A program made the position numbers and the translations under genes. A DNA stretch of 63,556 nt from Thraustochytrium aureum (Eukaryota), in contig BLSG01000423.1 of the NCBI GenBank assembly GCA_012862495.1, positions 82,377 to 145,932 on the forward strand, read 5' to 3'. The notes below the pieces were generated by a model. The model saw only the letters and a program-made list of their open reading frames with translations. It was not told where the DNA came from and did no database searches. This document shows, piece after piece, positions 1 to 63,556 of the stretch (positions are counted from its first letter, which is position 1; the number at the start of each line of letters is the position of its first letter).

Positions 1-17
1 GACCCTCCCCCTCCTTT

Positions 18-54
<37 letters not shown>
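18..54 (+). repeat. (CCAG/CAGC)n tetranucleotide microsatellite
   Basis: About 9 tandem ccag units read directly from the sequence. Confidence 0.95.
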
Positions 55-55
<1 letters not shown>

Positions 56-941
56 CGGCCCGACAAGATCGTCGCTCGGTCCGCCAACTGCGCCAACGGC
101 CCAATCCATCGAAGCTCTCTGCCTGCCTGCGCGGCGGCCTGCCTGCAGTCGGCCACTGCGCGATCTGCATGGGCTGCTCGACACTGCCAGTCACACTGCC
201 CGTAACGTCCCTCATCGATCCAACAAGTACGAACGAGTTCCCACCGGCCGCGCCCCTCCCTGCGCCGCCCGCACGATCGTCTCCCCGCGTGCAGGGCCCT
301 GAGGGCGTTTCCGCTCAGGGCCCTGGCGCTCGCCGGTTGGTTTAATGAATTGCTTTTTTTTACGCCGCTCCGCCGACGGTGTGAGGCGGAGCTGGCGCTG
401 GTGCGCGAGAGTTTCGCGGCCCTGAGCACACTGTGACAGAGCGCTGAGAGGCGCTGCGGGTGGGTTTCGTGCCGCACAGTGAGAGGCGTCCTCCCCTCCG
501 CTTTGGCGACTTGATGTGAGGGCGGCGGGGAAGCGGGCCCCCTCCCTCCTCCTCCTCCTCCTCCTCCCTCTCATGTGTCGTGCGAGTGGCTGTTGGTTTG
601 GGTTGATCGGCCGTCGATCCAGCAGACCCCGAACGCGCTCCAAGCGGCCGCAGGACACAACGCGCTGCAGGAGGCCTGATCGATCAATCGCCCACCAAGT
701 GCCCGGCTCGAGCCACAGCCACGAGGTACACGCCTCGCTTTGGACGCGCGGCCTCGAGCTGAGCGCAACGCGGACAAGGCCGAGCGACCCGGCGACCGGG
801 GAAAGCCACGCGAGAGGGCGGACGAGTGCCGGAAGCGGCGCTCTGAGGACTTGCACGCTGGAGCGGGAGAGGCGAAGCTGCAGGCGCAGGCTCGCCACCG
901 GCGGCGCCTGGAATCGGGCGCGAGACGCGGAGCAAAGCACC

Positions 942-2613
942 ATGCCTCCATCTCCCTCCCGCCGTTCCTGTCCAAGCTGCTGACCATCACGCNNNNNNNN
1001 NNNNNNNNNNNNNNNNNNNNNNNNNNNNNNNNNNNNNNNNNNNNNNNNNNNNNNNNNNNNNNNNNNNNNNNNNNNNNNNNNNNNNNNNNNNNNNNNNNNN
1101 NNNNNNNNNNNNNNNNNNNNNNNNNNNNNNNNNAAGGGCAACAAGTCCACCTTCATCCGGCAACTGCACTTTTACTGCTTCAAGAAACTCGACAACAAGG
1201 GCGACATTTGGGGCTTCACCCACCCGAAATTCCTCCGCGACGCGCCGCACCTGATCTACGAGATCAAGCGCAAGACGCGCACCGAGACGTCCGGGCCCGC
1301 CTCGAAGGACGAGGTCCAGGCCCTGCGCACCGAGACCGTCAACATGCGCCGCGACATGAAGACGATGCAGGCGCAGATCGACGCCCTCACCAAGCAGCTA
1401 GAGAGCGTGGTCGGGCTCGCGCACAGGCAGACGGAGCAGCTCGCCTCCATCTCGGGCGCGGGCGTGATCAAAACCGACCCCTTCGCGGCCGAGCCCCTCT
1501 TCCACAAAAAGCCCAAGCTGTCCTCAGACAGGTACGAGTCGGACGACGACGCCGCCCGCAGCAACGGCGGCAGCGCCGTCTCCGGCTTGCTGCCCTTTGA
1601 GGACAACTCGCACGCGGCCTTTTACCGCGAAGCGGGCCTGCTCCCGCCCAACGGGGCGGTGTCGTCCCCGGCCTACAGCCAGGACGACGACTTCGGAATC
1701 TCCAAGCCGGAGGGCGAGGACCTCGACAGAAACATGGAGCTCGGCGACCTCACCGACCTCTTCCTCGGTAGTCTCGAGCAACCCATGGATTTTCGCAGCA
1801 CCTCAGAGGGCATCCACAGCCTCTCGAGCGGCTCGCTGCAAAGCTCGTCTAGCTCCTCTTCCAGTAGCGCCTCGTCGGACCACTCTGCGCCCTCGACCGC
1901 CGTGGGCTCGCCGGGCCCCGTGCCGGCCGTGAGCGCCGCCGCGCCAACGCAGGAGAACTGCAAGGTGGTTTTGTCCTCCGAGACCGGGGAGATCCCCATG
2001 GAGAACCAGGTCTTCGCCGGGTTCCTGGCCAAGTTCATTGAGCACGCCGAGCTCCTCAACAACCGCAACATGCTCTCGGGGGACCTCGACCCAGAGCTCG
2101 AGATCTTCGTCCATGCCAGCCTGCCCGCGGACTGTCCGCTCAAAGACCTCCTCACCTACGCACCCGCCAAGGTCCGGACCGTGCTGGCCAACGTGCTCAG
2201 CGACGTCTCTGCGTCGAACTGGCAGTGTAAAAACCCGTGCCAGCAGGCCGCCCAAGGCTCGTTCCTGACGCGCCCGCTCCTATTGTTTCGCTTTCCGTAC
2301 GCCATCAAGGAGGTGCGCGGCGAGTGCTTTCTGCACTTTTTGGCCTTCCTGCTTCGCGCCGCCATCACACCGCGCCACGTGGCCTCGCCCAATGTCAACA
2401 CGGACTCGAGCCCGTTCTTCGCTGCGTTCTCGCGGTTTTTCACCCCCAACGTGCACCGTGTCATGTGCATCGCGCACCAGCAGATCGAGGACGCCAAAAA
2501 AGCGCGTGGGGATGCAGGACTCTGGCAGCGCGTGTGTCCCCGACCGCGGCTTAGAGCGAGAACGCGCACTATGGCGCCGCGCCAAGGCGGTCGCCGCAAC
2601 GACCTACACTTGA
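942..2613 (+). CDS. Heat-shock-factor (HSF-type DNA-binding domain) transcription factor; gap and probable sequencing frameshifts
   Basis: PPFLSKLLTI before the gap. After the gap, from 1134 and in frame with ORF 1344..2774: KGNKSTFIRQLHFYCFKK...WGFTHPKFLRDAPHLIYEIKRK, the HSF DBD signature, then a coiled coil (MKTMQAQIDALTKQLESVV). ATG 942 joins this reading if one C is restored. The C-terminus probably shifts frame at the A-run near 2500 and stops at 2613. Confidence 0.9.
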
Positions 2614-2937
2614 GCGGGCGGCCGGTGCGCGCGCGCGGACAGGCGCGCGTCACCGCGACTCTCGCTCCAATTTTGACTGACAGCTCGGTGTGCAGAGGCA
2701 AAGCGGGCTGCTGGCATGGCCAGTCCCCGCTTTGCCTCGACGCAGGGGCTTGCCAGTGCTCATCTTTTTTTTAACCGTTCGTTCATTCAGGGATCAGCCG
2801 ATTACTCGCGCTGAGGCACCCGTCGTTCAACTACTTCTCATCATCATCAATTCTCCATCAACAACAACGCTGCAACTTTGCACCTTTCCATTCTCTGCTT
2901 CACCATCTACTTCGTTCCTCTTCGTCGATCTTTGGTC

Positions 2938-2991
2938 CAACAACAACAACGACAAACGCACAAGCATACAACAACAACAACAACAACAACA
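2938..2991 (+). repeat. (CAA)n microsatellites
   Basis: Two CAA runs between the convergent HSF and ankyrin genes. Confidence 0.9.
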
Positions 2992-2996
2992 GCGTC

Positions 2997-3224
2997 TTTG
3001 GAGCAAGGAGCGCAGCCATACACCTTCGTTGATGACGCGAGTGACAAACATCCACATCGGGAGGACGCTTTGTTTTACGACACGAGCTTTCCGCTTTCGG
3101 TGGTCAGTTTTGGAGCAAGGAGCGCAGCCATACACTTTCGTAGATGACGCGAGTGACAAACAGATGAACATCCACAACGGGAGGACGCTTTGTTTTACGA
3201 CACGAGCTTTCCGCTTTCGGTGGT
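2997..3224 (+). repeat. Tandem duplication of about 110 bp (2997-3104 and 3109-3224)
   Basis: Both copies read tttggagcaaggagcgcagccatacac...gctttccgctttcggtggt. Copy 2 has an 8-bp insertion and 3 substitutions. Confidence 0.95.
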
Positions 3225-3283
3225 TTCCTAATTCAAGAACCTTTCGCTTCCCGGCGCTGTCCGCTTCGAGGGCGCCGCGACGC

Positions 3284-6200
3284 TCACGAGTCTTCAGGCC
3301 GATGCTCGACCAGCTTAAACATCCACTGGCCGAGGTGCGCGTCGATAAACGACTTGACCGCCTCCGCTTTGGCCTGCTCAAACGACAGTTCTGGGCGCCG
3401 CCTCTGGACTGCTGTGGCACGTTTCGCGACCATCTGCTGACCCGCCCTGGTCTGCAGCCACTCTTGCGCGACGCTGCGACCCTGAGCCTTGACGCGCTCG
3501 AGGATCTCTACTCGCTGTGCCTGTGGGAGCATGTCAAGTGCCTGGCGGACCTCGGTCGCCGAGGTTGTCGACCTGGCTGACGAAAACGAGCTCGTCGAGG
3601 ATGCGAGCGAGGCGAACACGCCACCAAGCTTTGCCGCGGCAGCCGCGACGGCCGAAATCGGCTGCTGTTGACTCGGTGTGGAGTCCCCGATGCCACCGCT
3701 GGCCTCACTCGGCGAAACAGCTGCGTCGCTGCCTTTGCTCTCTTCGTCNNNNNNNNNNNNNNNNNNNNNNNNNNNNNNNNNNNNNNNNNNNNNNNNNNNN
3801 NNNNNNNNNNNNNNNNNNNNNNNNNNNNNNNNNNNNNNNNNNNNNNNNNNNNNNNNNNNNNNNNNNNNNNNNNNNNNNNCCTCTCGTCCGCCGCCCTCCT
3901 GCCTGCCCTTCGCATCGCTCAAGCTTCTCTGCGAAGGACGCTCCTCCTCAGCGAGACGGCTCTGCGCTGGTGCACCGTGAGGCAACATCGCCTGTGGCCG
4001 CTCTGTAGCACGATCCCTTTCTTGCACCGTCCCCGACGCTCCAGGAATCGGCGGCGCGTCCGGAAGAGGCGACACGGGAGACCGCGGCACCTCGGCTGCG
4101 CGCGCAGCGCGTATCGCGGGCGGTGCCATGGCGAACGCCAGGAGTGGCGGGGGGCGGACGGTGGGTTCTTGCAGCTCGGGACCCTCTGCAGCGCCGACAT
4201 CGCCATCCATGCTCGCTCTTTCGTCGCCCTCGACCCGACGCTCCCCAGCCGAGCCTTCGAGACGCTTGCGAACAAAGTCCCTTGCGTCCTCCGCCGTGTT
4301 CCCCTTGCTGTCACGGTCCCACGCCCCGCTGGTGTACGGGTGCTCGATGAGTAGCTCTGCCACGCCGCTGCCCCAAAACGGGCGCTTCTTCGTTTGGCAC
4401 ATGTCCGCTGCGATATGAAACACTCCGAGCCGCGTTCCGGGTACTCGAGCCCGCAAGTCGACGCCGGTCTCGAGCAGGACCCGGGCCGCGTTCGCGCACC
4501 CGCCCATCACCGCGATCATCAGCGCGGTGNGCCCCGTGTCCGTGCGCAGGTCAAGGTGCCGGCCTGGGGTACAGTGCTGCGCGAGGACTCGGACGAGGCC
4601 CGCCTTGTCCGCGGCGCAAGCTCGGTGGACAGGGCACCACCCCTTGGAGTCCCAGACGCCCGGATAGGCACCCCGCTTTAGCAAGAGCACGGCAATGTCC
4701 TCCGTGTCCTGCTGGACTGCGAGGTGCAGCGGGCAGTGATTGTCCCTGTTGACGACGTTGACGTCCGCGCCTCGCGACAGGAGGAGCTCTGCCATCTCCT
4801 TGTCCCGCTGGAGCACCGCGAGGCTTAGCGACGAGTTGCCGCGAGCGTCAAGGTCGTCGCCCAGTTCTGGGTCAAACCCAAGGAGCAAGGACGCAGTGCT
4901 GTGCTGCCCGCGCCGCACGGCGATATGCAGTGGCGTGTACTGGTGGTCGCCCGAGCGGACGCTGGCGTTGATTCCGTCGCCGCCTGAGCGAGCAGAGGGA
5001 TCGCGCGCCTTCGCGCAGCCATGCATTTCAAACAGCCCGCCCATGAACCGCTGCACAATCGCTGCGTGGAATGGGGTGCACCGTGCAGAACTCAAGAGGT
5101 CGACGCAAAAGTGCAACACGCTGTGGCCGCGCCCGTTTTGCACGTTGGGGTCCGCGCCGTGGTCCACCATCGTGCTCGCCAGCATCAAAAGCCCCTTGCC
5201 GACAGCGACGTGCAGCGCGCAGTTGCCGCTCTGTCGAGAGGCAACGTCTAAAAAGGACCGCGGGCGCGCGAAGCGGTCTGCAGTGCTCGCTTGCGCGGGG
5301 GCTTTAGCCGCGGCCTCCAGCGCAGCGCGGTCGAGCCGCGGCGCTGCCTTTATCATAACAAGCGCGAGGCGCAGCATGTCGCGCCTCAGAGCAAGGATGA
5401 GGGGAGGCACTCCGGCCGTGTCCACCCGGTAGAGCTCGTCCACGGAGCAATAGTCGGACACGATCGCCTCTGCAAGGGTCTGCATGTTCATTTTGATCGC
5501 CACTTGGAGCGGCGAGTCTCGCGCCGAGGAGGCCGCAAGATCCCACTGCCGCGATGTGATTGTGCAGTCGGCCCCGTGCCGGAGGAAAAACAGCGCCAGG
5601 TCCTCCTGACCAAGCTTTAGCGCGAGCGCAAAAACCGTGTCGCCCTTGCGCTCGTCCTGCATGTCGAGCACCGCGGCGCGCGCCTCGGGCTCGATCTGCT
5701 CGACCATCCAACGCGCGAGCTCAAAGGCACTCAGTTTGACCGCGATGTGCAGCGCAGAGTCGCCCCCTGAGTCGCGCTCCTCGATCTTGGCGCCGAGCTC
5801 GACGAGCCGCCTTGTGAGCTGCTCGTGGCCGCGTCGGATGGCCAGGTGCAGAACCGTGTCGTTCCACTTGTCGCGGCGCGTCACGTCGCAGTTCTTGGCA
5901 AGCGCGAGGCAGAGCTTTTCAACCGTGTCGCTCGCCTCCGTGTGCCGCTTGAGGGCAAGCATGAGCGAGTCGTCGCCCAGCGTGTTGACAGCGCGGATTG
6001 TGGGCACATCGACGCGCGCGATGAGCCGCCGCACCGAGTCAAAGTCGCCCTCAAATGCCAAGTAGTGCAGCAACGACCAGCCGTGCGCGTCGTCGCTGAC
6101 CACGTTGAGGTCCTTCTTGGTATCAATCAAAAGCTGCAGCACCAGCGCTGGCGTTGAGCCGCGGTCGACCATCAGAAACGACCACCGCAGCAAACAGCTT

Positions 6201-6938
6201 GGGTCGGCGCCTCGGCGCAACAGGAACTGGCCACGTCTTCGGCGCCATTCAACATCGCAAGTGCCAGCGGGGGGTACTGGCGGCCGTCGGGCAAGGCCGC
6301 ATTCACGTCTGCGCCGAGGTCGCAAAAGTGCGCCGCGCGTTCCATGCCGTGGTTGTGCTGCACTGCATGCACGAGCGCGTGCGAGACGATCGCCTTTGAC
6401 CACTTGATCGCGGTCATCGAGCAGCCCTCTGCGGAGAACACCAGCACACGGCCATCTCGGGTGCGCAACAGAAAGCTCTCCGCTTTGAGCTTGACCTTGG
6501 CGCCCACATCGCCCTGCGTGGCCGGGCACGCGGCGTCAAGCTTGTCCCACCCGATCACGCTGGGGTCGCGGCCGGACGTCTGCTTCGAGTAGGCGATGCC
6601 CTCGGCGTCCACCAAAAGGAGCTGTTTTTTCCAGCTCTTCATCCAGTTCGTCTTGAGCTTCCACACCTGTTCCGAGTATGCCCCCAGCAGTTGCTTGCCG
6701 CCGCGCGCTCCAGACCGCCCAGTCGACGCCACGGCGGAGGCCTCGTCGTCTGGGACGAGCAACTGGATTTGCGACGTCTCCACGCTTTGCACGGGCTGCA
6801 AGACTGTTTGCCGCCCAGAGGTTGCTGCGCTCACAGTGCTCGGTCCAATGTCCGTGCAGATCCGGTCCAGCAGCGTTTCCAGCGAAACGCCTTCTTCCTC
6901 CTTGCGCACGAGGGCCTTGGCCCCGTGATCACAACGAG
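3284..6938 (-). CDS. PH-domain plus multi-ankyrin-repeat protein (5' end in gap; frameshift near 6230)
   Basis: PH-like segment VWKLKTNWMKSWKKQLLLVD...FLLRTRDGRVLVFSAE...AIKWSKAI (ORF 6172..7530). It is followed by many ANK repeats (GWSLLHYLA, DTVLHLAI, GDSALHIAV, YTPLHIAV, HCPLHLAV, WCPVHRAC) in ORF 3284..6529. Confidence 0.85.
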
Positions 6939-7657
6939 NNNNNNNNNNNNNNNNNNNNNNNNNNNNNNNNNNNNNNNNNNNNNNNNNNNNNNNNNNNNNN
7001 NNNNNNNNNNNNNNNNNNNNNNNNNNNNNNNNNNNNNNNNNNNNNNNNNNNNNNNNNNNNNNNNNNNNNNNNNNNNNNNNNNNNNNNNNNNNNNNNNNNN
7101 NNNNNNNNNNNNNNNNNNNNNNNNNNNNNNNNNNNNNNNNNNNNNNNNNNNNNNNNNNNNNNNNNNNNNNNNNNNNNNNNNNNNNNNNNNNNNNNNNNNN
7201 NNNNNNNNNNNNNNNNNNNNNNNNNCCGAGCGGGGCGGTGGGGCAATGTGCCGAGCCAGCTCCGCCCGCCGCGATCCCCTGCCGCCGCCTCGCAGCGAAA
7301 CAGCCGGCAAAGCGGGCTGACCGCGCTACGCCACGCGACAAGGGCCTCTTGCGGGCGCTCTTGGCGACGCAGCGCGCGCAGAGCAGCTCGGCGCCGTGCG
7401 AGTGCGGCCTCGCGTTGGGGACGTAGTAGGTCCTTTGCGGAGACATACAGGTATGCTGAGGGCCGTTGTTTTGGCCGACGTTGTTGTTGCTGTTGCTTGC
7501 CTTCGAGGTTTCGCTCGCGCTGCGCGCCAAGCCGAGCTGCCCAGCGGCCCGCGCAAGGCGCGGACGGCGGGCGAGGCCCGCGAGGCGCTTTACGATTACA
7601 AAGAAACATTGGGGATTGATTTGCTCGGTGATTGTGTGGTTTGGCTTGAAAGGCTGG

Positions 7658-10600
7658 CTACGAGATGGCCTCCTGCATGAAAATGAGGTTGTCGATCTTG
7701 GACCAGAACGCTAGCTTGCCGTCCGCGGAGAGGAGGGCGTGGATGTGCGCGCGCACGTCGCGGTCCGCGCCGCCGCCGCCAATCAGCTGGTCTCCAGACA
7801 GCTTGCCCTCGAGGTTGGCCTTGAGCACTTTGTAGACCTGCTCGAAGCGCTTGCGCCCCAGCGCCTTCACACACTCGTCTTCCAGCTTGCGAACGCGCTC
7901 GCGGAGGCCGCCACGCTGAGGGGCGGCAAGCCCGCCATTCTGGGCGTCGCCCTCCAGGACGGGGCTGAAAAGCCCGTCGTCGCTGCTACTCTCGTTGCTC
8001 GAGTCGCCCTCCGACTCGTCTGCATCTGTGGTGTCGGCGTCGGCTTGGTTTTTACTGCCGGCGTCGCGTCTCCCCCCGTGCTGCGGCGTTTCCTTGGTTT
8101 TCACGCTTGTGCCGTGCCAAGCTCGCCGAGGTCCTGTTCGGGCTGGCTGCTTGCTAGGTGCATTCTGCGAGTTGGCCTCCAGCTCCCCGCCCTCTTCCCG
8201 CCTGTAGCCTGGGTGACCTTCTTCCTCCACCACCTCTTTCAGGGCGTCTGAGATAGTCTCGTCGGCGACTTGATCGTCTTCATCGTCGTCATAGTCGTCG
8301 TCGTCGTCGTCTTCTTCATCGTCGTCGTCGTCGTGTCCTTCCTCAACTTGTTCAATTTCGGCTTCGCTTCGTCGTCTCGGTGCGGCGGCGCCCTCGCTGG
8401 AGACCCCACCGCCCCGTTGCGCTGCAGCAGGCTGGGGCTGGAGCTTGAGTTCGCTCCGCACGACCCGGAGGGTTTGCTTGATTGTCGAGCACCGCATTGT
8501 GGCGGCTTCGAGCTCGACGCGAAGTTCCTCCTCCTTGTTATCCAGGTCGTCGTCGTCCGAGTCGGCGACAGCCATCGACTCGGGCATGTACGAGTGGTCA
8601 GAGTCATCCTCAATGGATCCTTCAAAGCAATCCTGCTCCTCCGCCAGCTCACACGGCTCGTCCGCGATGCTGTCGTCCTCGACACAGCAGCCTTGATCTT
8701 TGTCGCGGACAGACGAGGCGGGCGGGGCGACGACGAATCTCCTCGGACTTTGCCTGTCGCGGGGGTTGTGGAACTGGTTGCGATGCAGCTCCTCGCCGCG
8801 GCGCAGCTCCACCATTCGCTCCTGCGCAGCAGCCATGAGCCGCTCCCTCTGGAGGCGCTCCTCTTCTCTGCGGCGATTCTCCTTCATGGCAAGCACGACC
8901 TCGCGATGCGAAGGCGCGGTCGGCGGTGGCGGAGACCGCGGCGGCGGCGGCGGCGAGTTTGGCGTGGGCGGCGAACGTGGCGAGACAGCTCGCCTCTGCG
9001 GCACGATCGCAGCGGCATGAATGGCGAGCTGCGCCGCGTTGGCGGCCGATTTCTCCTCCGCGATTCGGTCTTTGTACTGGCGCTCGAACTGCATGGCTTT
9101 GCGCTGCGCCACGAGCCGGGGGTTGTGACGGCGGAGTTTTTCGAGGCGGTCGTGGCGCGGCTGGCTTTTGAGGTCGTCTGCACGGCGCTGTGCCGCGCGC
9201 CGGTCATCGGCGCGAGCGCGGCGCTTGCGCTCTTCCTCGTCGCGGAGGGCCTCGCGCCGGAGACGTGCTTGCTCTTCGCGCTCCTGCATGCGCTCGATGC
9301 GCAAGCGGCGCTCATTTGCGCGCAGGAGGCGCTCCTTGCGCAGCTTCTCCAACGCGCTCTCAACGGCGCGTTTGCGCTCTTTCTCGATGAGCAACGCGTT
9401 GCGCTGGTCGCGCGCGGCCTGCCGAAGCGCCCGCGCGTCGTGTGCGCNNNNNNNNNNNNNNNNNNNNNNNNNNNNNNNNNNNNNNNNNNNNNNNNNNNNN
9501 NNNNNNNNNNNNNNNNNNNNNNNNNNNNNNNNNNNNNNNNNNNNNNNNNNNNNNNNNNNNNNNNNNNNNNNNNNNNNNNNNNNNNNNNNNNNNNNNNNNN
9601 NNNNNNNNNNNNNNNNNNNNNNNNNNNNNNNNNNNNNNNNNNNNNNNNNNNNNNNNNNNNNNNNNNNNNNNNNNNNNNNNNNNNNNNNNNNNNNNNNNNN
9701 NNNNNNNNNNNNNNNNNNTGCCGAGGCACTCAAGCTGGCGCTTGAGGTTGCGCGTCTGCTTGTCTTGCATGGAAAACCCTGCGGCACCGGCGCCAAGCGC
9801 GGCCTTGCGGAGGACCATGGTCCCCGCGCCAATCTGGGCGGCGGGCCGCGCAGTGACGTCGCGCAGAAAGTGGAGAACGTGGCGTTTCACGAAAGGGAGC
9901 CCGAGGATTTCTGGCAGAGAGGGACGCGCCGCTGGGTCGAGCGCGAGCATGCGGTCCACCAAGCCGGCGAGGTTTCGGCTAAAGCCTGGCGGGAGGGGGT
10001 CGTACTGGCCCTTGACAACCTTGCCCATGAGGCCGTTGAGCGACTTTGCGTTGAAGGCGTGCTTTAGCGTGATCATCTCGTAGAGGACGCAGCCGAGAGC
10101 CCAAACGTCCGACTTGTGGTTGTAAGGCCGGCTGCGGTACACTTCTGGAGACATGTAGTACGGCGTGCCGATCGTGGTCTTGGTAAAGTCCGTCGAGGCG
10201 TCGAGCGCCTTGCTGATGCCGAGGTCCCCGATTACGAGCCGGCCGTTCCCGAGCAAGAATATATTCTGCGTCTTCAAGTCGCGGTGCAGCACGCACTTGT
10301 CGTTCATGTCGTGCATAAAGTGCAGTCCGAGCGCCAGCTGAACAAACCAGTGCAGGATCTGGTCTTCCTTGAAAAGGCGGCGCCCGTTCGCTTTCAACCG
10401 CTCGGCCAGGTCGCCGCCGTCGCAAAAGGTCATGACGATGCACAACAGCCTGCCGGACCGCGCCACGAAAGACTCTTTGAACCCGACGATGTTGGGGTGC
10501 ATCATCGCGCCCAGGAGCTTGACCTCGGTCTGGCACGCCCTGCGCTCGCTCTCGGGGATGCCCTCCAGCTTGATGGTCTTCATGCAGTATTGCGTGCGCT

Positions 10601-10676
10601 CATCGCGGTGCCGCACGAGGTAGACCCGGCCGAACGAGCCTTTGCCGACCTGCCTGATTATCTCGTACTTCTCCAT
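7658..10676 (-). CDS. NIMA-related (NEK1/NEK4-like) Ser/Thr kinase with coiled coil and acidic tail
   Basis: GKGSFG, HPNIV, FCDGGDL, WFVQLALGLHFMH, HRDLKTQNIFL, GDLGISK, GTPYYMSPE and YNHKSDVWALGC. The C-terminus (LRERVRKLEDECVKALGRKRFEQVYKVL) is NEK-type. The two ORFs are joined across gap 9448-9718. Confidence 0.93.
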
Positions 10677-11368
10677 GGCGCCGCCACTCGCCAAGCCCGC
10701 CCTGTCACCCGNNNNNNNNNNNNNNNNNNNNNNNNNNNNNNNNNNNNNNNNNNNNNNNNNNNNNNNNNNNNNNNNNNNNNNNNNNNNNNNNNNNNNNNNN
10801 NNNNNNNNNNNNNNNNNNNNNNNNNNNNNNNNNNNNNNNNNNNNNNNNNNNNNNNNNNNNNNNNNNNNNNNNNNNNNNNNNNNNNNNNNNNNNNNNNNNN
10901 NNNNNNNNNNNNNNNNNNNNNNNNNNNNNNNNNNNNNNNNNNNNNNNNNNNNNNNNNNNNNNNNNNNNNNNNNNNNNNNNNNNNNNNNNNNNNNNTATGG
11001 TGTCGCTGCAGGACCGTTTTAAAACGCGCGTGCTCCTCGCGGTTTTCGTTGGAGGCTCACACTCACGTTGTGGACCGGGAGCCGGCGAATGTGCGACGCA
11101 CGACGGGTTTAAAAGCGGCGCGGGCATGCTCGCTCCCGCTGAGCTCCCTATCTGTCGAAGATACAGTCTGGACGCGGCATCGGGAGGGAAGCGCCAGGGG
11201 ACTGACTCGCTGGTTCAAGTTGCTTGCACTGCGTGCGGGAGCTCACAAGAGTTGGTTTTTGAAAGCCCACTCGACCATTACCGGTTGGTCGACTGCTCAC
11301 CGAGGGCAACTGTGCGTAGGACTTGTGCTTTGTGTTGGGGCGAACTAGGGAGTGCGAACCTGCTCAAA

Positions 11369-12562
11369 TCAGTACATGCGCTCCTTGATGGCCGAGCGCA
11401 GGCTGGCATCGGCTTGGCCGGACGCCGCGGTGCTCTTTCCGTCGGTCGCCGGGTTCCATGCTGAGTTGCAGATCGAGTATGTGTTGGGGCAGTACTTGGG
11501 GGCGCTTTCCGCCACCAGCTGCGCGCCAGCCTTGCCTACGAGCTCGGCGTACGACTTGCCGAGGTCGTGCGTATCGAGGTACCTTTGGTGGCCAACGCAG
11601 TTGCTACCGTTCTCGTCGCAGGCGACGTTTTTTGTGGAGAAAGTGTCTGGAATAGCCCACGCACATTCGCTTTCGATGCCGAGCTGGTTCTCGCCAAGCT
11701 TGATGCGAAAGTAGCCCATCTCGCCCCAGTAATCTCCCCAGCTGTTGCGCACGATCCAGTACTGCGATCCGTCTTTCTCGTCGGTGCCCCAGCCGACGAC
11801 CGAGACCGCGTGATCGATCTCGCGCGAGGCATGCGGCAAGTCGATGATACCGCCCGTGTAGTTGAGGATTTCAACTGCGTTGACGGCACACGTGACGGGG
11901 CCGCGCGCGTAGATTTCGCGCATAATAGCCTTGCGGTTGGGCAGGGTGCCATACTCGCCGATAGTCACATTGGGAAACGAAGTGATACCAGAGCAAAAGC
12001 CACCTTTGGACGGAAACGTATCGCACGTGCGGCACGTGTTGAGCGCCGAGCACGTGTAGTCGGCATCGGCGCAGGTGCCCGACGTCATTTCGGCGCTGCA
12101 CGCGAGGTACTGCATGCAGCTGTCGTACGGGATGAACCCTTGCTTCTTGGCAAACTCGTACAGGCCGGTGGGACTGCCGCCATGGCAAGAGCCGGCGATG
12201 CCTGCGCCGCAGTTGAGGATCTGCTGGATGCTCAAGTTGATGTCGGGGAACTCGCCCTTGCGCGCGATCTTGAGACGGTCGGCCAGGGAAGAGAGCGCGG
12301 CATGCGCCCAGCACGAGCCGCAGTACTGCGGGATGTGTTGGTTAAGCGTCCGGGTCACGTACGATACGCCATTCACGTTGCGCCAGTCCCAGCTCGCAGG
12401 CAGCGAGACGCCGATGAGGTACGGGTGCGAGTGGTCATGCGTCTTCCAGTTGGTCTTCGTGTGCCCGGGCAGTATGACGTACTCGTTCTGCCGCTTGGCC
12501 GCGGTCACGGCGACCAAGGCGGCGACCAGGGCCGAGTACAACGACAACGACGCAACCTTCAT
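11369..12562 (-). CDS. CTSZ: Cathepsin Z/X (papain family C1A cysteine peptidase) with signal peptide
   Basis: Signal peptide MKVASLSLYSALVAALVAV, LPASWDWRN, the cathepsin-Z-specific NQHIPQYCGSCWAH, IDHAVSVVGWG, YWIVRNSWG and NQLGIESEC. Confidence 0.95.
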   Translation of the reverse strand: MKVASLSLYSALVAALVAVTAAKRQNEYVILPGHTKTNWKTHDHSHPYLIGVSLPASWDWRNVNGVSYVTRTLNQHIPQYCGSCWAHAALSSLADRLKIARKGEFPDINLSIQQILNCGAGIAGSCHGGSPTGLYEFAKKQGFIPYDSCMQYLACSAEMTSGTCADADYTCSALNTCRTCDTFPSKGGFCSGITSFPNVTIGEYGTLPNRKAIMREIYARGPVTCAVNAVEILNYTGGIIDLPHASREIDHAVSVVGWGTDEKDGSQYWIVRNSWGDYWGEMGYFRIKLGENQLGIESECAWAIPDTFSTKNVACDENGSNCVGHQRYLDTHDLGKSYAELVGKAGAQLVAESAPKYCPNTYSICNSAWNPATDGKSTAASGQADASLRSAIKERMY

Positions 12563-13471
12563 TTCTGCCACGAAAGCTTGTTGATCTGGCTTCCTGCCAC
12601 GTAGCCTGCACGAGCTCCTGTTCTCCTTGAAGCACGGCGAGTGCTAGCAAGCTAGAGTCGTCTCTTTGATTGCCGAGGTGTTTTGGGTTTGCGGTCTTGG
12701 GTTTGCCCTTCGTAACTTGAAGAGACACCAGCAGGCTGTTGGAGCAAACGAAGAGACGCAACAAGAAAGAGAAGCGGAGCCTGTCGGCAGTGTGGAAGCT
12801 GTTCAGGTGCGTTTACGGTCCCAGGTAGAGTACTCTAGCTCTACCCTAGGGTAGCCTATGATTCGGATCACGGATGGGCTTCTTTTCGAAGAGATGCAAC
12901 GGGAAAGAGAGGCGGAGCCTCGGAGGCAGCGGCCGCAAGCGTAGAGTAGGCCAACGCTTGAGAGCGTGGAAGCAGTTCAGTTCAGGTGCGTTTACGGTCC
13001 TCAGAAGGCCAATGATTTGGATGGAGGACCTGTGGGTCGACTTTTCACTCGCTCGACAAAAAGGAAAAAGAACTCTAATTCGAACAAGTGAGAACAAGCA
13101 GGTTCTTCTTCGGACGCCGTCGCCTACCTATCATGCTCGGGGCAGGGCGAAAGCTCCAACTCTCAAGTCGCTCGCACTCCACCATTATTGAGCCGCTTTC
13201 GGTCCTACTATCCCAGTACTGAGTCCCATCACACCCGTCTCCCTTCATGTAGGTAGCAGAGGTGAGTACCTCTAGAGGAGTTGTATGAGAGCGACGCAGC
13301 GTGGGACGAAAAGAACATGGAACATTTCGAGAGTAAACGAACGTAGTAAGGAGGAGGAGTAGGAGTAGGAGTAGGACTAGAGTACCTATACCTGCTGGTC
13401 TTCGGGCACCCCTCGCCCGAAGACCAGCGCGCAGAAGCGCACCGCTTGCCGACTCTGTGGAGGCGGAGGTG

Positions 13472-13555
13472 CTGGAGGTGCCAACTCGCATGACGGCTGG
13501 AGGTGCCAACTTGCATGACGGCAAGCCGCTCACTGGAGGTGCCAACTTGCACGAC
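13472..13555 (+). repeat. Minisatellite of about 25 bp, 3 copies (ctggaggtgccaacttgcatgacgg)
   Basis: Units at 13472, 13497 and 13533, just downstream of the stop of the minus-strand ORF ending at 13563. Confidence 0.85.
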
Positions 13556-13562
13556 TTGCATG

Positions 13563-13881
13563 CTACTTGCGGCGTCGTTTCGACAAGTTGTGCTCGATTT
13601 CGGCCCGCGAGAGCCCCATGCCCGGTCGTGAAAGCCTCGGGTCAAGGCTGTACAGCTGTGCTAGTGCGCGTTGGTGCGCCCCTTGCATGTCAAACCTGCT
13701 GCCCAGGACCGAAGTCTCTGGCATTTCCTGGCGCTGGGGCAGCAGCACGCCCGCCTCTGTGCCCCTGCGGTACGCCACGGCCCGGGCCAAGTCGTGTGGA
13801 AGGTGCTCGGGCTCGATCCGCTTGATTCCCACGGACTCGAGCAGCACAATCGCCTCGATGATGCGGTCCATCAAGTGCTTG
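13563..13881 (-). CDS. 3' fragment of hypothetical protein (rest in gap)
   Basis: Open frame running out of the gap, KHLMDRIIEAIVLLESVGIKRIEPEHLPHDLARAVAY...HNLSKRRRK*. Protein-like composition with a basic NLS-like end. Confidence 0.5.
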
Positions 13882-14854
13882 NNNNNNNNNNNNNNNNNNN
13901 NNNNNNNNNNNNNNNNNNNNNNNNNNNNNNNNNNNNNNNNNNNNNNNNNNNNNNNNNNNNNNNNNNNNNNNNNNNNNNNNNNNNNNNNNNNNNNNNNNNN
14001 NNNNNNNNNNNNNNNNNNNNNNNNNNNNNNNNNNNNNNNNNNNNNNNNNNNNNNNNNNNNNNNNNNNNNNNNNNNNNNNNNNNNNNNNNNNNNNNNNNNN
14101 NNNNNNNNNNNNNNNNNNNNNNNNNNNNNNNNNNNNNNNNNNNNNNNNNNNNNNNNNNNNNNNNNNNNNNNNNNNNNNNNNNNNNNNNNNNNNNNNNNNN
14201 NNNNNNNNNNNNNNNNNNNNNNNNNNNNNNNNNNNNNNNNNNNNNNNNNNNNNNNNNNNNNNNNNNNNNNNNNNNNNNNNNNNNNNNNNNNNNNNNNNNN
14301 NNNNNNNNNNNNNNNNNNNNNNNNNNNNNNNNNNNNNNNNNNNNNNNNNNNNNNNNNNNNNNNNNNNNNNNNNNNNNNNNNNNNNNNNNNNNNNNNNNNN
14401 NNNNNNNNNNNNNNNNNNNNNNNNNNNNNNNNNNNNNNNNNNNNNNNNNNNNNNNNNNNNNNNNNNNNNNNNNNNNNNNNNNNNNNNNNNNNNNNNNNNN
14501 NNNNNNNNNNNNNNNNNNNNNNNNNNNNNNNNNNNNNNNNNNNNNNNNNNNNNNNNNNNNNNNNNNNNNNNNNNNNNNNNNNNNNNNNNNNNNNNNNNNN
14601 NNNNNNNNNNNNNNNNNNNNNNNNNNNNNNNNNNNNNNNNNNNNNNNNNNNNNNNNNNNNNNNNNNNNNNNNNNNNNNNNNNNNNNNNNNNNNNNNNNNN
14701 NNNNNNNNNNNNNNNNNNNNNNNNNNNNNNNNNNNNNNNNNNNNNNNNNNNNNNNNNNNNNNNNNNNNNNNNNNNNNNNNNNNNNNNNNNNNNNNNNNNN
14801 NNNNNNNNNNNNNNNNNNNNNNNNNAACTCGCGCGTATAGGTAGAGAACTCACC

Positions 14855-14915
14855 AGCCGCAGAGCCGCAGAGCCGCAGAGCAGCAGAGCCGCAGGGCAGC
14901 AGAGCAGCAGAGCAG
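14855..14915 (+). repeat. 8-bp tandem repeat (agccgcag/agcagcag)
   Basis: About 7 degenerate units read directly. Confidence 0.85.
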
Positions 14916-16742
14916 GGGGCCAACGAGTCGTGGGGCCGCGCGCCGCCCGCCCCCTCCAACGCCTACTGACCAGCAGGTAGGAAGGAGTAAGTTGGCACTG
15001 GCGCTGCAGCTGCGAGCGTGGCGAGTGGCGATGCGTCCATTTCCGTTTCCTTTCTGTACTCCGTCGGTAGGTAGAGCGGTTGGCCTCTGGAGTCTGGACT
15101 GGACGACCTTGCGCTCGCTCGCCCGCTCGCCTCAGAGCGCCCATGTGCTGGCCGCGCAGGCTCCTCCTAGACGCGCAGGCCTTTCGAACCTCCCAGTTAC
15201 CGCCGTTCCAGGGGATGTACAGCATCGCGAGCGAAGTGCAGCGGCGCCGCAGAGAAGGCGGCTCGTGGCACCTTTGGGGCCCCTCCGCAGAAGTTCGCGC
15301 CAAAAAACACCAGCCTGGACGGAGTACGAGTTGATTCCTCCAAGGCCAATGGATTGCACGATTGAGTGAAAGCCGCCGCCGTCGGCCGCAAGCCGGGGGC
15401 TGCTCGGCAAGCGTGCGTGCTGTGAGGGCAGCACGGCAAGGCGCAGCTCGACTTGCCAAGTGGAGGTGGTCGGAAAGGAAGGAGCCTGTAGAGCAGCACT
15501 CAGTACCTCTGCTCCACTGCGTCGTTTGCAGGTAGGTGGTCGGAAAACCCTTTGCGGCTTGCTTGCGCTGTTATTCCTCTCGAAGTTCTGGCGTTGATCA
15601 GAGCGGCCAAAGGGGCAGGGAACGCCGCGCCGCGGACATCGAACGTGTTACGCCGCCTCCTCCTGAGCAGCCACAGCCTTGACTGCTTTTGCGCCTGCTG
15701 GGGTCGATCGATCGCGTGCGGGACATTCCGTGACGGTGCAGTTTCGCTTGCCAGTGTCTTGCTTCTCGTGGCCGGCCCGAACTGAACTGAGGCGCTCTCC
15801 GCAAACGTCATCGTGGAGCTGAGAGGGTTCGATGCTTCCCTGCTACTTACTCCGCTCGAGCTACTCTAGCTAGAAACAAAAAGGGCCACGATGTTGTTGG
15901 CACCGGCCGGTTGGTCGTCCTCCTCCGCCTGTGGAGCCAGCCCGGTGCTGTGCTTGCGTGCAGCGGCGAGCTCTCACTACAGCGCTCTAGAGTACTTGAC
16001 TCTTGATCCCCTACTGGCTGCCGGGCCTCTGAAGGAGACGAAAGTCCTGGCAGAAGGTAGGTAGGGTACCGGGAGTTCAGTAGCTGAGCAGATAACCAAC
16101 CAAGAAATCCCGCACGCGCAGGAGCACGGCCCGCTCAAGACGGCCGAGCGGGAGTTGAACAAGTAGGTGCCGACAAGGAGGATCGCCTTGGGGCCGAGGA
16201 GGCTCCGGCTCCAGCGTCGCACACTGATGCGCGGCCGCTGCAGCCGCGGCGGATCAATCTTCCCCGTTTGCAAAAAGTGCAGGGCAGGCACGTTCATCTT
16301 GGCAGGCCCTTGTTCCGGGCCCGCGCGTCAAACAAAACAAGAAGGTAGGTGGTAAGTAGAGTAGGATGGAGGCAAAGCGCTGCAGCAAGCAAGCCAAGAG
16401 GCGCTGCAGCGCTGGCTGCACACGCAGAAATTCCGGCGCCAGACTTGTTCTTTTCCTTCTTTTCTTCCTCTACGAGTAGAGTANNNNNNNNNNNNNNNNN
16501 NNNNNNNNNNNNNNNNNNNNNNNNNNNNNNNNNNNNNNNNNNNNNNNNNNNNNNNNNNNNNNNNNNNNNNNNNNNNNNNNNNNNNNNNNNNNNNNNNNNN
16601 NNNNNNNNNNNNNNNNNNNNNNNNNNNNNNNNNNNNNNNNNNNNNNNNNNNNNNNNNNNNNNNNNNNNNNNNNNNNNNNNNNNNNNNNNNNNNNNNNNNN
16701 NNNNNNNNNNNNNNNNNNNNNNNNNNNNNNNNNNNNNNNNNN

Positions 16743-17823
16743 GGCAACGCTGCGCGTTCGCTCGTTGAAGCGCCCCCGAGATATCGAAACTGCTCCCGAG
16801 CAACGAAAAATCGAAGAGGTGCGGCCGCGGAGGTGGCGACGTGACATGCCCAGCACTTGTCCGCAGGGTCTGATGACTCGCGTGGAGCTGTGCCGTTTGA
16901 GGATGAGCTAAGCGATGCGACAAACCGCCCCGGCTGCCGCTGGCGCCAAGCCCCACAATCCCGAGCGACTCGAGCAAAGACGCTGCGTCTACGCTTCGTC
17001 CCGGCGCGTGTGCGCCAATGCCAGCCGAGGCTAGCGATTGCGCCGCTCCAAACGGGCTCACAGACCCTAATGGCGAGCCAGCCGTTCGCATGGGAAAGCT
17101 GCCGAGTGGTGGCAGCGACGCGAGGAGCGTGCTTCCGGGCCTCGCATGGGCAGCCCTAAACTCCGGCTGGGCTTCGCTCGGACTTGCATCGCCCGTTGCA
17201 GGAGGGCGCACCGGCGATGCTGATGCGTAGCCTCGTTTGGTTCGCTCGCGCCGCGCTGCCAGGGACTCAAAATGCTGGAGCGCAGCCGACGTGTCGAATG
17301 GCTGCGAGACATCCGGGAGCGACTCGTCGCAGCTAATACATGTTGGCAGTGGGCACTTGCAAAGACGGTACTGGACGCGGTACCGGTCCACGAGGAGGCA
17401 CTTGGTGCACGAGTACCTGCTCTGGCAGGCAACAGAGTGCTTGAGGAGGTGGATCATCTCCTTCGGCTCGCACTCGAAATCGCACCGCAACTCGTCTCCC
17501 AATGCACCGAGTCTGTTGGATTTCCGAAGCAAAAGGTGGTGCCTGATCGCGTCCAACTTGCGCTTTGTTGGAGACCGCTGGTTGAACCGGGTTCCGATCT
17601 CGTGCATCCAGCCCCGCTTCCCGCCGTACGTGCGCGCCTTGGTTTGGTGGAGGAACTCGTGCATGATTCGCGGGTCCTCGCGGATCACGGAGAAGAGCAC
17701 CTGCTTCTCGGCCACAGAAAACCGCCCGCCCTTGGCAGCTTGGGCTCTGCTGCTGGGCTGAGCGTGCGCCGAGGTGCCAGCGGCAGTCGTCTCCAGGGAC
17801 CTCGCCGTGGAGAGCGGCGACAT
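16743..17823 (-). CDS. Putative transcription factor: Myb/SANT-like domain plus Cys/His-rich (TAZ-like) zinc module; 3' end in gap
   Basis: RFSVAEKQVLFSVI...GWMHEIGTRFNQRSPTKRKLDAIRHHL resembles Myb/SANT-like (MADF/trihelix) domains. It is followed by LLKHSVACQSRYSCTKC...CKCPLPTCISC and then a low-complexity S/P/A tail. Confidence 0.6.
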
Positions 17824-20800
17824 TGCGCCGCCGAGGCCTGGTGCGCTTTCGCCGCCCCGGCTGGCCACAAGTTGACTTGCCCGATGCGGCTCGCCCGCCT
17901 GCGCCCGCGGCGCGTGCCCTGGCCGCAGCTCAATGGTGCCGAGCGCGCTGCCCTTGCTCTGTCAGGTCAGACACGTTTGTTGCGAGCGGTTGTGGTGTTG
18001 GTCTTTGAGCGTTTGTCGCGGGCGCTCGAGGCGCAACAACCGGTCGCTCTCGGAGACCCCGATGCGGGCCAGCCTCTAGTTCCGGGTTTGCTGCCCTGCC
18101 ACGGCTTGCAATGCGCCAGCTTTGACTTTACGAACTGAGAGCGGGTCTGATGTCACCGGTTTTGCTTTCGACTCGGATGGAGACTTTTCTGCGCGCGCAA
18201 ATCAGGGACTCTGCTGAGCCACACCACACTGTCAGGCAGGCAAAACCTCGCTTGAGGTCTTGCACCCAATCCCCGATGTTGGGCTGAGTGCTTGCTTGGC
18301 TTGCGACCCTGCAGTCGACTGGTTGTTTTCAAGGCTGCGTGCGCTTCCTGACCGACGGACACTCGCCGCTGCTGGGAGTTCTGATCTCCTGAGACCGTAC
18401 AGCAAGCATGTGGAAGTGCGATAAGCGCTGTTGATTTGTTTGGCAAACTCCACGTTCGGTGCAAAGGCTGCCAAAGGCCATGCCAACCAAGCCGCGCCTT
18501 GACGGAAGGCTTGCGAAAGGCTCCCCTTCTCGGCCAGCTTCACGGGCGGGCCGCCCTGCCGACCAGCGAACAGGAACGCTCGTACCAGACGCACAACTGA
18601 AAAAAACGAGTGCCATCTTTGTTCTCAACTCGGAAAAGTATGAATTATGGAATTCAGCGGTTATCAAGGAGAGCGAGCCTCTATGAGATGAGAGATGGAG
18701 GAGGTGAGACCAAAGGGAGGCAGCCTGCAAAGCAACTGCGCTGCCAGTCACGGTGGTGGTACACAAACAAACACGAACAATGCTCCGCCTCCTGCGCCTC
18801 CTTGACAGGCTCGGAGCTGCATACTCGATTACTTCTGATGTTCAAACTCAAATTTACTCGCCACCACGTCGCTGGCGCACTCGATCGATCGATCCCGTGC
18901 CAATGTCGATCGAGTTCCCTCGCGCCGCCCGATTCGACCACCCACCCAGTTCGAGGCGAATGGTGTAATACTTGGCGGTTGGGTACTTCCTCTGCTGTGA
19001 CAACCCGGGCGCTTGCGTCACAGGTGCAGTGTAGGGCCGGCCCGCCACGCGTCGGCCATTCCTGGAGGCCGGGAATCATCTCCTGACAGAATCCGAGGCC
19101 TCCTCGGCAAGCCACCTCCTGTGCCGGGCGGGCTGACGTGGCCCTCGCGGCGAGGCAGCTCTGAAACGCGCCGTGAGAGGCGGCCAAATGGCAAGTTCAG
19201 GGCGAGTCAAGTACCCAGCCGTTCCTGCTCATCAGAACAGAGGCTGGACAAACCGACCACGGCGCACTCACCAACACGACCAGACCAACACGACAGAACG
19301 CGACAACAACGACTTTCAGCACGACCTTGGGTAGCAGGCAGGCAGGCAGGCGGGCAGGCACGTTGGAAGCAGGCTCCCGCATCTCCCATTCGTGCTTTCA
19401 GCTGGTACTGCAAACGCGCAGGCAAGCGCCCTCGCGGCACCAGGTTCAAGCTGGCTTTGTGCGCTCGCGCAAGTCCCGGGCGGGAACGGAGCATGTCTGT
19501 GTCGTGACTTGCCGCGAGCAGCAACTTGAAGTCAAGGGCGCTCGCGAGCCAATGCACCGCTGAATGCAGAACTGCAGCCTGCCGTTTGGAAGGGAAGTGT
19601 AGTGCGTGTTGCCGGCACGCATGCCTGCGTCGCGCCTTCTGATGAGACCTGGAGGAGGAGGAGGAGGCGGCGAGGTCGACCGGACGCAAGTCGACCGCCT
19701 CATCAAATGGGCTGCCCGCGGCTCTCCAGGCGGGGCTCGTGCGCAACCTGAGAGGGGGGGCTTGTGATGCGGCAGCGACGGGTTGGCCCAATCGAGTGCT
19801 TGGCGAGAACTTGTGCGTGCTAGGTTCTGCCTCTGCGCCAAGCCGACGAGCAGCTCGGCATCTGCCGAGCGTTGCTTGTGGACGGCTGTGTCGTGACGGG
19901 CTCGAGCTGAATTTGTGGGCAGTGGATCTCTGTCACGGCTGCGCGCGCACGCGCCACTCATCCGTTCGCGAGCGAAAGCAGGGAGCAAGGGCCTTGGGAT
20001 TGTGTCGCAACCCGACGCCCGGCGCAGGAAAGCACCTGGGTCGTTCGTCAACCCGCCTTGCTGGTGTGTTTACTCAGAGCACCGCCTCATCGGACTTGGT
20101 CTAAAAAAAATGCAGCGTCGCCGAGTCGCAAGAAAGGGCAGACAAAAAGTGAACTTCCAACGCCCATTGTCAGATCATTGTTGACGGCCAAGCCGATCGG
20201 CTCGAACAACGACACCTTTCGTGGGAGTTGCGGGTGGAGAAAGAGGGTCTGCATGGAATTGCGCTCGAATGCAACTCGCACCTGAGTTCAACTCACACCT
20301 TGCACGTCTGGTGTCACAGCAGAGAGGCGGCCAGCGCCCAGCTTGCTTGAACCCGCACCTGGGCCAACGTGCGACCCGTACAGTAGCGCCCTCTGACCGC
20401 ACTGGGCTGCTCACGCCATACAAAGCAGGATTCTCGCGTTTGCAAAACCGGGGCCGGGCCTTCCTTTGTGGTCAGTCGAAAAGCCTGCAAAAGGAGCCGC
20501 GACTCGGACATGGAGCGGCTACAAGGCCAACCGGTTCGCAGTGCCTTCAACTTGCAAGCACTTGCGAAATCCGCTGACTTGCAAACCGCCCTTGACCGCT
20601 CTCGGCTTCGTTGCGAGTAGCAATGAGCGGTGGTGCCCCGCTCGAGGGAAGCCGCACGTCAGGGACGCCAGCGTACTCGCTAAATCAACCACGCCGAAAA
20701 AGCAAATCCGACCGAAGGAGGCAGCCAGCACAAGACGCGGGAAACTGGCGCGAAACTCGCAAGGTGGGAGCAAAGCCAAGGCGTTCTCGTCTGGCCGATC

Positions 20801-20829
20801 GGTTTCGATTCTAAAGAAGGCTCTGCTCT

Positions 20830-21482
20830 CTACTGGCGCGAAACAGAAAACGGGTTCGACTGCGCGTGGTGTGACTGCTGCAATGCCTCTCGCGCGATCG
20901 CGTTTGCCGCGTCTGGGTTTTGCCGCGCATAGTCTGCGCCGGCCTGCATCCCAGCCTTGGCAAGCTGCGGGTTTTCGCGCGCATAGTTGACCGTGGCGCC
21001 GATGGCCGCCGTGGCCAACTCGGGGTTGTTCTGCACGTACGTGGCAGCACCTTGTTCGGCCGTGCTGTAGTCTGACGTTGGGTCGTCGTAGACCTCGCCG
21101 TGCTTCCACATGACAAACGCGTTCATGAACGCGTTCAGGAGCGTGACCACGCCAACCCCAATCGTAGAGGCTTCGTTGCGCGCAAAGCACAGCGACGCGA
21201 CGAAGAAGAGAAATAGGGTGCGCCCCAAATAGGTGTACATGAATCCAAACCGGCCGCGCACCGTCTTTTCGACAAAGGAGAGGCGCAGCTCAAAGCAACA
21301 CAATAGGCTCCCGAAGCAAGTGATGTAGACGCTCACCGCGATCGCTGCAAAGCGTAGGGTGACCAACTTGCCCAGCGAAAGCATTGTGAAGATCCCCGCA
21401 AAGATTACGAGCCCGCCGTTGAGCAGGTTTGCCATGCGCAGAATCGACGAGGCTGAGCTAGCATCAGCATCGCGGATGCTAC
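20830..21482 (-). CDS. COPI-associated (TVP15-like) Golgi membrane protein; start possibly in gap
   Basis: Three to four hydrophobic helices, FGSLLCCFEL and the family motif FGFMYTYLGRTLFLFFVASL. Confidence 0.8.
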
Positions 21483-22507
21483 NNNNNNNNNNNNNNNNNN
21501 NNNNNNNNNNNNNNNNNNNNNNNNNNNNNNNNNNNNNNNNNNNNNNNNNNNNNNNNNNNNNNNNNNNNNNNNNNNNNNNNNNNNNNNNNNNNNNNNNNNN
21601 NNNNNNNNNNNNNNNNNNNNNNNNNNNNNNNNNNNNNNNNNNNNNNNNNNNNNNNNNNNNNNNNNNNNNNNNNNNNNNNNNNNNNNNNNNNNNNNNNNNN
21701 NNNNNNNNNNNNNNNNNNNNNNNNNNNNNNNNNNNNNNNNNNNNNNNNNNNNNNNNNNNNNNNNNNNNNNNNNNNNNNNNNNNNNNNNNNNNNNNNNNNN
21801 NNNNNNNNNNNNNNNNNNNNNNNNNNNNNNNNNNNNNNNNNNNNNNNNNNNNNNNNNNNNNNNNNNNNNNNNNNNNNNNNNNNNNNNNNNNNNNNNNNNN
21901 NNNNNNNNNNNNNNNNNNNNNNNNNNNNNNNNNNNNNNNNNNNNNNNNNNNNNNNNNNNNNNNNGTAGGTACGGGATTTCAATATATATACCTTTCATAT
22001 ACGTGGCATCCTGACATTCAGCACCTTGTTACCTTACAAACCCAAAAGATTCTCTTGAAATTAAAGGGGACTTCACGGACTCTTGATCCTTGCTATTTTT
22101 ATATTGAAACTCCGTTTTATATACACGCGACTCTTGAAATTTGAATATTGAATATCCGTTTTATATACCATGTCTTCGCATGCGGCTCTTGAATCTTGCG
22201 CCAATGACCACTCAAGAAATAGGTTGCAAGAGGGCTTCGCGGTCTCTTGAAAATCAGCCAACATACCGGAAAATACGTTGCCGCGCGGCTCTTGAGCGCC
22301 GATCTGGCTGGAGCCAGCAAGCCGCGCCGCCCCGGTATAACCACCAAAAGCTGCTGAGCTTATTCATCACTCTCCTTGACCTGCCGACTAGCCGACGTTT
22401 GCGGGTAACCTGCGATTTGTGTAGCGAAGGAAAGAATGCTCGTCGAGGAAGGAGTCTGCATTGCACCATGCAGACCCGCGTCGCGCATGCGCAAGGCGCC
22501 CAGGCCG

Positions 22508-22508
22508 G

Positions 22509-22568
<60 letters not shown>

Positions 22569-22569
22569 C
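22508..22569 (+). repeat. (CAGG)n microsatellite upstream of CASP
   Basis: About 15 perfect cagg units ending about 125 bp before ATG 22696. Confidence 0.95.
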
Positions 22570-22695
22570 CCGCTTCGGCGCGATATCGTTGCGGTACTCG
22601 CCGTGGTTGTCGCCCGCATTCTTTGCGCAAAAGTCGCGAGGTCTTCGCTTTCGTTGGTTTTGGTTGTGACGGCCTGACGCAGTCGCCCAAAGGCC

Positions 22696-24532
22696 ATGGA
22701 GCCGCTCGTTGGTGCCGAGACGTCGTGCCTGGAGGCGTGGCAGGCCATTGATCTCGGCAATGTGCAGCTGGCGCTCGATGAGCAAGCCTCGGCCGTGGCG
22801 GACTTTCGCGAGGCGAGCCTCGAGTCGAGGAAGGCGCTGGCGATGCGCACCAAGATGTTCAAGGGCCGCAAGGACGTGCGCGAGGCGGACGAGGCGAGCG
22901 TGGTGCGCGTCGAGCTGCCCAAGCTGCTGCGCGCGTATCAGGAAGAAGTGGACAAGGTGACCCAGCGCGCCAAGTTTGCAGAGAACTGCTTNNNNNNNNN
23001 NNNNNNNNNNNNNNNNNNNNNNNNNNNNNNNNNNNNNNNNNNNNNNNNNNNNNNNNNNNNNNNNNNNNNNNNNNNNNNNNNNNNNNNNNNNNNNNNNNNN
23101 NNNNNNNNNNNNNNNNNNNNNNNNNNNNNNNNNNNNNNNNNNNNNNNNNNNNNNNNNNNNNNNNNNNNNNNNNNNNNNNNNNNNNNNNNNNNNNNNNNNN
23201 NNNNNNNNNNNNNNNNNNNNNNNNNNNNNNNNNNNNNNNNNNNNNNNNNNNNNNNNNNNNNNNNNNNNNNNNNNNNNNNNNNNNNNNNNNNNNNNNNNNN
23301 NNNNNNNNNNNNNNNNNNNNNNNNNNNNNNNNNNNNNNNNNNNNNNNNNNNNNNNNNNNNNNNNNNNNNNNNNNNNNNNNNNNNNNNNNNNNNNNNNNNN
23401 NNNNNNNNNNNNNNNNNNNNNNNNNNNNNNNNNNNNNNNNNNNNNNNNNNNNNNNNNNNNNNNNNNNNNNNNNNNNNNNNNNNNNNNNNNNNNNNNNNNN
23501 NNNNNNNNNNNNNNNNNNNNNNNNNNNNNNNNNNNNNNNNNNNNNNNNNNNNNNNNNNNNNNNNNNNNNNNNNNNNNNNNNNNNNNNNNNNNNNNNNNNN
23601 NNNNNNNNNNNNNNNNNNNNNNNNNNNNNNNNNNNNNNNNNNNNNNNNNNNNNNNNNNNNNNNNNNNNNNNNNNNNNNNNNNNNNNNNNNNNNNNNNNNN
23701 NNNNNNNNNNNNNNNNNNNNNNNNNNNNNNNNNNNNNNNNNNNNNNNNNNNNNNNNNNNNNNNNNNNNNNNNNNNNNNNNNNNNNNNNNNNNNNNNNNNN
23801 NNNNNNNNNNNNNNNNNNNNNNNNNNNNNNNNNNNNNNNNNNACCTTTCCGCCTCGTCGCCAGTCACCTCACAGACGGCGCAACCCACCGGCGAAAGCCA
23901 GCACGACACGCTCACCTTGCAAGGCAGTGCGCACATGGTCGCCAAGCAGCCTGCGCTGGATGGGCCACGGGCAACCAAGGTCGCCGACCAACAGCACCAG
24001 GCGCTCAACAGCATGCTCCAGGCCGTCTGCGCGCAGCGCGACCGACTCCGCGCACAGCTCGACGCTGGCGATGAGCGCCTCGAGTCGCAGCGCAAGGAGG
24101 TCGAGGAGGCGTACCGCCGCTGCAAGACCCTCGAGGAGGACAACGTCGCACTTTATCAGCGCATTCGATTCCTGCAAAACTACAAGGTCAGCGAGCGCAG
24201 CACGCTCATTGCGGACGGGTGGGGGCGCAGACATGGAGGCAGGCATCCACCGCGAAGGCTCTGCTGTGATTCTGTCCGCGCGTGGGGCCAAGGTCGGCGG
24301 GCTCGGACGCGGGGTCGAGCACAAGTATCGTGACCTGTACGAATCGGATATCAGCCCGGTGCAGGCGTTTCAAAAGCACGAGGCCGAGCGCCTCTACCAC
24401 AATATGCCAAAGGTCGAGCGCGTCGTGCTGCGTGTTTGCAACGCGTTTTTGACTCGCTCACGCGGCCGCAATTTCCTGGCGGCCTACTCGCTGCTCGTTC
24501 ATGTTGCATTGGCGCTGTGTCTACTGGTGTAA
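22696..24532 (+). CDS. CASP: Golgin CASP / COY1 (CUX1 alternative-product family); gap and frameshift near 24200
   Basis: N-terminal WQAIDL..Q..LDEQA....SLESRKALA...LLRAYQEEVDKVTQRAKFAEN. CASP_C region SMLQAVCAQRDRLR...DNVALYQRIRFLQNY, then KYRDLYESDISPVQAF and a C-terminal TM with the Y...H pattern (AYSLLVHVALALCLLV). Confidence 0.9.
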
Positions 24533-24702
24533 GGAGCGCGAGCGCCCTGCCCCTGCGCGCGCTGCCGGCGACTGTTTATGGCTGTGCTTGCCACGCTCCT
24601 GTGAAAAATGAATTTGGGAATTGGTGGAAACTCCTGCTTTGCTCTGCTCGTTTCGGTTGCTTCCCCACAGCGCATGCCAAGGCGCAGATTGCTGAGCGCC
24701 GC

Positions 24703-27700
24703 TCATAGCTCCTCCCCGGAGCCCCGGAGCACGCGCGGCTCAAGCGCGGAGGCGGCTTTGAGCAAGTCTTCTACGTGCGGGAGACGCGAAAAGTAGTGCA
24801 AAAACCTCCGCCGACTCTTCGCAGCCTCTCGCTCCACCTCCCTGTTGCACATCTGGACGACAAACGGCATGTGGTCCAGCAAGCTCGGGTGCGTCCGCCG
24901 CTGGTTGGCCGTGCCGGAGCCTCCGCGAGACGCTCCTAGCGCAAAGTCACTCAAGCACGCCTCCGCAACCCGCCGAGCCAACTTGAGCCATGCCCGCTGG
25001 CGCTCGTCCAAACCGTCAGGCTCGCCCTGCCGCGGTCGGTGCTCGGTCAGACCCGCTTGTCTCGCTGAAAGCTGGTAGGCCTCTGCGCGCAGTGCCGCGC
25101 GGAGCGGCTCGCCAGGAACGAAGGGGGCCCCCGAAAAATCTGCGACGATGTCGTGGTTTGGCGCCACCCCGCGCTGCCGGCCACGCGAAAGCGGCGGACA
25201 CGTCACAACCTCCAAGAGGGACCGCGTCTCCAAGAGCGTCACAAGTTCCCCGAGGTCCCTGTCGATTGTCGCGCAGGCGTGGCTATTCGTCACCCGTGAC
25301 TCTGGCTCTGGGCCAAGGTCTGCTTTCGCCGTTGCAGGGCCCACGTCGCATGGTTCGGCAGCGAGCTTGTATTCGAAGAATGCGTCGCTCGTGCCCACCA
25401 AGTCGATGGCTGACGCGGATGCAACTCGCTTGCCACATTTGAAACCGAGCTCCAGACGAACCGTGCGCGGCCATGAGCGCGACTTGGCGGCGCGCATTGC
25501 CGCCGTGGGCTTGGCGCCATGCAGTCCCCTCACGTGGCCAGACCTCCCTGCTTTGCCGGGCGGCAACAAAAAATCGTCGTCCTCCTCGTCGTCGCTCTCG
25601 ATTTCGTCCTTGCTGCCTGCCTCCTCGCAAGTTGGGCTGCCGTCCCGTGGCAGAGGCAGGCCAGCGGATCCCAGCGCCTCAAAACCTGGCATGGGCGGAG
25701 TGGTGGCCGACCACGAGCCATCTTCGCTCGCCGAGACGGCCGAACAAGGCCGTCCGCCCACAAGGACGACCGCGTTCGCAACTCCAGGCGGAGCCAAGTT
25801 TTCTCCGGAAATGACCAGCGCAGTCGACCCATGTGCTGGCCCGCTCGCAGGCGCTACTGTGCGAATCACAGGGGCTGGCAAAGCCCAATCCCGCTGGCGC
25901 TTCGCCGCTGGACTTGACGCTGCCAGGGCAAGGAGCGCGTCGTCCAGCAACGTGCTTTGCCCAAGTTCGAGGTGGATACCGTACTCGTCGCGCTGCTCCT
26001 GCAGGTCCGCGTCGGATCCAACAGGAGGGAACATGCAGATGCGGACAGGGTCTGGGATGGTCGTGGGTAGAACCACGTCGTCAACCACGGCGTCAGCTCG
26101 ATGCAGATCCACAACGTGCGGCGTTGGTCGAGGCGGCGAGGAGAGGTCTAAAACCTCTTGCTGCCTCGGCTGGCATTGGCGAGGAGCGCGAGGGGGCGAT
26201 GGAGGAGCAGCATGGCCACAGGGTGGGCCATTCGCGGGAGCGCCGTCGGGCGCCTGCTCGTCGCAGTCTTGCACCTCAACGAACTGGATCTCGGAAGGGG
26301 CGACCGACGCGAGCGCTCGCCTTGGCGACTCGAGCTCAAGCGAGCAGTAGAACTGCAGGTGGTTGAGGCAGGCCCTTGGGTCCCGCTGCTTGAGGCGAGC
26401 GAGAGTCCGAAGCTGCTCAAGAGAAGCGCGCACCCCTTCCGCCAAGCAGACGCACTGGAGCGCCGCAACCAGGTCGTCCATGGAGGGCGGGTCGACGCGC
26501 ATTGTCGCAACGAACGCGTCTTCGACGACAGCAGTCATGTCATGCGGGACCCGGTTGCAAGTAACCACGACGGGGCACCGAGCGCTCGCGACAAGGGATT
26601 TTAGCCACGCGTAAAACCCTTTGTCCTCGTCGAAAACGATGTCAGCCTCGTCGACGAGCACGATCGAGTTGTTGAGAGCAGCCGCGGGGCCAATTACGCG
26701 CGACTGAGTCGCCTCGCCCAGGGTCTGCTTCATTTGCGTCGCAGACCGGAGCTGCCCTGGGTGGGCCTCCACGACCTTGTAGCCAAGACGCGCGGCAGCG
26801 TGGTGTACAAAGGCTGTCTTGCAGGCTCCCGATTGGCCCACGAGAACTTGGATGACTGCGCTTGAGCTGCCCCGCGCCATGCCTGCGCCCCAGCTCGAGT
26901 TGCTCCCGTCTTCGCTATAAAAGCCAAGCCCGGAGTTGGAGTCGACGCCGTACAAAGGGTGTTGCGGGTGCGGAGCTGTCCACGTTGACAGCCAGCGCTC
27001 CAGCTCTGGCATGGCCGAGTCTGCGCCAGTCGCTAGCAGATCACAGCACGGGCCCATGTACCGATCCACCCAAGACTGCCCCGCGTCGCGGCCGGCCTTG
27101 GCCAGCGCAACCGTCGCGAAAGGCCGCGCGAGCGCGCGGTCAGCAAGCCCCAAAGACGCGGCNNNNNNNNNNNNNNNNNNNNNNNNNNNNNNNNNNNNNN
27201 NNNNNNNNNNNNNNNNNNNNNNNNNNNNNNNNNNNNNNNNNNNNNNNNNNNNNNNNNNNNNNNNNNNNNNNNNNNNNNNNNNNNNNNNNNNNNNNNNNNN
27301 NNNNNNNNNNNNNNNNNNNNNNNNNNNNNNNNNNNNNNNNNNNNNNNNNNNNNNNNNNNNNNNNNNNNNNNNGACGTGCGAGCGGGCGCCAAGCCCCCAA
27401 GAGCTCGTCAGTGGCAGCAAGTCGTGCGACGTGATCCGCCCGCGCTGCGCTCGCGAAGGACTCCCAGTCCAATGCGGCCACCTCGCGCGGCGTCAGCACG
27501 GGCCTGGGAATCCCCAGCGGGCCGGGAAAGTGGGGCAGATTCCACCCGCCCTCGGGACTGTATTGCGGGCCAAAAGTGCTTTCGTCCTCGCCCATGGCGT
27601 TGCCCGCAGCGCCGTAGACGCGCCGCTGGCGTGGCATGAAGAACGGGTTGACTTTTCCTGTAACTCTTGGGGCGGGATCCTCGCTGGTTGGCCAGTTCGC

Positions 27701-28598
27701 CCTCCTCCACCACCTGGACAGCCGCGCTGGGCGGGGCGCACGACGTGGAGGCATGGGGGGCCTTTGGCTTTCGAGGCGCGCCAGGCTTTTTCTTGCCCAG
27801 GATCGCAAACGCGTTTCGCGGCGCAGACCTTGGATGGGCTGGGTTCGCGGCGGCGGACGCGGCTACCGCTTCCATGCTATCGTTGTCGGCGTCAACTGTG
27901 ATTACCTCGACTGGGATGATGGTGGGTGGCTCCTCGCTCGACTGCAGCTCCACCACCACTGGGAGCTGGGGCGCGGAGAGGCGGCGCGGGTTTGGACGCG
28001 GCTGCGGATCGGCTCTGCGCGCCGACTTCTTGGACTTGCTTGAGGCAAGAGGGCCCTTGAGCGCCGGCTTGCGCTTGCCGAGAACCGCGAAGGCGCTTCG
28101 TGGCTTGCTAATACGAGGCGGGAAGACGCCGGTGTGCTGCAGCGTGGGCGAAAACCCGAGTTTGGCCAGGTCTTTCCACACTGCGAGGTCACCGGCCCGC
28201 AGGCCTGCATCGGCATAGTTGAGGGCGTACAGCTTGAGAAAACCTGTAAACGTGACGTTGCCCTTGCTGTCAGTTGGAACAACTTTGGAGAGCCCATCGT
28301 AGCTTGAACGGGTCAACTGCTCGCCTTCCGTGCACCTAAACAAGGCAGCAGCTTCGTCAAAGCAGAGGGCCGCGTCCCCGTCCTCGTCGAACCAGTCGAA
28401 CACCATCTTGAGCGCGCGCTGGCATTCGGGCGTGAATTCGACCGCCCCGCTGTCGCCCTGGCCTTGGCATCTCAGCAAGGCCGCGTCGGGCGCGCCGTCC
28501 GGCAGCAGCGCATTCGAGGACGCTTCCTCGGCGCCGAGGCCTTGCGTTGGGGCTGGCGGCGCTGGCGCCTCGCAGTCTGCCATCGCTTCCTGCGCCAT
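24703..28598 (-). CDS. ATAD5: ATAD5/Elg1 (RFC-like PCNA unloader large subunit) with N-terminal EF-hand pair and internal IPT/TIG domain
   Basis: Walker A GQSGACKT, LGYKVVE, LGEATQS, SIVLVDEADIVFDEDKGF, ARCPVVVTCN and C-terminal LDHMPFVVQMC...KSRRRFLHYF are all ATAD5-like. The N-terminal part (ATG 28598) is linked through frameshifts and gap 27163-27372. Confidence 0.82.
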
Positions 28599-28622
28599 CT
28601 CCTCCGGCAGCGCAGCGCGGCG

Positions 28623-28688
28623 GCTCGCTGGCTGGCTCGCTGGCTGGCTCGCTGGCTGGCTGGCTCGCTGGCTGGCTCGCTGGCTGGC
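28623..28688 (-). repeat. (CAGC/GAGC)n microsatellite in the 5' leader of ATAD5
   Basis: gctg/gctc tandem units immediately upstream of ATG 28598. Confidence 0.9.
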
Positions 28689-29002
28689 TTGGACCAAAGC
28701 GAGTCAAAAGCGAAAGAAATCCCCGCTCCGGACCAGCGCCACTCCGCGGCGTTGCGCCGAGGGCCTTCGACAGCGCACGCACGAGGTCGTCAAGTGCCGC
28801 GAGGCGCCCGGCCGGATGGCCCGTCGCGGCGTGTGCTCTGCCGTAGCGTTCGGGGACTAACTAAAATCGATTGATTTTGAAATTGAAAAAAGGTCCTCCT
28901 TTTTGATGGTCATACTCGAGTACACTGTATACTCGCGCGTGATGTGCCTGTTCGCGACGCGTGAGGCCGCTCGGGGCCTGCTGCGACTTGCTGCTCCATC
29001 GC

Positions 29003-29044
29003 CCAGCTCGATCAGTACGTGCGCCAGCTCGATCAGTACGTGCG
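29003..29044 (+). repeat. Exact 21-bp tandem duplication spanning a stop codon
   Basis: ccagctcgatcagtacgtgcg twice (29003-29023, 29024-29044). It duplicates the TGA of the minus-strand gene. Confidence 0.9.
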
Positions 29045-29422
29045 CGGCGTGACGAGGAGCAGCGGGTTGGGCTCCAGGATCGGCTTGAAGTCGAAATAGA
29101 TGGTCTTGGGCTTGGCGTCGTTCGGGTCGTCGACGCCCTCGAAGCCGAGCGAGGCGAGCGAAGCAGAAAAGTCTTCCATTAGGTTCGTGGGGTTGACCTG
29201 GCCCTTGTACAAGCAGAGGTCCTTGACGTGGCCGTGCTTGTCCTGGATGCGGCGGACGATCGAGTGCAGCGGCGCGCTCGCCCGGAGCGTAATCGTCGCG
29301 TTGTCGAACGTCCAGTTGACGAGCTTGAGGCTGATCTTTACCCACCCGTCGTCAGCACTGCGTATCTCAAGCTTCTTGTACGTGGACACGGGCGGCGGCG
29401 CGGCGGCCTTCTTCTTGACCAT
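29033..29422 (-). CDS. Small (129 aa) conserved hypothetical protein with ubiquitin-like beta-grasp pattern
   Basis: MVKKK...WVKISLKLVNW...LHSIVRRIQDKHG..KDLCLYK...SLASLGFEG...IYFDFKP...PLLL. The strand/helix pattern and the 'TLESLG'-like motif fit ubiquitin-like domains. Confidence 0.7.
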   Translation of the reverse strand: MVKKKAAAPPPVSTYKKLEIRSADDGWVKISLKLVNWTFDNATITLRASAPLHSIVRRIQDKHGHVKDLCLYKGQVNPTNLMEDFSASLASLGFEGVDDPNDAKPKTIYFDFKPILEPNPLLLVTPRTY

Positions 29423-30762
29423 CCTCCCGACTCCGCGAACAGCCTCTCGAGCGGCTTGGGCTCCGCGCGCAGCCGGGATCGAGGCGGCGCGCGAGGCAGC
29501 TACAGCTAGCAGCGACCTCGTGCAGCGTCTGCTTCGAGCGCTCCTGCAGCTCCGCCGCGGCCCGCAAGGCTCGGGCACTGCAACGCGGCGAGTAGATCCG
29601 TTTTCGGGCCGGTCATTAATGCACCCCCGTACCTTAGACGCAAGGTGGAGCGCGGATTCGCGCCGAGCTAGCCAGATGTAAGCGAAGCCGTGCCTATAAG
29701 CGACCCGACGGCAGTGCAAAGCGCGACAGAATGGCGCGAGCCGCGAATGCGTCAAAGCCTCGACGCGGCGGGCACAGCGGGCGGNNNNNNNNNNNNNNNN
29801 NNNNNNNNNNNNNNNNNNNNNNNNNNNNNNNNNNNNNNNNNNNNNNNNNNNNNNNNNNNNNNNNNNNNNNNNNNNNNNNNNNNNNNNNNNNNNNNNNNNN
29901 NNNNNNNNNNNNNNNNNNNNNNNNNNNNNNNNNNNNNNNNNNNNNNNNNNNNNNNNNNNNNNNNNNNNNNNNNNNNNNNNNNNNNNNNNNNNNNNNNNNN
30001 NNNNNNNNNNNNNNNNNNNNNNNNNNNNNNNNNNNNNNNNNNNNNNNNNNNNNNNNNNNNNNNNNNNNNNNNNNNNNNNNNNNNNNNNNNNNNNNNNNNN
30101 NNNNNNNNNNNNNNNNNNNNNNNNNNNNNNNNNNNNNNNNNNNNNNNNNNNNNNNNNNNNNNNNNNNNNNNNNNNNNNNNNNNNNNNNNNNNNNNNNNNN
30201 NNNNNNNNNNNNNNNNNNNNNNNNNNNNNNNNNNNNNNNNNNNNNNNNNNNNNNNNNNNNNNNNNNNNNNNNNNNNNNNNNNNNNNNNNNNNNNNNNNNN
30301 NNNNNNNNNNNNNNNNNNNNNNNNNNNNNNNNNNNNNNNNNNNNNNNNNNNNNNNNNNNNNNNNNNNNNNNNNNNNNNNNNNNNNNNNNNNNNNNNNNNN
30401 NNNNNNNNNNNNNNNNNNNNNNNNNNNNNNNNNNNNNNNNNNNNNNNNNNNNNNNNNNNNNNNNNNNNNNNNNNNNNNNNNNNNNNNNNNNNNNNNNNNN
30501 NNNNNNNNNNNNNNNNNNNNNNNNNNNNNNNNNNNNNNNNNNNNNNNNNNNNNNNNNNNNNNNNNNNNNNNNNNNNNNNNNNNNNNNNNNNNNNNNNNNN
30601 NNNNNNNNNNNNNNNNNNNNNNNNNNNNNNNNNNNNNNNNNNNNNNNNNNNNNNNNNNNNNNNNNNNNNNNNNNNNNNNNNNNNNNNNNNNNNNNNNNNN
30701 NNNNNNNNNNNNNNNNNNNNNNNNNNNNNNNNNNNNNNNNNNNNNNNNNNNNNNNNNNNNNN

Positions 30763-31353
30763 ACGTTGAACTCGCCTGCCGAGACGGTCTACAAGCTTGT
30801 GAGCCTCGCCTCGAACTGGCCTAGCTGGGACCCGGACGTGTTCGAGGTGAACGAGCTGAGCTCATTCCCAAGCGACGACTCGACGTCGCTCGTGCACGCC
30901 CGGCTGCGGCCCTTTGTCCCCTTGGACCGCGAGATGGTGGGCACGCGGGTGCTCCCAGGGGAGAGCATCCGGCCGAGGGATTTGTGCCTGCTGTGGCACA
31001 GGACCAGCTCGTTTCGCGAGTATGCGGTCTGCTTGCACTCTGTTGGTTGGAGCGACTGTCCTTCTGCCAAGGGCCACACGCGGGCCCGCTTGCGCTCGTC
31101 GGGCGTATTGCTTGGGCCAAGTATTTCGGAGGACGGGAGCGTTGACGATCGACGCACGGACCTCTGCTTTGTGTTCTTACTCGACATGGGCTCAGCGATG
31201 CCAGAGTATCTACAGCAGTACATCATCGAAGCCAAGTGCGCTTGCATCGACAAGTTGGTCGACATCGTGGCCGCCTCGCAGCCGACCGGAGGAACGTATT
31301 GCCTGGCCCCATTAAATGCGGCAGAGGCGGCGGCGCTGCAGATCGTGCCGTAG
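30763..31353 (+). CDS. START (lipid-binding) domain protein, 3' part
   Basis: PAETVYKLV....WPSWDP, RPRDLCLL, HSVGWSDCPSAKGHTRA...SGVLLGP and LDMGSAMP match START-domain motifs. The 5' end is in the gap. Confidence 0.8.
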   Translation, partial: TLNSPAETVYKLVSLASNWPSWDPDVFEVNELSSFPSDDSTSLVHARLRPFVPLDREMVGTRVLPGESIRPRDLCLLWHRTSSFREYAVCLHSVGWSDCPSAKGHTRARLRSSGVLLGPSISEDGSVDDRRTDLCFVFLLDMGSAMPEYLQQYIIEAKCACIDKLVDIVAASQPTGGTYCLAPLNAAEAAALQIVP

Positions 31354-31484
31354 GTCTGCAGCTGGCTCGTCGAGCTGCGCGGTTGCTTGGAGCGCGCTGA
31401 GCGCTCTGGCGGCCAGGCAGATTCTTGTTATTCTTTGTTGCCCAAAACAACACACAACAACTATGCGTTGGCCGGAAGCGCCTC

Positions 31485-33633
31485 TCACTCTCGTACTTGG
31501 TCAAGGGGTGCGGCCCCGGCAGCTACCTTGGGCGCTCCTAGCCCCTCTTGCTTTTGCATGTGCGCCGCTCGAAGGCGCGCCAAATGCTCGTCCTGATTCG
31601 CAGCGCCAGCGTCCGACTCGCTGGCGACCGCGCTCGGCGGCTCGTCAAGGCGGTTCTGGTTGGAGATGTCGCAGGTCTTGCAGTGTGCGCAAGTCCGCGT
31701 GTTGTGCATCTTGCTGGCGGCGTCGACAAAGTCGGAGGCTTCCCAGCCCTCGCACTTGGGTATCTGGCGCAAAGCGGCGCGGCGCCAGTCTGCGGCGCTG
31801 GAAAAGGCAAAGTGCAGCAGCATGAGATCGCGGAATAGGCCGGCTTTTCCCGGTTCCAGTGGCAGCGCATGCGCTCCACGGCGTCCAGGTCGCGAGAGCA
31901 AATCGCCTCGTCCAGGGCCTTGACGCGCTTGTCCAGGTTCCAGGCCGTCTTGCACGAGCTGCAAATGCAGGTGGCAAGCAGGACAGCCTCCACCTCGCCG
32001 CGGGAATAGAGGTTGCGGAAGCGCTGGTGAATCTTGGCGAANNNNNNNNNNNNNNNNNNNNNNNNNNNNNNNNNNNNNNNNNNNNNNNNNNNNNNNNNNN
32101 NNNNNNNNNNNNNNNNNNNNNNNNNNNNNNNNNNNNNNNNNNNNNNNNNNNNNNNNNNNNNNNNNNNNNNNNNNNNNNNNNNNNNNNNNNNNNNNNNNNN
32201 NNNNNNNNNNNNNNNNNNNNNNNNNNNNNNNNNNNNNNNNNNNNNNNNNNNNNNNNNNNNNNNNNNNNNNNNNNNNNNNNNNNNNNNNNNNNNNNNNNNN
32301 NNNNNNNNNNNNNNNNNNNNNNNNNNNNNNNNNNNNNNNNNNNNNNNNNNNNNNNNNNNNNNNNNNNNNNNNNNNNNNNNNNNNNNNNNNNNNNNNNNNN
32401 NNNNNNNNNNNNNNNNNNNNNNNNNNNNNNNNNNNNNNNNNNNNNNNNNNNNNNNNNNNNNNNNNNNNNNNNNNNNNNNNNNNNNNNNNNNNNNNNNNNN
32501 NNNNNNNNNNNNNNNNNNNNNNNNNNNNNNNNNNNNNNNNNNNNNNNNNNNNNNNNNNNNNNNNNNNNNNNNNNNNNNNNNNNNNNNNNNNNNNNNNNNN
32601 NNNNNNNNNNNNNNNNNNNNNNNNNNNNNNNNNNNNNNNNNNNNNNNNNNNNNNNNNNNNNNNNNNNNNNNNNNNNNNNNNNNNNNNNNNNNNNNNNNNN
32701 NNNNNNNNNNNNNNNNNNNNNNNNNNGAAGCGTTGCCCGCCGCGGGGGCGGGCGAGGCGTTGGCACGTGACCGGTTGAGCTTGCCGCGTTTTGGCCTTCT
32801 GCTGTGGTGCCACGGCAGCCGCGCTTGCGTCGTCTGCCCTGAAGCGAGAGCGCTGGGGCGTCGGCCGCGGCGGAGCGGGTTCGAGGTTTCGCGTTGCGCG
32901 CAGGCGGTCGCGTGCGCTCGGGCGATTTGTCCTTTGCTACGTGTGCTAGGTTTTGCAGGCTGCTTTCGGGCCCTGGCGGTGCCAGCTGCTGTGAGATGCT
33001 AAGCGCGGACAGGTTGCGAGGCAAAAGCTCGCGAAATAGCGACTCGGTCCGCGAGGAGCCCAGCAGCTTGATCAGGCGTTCGTTCTGCTTGTCGCCGAGG
33101 ACCTCGCTGAGCGGCGGCGCGGCCTCTTCGTGGAGCGGCATCGCGTTGGCACGTGTTAGCGGCCTAGATCTCGTCGCACGAGACGCGCTGGCGTTCTCCG
33201 TGCTGATGGCGTTGGCTTGGTCGCCGAAGAGGCTGTCGATCGAGGACACCCTCCCGAGGTTGCCTTGGTTGGACAAGGACGCCAGGCGGACGAGGTAGGA
33301 GGACAGTGTGGCGACGCTCGCATCGCTCCCGGTCCGCGCAGGCTCTGCATTCGGCGCCAAGGTCGACCCTGGTTGGGTCTGTGTCGAGTCGCCGAGGTCG
33401 GAGCTGGACACCACGTCGGCCACCGACTCGTACAGGTCAAAAGCGCTTTGCGCGCGCTCAAGCGCGGCGTTTCCCGCGCATTCTTCGAGAAAGCCGCTTT
33501 CGCCGGCCCTCTGGTCCACGCTGGGCTGCCGCCGAAGCCACGTGAGCACATCTGCGAGCATGTCTTGCGCTTTCGCCGGCGACAGCCCGAGCTCGGACAT
33601 GCTCCTCCTCGCTGCCTCGTTCTGCTCATCCAT
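31485..33633 (-). CDS. Hypothetical protein A: disordered N-terminus plus C-terminal Cys/His domain (paralogue of 36335..37983)
   Basis: ATG 33633 (MDEQNEAARR). After the gap: FAKIHQRFRNLYSRGEVEAVLLATCICSSCKTAW...(frameshift near 31840)...LFRDLMLLH...LRQIPKCEG...MHNTRTCAHCK. Confidence 0.65.
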
Positions 33634-33838
33634 CGCGCCGCCCAGCGCGAGCCTGCCCTGCAGCGCGCAGCGCGATCCTGTAGGGCCCAAACCAGCCTGC
33701 AGGGTCTCGAGAGCGCTTCCTCGCCCGTCCGCGGACAGCACTCAAGGTGGGCACTTGTGGGTCGTGACAGGGGTGACTGGGGCTTGCTGGCCTGGACAAC
33801 CGGTCCGATCCTCGGCGGCCCCTTCGAGCGCGTACCGG

Positions 33839-33840
<2 letters not shown>

Positions 33841-33877
<37 letters not shown>

Positions 33878-33919
33878 GGTGGCGGCTATTGCGGCGGCGG
33901 CGGCGGCTATTGCTGCTGC
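33841..33919 (+). repeat. (CTG)n and (GCG)n trinucleotide repeats upstream of gene A
   Basis: About 12 perfect CTG units followed by GCG-rich units. Confidence 0.9.
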
Positions 33920-35225
33920 GGCTGCTCTTGCGCGTCCCGCGTTCGGAGTCTGCCGCTCGTCGGCTGGCTCGGGTTGCCCGCCACGAGCGGACTACTGAAT
34001 ACCAATACCAGAACGCACATCTTTGCTGTCTTAATACTGTAATTCAATATTATTGGCGCGCACGCGCGATACCTTAGTTGGCGTTGGAGTACTGATAGTC
34101 AAGAGTCGACCGCGCTGACCGCGGCCGAGCTGCGACGCTCCTTCCTTTTTGTTTTCTTTTCGCGCGGTCGATGCTTGTGCTGTCCGCGTGATGAGGCCTG
34201 CGTGGTCATTGCGATGCTTGCCCGGCCCTCGCGAGGCTTGCGCGGCCCCCAGAGGCTTGCAGGCGAGCTCGATCGGCGATGGCGTGCAGAGCCGCCTCAA
34301 AGCGACTCGCGCGATCGTTCCGCGGCTGTGCTTGCCTGGGCACGGAGCAGCGCAGTGCAAGTGCCTGCCACGTCTCCGCGCGAAGGGAGTTCTCAGGGAG
34401 CGCGAGTTGCAGCATGCCGCTCGCTAACCGGTCAACGGATTGGGCTGCCAAGAAAAAAGTTGACCGACAAGGGATCGAGAGGGCTGCCGATCTCTCGAGC
34501 GCGGCGGGCCGGCAACAGATGTTTTAATTAAAAAGATGCGCAGACCTGGAAGCAGCTCCNNNNNNNNNNNNNNNNNNNNNNNNNNNNNNNNNNNNNNNNN
34601 NNNNNNNNNNNNNNNNNNNNNNNNNNNNNNNNNNNNNNNNNNNNNNNNNNNNNNNNNNNNNNNNNNNNNNNNNNNNNNNNNNNNNNNNNNNNNNNNNNNN
34701 NNNNNNNNNNNNNNNNNNNNNNNNNNNNNNNNNNNNNNNNNNNNNNNNNNNNNNNNNNNNNNNNNNNNNNNNNNNNNNNNNNNNNNNNNNNNNNNNNNNN
34801 NNNNNNNNNNNNNNNNNNNNNNNNNNNNNNNNNNNNNNNNNNNNNNNNNNNNNNNNNNNNNNNNNNNNNNNNNNNNNNNNNNNNNNNNNNNNNNNNNNNN
34901 NNNNNNNNNNNNNNNNNNNNNNNNNNNNNNNNNNNNNNNNNNNNNNNNNNNNNNNNNNNNNNNNNNNNNNNNNNNNNNNNNNNNNNNNNNNNNNNNNNNN
35001 NNNNNNNNNNNNNNNNNNNNNNNNNNNNNNNNNNNNNNNNNNNNNNNNNNNNNNNNNNNNNNNNNNNNNNNNNNNNNNNNNNNNNNNNNNNNNNNNNNNN
35101 NNNNNNNNNNNNNNNNNNNNNNNNNNNNNNNNNNNNNNNNNNNNNNNNNNNNNNNNNNNNNNNNNNNNNNNNNNNNNNNNNNNNNNNNNNNNNGCTGGCG
35201 CCTGCAGGGTTCTTAAAAAGAAGCA

Positions 35226-35251
35226 GCTGGCTGGCTGGCTGGCTGGCTGGC
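35226..35251 (+). repeat. (GCTG)n microsatellite
   Basis: About 6 tandem units. Confidence 0.85.
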
Positions 35252-36334
35252 GTGGGTTGCGACGGCCGCGCTCACGTGGTGGCTGTTGCGCGTTCTGCAC
35301 GCGCTGAGCAACAACAGCGAGACTGCCAGCGTGGTCGGCGGCCGTCTTGCCTGCCTGCGTGCCTGCCTGCGTGGTCGGGCGGCCGTCCTGCTGGTGAGCT
35401 GATTCGTCCCACGTTCGCTCTGCACTGCGAGAGATTGATCAGCCTCAGGATGTTCTGCAAAGCACGTTCATCACCGCCGCGTGGACTTGGTTGCACAGCG
35501 AAAGAGTCGGCGCGCGCCAAAGCACAGCTTGTCGCGTTTGCGTGGAAGCCAGGACGGAGGTGGATACCACCAAGGAGGATCCCTTCGTGGCACTGGTAGC
35601 AGTGCCAGGGTCGCACCGCAGCAGCGTTCACCCGCCGCGGCCTGTTCGCGCGGCCGCACAGAGCACTGCGGTCTTCTGGTTCAACTAGACACGAGTAGAG
35701 CAGAATTCAATTCAGATTGCATCAAGTGTTGGAGATAATCGAGTAGAGCGCCGCTCACGTGTCCACTCCACTCCAGAAAGCGGCCTGCGAAACCAACCAG
35801 CGTGAACACCCGTGTGAGTCGTTGACTCGATGCCTGCCAGCGGCGCGCATGCGGGCCCTTGAGGAAGGAAGGCAAGCCTGAGGAGGAGCGGCTCTGCTGC
35901 GAGTCTGCGACACGCCTAGCTAGATGGGACGCCGCACGAGCGGGCTGTTTATGAAACCCGGCGCACTGCTATGGGATTCGCAGGCGTGTTTTCCGGGCCC
36001 CCCCCAAGCAACGCGCGCTCGCGGCAGAGGAGCTACCCGCGTTGTTCGACCGCCATGAAGCGACTTTGCTTGGAAAAACGCGTCTCCGATACAATCTCGA
36101 GAGCAAAACAGCGAAAAGGCAGCGTCGCCCTCACAGTTCCGAAAGCGTTCCGAGCTCGAGCGGCCCAGTTCTCCGTGGCTTCACCAGTCACAGAACGTGG
36201 TCATTTGACAGCTCGAGCTGCGAAGCAAATCCACATCATCGCGTGTACAACTGGTACCAATCCCAGCGCGTGGCCGTCGCGAACAACAAACATATCGCGC
36301 GTAGATCAGCCTTCCCGTCAAGCCCAAAGCGACG

Positions 36335-37983
36335 ATGTTCGGGGACTACTCCGACCTGGAGCCGCTCGAGGCCGGCCTCGAGGCCGACCTGACCAGCTTC
36401 AGCAGCTTCCCAGGCGACCACTTCGCGGGCTACGGCTTCGCGGACCCCGCCTACACGCCTATTCTGGGGATGCCGGCGCCCACCGCCACCAAGGACATGG
36501 CGGAACAGCAAGAGGACATGGCGGAACAGCAAGAGATCTTGGAGAACCTCCTGCTGGACGACGACTGCCAAGACGGCACATCGGTCTTCTCGGAGCGGAC
36601 CCAAGCGACGCCGTACGACTACCTTGACAACTTTGGCGGCGACTTTACTCCCTTTCCTTCAACGGGACTCAAGCGGAATCGGTCCACCGCCTCGGAGCTC
36701 ACTTTCCATGGGGCGGCCCACGCCCACGAGAGCGGCTCCAGGTTCAGGGCGTCAAGCCCGCGAGCAAAATCTTGCGCGTCGAGAGCATTGGCCCTGCGGC
36801 TGCGCAAGCAATCCAGCGGGTGGAGCAGCTGGTGCCAGGGACCCCCGAGCCGCAGCAGCTCGGTAGCTGGATCCCCCCCCCGCGACAGTGCATTTCGCCA
36901 GTGTCGCGGCATTCGTACCACGCGCAGCCGCAGCAGCAGAGGTCGCTCAAGCGTCCTCCCGCCTCTGGCCCTACCGCCGGCGAGCTCAAGCGATCGTTGT
37001 CTACCGATGAAGAGCAGCAGCGCGCGCCGGCACCCGTGGCCTCGGCCTCGTCGCAGCCCGCACATCAAGAGCTCCGGATCCCGAGGACCGAGATTATCAA
37101 AGCCATGGTTCGCAAGAACGGCGGCAAGTGCAAGGAGGCAAACTGCGAGATGTACGTCGCCCTGTTCGAGCTCATTGCCAGCGACCTCGACAAGCTGTCG
37201 ACGCAGCGGTATCGCGCATGGCGCGAGATCCAGGACCAGTTCGAGTCCAAGTTCCCGACGCCCAAGGCAAGGGCCTTTGTGAAGGACCTCCGCCAGCTCG
37301 TAAAGAAGCTGCTGCGCGAGCGCCGCACGCGGCAGCACCAGCTCGCGTGGGACGAGCTCCGCGCCGCCTGCAAGCTCCCCGAGCGGACCAAGGTCGACGC
37401 GGCGGCCATGGCGAGGGCGAGGGCCGAGCTCCACCCCAAGCTGGCCGCCTGGCTCCCCGCCTTTCCGCCCAACGAGCTCAACGATTTCATCGACTACGTG
37501 ATCAAGGCAGCCGCCAAGGGGACCAAGACGCCTGCCATGCTAGACCTGCCCAAGAGCGTGCTCGCCCACATCAAGAAGCTGCACCTCAGCAACGAGTTCC
37601 GCGGCCGCTCGGACGCGCTGCACGAGGAGGTGCTCTCCAAGCTCTTCGCCCTTGCCGACCTGCAGATTACGCTCGCAACCATCTGCGGCTGCGATAGCTG
37701 CAAAGCTTGCTGGCAAGGCGGCATCGCCCCGGCCAGTAGCCGCGCCTCCGCGGATGATGTGCGGCTCAAGTGGACGTGTGTCTCGTCGAAAACAGCGGCG
37801 CAGCTCTTGCGCCTGCACCAGACCGCGGCAGACGGCCTGCCTTCGATCGAGGCCATCCGCGGGATCACGCGCTTCGAAGGGGCCAACGAGGCGGACATGC
37901 CGCTGATTGCCGAGGCCATCCGCGTTCTGCACACCCCGGACCACTGCACCACGTGCAAGGCGGCGCGCAGCCGGTATGATTGA
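36335..37983 (+). CDS. Hypothetical protein B: acidic/aromatic N-terminus, helical basic core, C-terminal Cys/His domain (frameshift near 36725)
   Basis: MFGDYSDLEPLEAGLEADL... joined to ORF 36772..37983, with strongly GC3-biased codons. Ends TLATICGCDSCKACW...LLRLH...IRGITRFEG...LHTPDHCTTCK. Confidence 0.75.
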
Positions 37984-38139
37984 TCACTTTCACAGCATTC
38001 TTCGTAAATATATTGTACCATTATCTCGTTCAGGAGTCTGCGAATACCGAGCGACTGAGCCCGCCAGCGCTAGGCCAAGTCCAGGCGAGGTCGCCAACGT
38101 CGCTTGCGTGGGGCTTGAGCGCCGCGCCTCGAGGCGGTT

Positions 38140-38819
38140 TCAGCCCGACTCTTTAGCTATGCCGAGGTGGGGCTTCTCGCTCCTGCTGTGCTCTTCGGCC
38201 ACGTTGCTGGGCTCGTCCGTGCGTGTCAGGTTTTCCGACATCGAGCTGAGCGCACCATGGTGCCCTTCGTCCGCCAGCTCCTGCGCCGTCTCGCCAAGGA
38301 CGCTACCCCGTGCGCTAAAGTCGGCGCTCGTCGTCGACGCGCTCGAGCCTGTCCTTGCGCGCTCCCTTCGTGCTTGCTGCCCCAGTGGAGACGAAACAGG
38401 GGTGCTGTCGTCCCGCGGCACACCGGCGCTCTCCTCCTCCACGATCACGCCTGGGCCTTCGGTGAACGCGGGCCGCTTGCTCCTATCTTGGCTAAAGTTC
38501 TGGAAAAGCCCCTTCTTGCTGGCATGCATCTCTTCCTCGAGCTCGCGCAGCTCCATCTCCTGGCTCTTGCTCCTCGTCAGCTTCTCCTTCCCCTGCGACG
38601 TCTGCTCCTGCTCCTTGGTCAGCGCAAACCCCACTCGTCGGCTTGCGTTGCTGGCAGCGTCCATCCCAAGACTTTGAAAAACGCAACGCGCTGGCGACGG
38701 TCGAAACGTTGGCTCGGCTGACGGCGCCTGCCTCCGGGTGCGTTCCCTCGTGAGATTCTCGACGTCCTCGCTCCTGCTCGTGATGTTGCTCACGATGTTG
38801 CTTGTGACGTCGCTTGCGA

Positions 38820-38851
<32 letters not shown>

Positions 38852-39167
38852 ATGCTGATCTGGTTGGCGTTGCGAATGTGGTTGCCAAGGCTTGGTCCTC
38901 CAGAGCGTTTGGGGTTTGGTCAACTATCCGTGTCCAATGCGAGCGGGCAAGCTGCTGTCCGTGAAGGGGATCTGCCTTGCCGACTTTTCTCTCGAAACCA
39001 CTGAGGATGGCCTGAGCTTCTGTGTTGTCTTTGAAGCAGAGTTCCTGTGAGCGGTGCATGCTTTCCACGGCTATTTGCACTGCTCGGCGTTCGTGGAAAC
39101 AAGGAGGACTCGGATCATCCTTTGTGACCGGCCCGACCGGCCCTCGTGCAAACTTTGGTGGGCTCAT
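38140..39167 (-). CDS. Hypothetical low-complexity protein (probably frameshifted; 5' extent uncertain)
   Basis: Coding-like ORF 38140..38793 (MDAASNASRRVGFALTKEQ...) with upstream overlapping ORFs to 39167 across a CAG repeat. No domain recognised. Confidence 0.4.
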
Positions 39168-40036
39168 CGAACGCGTCTGAGGTCACGGCTTGAAGCTCTA
39201 CAGGTAGAGAGGGCAGAGAGCTTGTGTGCGGGCTTGTGCGAGCCGGGGGCGTGGTTTCCACGGCGACCGATCCCATTCGAAGCGTGTTCCCAACCTTCTC
39301 GTGCATTTTCTTCGCAGCTGTGCTGCTCGACCCGACAACGCTCATCATCAGGAGACAGAGGCGCATACTAAAGTATAGTAGTATTGCGTGGCGTAGGTAT
39401 CCGTACCTGCTGAGTAGGCTTTCAGCTCCTCGCCGGCAGGAAGTGCTGTGCTGCTCGGTCGGCCGGTCGGAGGTAGATCTGCAGTGCCCGAACGTCTCGC
39501 AACCCCTCTAAAAACTCAGCTTCCCCGTTCCCTTCACCTACAGGTCCAATCTCGGCGGTCGGCGATCAAAGAAGCCCAGAAACAGCGAGCAGAGAGCGTT
39601 CAGCGGGGCACAGGATNNNNNNNNNNNNNNNNNNNNNNNNNNNNNNNNNNNNNNNNNNNNNNNNNNNNNNNNNNNNNNNNNNNNNNNNNNNNNNNNNNNN
39701 NNNNNNNNNNNNNNNNNNNNNNNNNNNNNNNNNNNNNNNNNNNNNNNNNNNNNNNNNNNNNNNNNNNNNNNNNNNNCGTTGGGCCGTCCTTCTCCCGAGC
39801 CTGCCAAACCCCGATCGATCGATCGCCTGCTCGCTCAGCTAGGAGCCAACACCAAATCCCGCCCCGCAGACTACGTACCCGGCCGGAACACCCATCACCC
39901 GCTCTGCAGACTACAACTGCCGGATCATCCGTCCGCTTGGTACTCTTCTCTACTCACCAGAGGAACGCCGACCTGCGCACGAGCAAACACGGCCACCGCA
40001 CCGCCGAGGATCGAGGTCCTGCTGCTCGCCCCAAAA

Positions 40037-40522
40037 ATGGCTTCGAGCACCTGCAACAAACCAAAAACACTGAGCAAGTACACGACAGACCACGGCCAAG
40101 GCTCCGCAGAGGCTTGCGAGGAGCAGCCACACGAAGGCCACAACCCGATTGTCGACGTTGCATCAGCGGCAAAGTCTGTGCTGAGCAAAACTGCCGACAC
40201 AGCAACGACTGCCTGTGCCAAGATCATGCGGCCTGCCAAGGCATCGGCAAGACGCATGCTCAAGCAAACGAAAAGGAATAGCAGAGAGGGCGGCGACGAC
40301 GAGTCCGGCAGCGACGAGTCTGGCGCTGGCGAGTCCGGCAGCGACGGCTCCGAGGACGAACTGCCCCGAGCCTCGCCGCAAAACATCATGCCCAACGACT
40401 CCATCTCCAAAGCTTCGCAAGCGCGGCGGCTCAGCGTCTGCTCGAGCGAATTTGGAGATGCCAAGTCCACCGAGGAGAAAGCGCCGCGCTCGTTTCTTGA
40501 AAATGCGCCCCATGCCACCTGA
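40037..40522 (+). CDS. Hypothetical disordered protein
   Basis: ATG in an aaaaATGg context opens MASSTCNKPK...; contains an (ESGSD)-type repeat and an RRLS motif. No domain recognised. Confidence 0.45.
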   Translation: MASSTCNKPKTLSKYTTDHGQGSAEACEEQPHEGHNPIVDVASAAKSVLSKTADTATTACAKIMRPAKASARRMLKQTKRNSREGGDDESGSDESGAGESGSDGSEDELPRASPQNIMPNDSISKASQARRLSVCSSEFGDAKSTEEKAPRSFLENAPHAT

Positions 40523-40546
40523 CAGCCTACCAGCCTTTGCGCCATA

Positions 40547-43041
40547 CTACGAAGATAGAGTGGGGTATGTAATTTTTTTTGTTGCGCCCGCTCTTCCCCC
40601 CGCCCCCACTTCTTTCCCTGTGGTCGTCGCTCGCGTTCGGCCTGTCGCATTTCCCGCTGCGCTAGAGTCGAGCTTTGCCTGCGGGGGGCCAGCCGGAGCT
40701 GGCAGCCGCTCGTTGCCACCCTGAAGGAACTCAGTGTCCAGGTATGGCTCCAGCGCGCGGAGAAACGCGGGCACCGGCTTGGCCTCGCCAGTCTGCTGGT
40801 TCACATTCACCGAGCTCTTCCGCGCGGCCTCGAGAAGCGCCTCGTAGACCCTGCCGTCTGCACGGCCCAGCGTTGAGTTGAGCACACGGTCGGGCCAGTC
40901 AAAAGCGTCCGTGAGCGCGACCACGTCTGGGCGCAACTCGGCGCACAGCCGGCTGGACGCCTCTTCCGCAACTTGGAGCGAGCCCACGTCAAGGCCCCAC
41001 TGTTCGCCCTCGAGAAGATCGCTCACCGCATAGAGAGCACAGAGTCGCCCGAGCACGCGGCGGCACGCGGTATCCTCCACGTCGGCCAAGGAAGCGGCAA
41101 ACTTGGCCAGAATGAAAAACCGCACGTGGCAGCGGGCCGCAAGGACCAGCAGGCGCGCCGACCCGTTCCAAGCCTCGTGCGCCCCAACGCTGCGCTCGAG
41201 CACGTCAAGCCTGTGCGCTGCTCGCGTCATGACCACGAGACTGCGCCACTCGAACAGGCGCGCCAAGTACGACGGGTTGACGAGATCCTCCAGTGTTGGG
41301 GCCGCAACGAGGCCGAGGCGCTCACGCCCATTCACGACAGGGTCAAAACCCGGTTCAGACAGCGGGGCCAAGCACTCAACGAGGCCCACCAGCGGCTCAC
41401 CTTTGCGCGCGGCGCGGACGCTCTTCATGAGAAAGCGCGCCGTCTGTAGGCTCAACAAGATGGGATCGCCCTCCGCCGTGGCATTGGGGCCCTTAAAGTC
41501 GGCCTCGAGCGGGGCAATCCCACTGCTCATGAGGAACCCGTGCCCCCCGCATGCACGTCGGAGGTCCTCGATTCCGTCAGCGGCGCGGCACGTCGTCTCG
41601 GCCTTGAGGCTCGACCCCAGGGCGTGCACCTCTGGGAGCTCATCCAGGTCGACCTCCCCACCGCTTTGGATGGCGCGCCTCCGCCTCACCATCCACATCG
41701 TGACCCCCTTGAAAGCATAGGCGGTGGCGAGCCACTTGCAGACCCGGTAGAGCTGCACCGAGTAGTCGATAACCTGGTGCTCGCCGCCGTCGGGCCGAAA
41801 CCCCTGCAGCCGCACGCACGAGTACCGGCCGGCAATCGTGCAGGCGCGCGCGAGCGCGCCAGCCGCCGTCGAGGCTAGCGCGATGCGCGTCTTGAGCATC
41901 GTGACGTACTTTAGCGCTTGCGCCATCTTTGGGTCGGCCGGCTTGGCTTTGGCGGCGCCCGAGGTCCCGGCTCGCATCGAGCCGGGCTCTGGGCCGATCC
42001 GCCACTCGCCTGCCGGCGTGACGTGCACGCGGCGCTCGAGTAAGAAGCGGCGCGGGATGCGCACTTTGTTAAACCTGCAAAACCCGATCGTGGCGTCACG
42101 CTCGCCGAGCGTCTCGCCAACGTCGCCCACCTCAATCCCTTCCAAGGGCCGCAAGTCGGCGCCGCGCAGCTGCACCATAAACATGTTGAGCCCCTCGTGC
42201 TTGCCTTGCACGTAGGTCTGCGCAAACACGAGCGCGTGCGTGCTCAGCGGGAGGCCCGTCGACCACCATTTGGTGGCGCCCACGGTTGGCGTGTGCAGCT
42301 CCCACTCCTCGCGCGCGGCGTCGTAGGTGGCGGTCGTCTGGATCCCGCGAACATTGGACCCGTGCGCGAGCTCTGTTTGCGCGTAGCACCCCAAAATGGC
42401 GCCCTTCTGGCTGCGCTCGAGAAACCACTCCTTTTGCTCGTCCGAGGCGTGGCTCCGCAGCGTAGAGGAGAACACGCCAAAGTTGATCGTCAGGGCGGAG
42501 TTGGTCATCTTGGCGTCGCTCATGTGCTGCATGTCCATGTCCTTGGGCACAAACCCCCTCGCAAAGTGGCTCTCATGGACCTCCATAAAGTGCTTGACCG
42601 CGTGCGTGATCTGCTCCTCGCGGCTCGCCTCGGCCGCCACCGTGGCGACGGCATCGCTGTGAGCGTCGAAAATCCACTTGCGCCTTGCGGTCTGCGCGGC
42701 CCCGCCGTTCAGCACGTCGGTCNNNNNNNNNNNNNNNNNNNNNNNNNNNNNNNNNNNNNNNNNNNNNNNNNNNNNNNNNNNNNNNNNNNNNNNNNNNNNN
42801 NNNNNNNNNNNNNNNNNNNNNNNNNNNNNNNNNNNNNNNNNNNNNNNNNNNNNNNNNNNNNNNNNNNNNNNNNNNNNNNNNNNNNNNNNNNNNNNNNNNN
42901 NNNNNNNNNNNNNNNNNNNNNNNNNTTCAGCACGTCGGTCATCGTCGCAGTCACAAAGCTGGCCTTGCTGCGCTCAGCCTCGAGCACCGCCTGCAGCTCG
43001 TCGTCGCCGCCGTCCCGCGCCGAGTTGGCCGTCGACGCCAT
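40547..43041 (-). CDS. ACOX: Peroxisomal acyl-CoA oxidase
   Basis: LEAERSKASF, GCYAQTELAHGSNVRGIQTTATYD, LHTPTVGATKWW, IAGRYSCVRLQG, LRRACGGHGF, TAEGDPILLSLQTARFL and LRPDVVALTDAFDWPDRVLNSTLGRADGRVYE. The true end is probably QAKL at about 40670. Confidence 0.96.
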
Positions 43042-43559
43042 TGTCGAGCCTCAAACGCGACGCTTCGAGCAAAGTGCCGTTTCCCGGCAGGCAAGACGCG
43101 ACCTCGCTCTTGGTCAGCCAAGAAAGGCACTCAACCCTATCGTAGACCGGGCCCAGCGCGCTGCAGAGTTCGGGCTCTGTCGGCGGCATGACGATGAGTG
43201 AGCCTGCGCTGCAAGAGGGACGAGGGCGGACCGGGCCCCTGATCTCAATCAATCAATCAACTGATCTTCGCAGTCGGACTGACTGATCGTGCCTCCCCAC
43301 AACTCGTGATGCCGACGCTGCGCGCTCTCCTGCGATCGCGACGGGCCACGCACGCAGGCGGGGCCGCGGCCGAGCCGAGGCTGCCGGCGCGCGCTCCCCC
43401 GCTTCTCGCTGATCAGTCAGATCATGATGGGTGAAAGTGTACAAGATGGCTTTGGTTGCGGTAGGCAGCGCGGGCCTCGTGCTCGCTCGTTCTATCTGGT
43501 CAAATTCCGTCTTTTAGCGTCGCGTAGAGTAACAACCCAACCCAAATCATGATGGAGTA

Positions 43560-44505
43560 TCAAATAAAGTTTCGCGGCCCGACGAACTTGGTCTTGTCCG
43601 TGTCGCGGAATACTCCTTCGGGTCTCGGTACTCCCCGGCGGCGGCGACGCAACTCGAGCCGGCCTGCTCGCGCTCGCGGCGGGCGACCGCTGCCTTGTGG
43701 TCGGTCACGATAAAGGCGCTGCCAACCCACCGCTTGCGGCTCGCATTCTCGTCGCGTATGTACTTTTCCCACGGCGAGAGGTACGGGTCCGCCTGGCGCT
43801 CGCCCGGGCCCATACTGTTGTACTTTTCGTACAAGCTGAACGGCTTCTTGGCCGCCTTGGGCTTGACGCGCACCACGCGCTTTGGCTGTGCGTGCCTCTG
43901 CCTCGAGCAGACGGATCGCGGCGCCGCCTGCCGCGCTTCTGTCACGTGCGATGCGTTGTGGTATCGCCAACCTTGCGCTGACGTTGGCCGAGACCTTGAA
44001 GTGGTGTTGCCGCGCGCCGCCTCGCCACCGCCTCGCTCTCCGCGCGCCCATCTTCCGTTGCCATGCGGGGCTTCTCTAGTACGCTCCATCCTGTCGGGGC
44101 GGCGGGCCGCCGCCCCCAGGCCTTGCGGTCTGCGCGGGGCGCTTTTGCCGCCCAGGTGGGGCTGGCTGGCCTTTGTGCTCGGCTCTGCGCTCTGCCAGCT
44201 ACCGATCTGGAACCACGAGTGGCAGCAGCACCACCACCGCCGCCGCCCCTGCCCCTGCCGCTGCCACTGCTACAGCCGCTTGGTTTTCTTTGCGCGCGCT
44301 CGGAGCCCGGCGTGCGGGCTCTCACCCTGGTTGCGACCCAACCGGTTTGGCTTGTCTGCGCGCATGCACAAAGCCTTCTCCCGCTGTCCCTCGCAGTATT
44401 TCGTCGTCTTCCTTCGGAGCGGCCTGCGCACCGAGTAGCGCTCGTTAGCTCGCCTTCTTGTCCTGACTCGGCGCTCACATTCAAACGTGCGCCTGGACGC
44501 TCCAC
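43560..44505 (-). CDS. Hypothetical protein (frameshifted; 5' extent uncertain, may extend towards 45770)
   Basis: Conserved-looking C-terminus PYLSPWEKYIRDENASRKRWVGSAF...FRDTDKTKFVGPRNFI*, the last part in an alternative frame. Upstream frames are ambiguous. Confidence 0.45.
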
Positions 44506-46674
44506 ATTTCCTCGCAGCCGGCGCCTTCATGCCGCACTCCAGAACATCCCCAGTCACGTTCAGCTGCCTCCTCACACTCCGGCCCGCCGCGGCGCGGCCC
44601 CTCTGCACTCTCGAGCGCCTCGCGCCGCGCCAATTCTTGCCCGCTTCCAACGGACATCTTGGCCCCATCACACGTGCTGGATTGCGGCCAGCCACAAGCC
44701 CGCACGGGGCCCGCACGGCGGCCGCGAGGAGGCGCGCCTTCATCGACGCCGGCGCTTCTCTTCTGCGCCAGCTGCTGCGCCTGAAGCGGCCTCAGCGGCG
44801 TCAGCGGCGCAGCTGCCGAGCTGTCGTTGGTACAGCTGTCCATTGCAATGCTGACGGTGCCTTCCTCACCTTGGCCACGTAGACGGGCAACGCACTTTGG
44901 AAGCCCATTTCTGTCGACAAGTCTTTGTTGGTTGCATGGACAGAACAGGACGACGCTCAGCCGCTCGCGAGACGCGCGGCCGGAGACCCCGGACGGCTCG
45001 GGGACGTAGTTGTCCACGACAGCGTCGCTGCTGCTGTGCTGCTTCTGCGCGGTTTCGGCGCGATCGTTCGGGCTGGCCTGGCCGCGATGGAACTGAGGGA
45101 TGGCGATGGCCCAGAGCCGCGAAAGCGCGAACGGTCGCGGTCAGAGTCGTCTGGTTCGGAAACGTCCNNNNNNNNNNNNNNNNNNNNNNNNNNNNNNNNN
45201 NNNNNNNNNNNNNNNNNNNNNNNNNNNNNNNNNNNNNNNNNNNNNNNNNNNNNNNNNNNNNNNNNNNNNNNNNNNNNNNNNNNNNNNNNNNNNNNNNNNN
45301 NNNNNNNNNNNNNNNNNNNNNNNNNNNNNNNNNNNNNNNNNNNNNNNNNNNNNNNNNNNNNNNNNNNNGTGGGCGCGCCGCGGCATGACCCGCGAGCGGC
45401 GCAGAAGACGCCGCGAAAAGCAAACGTCCGCTTCGGGCGTTGTTTTCCTGTTCCCGCGCTAGCTCTCGCGGCGACCAACTCACTGTCTGGGGCTGCTGCC
45501 TTCAGGGAGCCGAGGGAGCCGGGATCTACACAGCCACCACTAGCCGCAAACTGTTCATACACAACGCCGACGCTTGCTGGCTCGCTTCCGGGCGTCAAGA
45601 CACCCGCATCGGGCCACTCGCTTGCCCACCAGCCCTGACGGCGGCCGGCACATCGGGGCTTGCAACGACCGCCGTCCAGCGCCACCGCGCACTCGCCGCA
45701 CCCATCGCCGCGCGCCCCCCATCACGCTCGCCTCCCACCGCATAGCCCATCGCGCTCCAATGCAGGCCGCCTCGAGCCCCGCCAATTCCGCGGGCCGCGC
45801 ATCTACCTTGGCCAATTCCGCGAGCCCTTGCTCTCCTTTTGATTGATTGATTGATCATACACATACTTAGCACATGCCTTTGCTCTTCTTCGTGGTGACT
45901 GAACATAACTGAGTGCCGCAGGCGACGAGCAGAGCACAGCAGCATTAGAGTAGGCTCCTGGCGCCAAGGTCGCGCCATTGCAGGGCTCGCCAGTGTTTGC
46001 TTGCGCGGCAAAGGCGAGGCCAACGCCGCACCCACGCTCACTGCAAACGAACGCACTTTCCCACGCATGGACCAGCCCGTTTGAAATGATGATGCAGGTC
46101 ACGAAGAAGATATTTAGAAATGGCGGCCCACCGCGCCCCAGCGCAGGCCGCCCCAAGCTCCGCGAGCCCCGCGAGCTCCGCGAGCCGCGCATCCACCTAG
46201 AGGAAGCCCAGCCTCACCGTGCACAAGGAACACGCCCGCGAACAGTGCTTTGTTCACCACATGTCCGTTGAGCTGCGAGAAGTGCCGTTGACCAAGGTCC
46301 ACGAGCAGGGCAGTGCGGCATCGGCATCGGCCTGTCGCGCGTCCTAGGAGCGCGGCGCGCGCTGCTCGTGGAAACCTTGCTTGCGAGACTTCATCTCGGT
46401 GGCTTTGGCGCACCGGCGTTCGCTGGGTTTGCGTTGCGAGAGCGGTCTTCTGCGACAGCGCAGGTTTCCCGACAGCCAAACTCTCGCGCGAGCGAGTTGG
46501 CGGCGAGGCGCGCCGGGCAGGGCTTTGAGCTGGACGGCCGTGGACGCCTCACGCCGGCAGGAGGCCGTTTGGCGCGGCGCGGCGAGGCCAGCTCGTGCGG
46601 GCGCTCGCTGCGGCATTCGCAGAGGCAGGGTTCGACTGCGGCGGTAGGCGACTGCGCGGCGCGCTCGCGTCGCA

Positions 46675-49586
46675 ATGGCCAGCGCATTCTTGCACCCGAG
46701 GCACATCTTTGGGGTGAAGAGCGATGTGAAAGACGGTATCTGGTACCTGGAGGAGAATGTGGTGCTTTACCCCGCTGGGCACAACACGATCGTGTACCAC
46801 ACGGAGACCAAGACGCAAAAGTTCATCCAAGGCACTGAATCATCGCGCGGCATCACCGCGCTTGGAGTGAGCCCGAGCAGGCGATACGTCGCGATCGCGG
46901 AGCGCGGACAACGCGGGATGGTGAGCATCTACGACTGGCACAGCCAGAAGAAGCGCAAGGTGCTGACCAGCACAGAGTGCGGGTCGTCCGAGTACGTCAG
47001 CGTCTCGTTCTCTTCCAACAAGCTCCTGCTCACGCTGGGCGGCGCCCCGGACTGGACCCTAGTGCTATGGCAGTGGGAAAAGTCCAAGGTGCTGTGCTCC
47101 GTCAAAGTGAGCAATGCCGCGAATAGCCCTTTGTACCAGTGCAGCTTCAACCCGGTCGACCCCTCCGTGGTCTGCGTGACGGGAGACGGCATCTTCAAGG
47201 CATTTCGAATCGTTGAAAACCTCTTCAAGCCGATGCCAAATTTGCTGGGCACCATGGAGCCGCGCAAGTTCACGGCCCACCTCTGGCTCAACGACGACCG
47301 CGTCGTTCTCGGCACGAGCGAGGGGGCGCTCGTCCTTTTCGAAGCGGGCGAGTTCCTTGCTGTGCTCGAATGCTCTCCCGACGACGGCAACGCGGTCACG
47401 TGCATGGCCACTCTCTCGGACGGCTTTGTAGTCGGGTGCGCTGGCGGCGACGTGCGCGTCTTCCAAGCGGTCGCTGACGACGAGGGCTTTTACCGCGAGT
47501 CGAAGGCCGTTTCCGTCACCGCTGCGCTGGAAAAGGCAGCTGGCCAAAACCAGTTTCAAGTGGGCGCCCCGACGATCTTGAGCGCTGCCTCGCGCAACGG
47601 AGCAGCCGCAGCCTCAAAGCGCACGCTCGACGGCACGGGCGACCCTCGCGCTAGCACCGCCTTGCTCCGCTCAAACACGCTGCGCAGCGTCAACGAAGCG
47701 GCGGAGAGCGCCAACGCGGCGTCCGAAGAGATCGAGGAGGACTTTGTCGAGAGCGTTATTTCCATCGCGGTTTCCCCCAGCGAAGAGCACGCAGTGGTGA
47801 CGCTAAACACAAACCAGCTCGTGCTGCTGCGGCTGACGAGCAACGACCTGCTCAAGCAAAACGAGATCAGCGTGGAGGTGCTCTCTGACTCGTTTCACAG
47901 GCAGGGTATGGGGCGGACGGCGCGCATCACGGGGCTGGACGTCTGCATTCGCAAGCCGCTCGCGGTCACGTGCGGCCTGGACCGCTCGGTGCGGGTGTGG
48001 AACTATCTCGACAACCGCAACGAGCTGACCAAGTTTTTCGGCGAGGAGGCCCACTCGGTGGCCTTTCACCCTTCTGGCCTGCACCTCCTGGTGGGGTTCT
48101 CCGACAAGTTGCGCCTTCTGAATTTGCTCATGGACGACATGCGCACGGCCAAAGAGCTCCCGATCAAGTCGTGCCGCGAGTGCCAGTTTGCGAACGGGGG
48201 GCACATGTTTGCCGCCGTCAACGGCAACACGATCCAGGTCTTCAACACGTACACATGCGATGCGTCCGCACTATGCGCGGCCACAACGGCAAAGTGCGCT
48301 CCCTGTTCTGGTCGGCCAACGACGCGCAGNNNNNNNNNNNNNNNNNNNNNNNNNNNNNNNNNNNNNNNNNNNNNNNNNNNNNNNNNNNNNNNNNNNNNNN
48401 NNNNNNNNNNNNNNNNNNNNNNNNNNNNNNNNNNNNNNNNNNNNNNNNNNNNNNNNNNNNNNNNNNNNNNNNNNNNNNNNNNNNNNNNNNNNNNNNNNNN
48501 NNNNNNNNNNNNNNNNNNNNNNNNNNNNNNNNNNNNNNNNNNNNNNNNNNNNNNNNNNNNNNNNNNNNNNNNNNNNNNNNNNNNNNNNNNNNNNNNNNNN
48601 NNNNNNNNNNNNNNNNNNNNNNNNNNNNNNNNNNNNNNNNNNNNNNNNNNNNNNNNNNNNNNNNNNNNNNNNNNNNNNNNNNNNNNNNNNNNNNNNNNNN
48701 NNNNNNNNNNNNNNNNNNNNNNNNNNNNNNNNNNNNNNNNNNNNNNNNNNNNNNNNNNNNNNNNNNNNNNNNNNNNNNNNNNNNNNNNNNNNNNNNNNNN
48801 NNNNNNNNNNNNNNNNNNNNNNNNNNNNNNNNNNNNNNNNNNNNNNNNNNNNNNNNNNNNNNNNNNNNNNNNNNNNNNNNNNNNNNNNNNNNNNNNNNNN
48901 NNNNNNNNNNNNNNNNNNNNNNNNNNNNNNNNNNNNNNNNNNNNNNNNNNNNNNNNNNNNNNNNNNNNNNNNNNNNNNNNNNNNNNNNNNNNNNNNNNNN
49001 NNNNNNNNNNNNNNNNNACGAGTGCGTGCAGACCGTGCAGGACCCTGCGCGACTGCGAGACCACGTCCAGCGCCTCTACGAGGGCTTTGTCAACGAGCAG
49101 GTCAAGTCTGAGACAGTCGACGTGGACATCAAGCGCGAGTACCATCGCCAGAAGGACTACCTCGAGAAGAGCGCTGAGGCGCTCAAGCGCCGTCTCGAGC
49201 GCGACGTGCACAAGCACAAGGACGAGAACATGAGGATCATGGAGCGGAACATGAGCCTCATCGCGGAGATCAACGACCTCCGCGAGGAGATTCGCACCGC
49301 CCGCATGCGGAGCATTGTTGAGGCCTCGGACGTGTCCAAGCCGTCCAAGCAGCCACCCATCGGCAAGTCGCCCGCCAGCTCGAACCGCCAACTCAAGCAG
49401 CGAGCTATTCCGGTTGGTGGGCCGAATTCAGGCTTTGGTTCGCCGACGATGACGCCGGAGGAGTCTGCGCTGATGGAGGAGCAGCGGGCAGAGATTGGCC
49501 GTCTCAAGGCGTACCTCGCCGAACTGGAGGAGCGCATGGCGCAGGCAAAGCCTGTGTCGCGCGAGCGCCTTGCACCATTGCCCTGA
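46675..49586 (+). CDS. CFAP57: Cilia- and flagella-associated protein 57 (WDR65/FAP57)
   Basis: HIFGVKSDV...YPAGHN...TQKFIQGTE..GITALGVSPSRRYVAIAE, SFH..ITGLDVCIRKPL.VTCGLDRSVRVWNY and SVAFHPSGLHLLVGFSDKLRLLNLLMDD. C-terminal coiled coil REYHRQKDYLEKS...IMERNMSLIAEINDLR. The middle lies in the gap. Confidence 0.95.
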
Positions 49587-50037
49587 CGGCGACGCACGCC
49601 TATTGGATGTACTATGGAATGCTGATGGCCTGGCCTGGGGTTGAATCAAATTGCCGAAATGCTGTTTTCGTTTTTTCTCGCGGTTGAGTACTTACTCGGT
49701 ACAGAAGCTAGAGCTAGAGGCCAAGGGTATGGATGGCGGGGCGGTTGCGTTGCGTCCTTATTTGACCGTGCGCGCAAGGTCGAGGTGCGCGAGGCAGTTG
49801 ATCGCGCCAGGCAATCAACGCGAGGCGAAGCGTACGCGTGCGCAGACGCGCGCGCACAACACGCGCGCAAAAACACATGAAATCTTCTACATGAGAGCAC
49901 ACAATTATCTCACCGCCAGTGGACGCTCAAGCCCGTTCGGGCCACGCTTGCGTGGCGAAAACGCTCGGCCGCAGCGCACTGGTCGACCCGACAGCGAGCT
50001 GCCAGCTACGCGTAGCCCACTGTCAAAAGCTAGCTAG

Positions 50038-52216
50038 CTAGTCAGAGTTGCCAAACTCGGTGTACACCATCCTATGCGCAAGCAGCGGGAGCGTCTCAAG
50101 GGTGTCGTTCGTAACGCCCTTGTAGTACGTTTCAGAAGCCCGGCGTACTGGCGCAGCGAAGAGTCGATATACGGCTGGCGCTCCGCCGGGATGCTCGGGT
50201 CTTTGTCCAAGCACATCCGCACGAAGGAATCGATCTTGCTGCAAAACATAATGTCCACCAAGAGCTCCTCGTTGTCCGTCGTGTTGGTGTCGTCAAAAAT
50301 GGCCATGCGACGCTCAAAAGAGCTCTCGCCGCTGTACACGTTTGGCGGCACCGTGACCTCGCCAGTTCCGCCCCCCTTTTTGGAGTCCCCAAAGCTGGAG
50401 CGGCGCTGCAGGATCGGCTGGCTCGCAGCAGGGTCTGGCAGCGATCCAAAGTCGCTGATCACCTGCGCATCGGTGAAGCAGGGCAGGTTGCGGCGGTCAG
50501 CCCGCAGCACCTTGTAGACGAGCGTGAGCTGGAAGAAGGTGCGCACCTCGCTGCTCCAGTGCAGGAAGAGGCGAAGGAAGAACTTTTTCATGATGTCGCC
50601 CAGAAAGCGAATTCGCACCTGGCCGTGAAAAAGGTGCAGTGTATTGTACAGGAGGCTAAGCACCTTGAGGAGCACCTGGAACTGCTCCGAGTGGAGCAGC
50701 TTCTCGATGCCAAACCAGTAGTTGTCGTAGTCGAAGGCCTCCGGCAGCGTGGGACGGACCGCCTCCTTGGGGTTGTCGACGATGGTCTGCTTGGGCGGCG
50801 TGTTGCGGCTGTTTTGGTTGTGATTGACGATGCCCTCGCGCGCCGTGGCCGAGTAGGCCACGGTGGAAAACCACAAGTTGAGGTGCTCGATGCAGCTGTC
50901 GACGCTAAGGAGCGAGTGCAGGTTTGTGCACTCGTACGTGAGCTTGACGAACGGGTTGATGAGCGACTTGTTGCTCAGCAGGGCGAGCGCGCTGCGCTTG
51001 ACGCGCATGTAGGCCGCGAGCGAGCTCACCCAGCCGTTCGACTCGCCCACCTTGCGTTTGCAGATCCCGTCCCACCACATGGACGACTTGAGAAGGGGCC
51101 AAAAGCACTCTAGCAAAAGGTCGTACGCCGGAATCGCGCCCCACATCACCGGTTTGGTCGCCACGCTCTCCACGTGGACGACGTAGACCTCGACAAAGGT
51201 CAGGAAGAACGTTTCCTTCGTCGAGAGCCACGCCAAGCAGGCGTTGTCGTTGGAGAGCACGCTGGGCCCCAGCGCTGCTGCCTCCGACTCGGAGTTGAAA
51301 TAGTTCCACTGGAATAGGTCTGGGTTGTTGACGATGAACGCCGACGTTGACGAGGCGTCCGCGTCGTCCCCGAGCGGCCGAAGCGTGCGAGCCAAGGCGT
51401 CCGGCTCACGGGGCCCCGCGCGCGCCGCTGCGGCGCCAGCAACGGGCGCCTTTGGCGCTGCCTCCTTGGCGCTGCCAGCAGCTTGCCCCGCCTCGCTGTT
51501 CAATGAAGGCGCGCTGCCGGGTGGCGGGAGGGCCCCTGCAAAGGCTCCTCCTCGCCAGCCCCGCGCGGGGCTGGCGGGGCTGGCGGCGGGTTGCCGTCGG
51601 CGATGGATCGCTGCGCGGCCGCTTTCCGCTGAAGCGCGTCTACGATGCGCCCGCCGACAAGGGGCAGGCGGAAGAAGAAGACTACCAGTGTCTGTGCGCT
51701 AAAGTGGATGATCTCGGCAAACTTGCCCTTGGCGGTCATCGACTTTAGCACCAGCAGAAAGGTGCGGAGCAGTAGGGCTTTGTAGCGCTCGGCCATGCGC
51801 AGGTTTGCGGCCGAGCAGCGCGGCCCGGCGCTGTCTGGGCCAAAGCCCAGCTTGCGGAGCGTAAACTCCTCACGCTGCATGAGCATCACGATCAGGGCGT
51901 ACCCGAGCTCCTTAATCGCGGGTTTGGTCATGATCACCACAAAGTCGAGCAGGTACTCCCACAAGTTGAGCAGATCCTCCTTCGCGCGCAGCATCTCTGC
52001 CTCGTCCGTATTGGTAAAGCACGGCTGCTTGATGTACGGGTCCAACTTGCGCAGCAGCGCGATCCTGTCATGCAGCGTCATCCCGGTCCCGCGGCCCGCA
52101 GCCGCCGACGTGCTGCGCACAGACACCTGCTGCACCATCTTCGTGAAGCTGGGCGACCACCTGGCGTAGTTGGTCGGCATCGTCAGCCGCCGCAGCGCAT
52201 TCACCAGCCCATCCAT
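50038..52216 (-). CDS. DUF1765/UPF0592-like alpha-helical protein (frameshifts near 51520 and 50130)
   Basis: FSAQTLVVFFFRLP and FDYDNYWFGIEKLL.SE...LLKVLSLLYN...FFLRLFLHWSSEVRTFFQLTLVYKV resemble the DUF1765 family core. Confidence 0.65.
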
Positions 52217-53298
52217 CCTCGCCCGCTAACGAGCCGCCGAGCCTCGCAGCATGCGCAGCGCCCCCGCTCTGCCCGCCTGCCCTCCTCGCGCCTGCCCTCC
52301 TCGCGCCTGCTCTCCTCCTCCGCCGCCTCCGCCTCCTCCTCGCCCTCCTGCCCGATGCGCGTCTGCTCACTCCGAGTCACTCGTCTGTANNNNNNNNNNN
52401 NNNNNNNNNNNNNNNNNNNNNNNNNNNNNNNNNNNNNNNNNNNNNNNNNNNNNNNNNNNNNNNNNNNNNNNNNNNNNNNNNNNNNNNNNNNNNNNNNNNN
52501 NNNNNNNNNNNNNNNNNNNNNNNNNNNTCTGATGATTCTGATCAGCACCGATTGAAACCGCAGCTCAATCGATTGAAGGGCACTCCCCTCCTCCAAGACC
52601 TTCGATTGAAAGAACAACTGACGAAGAAGCTTCGTTTGATCGGGATCAACAGGAATCGATTCAATCGATTGTCGCCACGCGAACAACGGGAACATCTTTC
52701 TTCTTGAATGAATTATGAATCTTGATATCTCAAATTCAAGAATCGAGATCGACCCTGGCATGGTGTTTGCTTTCGTGCTGTCGCCAAGGAGCTTTGGTGT
52801 CGCGCATTCAGAGTTCCACCGCGGCCGGCGCTGGGCACAGTAGGTACAGTAACTTTAGTTCTGTACACGGAACAGTAAGTACGGTACTCTACTTACCACT
52901 TCCTTCCTTGCATTCCTCGTTGTCGCTGATGAGTTCGCACGGCGGAAGGCGTATTTTGCCGTGGGCGGACACGTTCCAATTGGCTTCAGGCTTCAGGTTG
53001 GTGCACTCCGAGTTCGAGTTGGTCGTATTTCATGCAGGCCGGCGCCGCGAACGACGCGGCGAGAGATGCTTTTGGGCTGCTGCGTCCTGCCAGTGTGCGG
53101 GCAGTGGACTCAAACTCGCACCGTCGTTTTGCCTCTTCAAATGCAATTCAATCAATCAATCAAAACTCAAAAGCAGTCCTGATTCTGTCAGCACATCGGT
53201 CGAACGCACGACCGCTCGAAAGCACAAGTGGTCGGCGCGAGTCGCCCCACGCCTCTCCCCGCGAGGGCGCGAAGCAGCAAAGGCAACGTGCTAGCGCG

Positions 53299-54132
53299 AT
53301 GGCGACCGACAAAGGCGCGGGGCTCTCGTTCCGCGTGGTGCCGGGCAAGTCGATGTTTGAGCAAGTTCTCGCCGGGGAGCGCGGCTTCCCGCTCACACTT
53401 GACGAGTTTGAGGCGTTTCTCAAGCTGGAACACAACGACGAGAACCTCGCGTTCTTCCGCGCGGCCGGCGAGTACAGCGGCAGCCCCAGTGCGGCCCTGC
53501 GCGACGAAATCATCAACAAGTTTATCGCACCAGGGAGCTCCCAGGAGATCAACTTGTCCGCAGCAGAGCGGGACCGGGTGCTGAGCCGCGCGCAAGATGG
53601 AGCGCCGACCGACTTGTTCGCGCAGGCACAAGAAGTCGTCAAGCGGCTGATGGAGCAGGACTCGTTTGAACGCTTTGCAATGCAGGCGTCCAAGAACAAT
53701 CTTAGCGTTGCGCACTCGCAGAGCCGAATGCGCTGGGGGTTTGCATTCATTCTCCTCGGCGTGGTGATGGGCGCTGCAACCATCGTGATGCAGAGCCTGA
53801 CACAAGGCGTCCCGCTCAGCGAGCGGTATTGGCGGGCTCTAACGGGCCCAATGTTCGTGCAAGGGTTTATGCAAGTTGTGACAGCGCGAAAGCGGATTTG
53901 CCCAAGCCTGCTCGTCTTGAACGTTCGAATGACGGATGGCGTGTCGTACTTTAAGCTTGTATGCTCGTCGAGCATGCGAAGGCGCGGTAGCTTCACCATT
54001 AAAGACGAGTACATCCAGCGCAAGCTGAAGCGCCGCGCCTTGCTCGCCTCTCTTGAGGGCGTCTTCTATGGCCTGTTTGCGACCACGATCGTCGTGCTGC
54101 TGCCGCCTGGGACAGACCTGTACGGGTTCTGA
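53299..54132 (+). CDS. RGS-domain protein with three C-terminal TM helices (Rax1/RgsB-like)
   Basis: RGS core FEAFLKLEHNDENLAFF...IINKFIAPGSSQEINLS...LFAQAQEVVKRLMEQDSFERF. Then hydrophobic WGFAFILLGVVMGAATIVM, YWRALTGPMF..., ICP and a final GVFYGLFATTIVVLLPPG. Confidence 0.88.
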   Translation: MATDKGAGLSFRVVPGKSMFEQVLAGERGFPLTLDEFEAFLKLEHNDENLAFFRAAGEYSGSPSAALRDEIINKFIAPGSSQEINLSAAERDRVLSRAQDGAPTDLFAQAQEVVKRLMEQDSFERFAMQASKNNLSVAHSQSRMRWGFAFILLGVVMGAATIVMQSLTQGVPLSERYWRALTGPMFVQGFMQVVTARKRICPSLLVLNVRMTDGVSYFKLVCSSSMRRRGSFTIKDEYIQRKLKRRALLASLEGVFYGLFATTIVVLLPPGTDLYGF

Positions 54133-54344
54133 CAAGCCAAACGAACGCCCACCTGTGTCTCTAAATCCCAACGGTGTTCTCAACTGGAGCTCCAGCAGGA
54201 GCAACAGAGCAGGGCTCTCGGATGATTGATATGTCGATTTGAGTTTTTACGCCTACACCGCCATCCAGCTTGACCTGGCTAGCTTCGCAAAGCCCTTGAG
54301 GGATCTGGCTTCGGAAGGGGCTCAATCGCCGCCGCAGCGACGCC

Positions 54345-55095
54345 TCAAAGGAGCGCCTTGGGCTTCCTGTCAGAAAAGAACCCGCCACTGACCGACGCGT
54401 CCGCCTCCAAGGCAAGGTAGACGGGAGTGTCCGCACCTTGCTCTGCCGACCGCGGCGCGGCGCTCGAGCCCATGTCGGTGCGACACCAGCCAGGGCAGCA
54501 CGCAGCAAACCGATCGAGGGGTTACCTGCCGCGAGCACACGCGTCGCCGCCACGAGAGCCAGCTTGGAGGTCCCGTAGTTGTTCGCAGCGAAGCCAGCAT
54601 CATTCGTTGTCCCACTTTGCACAGCGTCCAAGTACTCTTGCGCGAGGCCCCGGATCTGGTCAAGCGAGGTCGCGGCGCGCCAGCGCGCCTGAACTGCTGC
54701 GCTTGACCCGTCGAAGGCTGTGTTTGCGATCTGAGAGGCGACGTTGACCACGCGCGAGCCCTCGGTCTTGCCGAGGAGGGGCAGCAGGCCTTCGGTCAGC
54801 CGCAAGGTGTTGAAGAGGTTTGGCACAAGGGTGGCGGCTGCTTGCTTCTCAAAGGGGACTCCGGAGGACGAGTTGAACATGACTGCAGCGTTGTTGATCA
54901 AGACGTCGAGCCGGCCGAACTTTTCCGCAAAATTCGCTGCAAAGGCGTCCACGGAGGCCTCATCGTCCAGGTCGAGGGGCAGCGCCTCTAGCTTTGCGTT
55001 CGGAAACTCGCCGCGGAGCGTCTCGATCGCCTTGCCGGCACGCTCCAGGCTGCGCGCGGCGATCACGACTTGCAGCCCATCGTGCTTGCAGAGCC
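54345..55095 (-). CDS. Short-chain dehydrogenase/reductase, carbonyl reductase (CBR-like); 5' end in gap
   Basis: VVIAARS, LDLDD, GRLDVLINNAA, RVVNVAS and catalytic YGTSK. After a frameshift near 54510: ACCPGWCRTDMG...EQGADTPVYLA...GGFFSDRK*. Confidence 0.9.
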
Positions 55096-55760
55096 NNNNN
55101 NNNNNNNNNNNNNNNNNNNNNNNNNNNNNNNNNNNNNNNNNNNNNNNNNNNNNNNNNNNNNNNNNNNNNNNNNNNNNNNNNNNNNNNNNNNNNNNNNNNN
55201 NNNNNNNNNNNNNNNNNNNNNNNNNNNNNNNNNNNNNNNNNNNNNNNNNNNNNNNNNNNNNNNNNNNNNNNNNNNNNNNNNNNNNNNNNNNNNNNNNNNN
55301 NNNNNNNNNNNNNNNNNNNNNNNNNNNNNNNNNNNNNNNNNNNNNNNNNNNNNNNNNNNNNNNNNNNNNNNNNNNNNNNNNNNNNNNNNNNNNNNNNNNN
55401 NNNNNNNNNNNNNNNNNNNNNNNNNNNNNNNNNNNNNNNNNNNNNNNNNNNNNNNNNNNNNNNNNNNNNNNNNNNNNNNNNNNNNNNNNNNNNNNNNNNN
55501 NNNNNNNNNNNNNNNNNNNNNNNNNNNNNNNNNNNNNNNNNNNNNNNNNNNNNNNNNNNNNNNNNNNNNNNNNNNNNNNNNNNNNNNNNNNNNNNNNNNN
55601 NNNNNNNNNNNNNNNNNNNNNNNNNNNNNNNNNNNNNNNNNNNNNNNNNNNNNNNNNNNNNNNNNNNNNNNNNNNNNNNNNNNNNNNNNNNNNNNNNNNN
55701 NNNNNNNNNNNNNNNNNNNNNNNNNNNNNNNNNNNNNNNNNNNNNNNNNNNNNNNNNNNN

Positions 55761-56277
55761 TTGCGGAAAAACTCGACGTTGATGTGCCCCGCAGCTTCAT
55801 AACTTGGCCAAACACGGGCATCCGGAAGAGCGACCCCATGGCCACAAACTTGGGCGCCACCGGAAACACCGAGCTCGCCACGATCCAGCTGTCCACGTAC
55901 GAGAGGTGGTTGCTGACGATGATGGCGCCCTTCGGGATTGACTTGGGCTTGCGCACGACGCTGATGTACCAGAACGGGTTGAGGTTGATGAGGATGAAAA
56001 TGCTGATCTGTTGGCAGTGGCCCAGCAGCTGGTCCCGCCGCTTCGCGGGGAGCATCCAGCCCACGGTAACCATAAGGAGGCACTGAATGATGAGGACCAG
56101 GGTGTGTGAACCCCAGAACGCTACCCAAAGGTACACTGTTGCCGCGAGCCGCACGGCCGTCGTGCGAACCCGGCGCACGAGGACAATCAGGACAACCAGC
56201 AAGGCCGCGAGGGCAAGCCCAGCGGTCTCCGCAGGGTTTTCTTTCATCCATGCCTGAGCATCATCCCAGGCGCCCAT
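55761..56277 (-). CDS. 1-acyl-sn-glycerol-3-phosphate acyltransferase (PlsC/LPAAT family), 5' part
   Basis: N-terminal TM segments, catalytic motif I AIIVSNHLSYVD and KFVAMGSLFRMPVFG. The 3' end is in the gap. Confidence 0.88.
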
Positions 56278-56938
56278 GGCTCGGGCCGACGCTCTTTCCC
56301 GCGCGCAGCAGAGCCCGTCCTCGCCCTTCGCACCGCAGCTGCGCCGCTCTGCGCCGCCCTACGCCACGCTGCGCCGCGCTGCGCTTTTGCGGGCACACTA
56401 CGACCGCAACGTCTCTCGCCCCTTCGTGTGTGGCAGCCGCAGCCGAAGCGGCCTCTTCGAGCAAAACAAACAGCAGCCGCCTGCGCCAACCAACGCGCTC
56501 GACCTGCGCTGCGCGTCCCGTCGGTCTCGCCAGGCCTTCGTCGCGTCTCCGAGCCGCTTGCGCCGCGGGCAGCCTGCGTATCTCGAGCAGTTTCCAGCTC
56601 TGCCCAGCTGGCTGGCCAGCTGTTCTTCCTGCCAGCCTGACTGCAGCAAGCCAAGGAAGGCAGGCAGGCCAAGGCCTCGATGTGCTCCTCCCTCTCGCCG
56701 AGCACGGTATCGCGCAGGCTGTCAGGGGCCCTGAGCCGGGCAGGCGCTCAAGAGGCGCCACGATCGTTACCAGGCGCAGCGCAAACAGCCAACCACCTTT
56801 CAATCAAGTCAACGTGGACCTTGCGCGGCGCTCGACGATCGATCGACCTGGCGGCGAGCAAAGCCGCCAGCAGCCTGCCGCTGCTGGTTGAAGACGAATG
56901 AGCTGGATTGAATCGTCAGTTGCGCCGCTGCCTGGCCA

Positions 56939-56971
<33 letters not shown>
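56939..56971 (+). repeat. (GCTG)n microsatellite
   Basis: About 8 tandem units. Confidence 0.9.
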
Positions 56972-56972
<1 letters not shown>

Positions 56973-57715
56973 CCCGCAGGCGCCTGCCCGTCGAAGAAAG
57001 TAGGAAAGGCAAGGCGCCAAGTTGGCGCCAAGGCACATTGCAAGCAGCAGTTGGCCCGACTCGGAGCCGCGTCAAGGACACCACGGCACAAAACGCCCGA
57101 CGAGGTCTGTCGGGGTGGACAGGAATCCCCGTGAAGCGCGAGCCGCGGCCTGCGCGCTGTGCGGCGGCCCTGCCACGGCGTAGTGTGCGACTGCAGCCTG
57201 CGTCGCACACCGAGATGGGCGGAGTAACCATTTTAGTGTTCGCGACGGAAATAGAGGGCGATGGTTTCGTTAGAAGAGCGCGTTCAAGCGGGACGCCAAC
57301 TCACACCAGCGTGCGGCGCGCGCGGCGCTCGATCGGTGGGTCGACCGATCGAGCTCGATGTTCGCATGCGGCACAAATGCGGCTGCGGTTCCCTCAGGCT
57401 GGTGGGCCAGGACCGTATCCTGCCCATTCTGCTGATGGCTTGGCTCGCGCCCCAGCTCTGCCAGCGTTGTTGACGCGCCACTGGTGGAAAGGACAGGTGT
57501 GCTCAGCTGCTCTGATCGGCCTTCAAGTTGGCCGCCAATGCCGCTGCTCGTTCAAGTTTCAGGATCTACCAGCTCGTTCAGCAGCTGGTGGCCAGTGTAA
57601 GGTGTGCGGGCCGCGATGTAATAGGGGGGTGCGGCCGAATGAAAAGAGCATGGTGGGCTTTGGTGGGCTGGCTCTCTACTCTATCTAGTAGGCTCGAGCT
57701 CTGCTGCTCCAGAGC

Positions 57716-59158
57716 TCAGCGCTTCCCTGTTGCCTCCACGGTGTCCTGGATCATATCCGACAGGTCCTCGGCACAGCGGTCCAAAATGACAATCGCCTCA
57801 TCGCAAGCGCCCACAGTGAGGCGGTAAATCGCCCGCTCTAGCGCGTCGAGCACCGTGATTGGCACGATGCGCTGCTTGTCGTTGAGCGAGCTGAGAATGG
57901 TAAAGAGGGTCTTCATCCCCACCTCATCGGCGATCTCAATGAGGCGGGCATCGAGCACGGTCACGCACGACATCGGGAAGGGCGCTTGGCGCTGCTGAAA
58001 AGACCACATCAGCGTCCCGACGTAGCTTGGACGGATTTCGGGCAGATTAGTCCGCATTGCGCCCTCCAACGCCAGATCCAAAGCCCTGTCCCAGTTTTTC
58101 AGCTTGAGCACTGCAGAAACCCAGAGGATGGACTCAAAGTTCCGGCTTCCCAGGTTGTCCGACTTGAGCACATGCGTGAGCTGGTCGGTAAGCCACCTGT
58201 CTAACCGATGTTCGTAGGTGCGCCCTCTGCTAAACCTGGCAGCAGCGTTGAGCAGTGCAAGCGAGTCGTGTCTCGACACGCTGTCCGGCGGCATCACAGA
58301 GGCGCAGCCCAGCAATCTCACAATAAACCCATTTTGTGGGCGAACGCGCATGAGACTCATGCAGCGTGCGACGTTACCGAGCTCAACGATGGTTAGCCTT
58401 GGGAGACACTGAAACAGAGCGGGTTCCACTGCGGTCCACCATCCCAGCTTGTCGAAAGTGGCTCCACGAAGCCTGGCGGTCGCCACAACCAGAGTGACAA
58501 TTTCGTCTGGAGAAGTTATCGAGTCCAAAGCGACACGCTTTCCTGCTGCTGTCAAAGCTTCAATCTCGTTCTTGTCAAATCTGTACCCTGCGGCCGCGGA
58601 CAGCTGACCCATGCGGAACACGATCCACCTCTGCACGTGCCGGGGGCTGGTGTCGAGGAGGTCAATGGACTGCTTCATGAGCAGCTGGATGAACTTGTTT
58701 TCGTTCCACTTTTGCGGCAGGACATGGGTCGCGCTCGCGAGCGCCGTCAACGCGCGGGCACAATTGATTGAATCAAGCGCCGTCAACCCCGCCTGGCTCT
58801 CTCCGTCGCCGGCAAACTTCTCGATCAACGAGGTGATTTCATCAAACGTCCGCGCGTCCTTCAGCGCAGCGCCAAGACTCTTCCGAAACGAGACTTCCTT
58901 CTCGTCCGCCGCACCCGCGCCATTCCCGCGCTTCTCGTCGACGGGCGCCCCCGTGTCCTTGACCGCCGACAGCGCTTTCGGCCCGCTCAACACGCGCGCC
59001 GGCCCCTCCGTCGAGAGCGCTCGCAGCGTCTCGAGGCCGGCCCAGCCCCTTTTCAAGCTTCGCCCGCTCGCGGCGCGCAGCGGACTCGCCCCGGTCGCCG
59101 TGCGCTGGAGGACGGCGTGGGCCCGCAAACCGCGTCCGAACCTGAGCATGGCTGACAT
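57716..59158 (-). CDS. Mitochondrion-targeted helical-repeat protein (OPR/HPR/FASTK-like RNA-binding)
   Basis: Arg/Ala/Ser-rich, acid-poor presequence (MSAMLRFGRGLRAHAVLQR...RALST). Degenerate units of about 35-38 aa such as LPRLTIVELGNVARCMSLMRVRP, LGSRNFESILWVSAVLKL and LPEIRPSYVGTLMWSFQ. Confidence 0.6.
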   Translation of the reverse strand: MSAMLRFGRGLRAHAVLQRTATGASPLRAASGRSLKRGWAGLETLRALSTEGPARVLSGPKALSAVKDTGAPVDEKRGNGAGAADEKEVSFRKSLGAALKDARTFDEITSLIEKFAGDGESQAGLTALDSINCARALTALASATHVLPQKWNENKFIQLLMKQSIDLLDTSPRHVQRWIVFRMGQLSAAAGYRFDKNEIEALTAAGKRVALDSITSPDEIVTLVVATARLRGATFDKLGWWTAVEPALFQCLPRLTIVELGNVARCMSLMRVRPQNGFIVRLLGCASVMPPDSVSRHDSLALLNAAARFSRGRTYEHRLDRWLTDQLTHVLKSDNLGSRNFESILWVSAVLKLKNWDRALDLALEGAMRTNLPEIRPSYVGTLMWSFQQRQAPFPMSCVTVLDARLIEIADEVGMKTLFTILSSLNDKQRIVPITVLDALERAIYRLTVGACDEAIVILDRCAEDLSDMIQDTVEATGKR

Positions 59159-59875
59159 GTGGCTCCACGCGCCCCGGCTCGACGCGCAGCCAACGCGCCA
59201 CGCCCTGACAACGTGCCCGGTTGCCCTGACACCGCCCGCTTCCGCTGCGGGACTTGGGGCGTACTGCTGCGCACTCTGGCAGGCAGACTGGCAAGCCTCG
59301 ACGAGGGTCAAGCAGGTGGTATGTGCTCTGTTCGAGACTTTCGGCACACAAACCAGTCATCATCTCGGTCCTTGCGCGTCCATCATCCATCACGGTCATG
59401 CTTCATGCATTGCTCGTCCTCGGACGCGCAGGCTGGATTTGAAATGCGCGACGGGTTCGAGGTGCGCCGGGCCCTGGCCGTGCTGCTGCGCACGAGTCGG
59501 TGGGCGGCGGATGGACCGCCAAGGGATGTCGCGAATGGCGCAGCCGAGTGCGTCGAGCGCTGCCGTTGAGTTCCTGCCGGACGAGCGTGCGCGCAGGGCC
59601 AACGGCGGACGAGCATGCGCGCAGGGCCAAACGGCGGCGACGAGCTTTTTTTTCTTCTCCCGATGCTGGGCGAGGATGTCGAGCCGTCCATCCGCAGCCG
59701 TCGTCAGAGGAGCTTGTGGCTGGCGGCTGAGCGACTCGGCGCGGCGCAAGACCAGACGACGAATCAAAAGTCAAAAGGCAACCGGAACCACAAGCAAAAC
59801 GATTTAGGGTACAAACAGCATCCATTTCGATTGTTCAAGAAACAACAAAAGCCCCGCCTTGGCGGGAGAGCAGGA

Positions 59876-62266
59876 CTACGTCTTGGATGCGGTCTCGGAA
59901 GCAGAGACGGCGCCTCGCGTCAAGCTCTGCCCAACGAGCGATCCCAGGCGAGAGTTTAGCTCCAGCAGACCCATGGCGCCGCGCTTGAACAAAATCATGC
60001 TGTCCAACAACGACGCGAGCATCTTAATACTGCAGGGCTTTGGAAGAACGCCGTTAAAGTCGGCGCCGTGGACACGCTCCATCTCGCCCATGCTGCTGAG
60101 CGCAGCCGTAAAGGCCATGATCACAAGGCCGCCGCGGTGCGGCTGGGCTCGGATCAGGTTTGTCGCTTCTATGCCGTCCATTTCTGTCATATTGATGTCC
60201 ATCAAAATCAGGTCGACAAGCCTCCTGGGGTCGGCGCAGTGCTCGACAGCGCTCTCGCCGTCTTCGAGACACACGACGTCCTTGACGCCTGCCTTTCGAA
60301 GCAGCCGAAGCATCACGGCGCAGTTGACGGCATTGTCGTCAACGACGAGGACGCTGAGCTGCTCAATAGTGCAGGTCGCGTCAGCGCGACTTTGAGCCCC
60401 TCGTGCGACTCTGCTCGATGCTGCGTCGTCCGCAATGATGCCCTCGGCCGGCACTGAAACCGAAAACTGTTGCGCAAGCTGCGCCACGTTGTTGCTGTTA
60501 CTGCTGCTGCAGTCGTCGCGAGACGACTCGTCGCTGGAAGATGCCGTTCCCGCGCTCTCGAAATGCTTCCACCCGGCTGTCGGCTCCAGAAAGGAGTCGA
60601 GCAGTCCGTCGACCCTGGGTGCTGCTTCGAAAGGCAACAGCGCGAAAAAGGTGGTGCCTTCGCCCTCGACGCTCTCCACGTGTATTNNNNNNNNNNNNNN
60701 NNNNNNNNNNNNNNNNNNNNNNNNNNNNNNNNNNNNNNNNNNNNNNNNNNNNNNNNNNNNNNNNNNNNNNNNNNNNNNNNNNNNNNNNNNNNNNNNNNNN
60801 NNNNNNNNNNNNNNNNNNNNNNNNNNNNNNNNNNNNNNNNNNNNNNNNNNNNNNNNNNNACTGCTTGTGCGGATTGTTCGCCTCCTCGTGCGCGTCGCGG
60901 TCCGCGCTCACCGCGGTGCTGGTTCGCTGCCCATGCACGCTCGTGAGGAGCTCAACGGGCTCGCCTTTGCTGCTGCTACTGCTGCTGCTGCTGCTACTGT
61001 TGCTGCTACTGCTGCTGGCACTCGCAGACCATGGCTGAGAAATCTGGACTCGCACCTCGTCGGAGCGGACGCCGGAGCGCGCCACGCCGTGCGGGGTCGG
61101 CGGCCGCGATCCTTGGTTGCCATCCTGTTCGCGAGCCTGGCGCGAGCCGCGCCTGGAGCCCTTCATCAATAGCGGTTGCTCCGCGCTGCCCTCGCCGTCG
61201 ACGAAAACCCGCGCGTGAGCTAGCCCCCTCGCGGTCGAAGAAAATTCGTCCTCGAGGTTGTCCATGTCAAAGCTGGCGCCACCGCGCCTCGCGATCGAGG
61301 CGGCGTTGGGCGGTGGCGGGCTAAAGGTGTGCTCGCGAGAAGCAAAGTTTTCGAGCCAATCTGCGCGTTGTGCCGCCGAGCCGATCATCGTCAGAGAGAC
61401 GGAGACCGAACCTTCCCTCGTGAATTTGACGCCGTTGCCGACTACGTTGCTCAGAAACTGAACCAGCCTGGTCGCGTCCGTGAGAACGCGGCTCGGAATA
61501 CCCGGGCCGATGTGGAACCGCAAGTTCACGTTGGCGCACTTGGCCGTCCCTTCGGCGATGCTGAGCGAGCGCTCGATAGCCTCGCGCAGGCAGACCGGCT
61601 CTGTCTCGAGGGCGAACTCGGCCTTTTGGTACTTTGCAAAGTCGAGGATGTCGTTTATAATGTTGGCCAGGAGGGCGCGCGCTCGAGAGGAGCGTTCGCA
61701 CCATGGAGAGTTGACCAGAGTTTAGCGGGGACGCCTCGAGCAGCTCGGCAAACCCGAGGATCGACTGCAGCGGCGTGCGCACTTCGTGCGACACGGTCGC
61801 GATAAAGTCCTGCCGCGTCTGTGCCAGCTGCTCGGCGGCTTCTTTGAGTACCTGCAATCGGATGTACTTGGCGTTCATCTCCTTGAGCAGCCGCGAGGAC
61901 TCGTCCACCGCGTCCTCGAGGGCGGCCGCCTGCTCCAGCAGCATGGAGAGGTCCTTGGTGTGCTTGATTAGAACGAAAACAGTGGTGACAGAAACCACGG
62001 CGGTGGCGCCGCAGGACGCGAGCAGGAGGTGGGGAACGCGGTAGAAGAACGAGATGAAGTGAAACATGTGCGTGAATCCGCAGCACACGATGAACAGCAT
62101 AAAGCACACGCGGACGGTCTTGAACACGTCGGCGACTTCGATCCGCCTCAAAAACAAGAAGATCTGCACCGGGATCACAAAGTACGCCACCGCGATGAGA
62201 AACTCGCTCAGCATGGCAGCCGTCGACACGGCCTCCCACTCCCCATCCTCGCCCAGGAGCCCCTCG
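59876..62266 (-). CDS. Hybrid histidine kinase with ETR1-type ethylene-binding TM domain, HisKA, split HATPase_c and receiver (5' end in gap)
   Basis: Sensor SEFLIAVAYFVIP...FIVCCGFTH...TAVVS. H-box FIATVSHEVRTPL; INDILDFAK after a frameshift near 61675; N-box DATRLVQFLSNVVGNGVKFT; VESVEGEGTTF. Receiver VLVVDDN...LILMDINMTEMDG...MAFTA...LPKP. Confidence 0.93.
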
Positions 62267-63556
62267 NNNNNNNNNNNNNNNNNNNNNNNNNNNNNNNNNN
62301 NNNNNNNNNNNNNNNNNNNNNNNNNNNNNNNNNNNNNNNNNNNNNNNNNNNNNNNNNNNNNNNNNNNNNNNNNNNNNNNNNNNNNNNNNNNNNNNNNNNN
62401 NNNNNNNNNNNNNNNNNNNNNNNNNNNNNNNNNNNNNNNNNNNNNNNNNNNNNNNNNNNNNNNNNNNNNNNNNNNNNNNNNNNNNNNNNNNNNCGGGTCT
62501 GCAGCTGGTGGCGCTGCCGCCGCCGCCCCCTTGCGCGCAGAGCAGCTCGCTGCGCTTTGGAAGCTACTAGCTCGCTTTAAACAAGCTATAGCTTCTCCGA
62601 AGGGAACCCGCACAAGCTAGCCTTGAGTGCGCTCGGAATGTTGAGCCTGGCGGTGGGGAACGCTACCGAAAGGCCAAGTCGGGGAAGCGCAGTCCATGCA
62701 GGTGCAGCGAAGGAGGCCTCGAGGAGCTGCAGAACATCGACTCGGATGGGACGATAACGACGCGCATCATCCGGCGATCGCCTGTAACCGGCGCCGGGTC
62801 GCTGTGTGCCGAAGTAGTCTGGCATCGCTGGTCATCAGTAGGTGGGTGGGCCCGAGTGCCGCGCCGCCTCGGGCCGCGAAGAAGGCCGTGCGAAGGCGGT
62901 GCAACGAGCTTTGTAGTGGGCTACTAGTAGGATCGGGTATCAGCGGACGTGGTCCTTGACTGACCGCCTGACGCACGAGGGAACGAAATTCCATACCCGG
63001 TTGCCCCACGAGGCACCGGGCTGCGGAGGCTTGAGTGGTACCGGTTCATCTTGTGCTGGGAGGAGGAGGGTGGAATCAGTTGGAGCCGGCCCAAACCCCC
63101 GCGCAATTGAGTGCCGATACCACGCGGTACACTTCCCCGCACTGCATCGTGCTCCAGGCACGCATTGGAATGGATTTGGCGGACGAGGGGAAGGGAGCTA
63201 TTGAAGTGAGCGGCCGTTTGACCGTGGAGTCGGTGCGAAGGGCTCCACGTGAATGTTGCCAATCCTCAATCCACAACAAACCAAGCGAGTGCTTGCAGGC
63301 CTCTGCAAGTCGCCAACGCAGCAGTCGCCGGAGTGCGTCAAGATCCTGAGCCTCGAGGGTGGGTATGTGCTCAACCATCGACGTCCGTGACCTCCTCCAG
63401 TACATCGTCAAGATCACGACCAGGCCAGAATCCTCATGTCTACGAGTTGTTGTCGTTGAAGGAGCGATCACCTCAACAGACCACGCCGGGCCCAGCACCG
63501 CCAGCTCCGGGCCGCAGCGCTGCCTGCTTTTGTGAGACCGCCTCGAGCAAATCATC

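Follow-up and report, generated by a model that had tools for sequence, protein, structure and literature searches.

Sequence comparison shows that two divergently oriented genes, A and B, are both intact and belong to an unnamed family of several genes, which is so far confined to thraustochytrids and unlabelled records. Both lie in a 63,556-nucleotide stretch of the Thraustochytrium aureum genome (contig BLSG01000423.1, positions 82,377 to 145,932; hereafter the window). The family is real and its confidently predicted fold unmatched; we infer that its members likely act as DNA-binding gene regulators. The features referred to below are:

31485..33633, minus strand: gene A coding span (ATG 33633, stop 31485), one frame allowing three one-base assembly errors
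31677..32041, minus strand: gene A, C-terminal half of the family domain (family positions 148-256; HMM E 5.8e-17)
31680..31814, minus strand: gene A, predicted metal site 2 (family H209, H243, C248, C251; His 31812-14, His 31704-06, CxxC 31680-91)
31952..31969, minus strand: gene A, CxCxxC (family C168, C170, C173), predicted metal site 1, from sequence and conservation
32042..32726: assembly gap, most likely containing the N-terminal half of A's family domain
32727..33633, minus strand: gene A N-terminal region, mainly low-complexity, with two surplus assembly bases (32789, 32842)
33634..36334: shared divergent upstream region, 2701 bases including a 634-base gap
36335..37983, plus strand: gene B coding span, 549 aa, one base missing behind 36745
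36335..37146, plus strand: gene B N-terminal region with acidic/aromatic start, K[KR]x[KR] motif and low complexity
37147..37959, plus strand: gene B, complete family domain, 271 aa (HMM E 2.5e-36, positions 3-256)
37147..37332, plus strand: gene B, basic N-terminal three-helix module, candidate Myb/SANT-like DNA-contacting part
37582..37701, plus strand: gene B, predicted metal site 1, invariant His (37582-84) and CxCxxC (37684-37701)
37756..37959, plus strand: gene B, C-terminal three-helix module with predicted metal site 2 (His 37816-18, His 37930-32, CxxC 37945-56)

A Shared Domain Defines an Unnamed Family

The initial annotation had described a common C-terminal Cys/His segment in A (31677-32041, minus strand) and B (about 37620-37959, plus strand), and every motif that it quoted is found at these coordinates. 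With an X at the frame break in A, the two segments align significantly, with a Smith-Waterman score of 70 that is reached in 0 of 5000 shuffles (Gumbel P about 5e-6) and in 0 of 5000 block shuffles preserving short motifs; blastp aligns them at 26% over 117 aa (E 1.9e-5). Moreover, CxCxxCxxxW and RxIxxxEG are each confined to A and B among 861 six-frame segments. The match drops to P 0.019 when Cys is masked, and to P 0.22 when His is masked as well. Taken alone, the pairwise match leans on the metal ligands, and outside evidence is therefore needed.

An HMM built from 12 outside homologues, excluding both A and B, matches B with E 2.5e-36 (positions 3-256) and A with E 5.8e-17 (positions 148-256). 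The two pieces of A score separately (9.8e-10 and 1.1e-5), and none of the other frames of the window falls under E 3.5. As these homologues had themselves been retrieved through a profile of A and B, they are not blind picks. At the sequence level, the HMM settles the kinship of A and B. The shared domain exists as proposed, but measures about 255 aa instead of about 115.

The homologues were recovered by a profile search, as the initial annotation had suggested. The profile, built from the core and domain of B and both pieces of A, finds 12 proteins with E<=1e-3 in a set of 1.84 billion representatives (best 3.5e-19); these proteins are 425-944 aa long and have one domain of 251-273 aa in common. 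Four of them directly carry thraustochytrid names (two Hondaea fermentalgiana hypothetical proteins, one Thraustochytrium sp. LLF1b cluster and one Mucochytrium quahogii protein), and five are without a taxon. Three clusters are labelled MMETSP0958/0960 with taxon id 87120, which is a fungus according to NCBI, the id of Aurantiochytrium limacinum being 87102; we take these libraries to be A. limacinum and the id to be a typing error. The proposed lineage specificity is hence borne out as far as labels go (four direct, three by our assumption, five without taxon).

The family is also new to the curated collections. In Pfam, PHROG and NCBIfam, no family matches more than one of the 13 domain rows, and none reaches the Pfam cut-off with the 12 whole proteins. 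The best match, FBA_1, scores 19.5 bits against a cut-off of 21.1 in one member. A known Pfam family, which would have contradicted the initial proposal of a new one, is not found at threshold. A literature search for the Hondaea accessions or for such a family, with subscription papers and supplements outside its range, yielded no description.

Assembly Errors and Gene Models

The gene models were compared with contigs of four runs (X1, X2, X3, X6) from two studies. X1 may be the source of the window, while X2 and X3 belong to the other study and differ by many substitutions; an RNA origin of X2, X3 and X6 is a guess, and several family homologues are transcriptome records. The frameshift noticed earlier in A is present in the window but is an assembly error: at 31843..31844, X1 and X3 have one base that is absent from the window assembly (X2 and X6 do not cover the site). 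Bases 32789 and 32842 in A are absent from X1, X2 and X3, and the strong Arg-rich run read there in the window frame (about 32820-32840) is an artefact between these surplus bases. In B, X1, X2 and X3 have one extra base behind 36745, an error that had escaped the initial annotation and whose mending joins the acidic N-terminus to the gene. With bases restored or removed according to the run contigs, A thus reads in one frame from 33633 to 31485 and B encodes 549 aa. The domain pieces have a GC content of 0.81-0.92 at third codon positions. At this locus, the assembly breaks genes through one-base errors, four in two genes. Compared with X1 and others, one- or two-base indels occur at 31449, 31843, 32789, 32842, 34115, 36745, 39247 and 39374, mostly in short homopolymers, and a frameshift in this assembly is probably, as a rule, an error.

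Closing the gap at 32042-32726 had been proposed as a check; the contigs do not span it, and its loose ends read family-like. An X2 contig has 784 bases before 32727 and is not placeable beyond the gap, which is therefore probably longer than the assembly shows, at over about 750 bases; protein A would comprise at least about 740 aa across the unread part. The 30-base loose ends at both edges, translated by hand, hold in-frame family-like motifs. At the 32041 side, a His lies 11 residues ahead of the FAKIH His with G-x-R between, which is the P0002 spacing for invariant H136, and at the 32727 side a stretch ending in PE resembles the residues before helix 1 in P0003 and P0004. A contig of X2 extends from the A coding region up to the CTG repeat (33634-33830), which suggests a 5' leader of at least 200 bases if run X2 is RNA.

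Origin of the Gene Pair

The pair had been ascribed to an old inverted duplication. Judged from the sequences, the duplication is old, and a local inversion is one possible route to it. The best tree, however, does not unite A and B as sisters: it places B beside P0001, P0002 and P0009 (93/95), and A beside P0005, P0007, P0008 and P0012 (81/69; A fills only 42% of columns). The 93/95 branch parts A from B, an A+B clade having an AU p of 0.052, and both branches are long (A and B, 3.1 and 3.7). The DNA of A and B shows nothing beyond chance matches of 20-33 bases, and no terminal inverted repeat is found in 31300-38200, a span with 1319 unread bases in gaps. The upstream region put at about 2.7 kb measures 2701 bases from ATG to ATG, of which 634 are N, and contains CTG/GCG and GCTG microsatellites. 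P0007 and P0012 both list two contigs, the longest of 176,973 bases, and are possibly linked paralogues in another genome.

The long branches and the divergent arrangement might also point to a mobile-element or virus protein, or one recently domesticated, such as a Harbinger-type Myb-like partner, the DNA-binding domain of a recombinase, of which ALOG is an example, or a gene of a thraustochytrid virus. Contigs of 140-177 kb carry three of the 12 hits, all three being unnamed records, and many lineage-specific factors are described as being of transposon descent (PMC3537659). Against this origin, which we regard as very improbable, ordinary host genes adjoin the pair, no terminal repeats surround it, no transposase occurs among the window ORFs scanned, no member has a DDE, integrase or reverse-transcriptase domain at cut-off, and BFVD gives no match to the domain. 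With respect to PIF/Harbinger elements, the scanned ORFs include no adjacent DDE transposase, and the partner gene is a paralogue.

Predicted Fold and Metal Sites

The domain is predicted to form one compact, all-helical unit of 14 helices (pTM 0.90), and comparison of the whole domain with known structures gave no solved counterpart among the matches listed. In an alignment of 13 rows numbered by the P0007 domain and averaging 28% identity, R59, H136, L154, L206, H209, H243, C248 and C251 are invariant. C168, C170 and C173 occur in 12/13 rows, missing only in P0009, and W68, W177, W194, W230, R22, K53, E58, R60 and D234 are likewise present in 12/13. Three His and two Cys in all rows and three Cys in 12/13 amount to four Cys/His per putative site, suggesting that the domain likely binds two zinc ions. 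The zinc binding first proposed is thus backed by eight conserved Cys/His, and stays a prediction. The simplest pairing would join C168/C170/C173 with H136, and H209 and H243 with C248 and C251. P0009, in the cluster with Thraustochytrium sp. LLF1b, has lost all Cys of CxCxxC and retains the other five ligands, H136 included, as a natural one-site variant.

Charge is unevenly distributed. The first 75 residues are net positive in 13/13 members and hold most of the fixed basic columns, whereas the domain after residue 75 is near neutral (net charge -7 to +3) and the last helix of the C-module is neutral to acidic. The long flanks cannot be aligned with one another. Those on the N side are acidic overall in 11/13, and K[KR]x[KR] occurs in the flanks in 8/13; the acidic/aromatic start of B appears activation-domain-like.

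A Possible Role in Gene Regulation

The flanks, charge and module layout are those of a sequence-specific regulator and suggest that the N-module reads DNA and the zinc-clamped part serves as scaffold. We consider it rather probable that the domain belongs to such a DNA-binding regulator, and architecture, charge and Myb-type leads below threshold make the transcription factor proposed initially plausible. DNA would most likely be contacted by the basic N-terminal module, which had been called the helical core of B, and not by the Cys/His part. In B this module has a MADF match (E 0.007, under cut-off), net positive charge and conserved basic columns, and a sub-threshold Myb_Rap1 lead exists for the N-module of P0003 too.

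In the proposed mechanism, the three-helix module would dock on DNA like a Myb/SANT-like helix-turn-helix through conserved Asn17, Arg19, Arg22, Lys49 and Lys53 and the ERRxR tail. Two zinc sites, one of CxCxxC with a single His and one of two His with CxxC, would clamp together the middle helices and a second Myb/SANT-like bundle, which is neutral, and this middle and C-terminal part might form a scaffold or partner surface. The long variable flanks would provide nuclear import signals and acidic activation or repression segments, and upstream control elements might be common to both genes of the head-to-head pair. More tentatively, the domain might represent an undescribed DNA-binding fold in which two zinc sites fasten two degenerate Myb-like bundles into one body, and the family might be the first of transcription factors specific to thraustochytrids, each genome having several subfamilies of ancient origin.

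Alternatively, as in the SANT domains of co-repressor and remodeller complexes, the Myb/SANT-like bundles could bind histone tails or partner proteins in a nuclear chromatin adaptor whose DNA contact is non-specific. The neutral to acidic last helix, the net charge past residue 75, and the VIA rows for the C-module, which include MTA1 and Chd1, would fit this reading. We nevertheless regard it as unlikely: the Asn, Arg and Lys of the N-module are fixed at helix and loop positions despite the low average identity. In addition, a family that has grown into many paralogues whose flanks are unrelated behaves as sequence-specific factors do.

An RNA-binding protein or a metalloenzyme, including an Fe-S protein, is less likely still. 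No whole-domain structural match constrains the function, the conserved His, Glu58-Arg59-Arg60, Asp and Trp are candidate site residues, the three invariant His could catalyse, and CxCxxC with CxxC could hold Fe-S. However, no enzyme family occurs in more than one of 13 members (Pfam, NCBIfam, PHROGs), three Cys are lost in one member, which is unlikely for an essential cofactor, and the long low-complexity flanks carry basic motifs.

Comparison With Known Systems

The DNA-binding regulator that we favour would work most like Myb/SANT-like and ALOG-type lineage-specific regulators, by analogy, while lacking the membership features tested. With Myb/SANT-like domains (MADF PF10545, Myb_Rap1 PF08914, Tbf1/telobox Myb, MTA1 SANT), the family shares predicted three-helix modules at both domain ends, the basic third helix of the N-module and a single domain inside low-complexity flanks. 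HMM, language-model features and structure give sub-threshold matches to such domains, but every member stays below the curated cut-offs; for MADF PF10545, B scores 17.1 bits against 22, and only 1/13 members match at all. Myb/SANT domains have a core of regularly spaced Trp that includes one in helix 3. In the new family, this third-helix Trp is replaced in both the N-module (Val/Cys/Thr/Ile/Ala) and the C-module (aliphatic); the N-module has W/F at the start of helix 2, and the C-module retains its first Trp in 12/13. Furthermore, the modules and about 125 aa of additional helices make up one predicted unit with eight conserved Cys/His.

ALOG proteins are described as plant regulators derived from a DIRS1-type recombinase, with four helices and one HxxxC/CxC ribbon between helices 2 and 3 (PMC3537659). 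Both are all-alpha, lineage-restricted, zinc-carrying solo domains (zinc predicted here) with low-complexity flanks and a CxC motif (PMC3537659), but the new domain is predicted to have 14 helices, bears CxCxxC and H-x4-5-CxxC, and lacks HxxxC. Neither ALOG nor the tyrosine-recombinase core-binding fold appears in the Pfam matches or among the fold matches listed. All-helical zinc domains such as TAZ resemble the predicted structure in being a helical bundle tied by His/Cys at helix ends. TAZ has three HCCC sites with H-x3-C spacing, which is absent from the new domain, and PF02135 gives no score.

Biological and Genomic Context

Thraustochytrids rank as major decomposers in the sea and are the industrial source of DHA; a clam parasite belongs to the group, for which genetic tools exist. 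Their regulators have been catalogued by known domains, for example as MYB and zinc-finger classes (PMC10840233), so that a multi-member family without a Pfam model is invisible to such surveys. If the proposed function is true, domain-based surveys of DHA-producing protists missed a transcription-factor family entirely. A confident model without solved counterpart is also a ready target for structure determination and DAP-seq.

The window is eukaryotic and GC-rich, with 22 N runs and mostly uninterrupted genes, among them those for an HSF-type factor, a protein kinase, a papain protease, an acyl-CoA oxidase, a WD40 protein and an RGS protein. The HSF-type DNA-binding domain gene (1134-2771, plus strand; Pfam E 1.3e-7) has its start concealed by a gap. 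A gene with a weak START/polyketide-cyclase-like match (30763-31353, plus strand; E 0.002) converges on A, its 3' end lying within about 130 bases of A's stop. Converging on B is a low-complexity Ser-rich ORF (38140-38919, minus strand) with no Pfam match and high depth in X2 contigs. Finally, a 784-aa ORF (24703-27057, minus strand) combines weak AAA ATPase and IPT/TIG matches, an unusual pairing.

Follow-up and report, generated by a model that had tools for sequence, protein, structure and literature searches.

An ETR1-family hybrid histidine kinase with Glu and Cys at two key pocket positions in a probable thraustochytrid

Introduction

What does a member of the ethylene-receptor family sense when it keeps its copper ligands and is changed at both of the residues proposed to set affinity and to relay the signal? 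The question is raised by a gene in a stretch of 63,556 nucleotides (the window), which a sequence-only reading had presented as an ethylene receptor with an intact binding site, in a lineage where no such system was thought to have been described. The latter claim does not stand, as a 2019 review lists Labyrinthulomycetes among the lineages with ETR homologues (PMC6944256), and a further source reports such homologues in filamentous marine protists, pseudofungi, diatoms and brown algae and states that none of them has been the subject of functional work (PMC7700396). Indeed, non-plant eukaryotic homologues of ethylene receptors have been catalogued and are largely untested, none having been tested in SAR as of PMC7700396. 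That the window host might sense ethylene from decaying plants, as the sequence-only reading suggested, is a conjecture already put forward for flagellated saprotrophic early-diverging fungi (PMC5285503), and kinases of Agaricus, far more divergent than the protein described here, are reported to bind ethylene in yeast (PMC9603746).

Our own literature search, in which subscription journals were scantly covered, found no study of an ethylene receptor or histidine kinase in thraustochytrids. As the group is named in PMC6944256, and as a diatom has homologues whose layout likewise lacks a GAF domain, the novelty for the lineage is small, and the window gene or an orthologue may already be among the published Labyrinthulomycetes homologues. 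The mere occurrence of the gene is thus unsurprising, and it is the altered pocket that is worth testing.

Results

Domain layout and fold of the receptor

The gene and its parts lie on the minus strand as follows.

59876..62266, minus strand: whole gene for a hybrid histidine kinase of about 800 amino acids, in three pieces, its start inside the N gap just upstream
61948..62217, minus strand: ETR1-type ethylene-binding domain with three membrane helices (Pfam, hydropathy, AlphaFold2)
61816..61947, minus strand: helical linker, helix III running straight into the kinase without GAF or PAS (Pfam)
61678..61815, minus strand: HisKA/DHp domain, phospho-His at 61786-61788 (PF00512, E 8.3e-12)
About 61673, minus strand: one extra base, a +1 frameshift in the window copy, absent from the run contigs
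61386..61670, minus strand: remainder of the DHp domain, followed by the first half of HATPase_c, whose N box is at 61422-61448
60861..61385, minus strand: Ser-rich low-complexity insertion of about 175 amino acids within the ATPase domain
60687..60859, minus strand: N gap over the G1, F and G2 box region of the ATPase domain
60011..60352, minus strand: receiver domain (PF00072 Response_reg, E 2.1e-18)

This is one real gene, which encodes an ETR1-family sensor domain, a coiled coil, HisKA, HATPase and a receiver. The designation as an ETR1-type hybrid histidine kinase, made originally from the letters of the DNA, is borne out by Pfam, in which ETR1_N (E 3.9e-19), HisKA (8.3e-12) and Response_reg (2.1e-18) are all matched. 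The comparison with domain profiles that the same reading had proposed returned PF25487 (ETR1_N) at 69.2 bits against a cut-off of 27, the match extending over profile positions 6-94 of 97. A profile built from 88 locus-derived domains gave the sensor domain 84.6 bits, compared with 19.7 for the best of 1000 shuffles; as the 88 loci had been found with the window domain itself, it is Pfam that provides the independent test of family. The best ESM Atlas matches to residues 10-115 were likewise ETR1_N clusters (0.90-0.92). Hydropathy reveals three membrane segments in the sensor domain, and the AlphaFold2 model, built on an alignment of 89 rows, consists of helices at residues 7-41, 46-72 and 78-114 with a mean pLDDT of 90.8. 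A Foldseek search of this model against the PDB returned nothing at E 0.001 or better, and a PDB sequence search matched the kinase helices only, with no match to the sensor domain.

Around 45 helical residues join the sensor to HisKA, a segment matched in alignment by the helix ahead of the DHp domain in ERS1 (4mt8) and in 7z8n, and the Pfam search gave no GAF hit. In the kinase part both the H box, with its His, and the N box are present; HATPase_c is matched by Pfam only partially. The receiver contains the acidic pair (60332-43), the phospho-Asp (60197-99), a Thr within 60101-12 and a Lys (60038-40); the phospho-His (61786-88) and the receiver Asp and Lys are present, as had been claimed. 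By likeness, a homodimer would be expected for such a protein. Of the N-terminal cysteines that form the dimer disulfides of plant subfamily I receptors, none is seen in the 20 residues that precede the pocket Glu described below, nor in the 10 codons legible at the ends of contigs; the protein begins within the N gap. Within the window, tblastn detected no second kinase or receiver beyond the receptor gene, and an exact look-up of ten window translations in the protein collection found none of them (0/10).

Intactness of the gene

The window copy carries a frameshift at about 61673 and two N gaps, features absent from the original description. Five public runs cover the stretch or part of it, and the best four (X1-X4, from two studies) were compared; X1 may be the window's own source. 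The contigs of all four lack the extra base at 61673, the evidence consisting of one contig each at a depth below 5 in X1 and X4, three contigs at depth 36 in X2 and two at depth 66 in X3. Agreement among the four runs indicates that the extra base is an assembly error and not a lesion of a pseudogene. The TorS and BarA profiles are collinear across the site. The N gaps fall within the ATPase domain (60687-60859) and over the gene start (62267-62493). Contig ends reaching into the inner gap are in frame, by eye, with the D-T-G of the G1 box at one edge (X1) and the helix that follows G2 at the other, the F and G2 boxes lying inside the gap itself. At the outer gap the contig ends, read in the same way, place an ATG in frame, seven codons upstream of 62265, an earlier start being possible. 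GC3 is 0.74-0.85 in the coding frames compared with 0.41 in a wrong frame.

The gene is also present in the runs as a second copy, whose DHp region is about 92% alike and whose sensor-domain loops have diverged further. Represented by one contig in X2 and X3, this copy has 22 differences over 263 bases of the linker and DHp domain, of which 18 are synonymous when each is classed singly, and in X1 diverged pieces occur beside matching ones. We read the second copy, from these sequences, as a probable paralogue or divergent allele under purifying selection. Joints at 60168-60250 and 60280-62054 have CT..AG ends with unknown letters between, and were read as matching parts of the diverged second copy rather than as introns. 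On the evidence of the run contigs, the receptor gene is intact. The window as a whole contains 22 runs of N, and the reads reveal at least one single-base error in it; other apparent frameshifts in the assembly should be distrusted.

Neighbouring genes and the host

Around the receptor lie the following genes, of which the acyl-CoA oxidase served as the lineage marker.

1134-2774, plus strand: HSF, an ordinary eukaryotic neighbour
3284-6535, minus strand: ankyrin-repeat protein, an ordinary eukaryotic neighbour
9720-10709, minus strand: protein kinase, an ordinary eukaryotic neighbour
11369-12562, minus strand: papain-family protease, an ordinary eukaryotic neighbour
40547-42721, minus strand: peroxisomal acyl-CoA oxidase
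46675-48327, plus strand: CFAP57 orthologue (axonemal), cut by an N gap
50034-51698, minus strand: DUF1765 protein, an ordinary eukaryotic neighbour

The acyl-CoA oxidase nests among thraustochytrid sequences, displaying 64% identity to a Schizochytrium protein (in a cluster that includes Hondaea fermentalgiana) and 61% to a cluster with Mucochytrium quahogii. In a tree of 42 oxidase rows it groups with Hondaea, Schizochytrium and two further rows (SH-aLRT 99), with Mucochytrium outside (94). On this one gene tree the host is likely a thraustochytrid (Labyrinthulomycetes). The CFAP57 orthologue (PDB E 1e-100) shows a flagellate, and together the two genes agree with the proposal, made before any database search, of a flagellated non-plant protist. 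Two other reading frames may be mentioned: one at 53032-54132 on the plus strand, 6 kb away from the receptor, in which an RGS domain (E 3e-15) precedes hydrophobic segments in an RGS-membrane fusion, and an ORF at 24703-27162 on the minus strand that has weak matches to AAA and IPT/TIG, both at E about 2e-5, an unusual pairing.

Changes in the binding pocket

ETR1 numbering was transferred to the window protein through its alignment with AzoEtr1 and the equivalences given in PMC11819568. AzoEtr1 was taken from a plasmid record of Azospirillum brasilense Sp7 (L161:1968-3545), and its 525 residues, D35, C75, H79 and K98 agree with that paper. The alignment with AzoEtr1 places the pocket residues as follows.

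62203..62205, minus strand: Glu at the Asp25 position (AzoEtr1 Asp35)
62182-84, 62173-75, 62170-72 and 62089-91, minus strand: equivalents of Tyr32, Ile35, Pro36 and Ile62
62080..62082, minus strand: Cys at a copper-ligand position (ETR1 Cys65, AzoEtr1 Cys75)
62068..62070, minus strand: His at a copper-ligand position (ETR1 His69, AzoEtr1 His79)
62011..62013, minus strand: Cys at the Lys91 position (AzoEtr1 Lys98)

The equivalents of Cys65 and His69, which lie one turn apart on helix II, are in place as the sequence-only reading had stated, and so are those of Tyr32, Ile35, Pro36 and Ile62. From work by Wang in 2006, the latter four are said to be the remainder of the seven residues required for binding, beside Asp25, Cys65 and His69. 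Measured against AzoEtr1, Y42, I45, P46, I72, C75, H79 and T101 are kept, whereas D35 has become Glu and K98 has become Cys. Thus six of the seven classical residues are retained, the exception being the Glu at the Asp25 position, and the basic residue at the Lys91 position is absent, a Cys standing there, 19 residues from the His just as K98 is in AzoEtr1. The description of the site as intact had left Asp25 and Lys91 out of its list of residues, and in this respect it has to be revised. Both changes are found in the reads. The Glu codon is unchanged in the contigs of X1-X4, one differing letter in three records being read as position 62202, and the Cys codon at 62011-62013 has clean cover in X3 with no other letter. 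In all, the sensor domain contains four Cys (residues 54, 61, 62 and 85).

Mutational work on ETR1 bears directly on these two positions. Seven residues are reported to be required for ethylene binding, with D25, C65 and H69 named (PMC10266040, PMC11819568, PMC6682694), and Lys91 has been proposed to bridge to Asp25, the two residues being proposed to set affinity and relay the signal. In the D25E form of ETR1 copper binding in vitro was minimal and ethylene binding in yeast, though still detectable, was much reduced; in planta this receptor was ethylene-insensitive and locked 'on' (PMC10266040). K91M and K91A bound copper normally and retained about 6% and 1% of ethylene binding, respectively, and in non-basic K91 mutants binding was uncoupled from output, some K91A lines being locked 'on' (PMC10266040). 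A natural D25N variant is functional with an affinity about 100-fold lower (PMC10266040, PMC11971883). Among 1,221 domains, position 25 is Asp in 93.55% and Asn in 3.67% (PMC10266040). The combination of Glu and Cys therefore likely means either weak ethylene sensing or another ligand and, as the protein fails at two residue tests, we do not class it as a high-affinity ethylene receptor.

Rarity of the Glu/Cys pair and position of the sensor domain

To place this pair among its relatives, 120 proteins and 160 loci were reduced, through 315 profile hits, to 293 distinct homologous domains. The Glu/Cys combination at positions 25/91 occurs in none of the 293, a set biased by its origin in four seed sequences and short patterns (one restricting position 25 to D, E or N), whose named rows come from bacteria and from which plants and named eukaryotes (fungi, diatoms, other thraustochytrids) are absent. 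The pairs observed were D/K (189), N/D (86), D/R (8) and H/L (2), with N/C, N/A, D/N, E/K, D/T, E/L, S/L and D/L found once each. Asp occupies position 25 in 197 of the 198 homologues with Lys or Arg at 91 and in 3 of the 95 without, so that the two positions tend to change together; it should be emphasized, however, that these counts are not independent, since 86 of the 95 belong to one Asn/Asp group. That bacterial group, with Asn at 25 and Asp at 91 in 86 of the 293 domains, displays an apparent relocation of the acidic residue, most of its named members being cyanobacteria of the Obscuribacterales type.

A tree (LG+G4, 122 columns) was built from 72 of the 294 rows after thinning at 62% identity. 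In it the window domain falls with the GAF-less hybrid kinases P0005, P0006 and P0145 at 100/95, apart from the named bacterial rows. Its branch is long, at 1.23 changes per site, and the grouping may be due in part to long-branch attraction. Low-sensitivity searches of viral contigs (with the window domain and P0005) and of phage records found no relative.

Discussion

We tentatively propose, at a little less than an even chance, that the intact ETR1-family hybrid kinase of this probable thraustochytrid senses ethylene, or a small alkene like it, through Cu(I), with low affinity and fast release. By analogy with ETR1 and AzoEtr1, the protein would form a membrane dimer with Cu(I) bound to the helix II Cys and His, and a small alkene settling on the metal would shift helix III. 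The anatomy of the protein suggests that, with no GAF domain in the way, helix III would act directly on the coiled coil and DHp domain, and that its shift would alter both autophosphorylation of the His and the onward transfer to the Asp of the receiver. With Glu and Cys at the two positions, binding would be weak and quickly released, a property suited to tracking changing concentrations, as has been argued for cyanobacterial Asn variants (PMC10266040). It could be argued, from the ETR1 mutants, that the double change goes further: as D25E is locked 'on' and non-basic K91 mutants are uncoupled, the Glu/Cys receptor may not respond to ethylene at all. Moreover, since P0005, P0006 and P0145, the closest relatives found, keep both Asp and Lys, the substitutions may reflect recent drift of a single paralogue.

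The same residues admit other readings. The Cys on helix III and the Glu on helix I may have remade the metal site for a different ligand, candidates being an organosulfur gas (methanethiol, dimethyl sulfide), CO, or the state of copper or redox itself. The absence of the pair from the 293 sampled homologues, the long branch of a gene that looks maintained and the four Cys of the domain are all consistent with such a switch, and a parallel has been drawn with an olfactory receptor of Cu(I) Cys/His type that detects organosulfur odorants (PMC10266040); every other binding position, however, is of the ethylene type, and we regard the switch as rather unlikely. Fuller in its detail, and in our view a long shot, is the idea that Glu and Cys form a compensated pair, a natural switch to another volatile such as an algal organosulfur gas, by which a GAF-less phosphorelay would guide zoospores to decaying material. 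Locked-on behaviour of ETR1 D25E and of some K91A lines (PMC10266040) argues in a different direction, that of a subunit blind to any ligand, which would be constitutive or would pair or cluster with a canonical paralogue and fix the phosphorelay's baseline. The runs, X1 included, do contain a second, diverged copy, but a blind subunit would have no need of the Cys, the His and the rest of the pocket, all of which are kept, and this makes such a role improbable.

Nor do we find it at all easy to retain the original view of a canonical high-affinity ethylene receptor in which Glu and Cys are tolerated by their sequence context. Six of the seven classical residues are kept, the seventh change, Asp to Glu, is conservative, and the Agaricus kinases mentioned above are reported to bind ethylene in spite of far greater divergence (PMC9603746). 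Against this, Asp and Asn dominate position 25 in the 1,221 domains, and D25E and non-basic K91 strongly cut binding (PMC10266040), so that high affinity is decidedly doubtful here. A decaying pseudogene or a bacterial contaminant, finally, might have been suspected from the frameshifted and gapped window copy and from the frequency of the domain in bacteria. The extra base, however, is missing from all four runs, there are no stops, and the differences of the second copy are mostly synonymous; the neighbouring genes are eukaryotic, and in the tree the domain stands with three proteins that lack GAF, apart from the named bacterial rows (100/95). We therefore reject both possibilities, which we consider extremely improbable, on the run contigs, the synonymous differences and the eukaryotic neighbours.

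Thraustochytrids can be cultured and genetic methods for them exist. As nature has changed exactly the two residues proposed to govern affinity and signal, the window protein, a compact sensor-kinase, offers a ready test both of that model and of whether the family senses other gases. Were the ligand to have been switched, the Asp25-Lys91 relay would have been replaced within the ethylene-receptor family of a marine protist.

Comparison with known systems

The window protein resembles ETR1 of Arabidopsis (subfamily I) in its three-helix domain, in the Cys65 and His69 positions with their neighbours, and in the union of a His kinase and a receiver in one chain. In contrast with ETR1 it has no GAF domain, carries Glu for Asp25 and Cys for Lys91, contains a long Ser-rich insertion in the ATPase domain, and displays no N-terminal disulfide Cys among its visible residues, the start being in an N gap. 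The sensor domain is 33% identical (E 3e-9) to that of AzoEtr1 from A. brasilense Sp7, a tested ethylene binder (PMC11819568). Unlike the window protein, AzoEtr1 retains D35 and K98. Its sensor and kinase are separated by an additional segment, PAS-like by eye, and it lacks a fused receiver, its response regulator gene lying next door (PMC11819568).

Among stramenopiles, the supergroup of the probable host as well, the diatom Fistulifera solaris has four homologues, FsolaHK12-15 (PMC6324907). Two of these, FsolaHK12 and FsolaHK13, are drawn with the order sensor-HisKA-ATPase-receiver and the absence of GAF seen in the window protein, whereas the diatom proteins are reported to retain all the ethylene-perception residues (PMC6324907). 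The Labyrinthulomycetes homologues noted in PMC6944256 are probably from the same class as the window host. Three proteins from ENA assemblies, P0005, P0006 and P0145, have the same four-domain layout and a shorter insertion at the same site of the ATPase domain; they rank 2, 7 and 3, respectively, for the receiver and are not top for the DHp or ATPase parts. P0005 and P0006 are 38-39% identical to the window protein over the sensor and DHp domains. All three, at 547-582 amino acids, differ from the window protein in keeping the Asp and the Lys.
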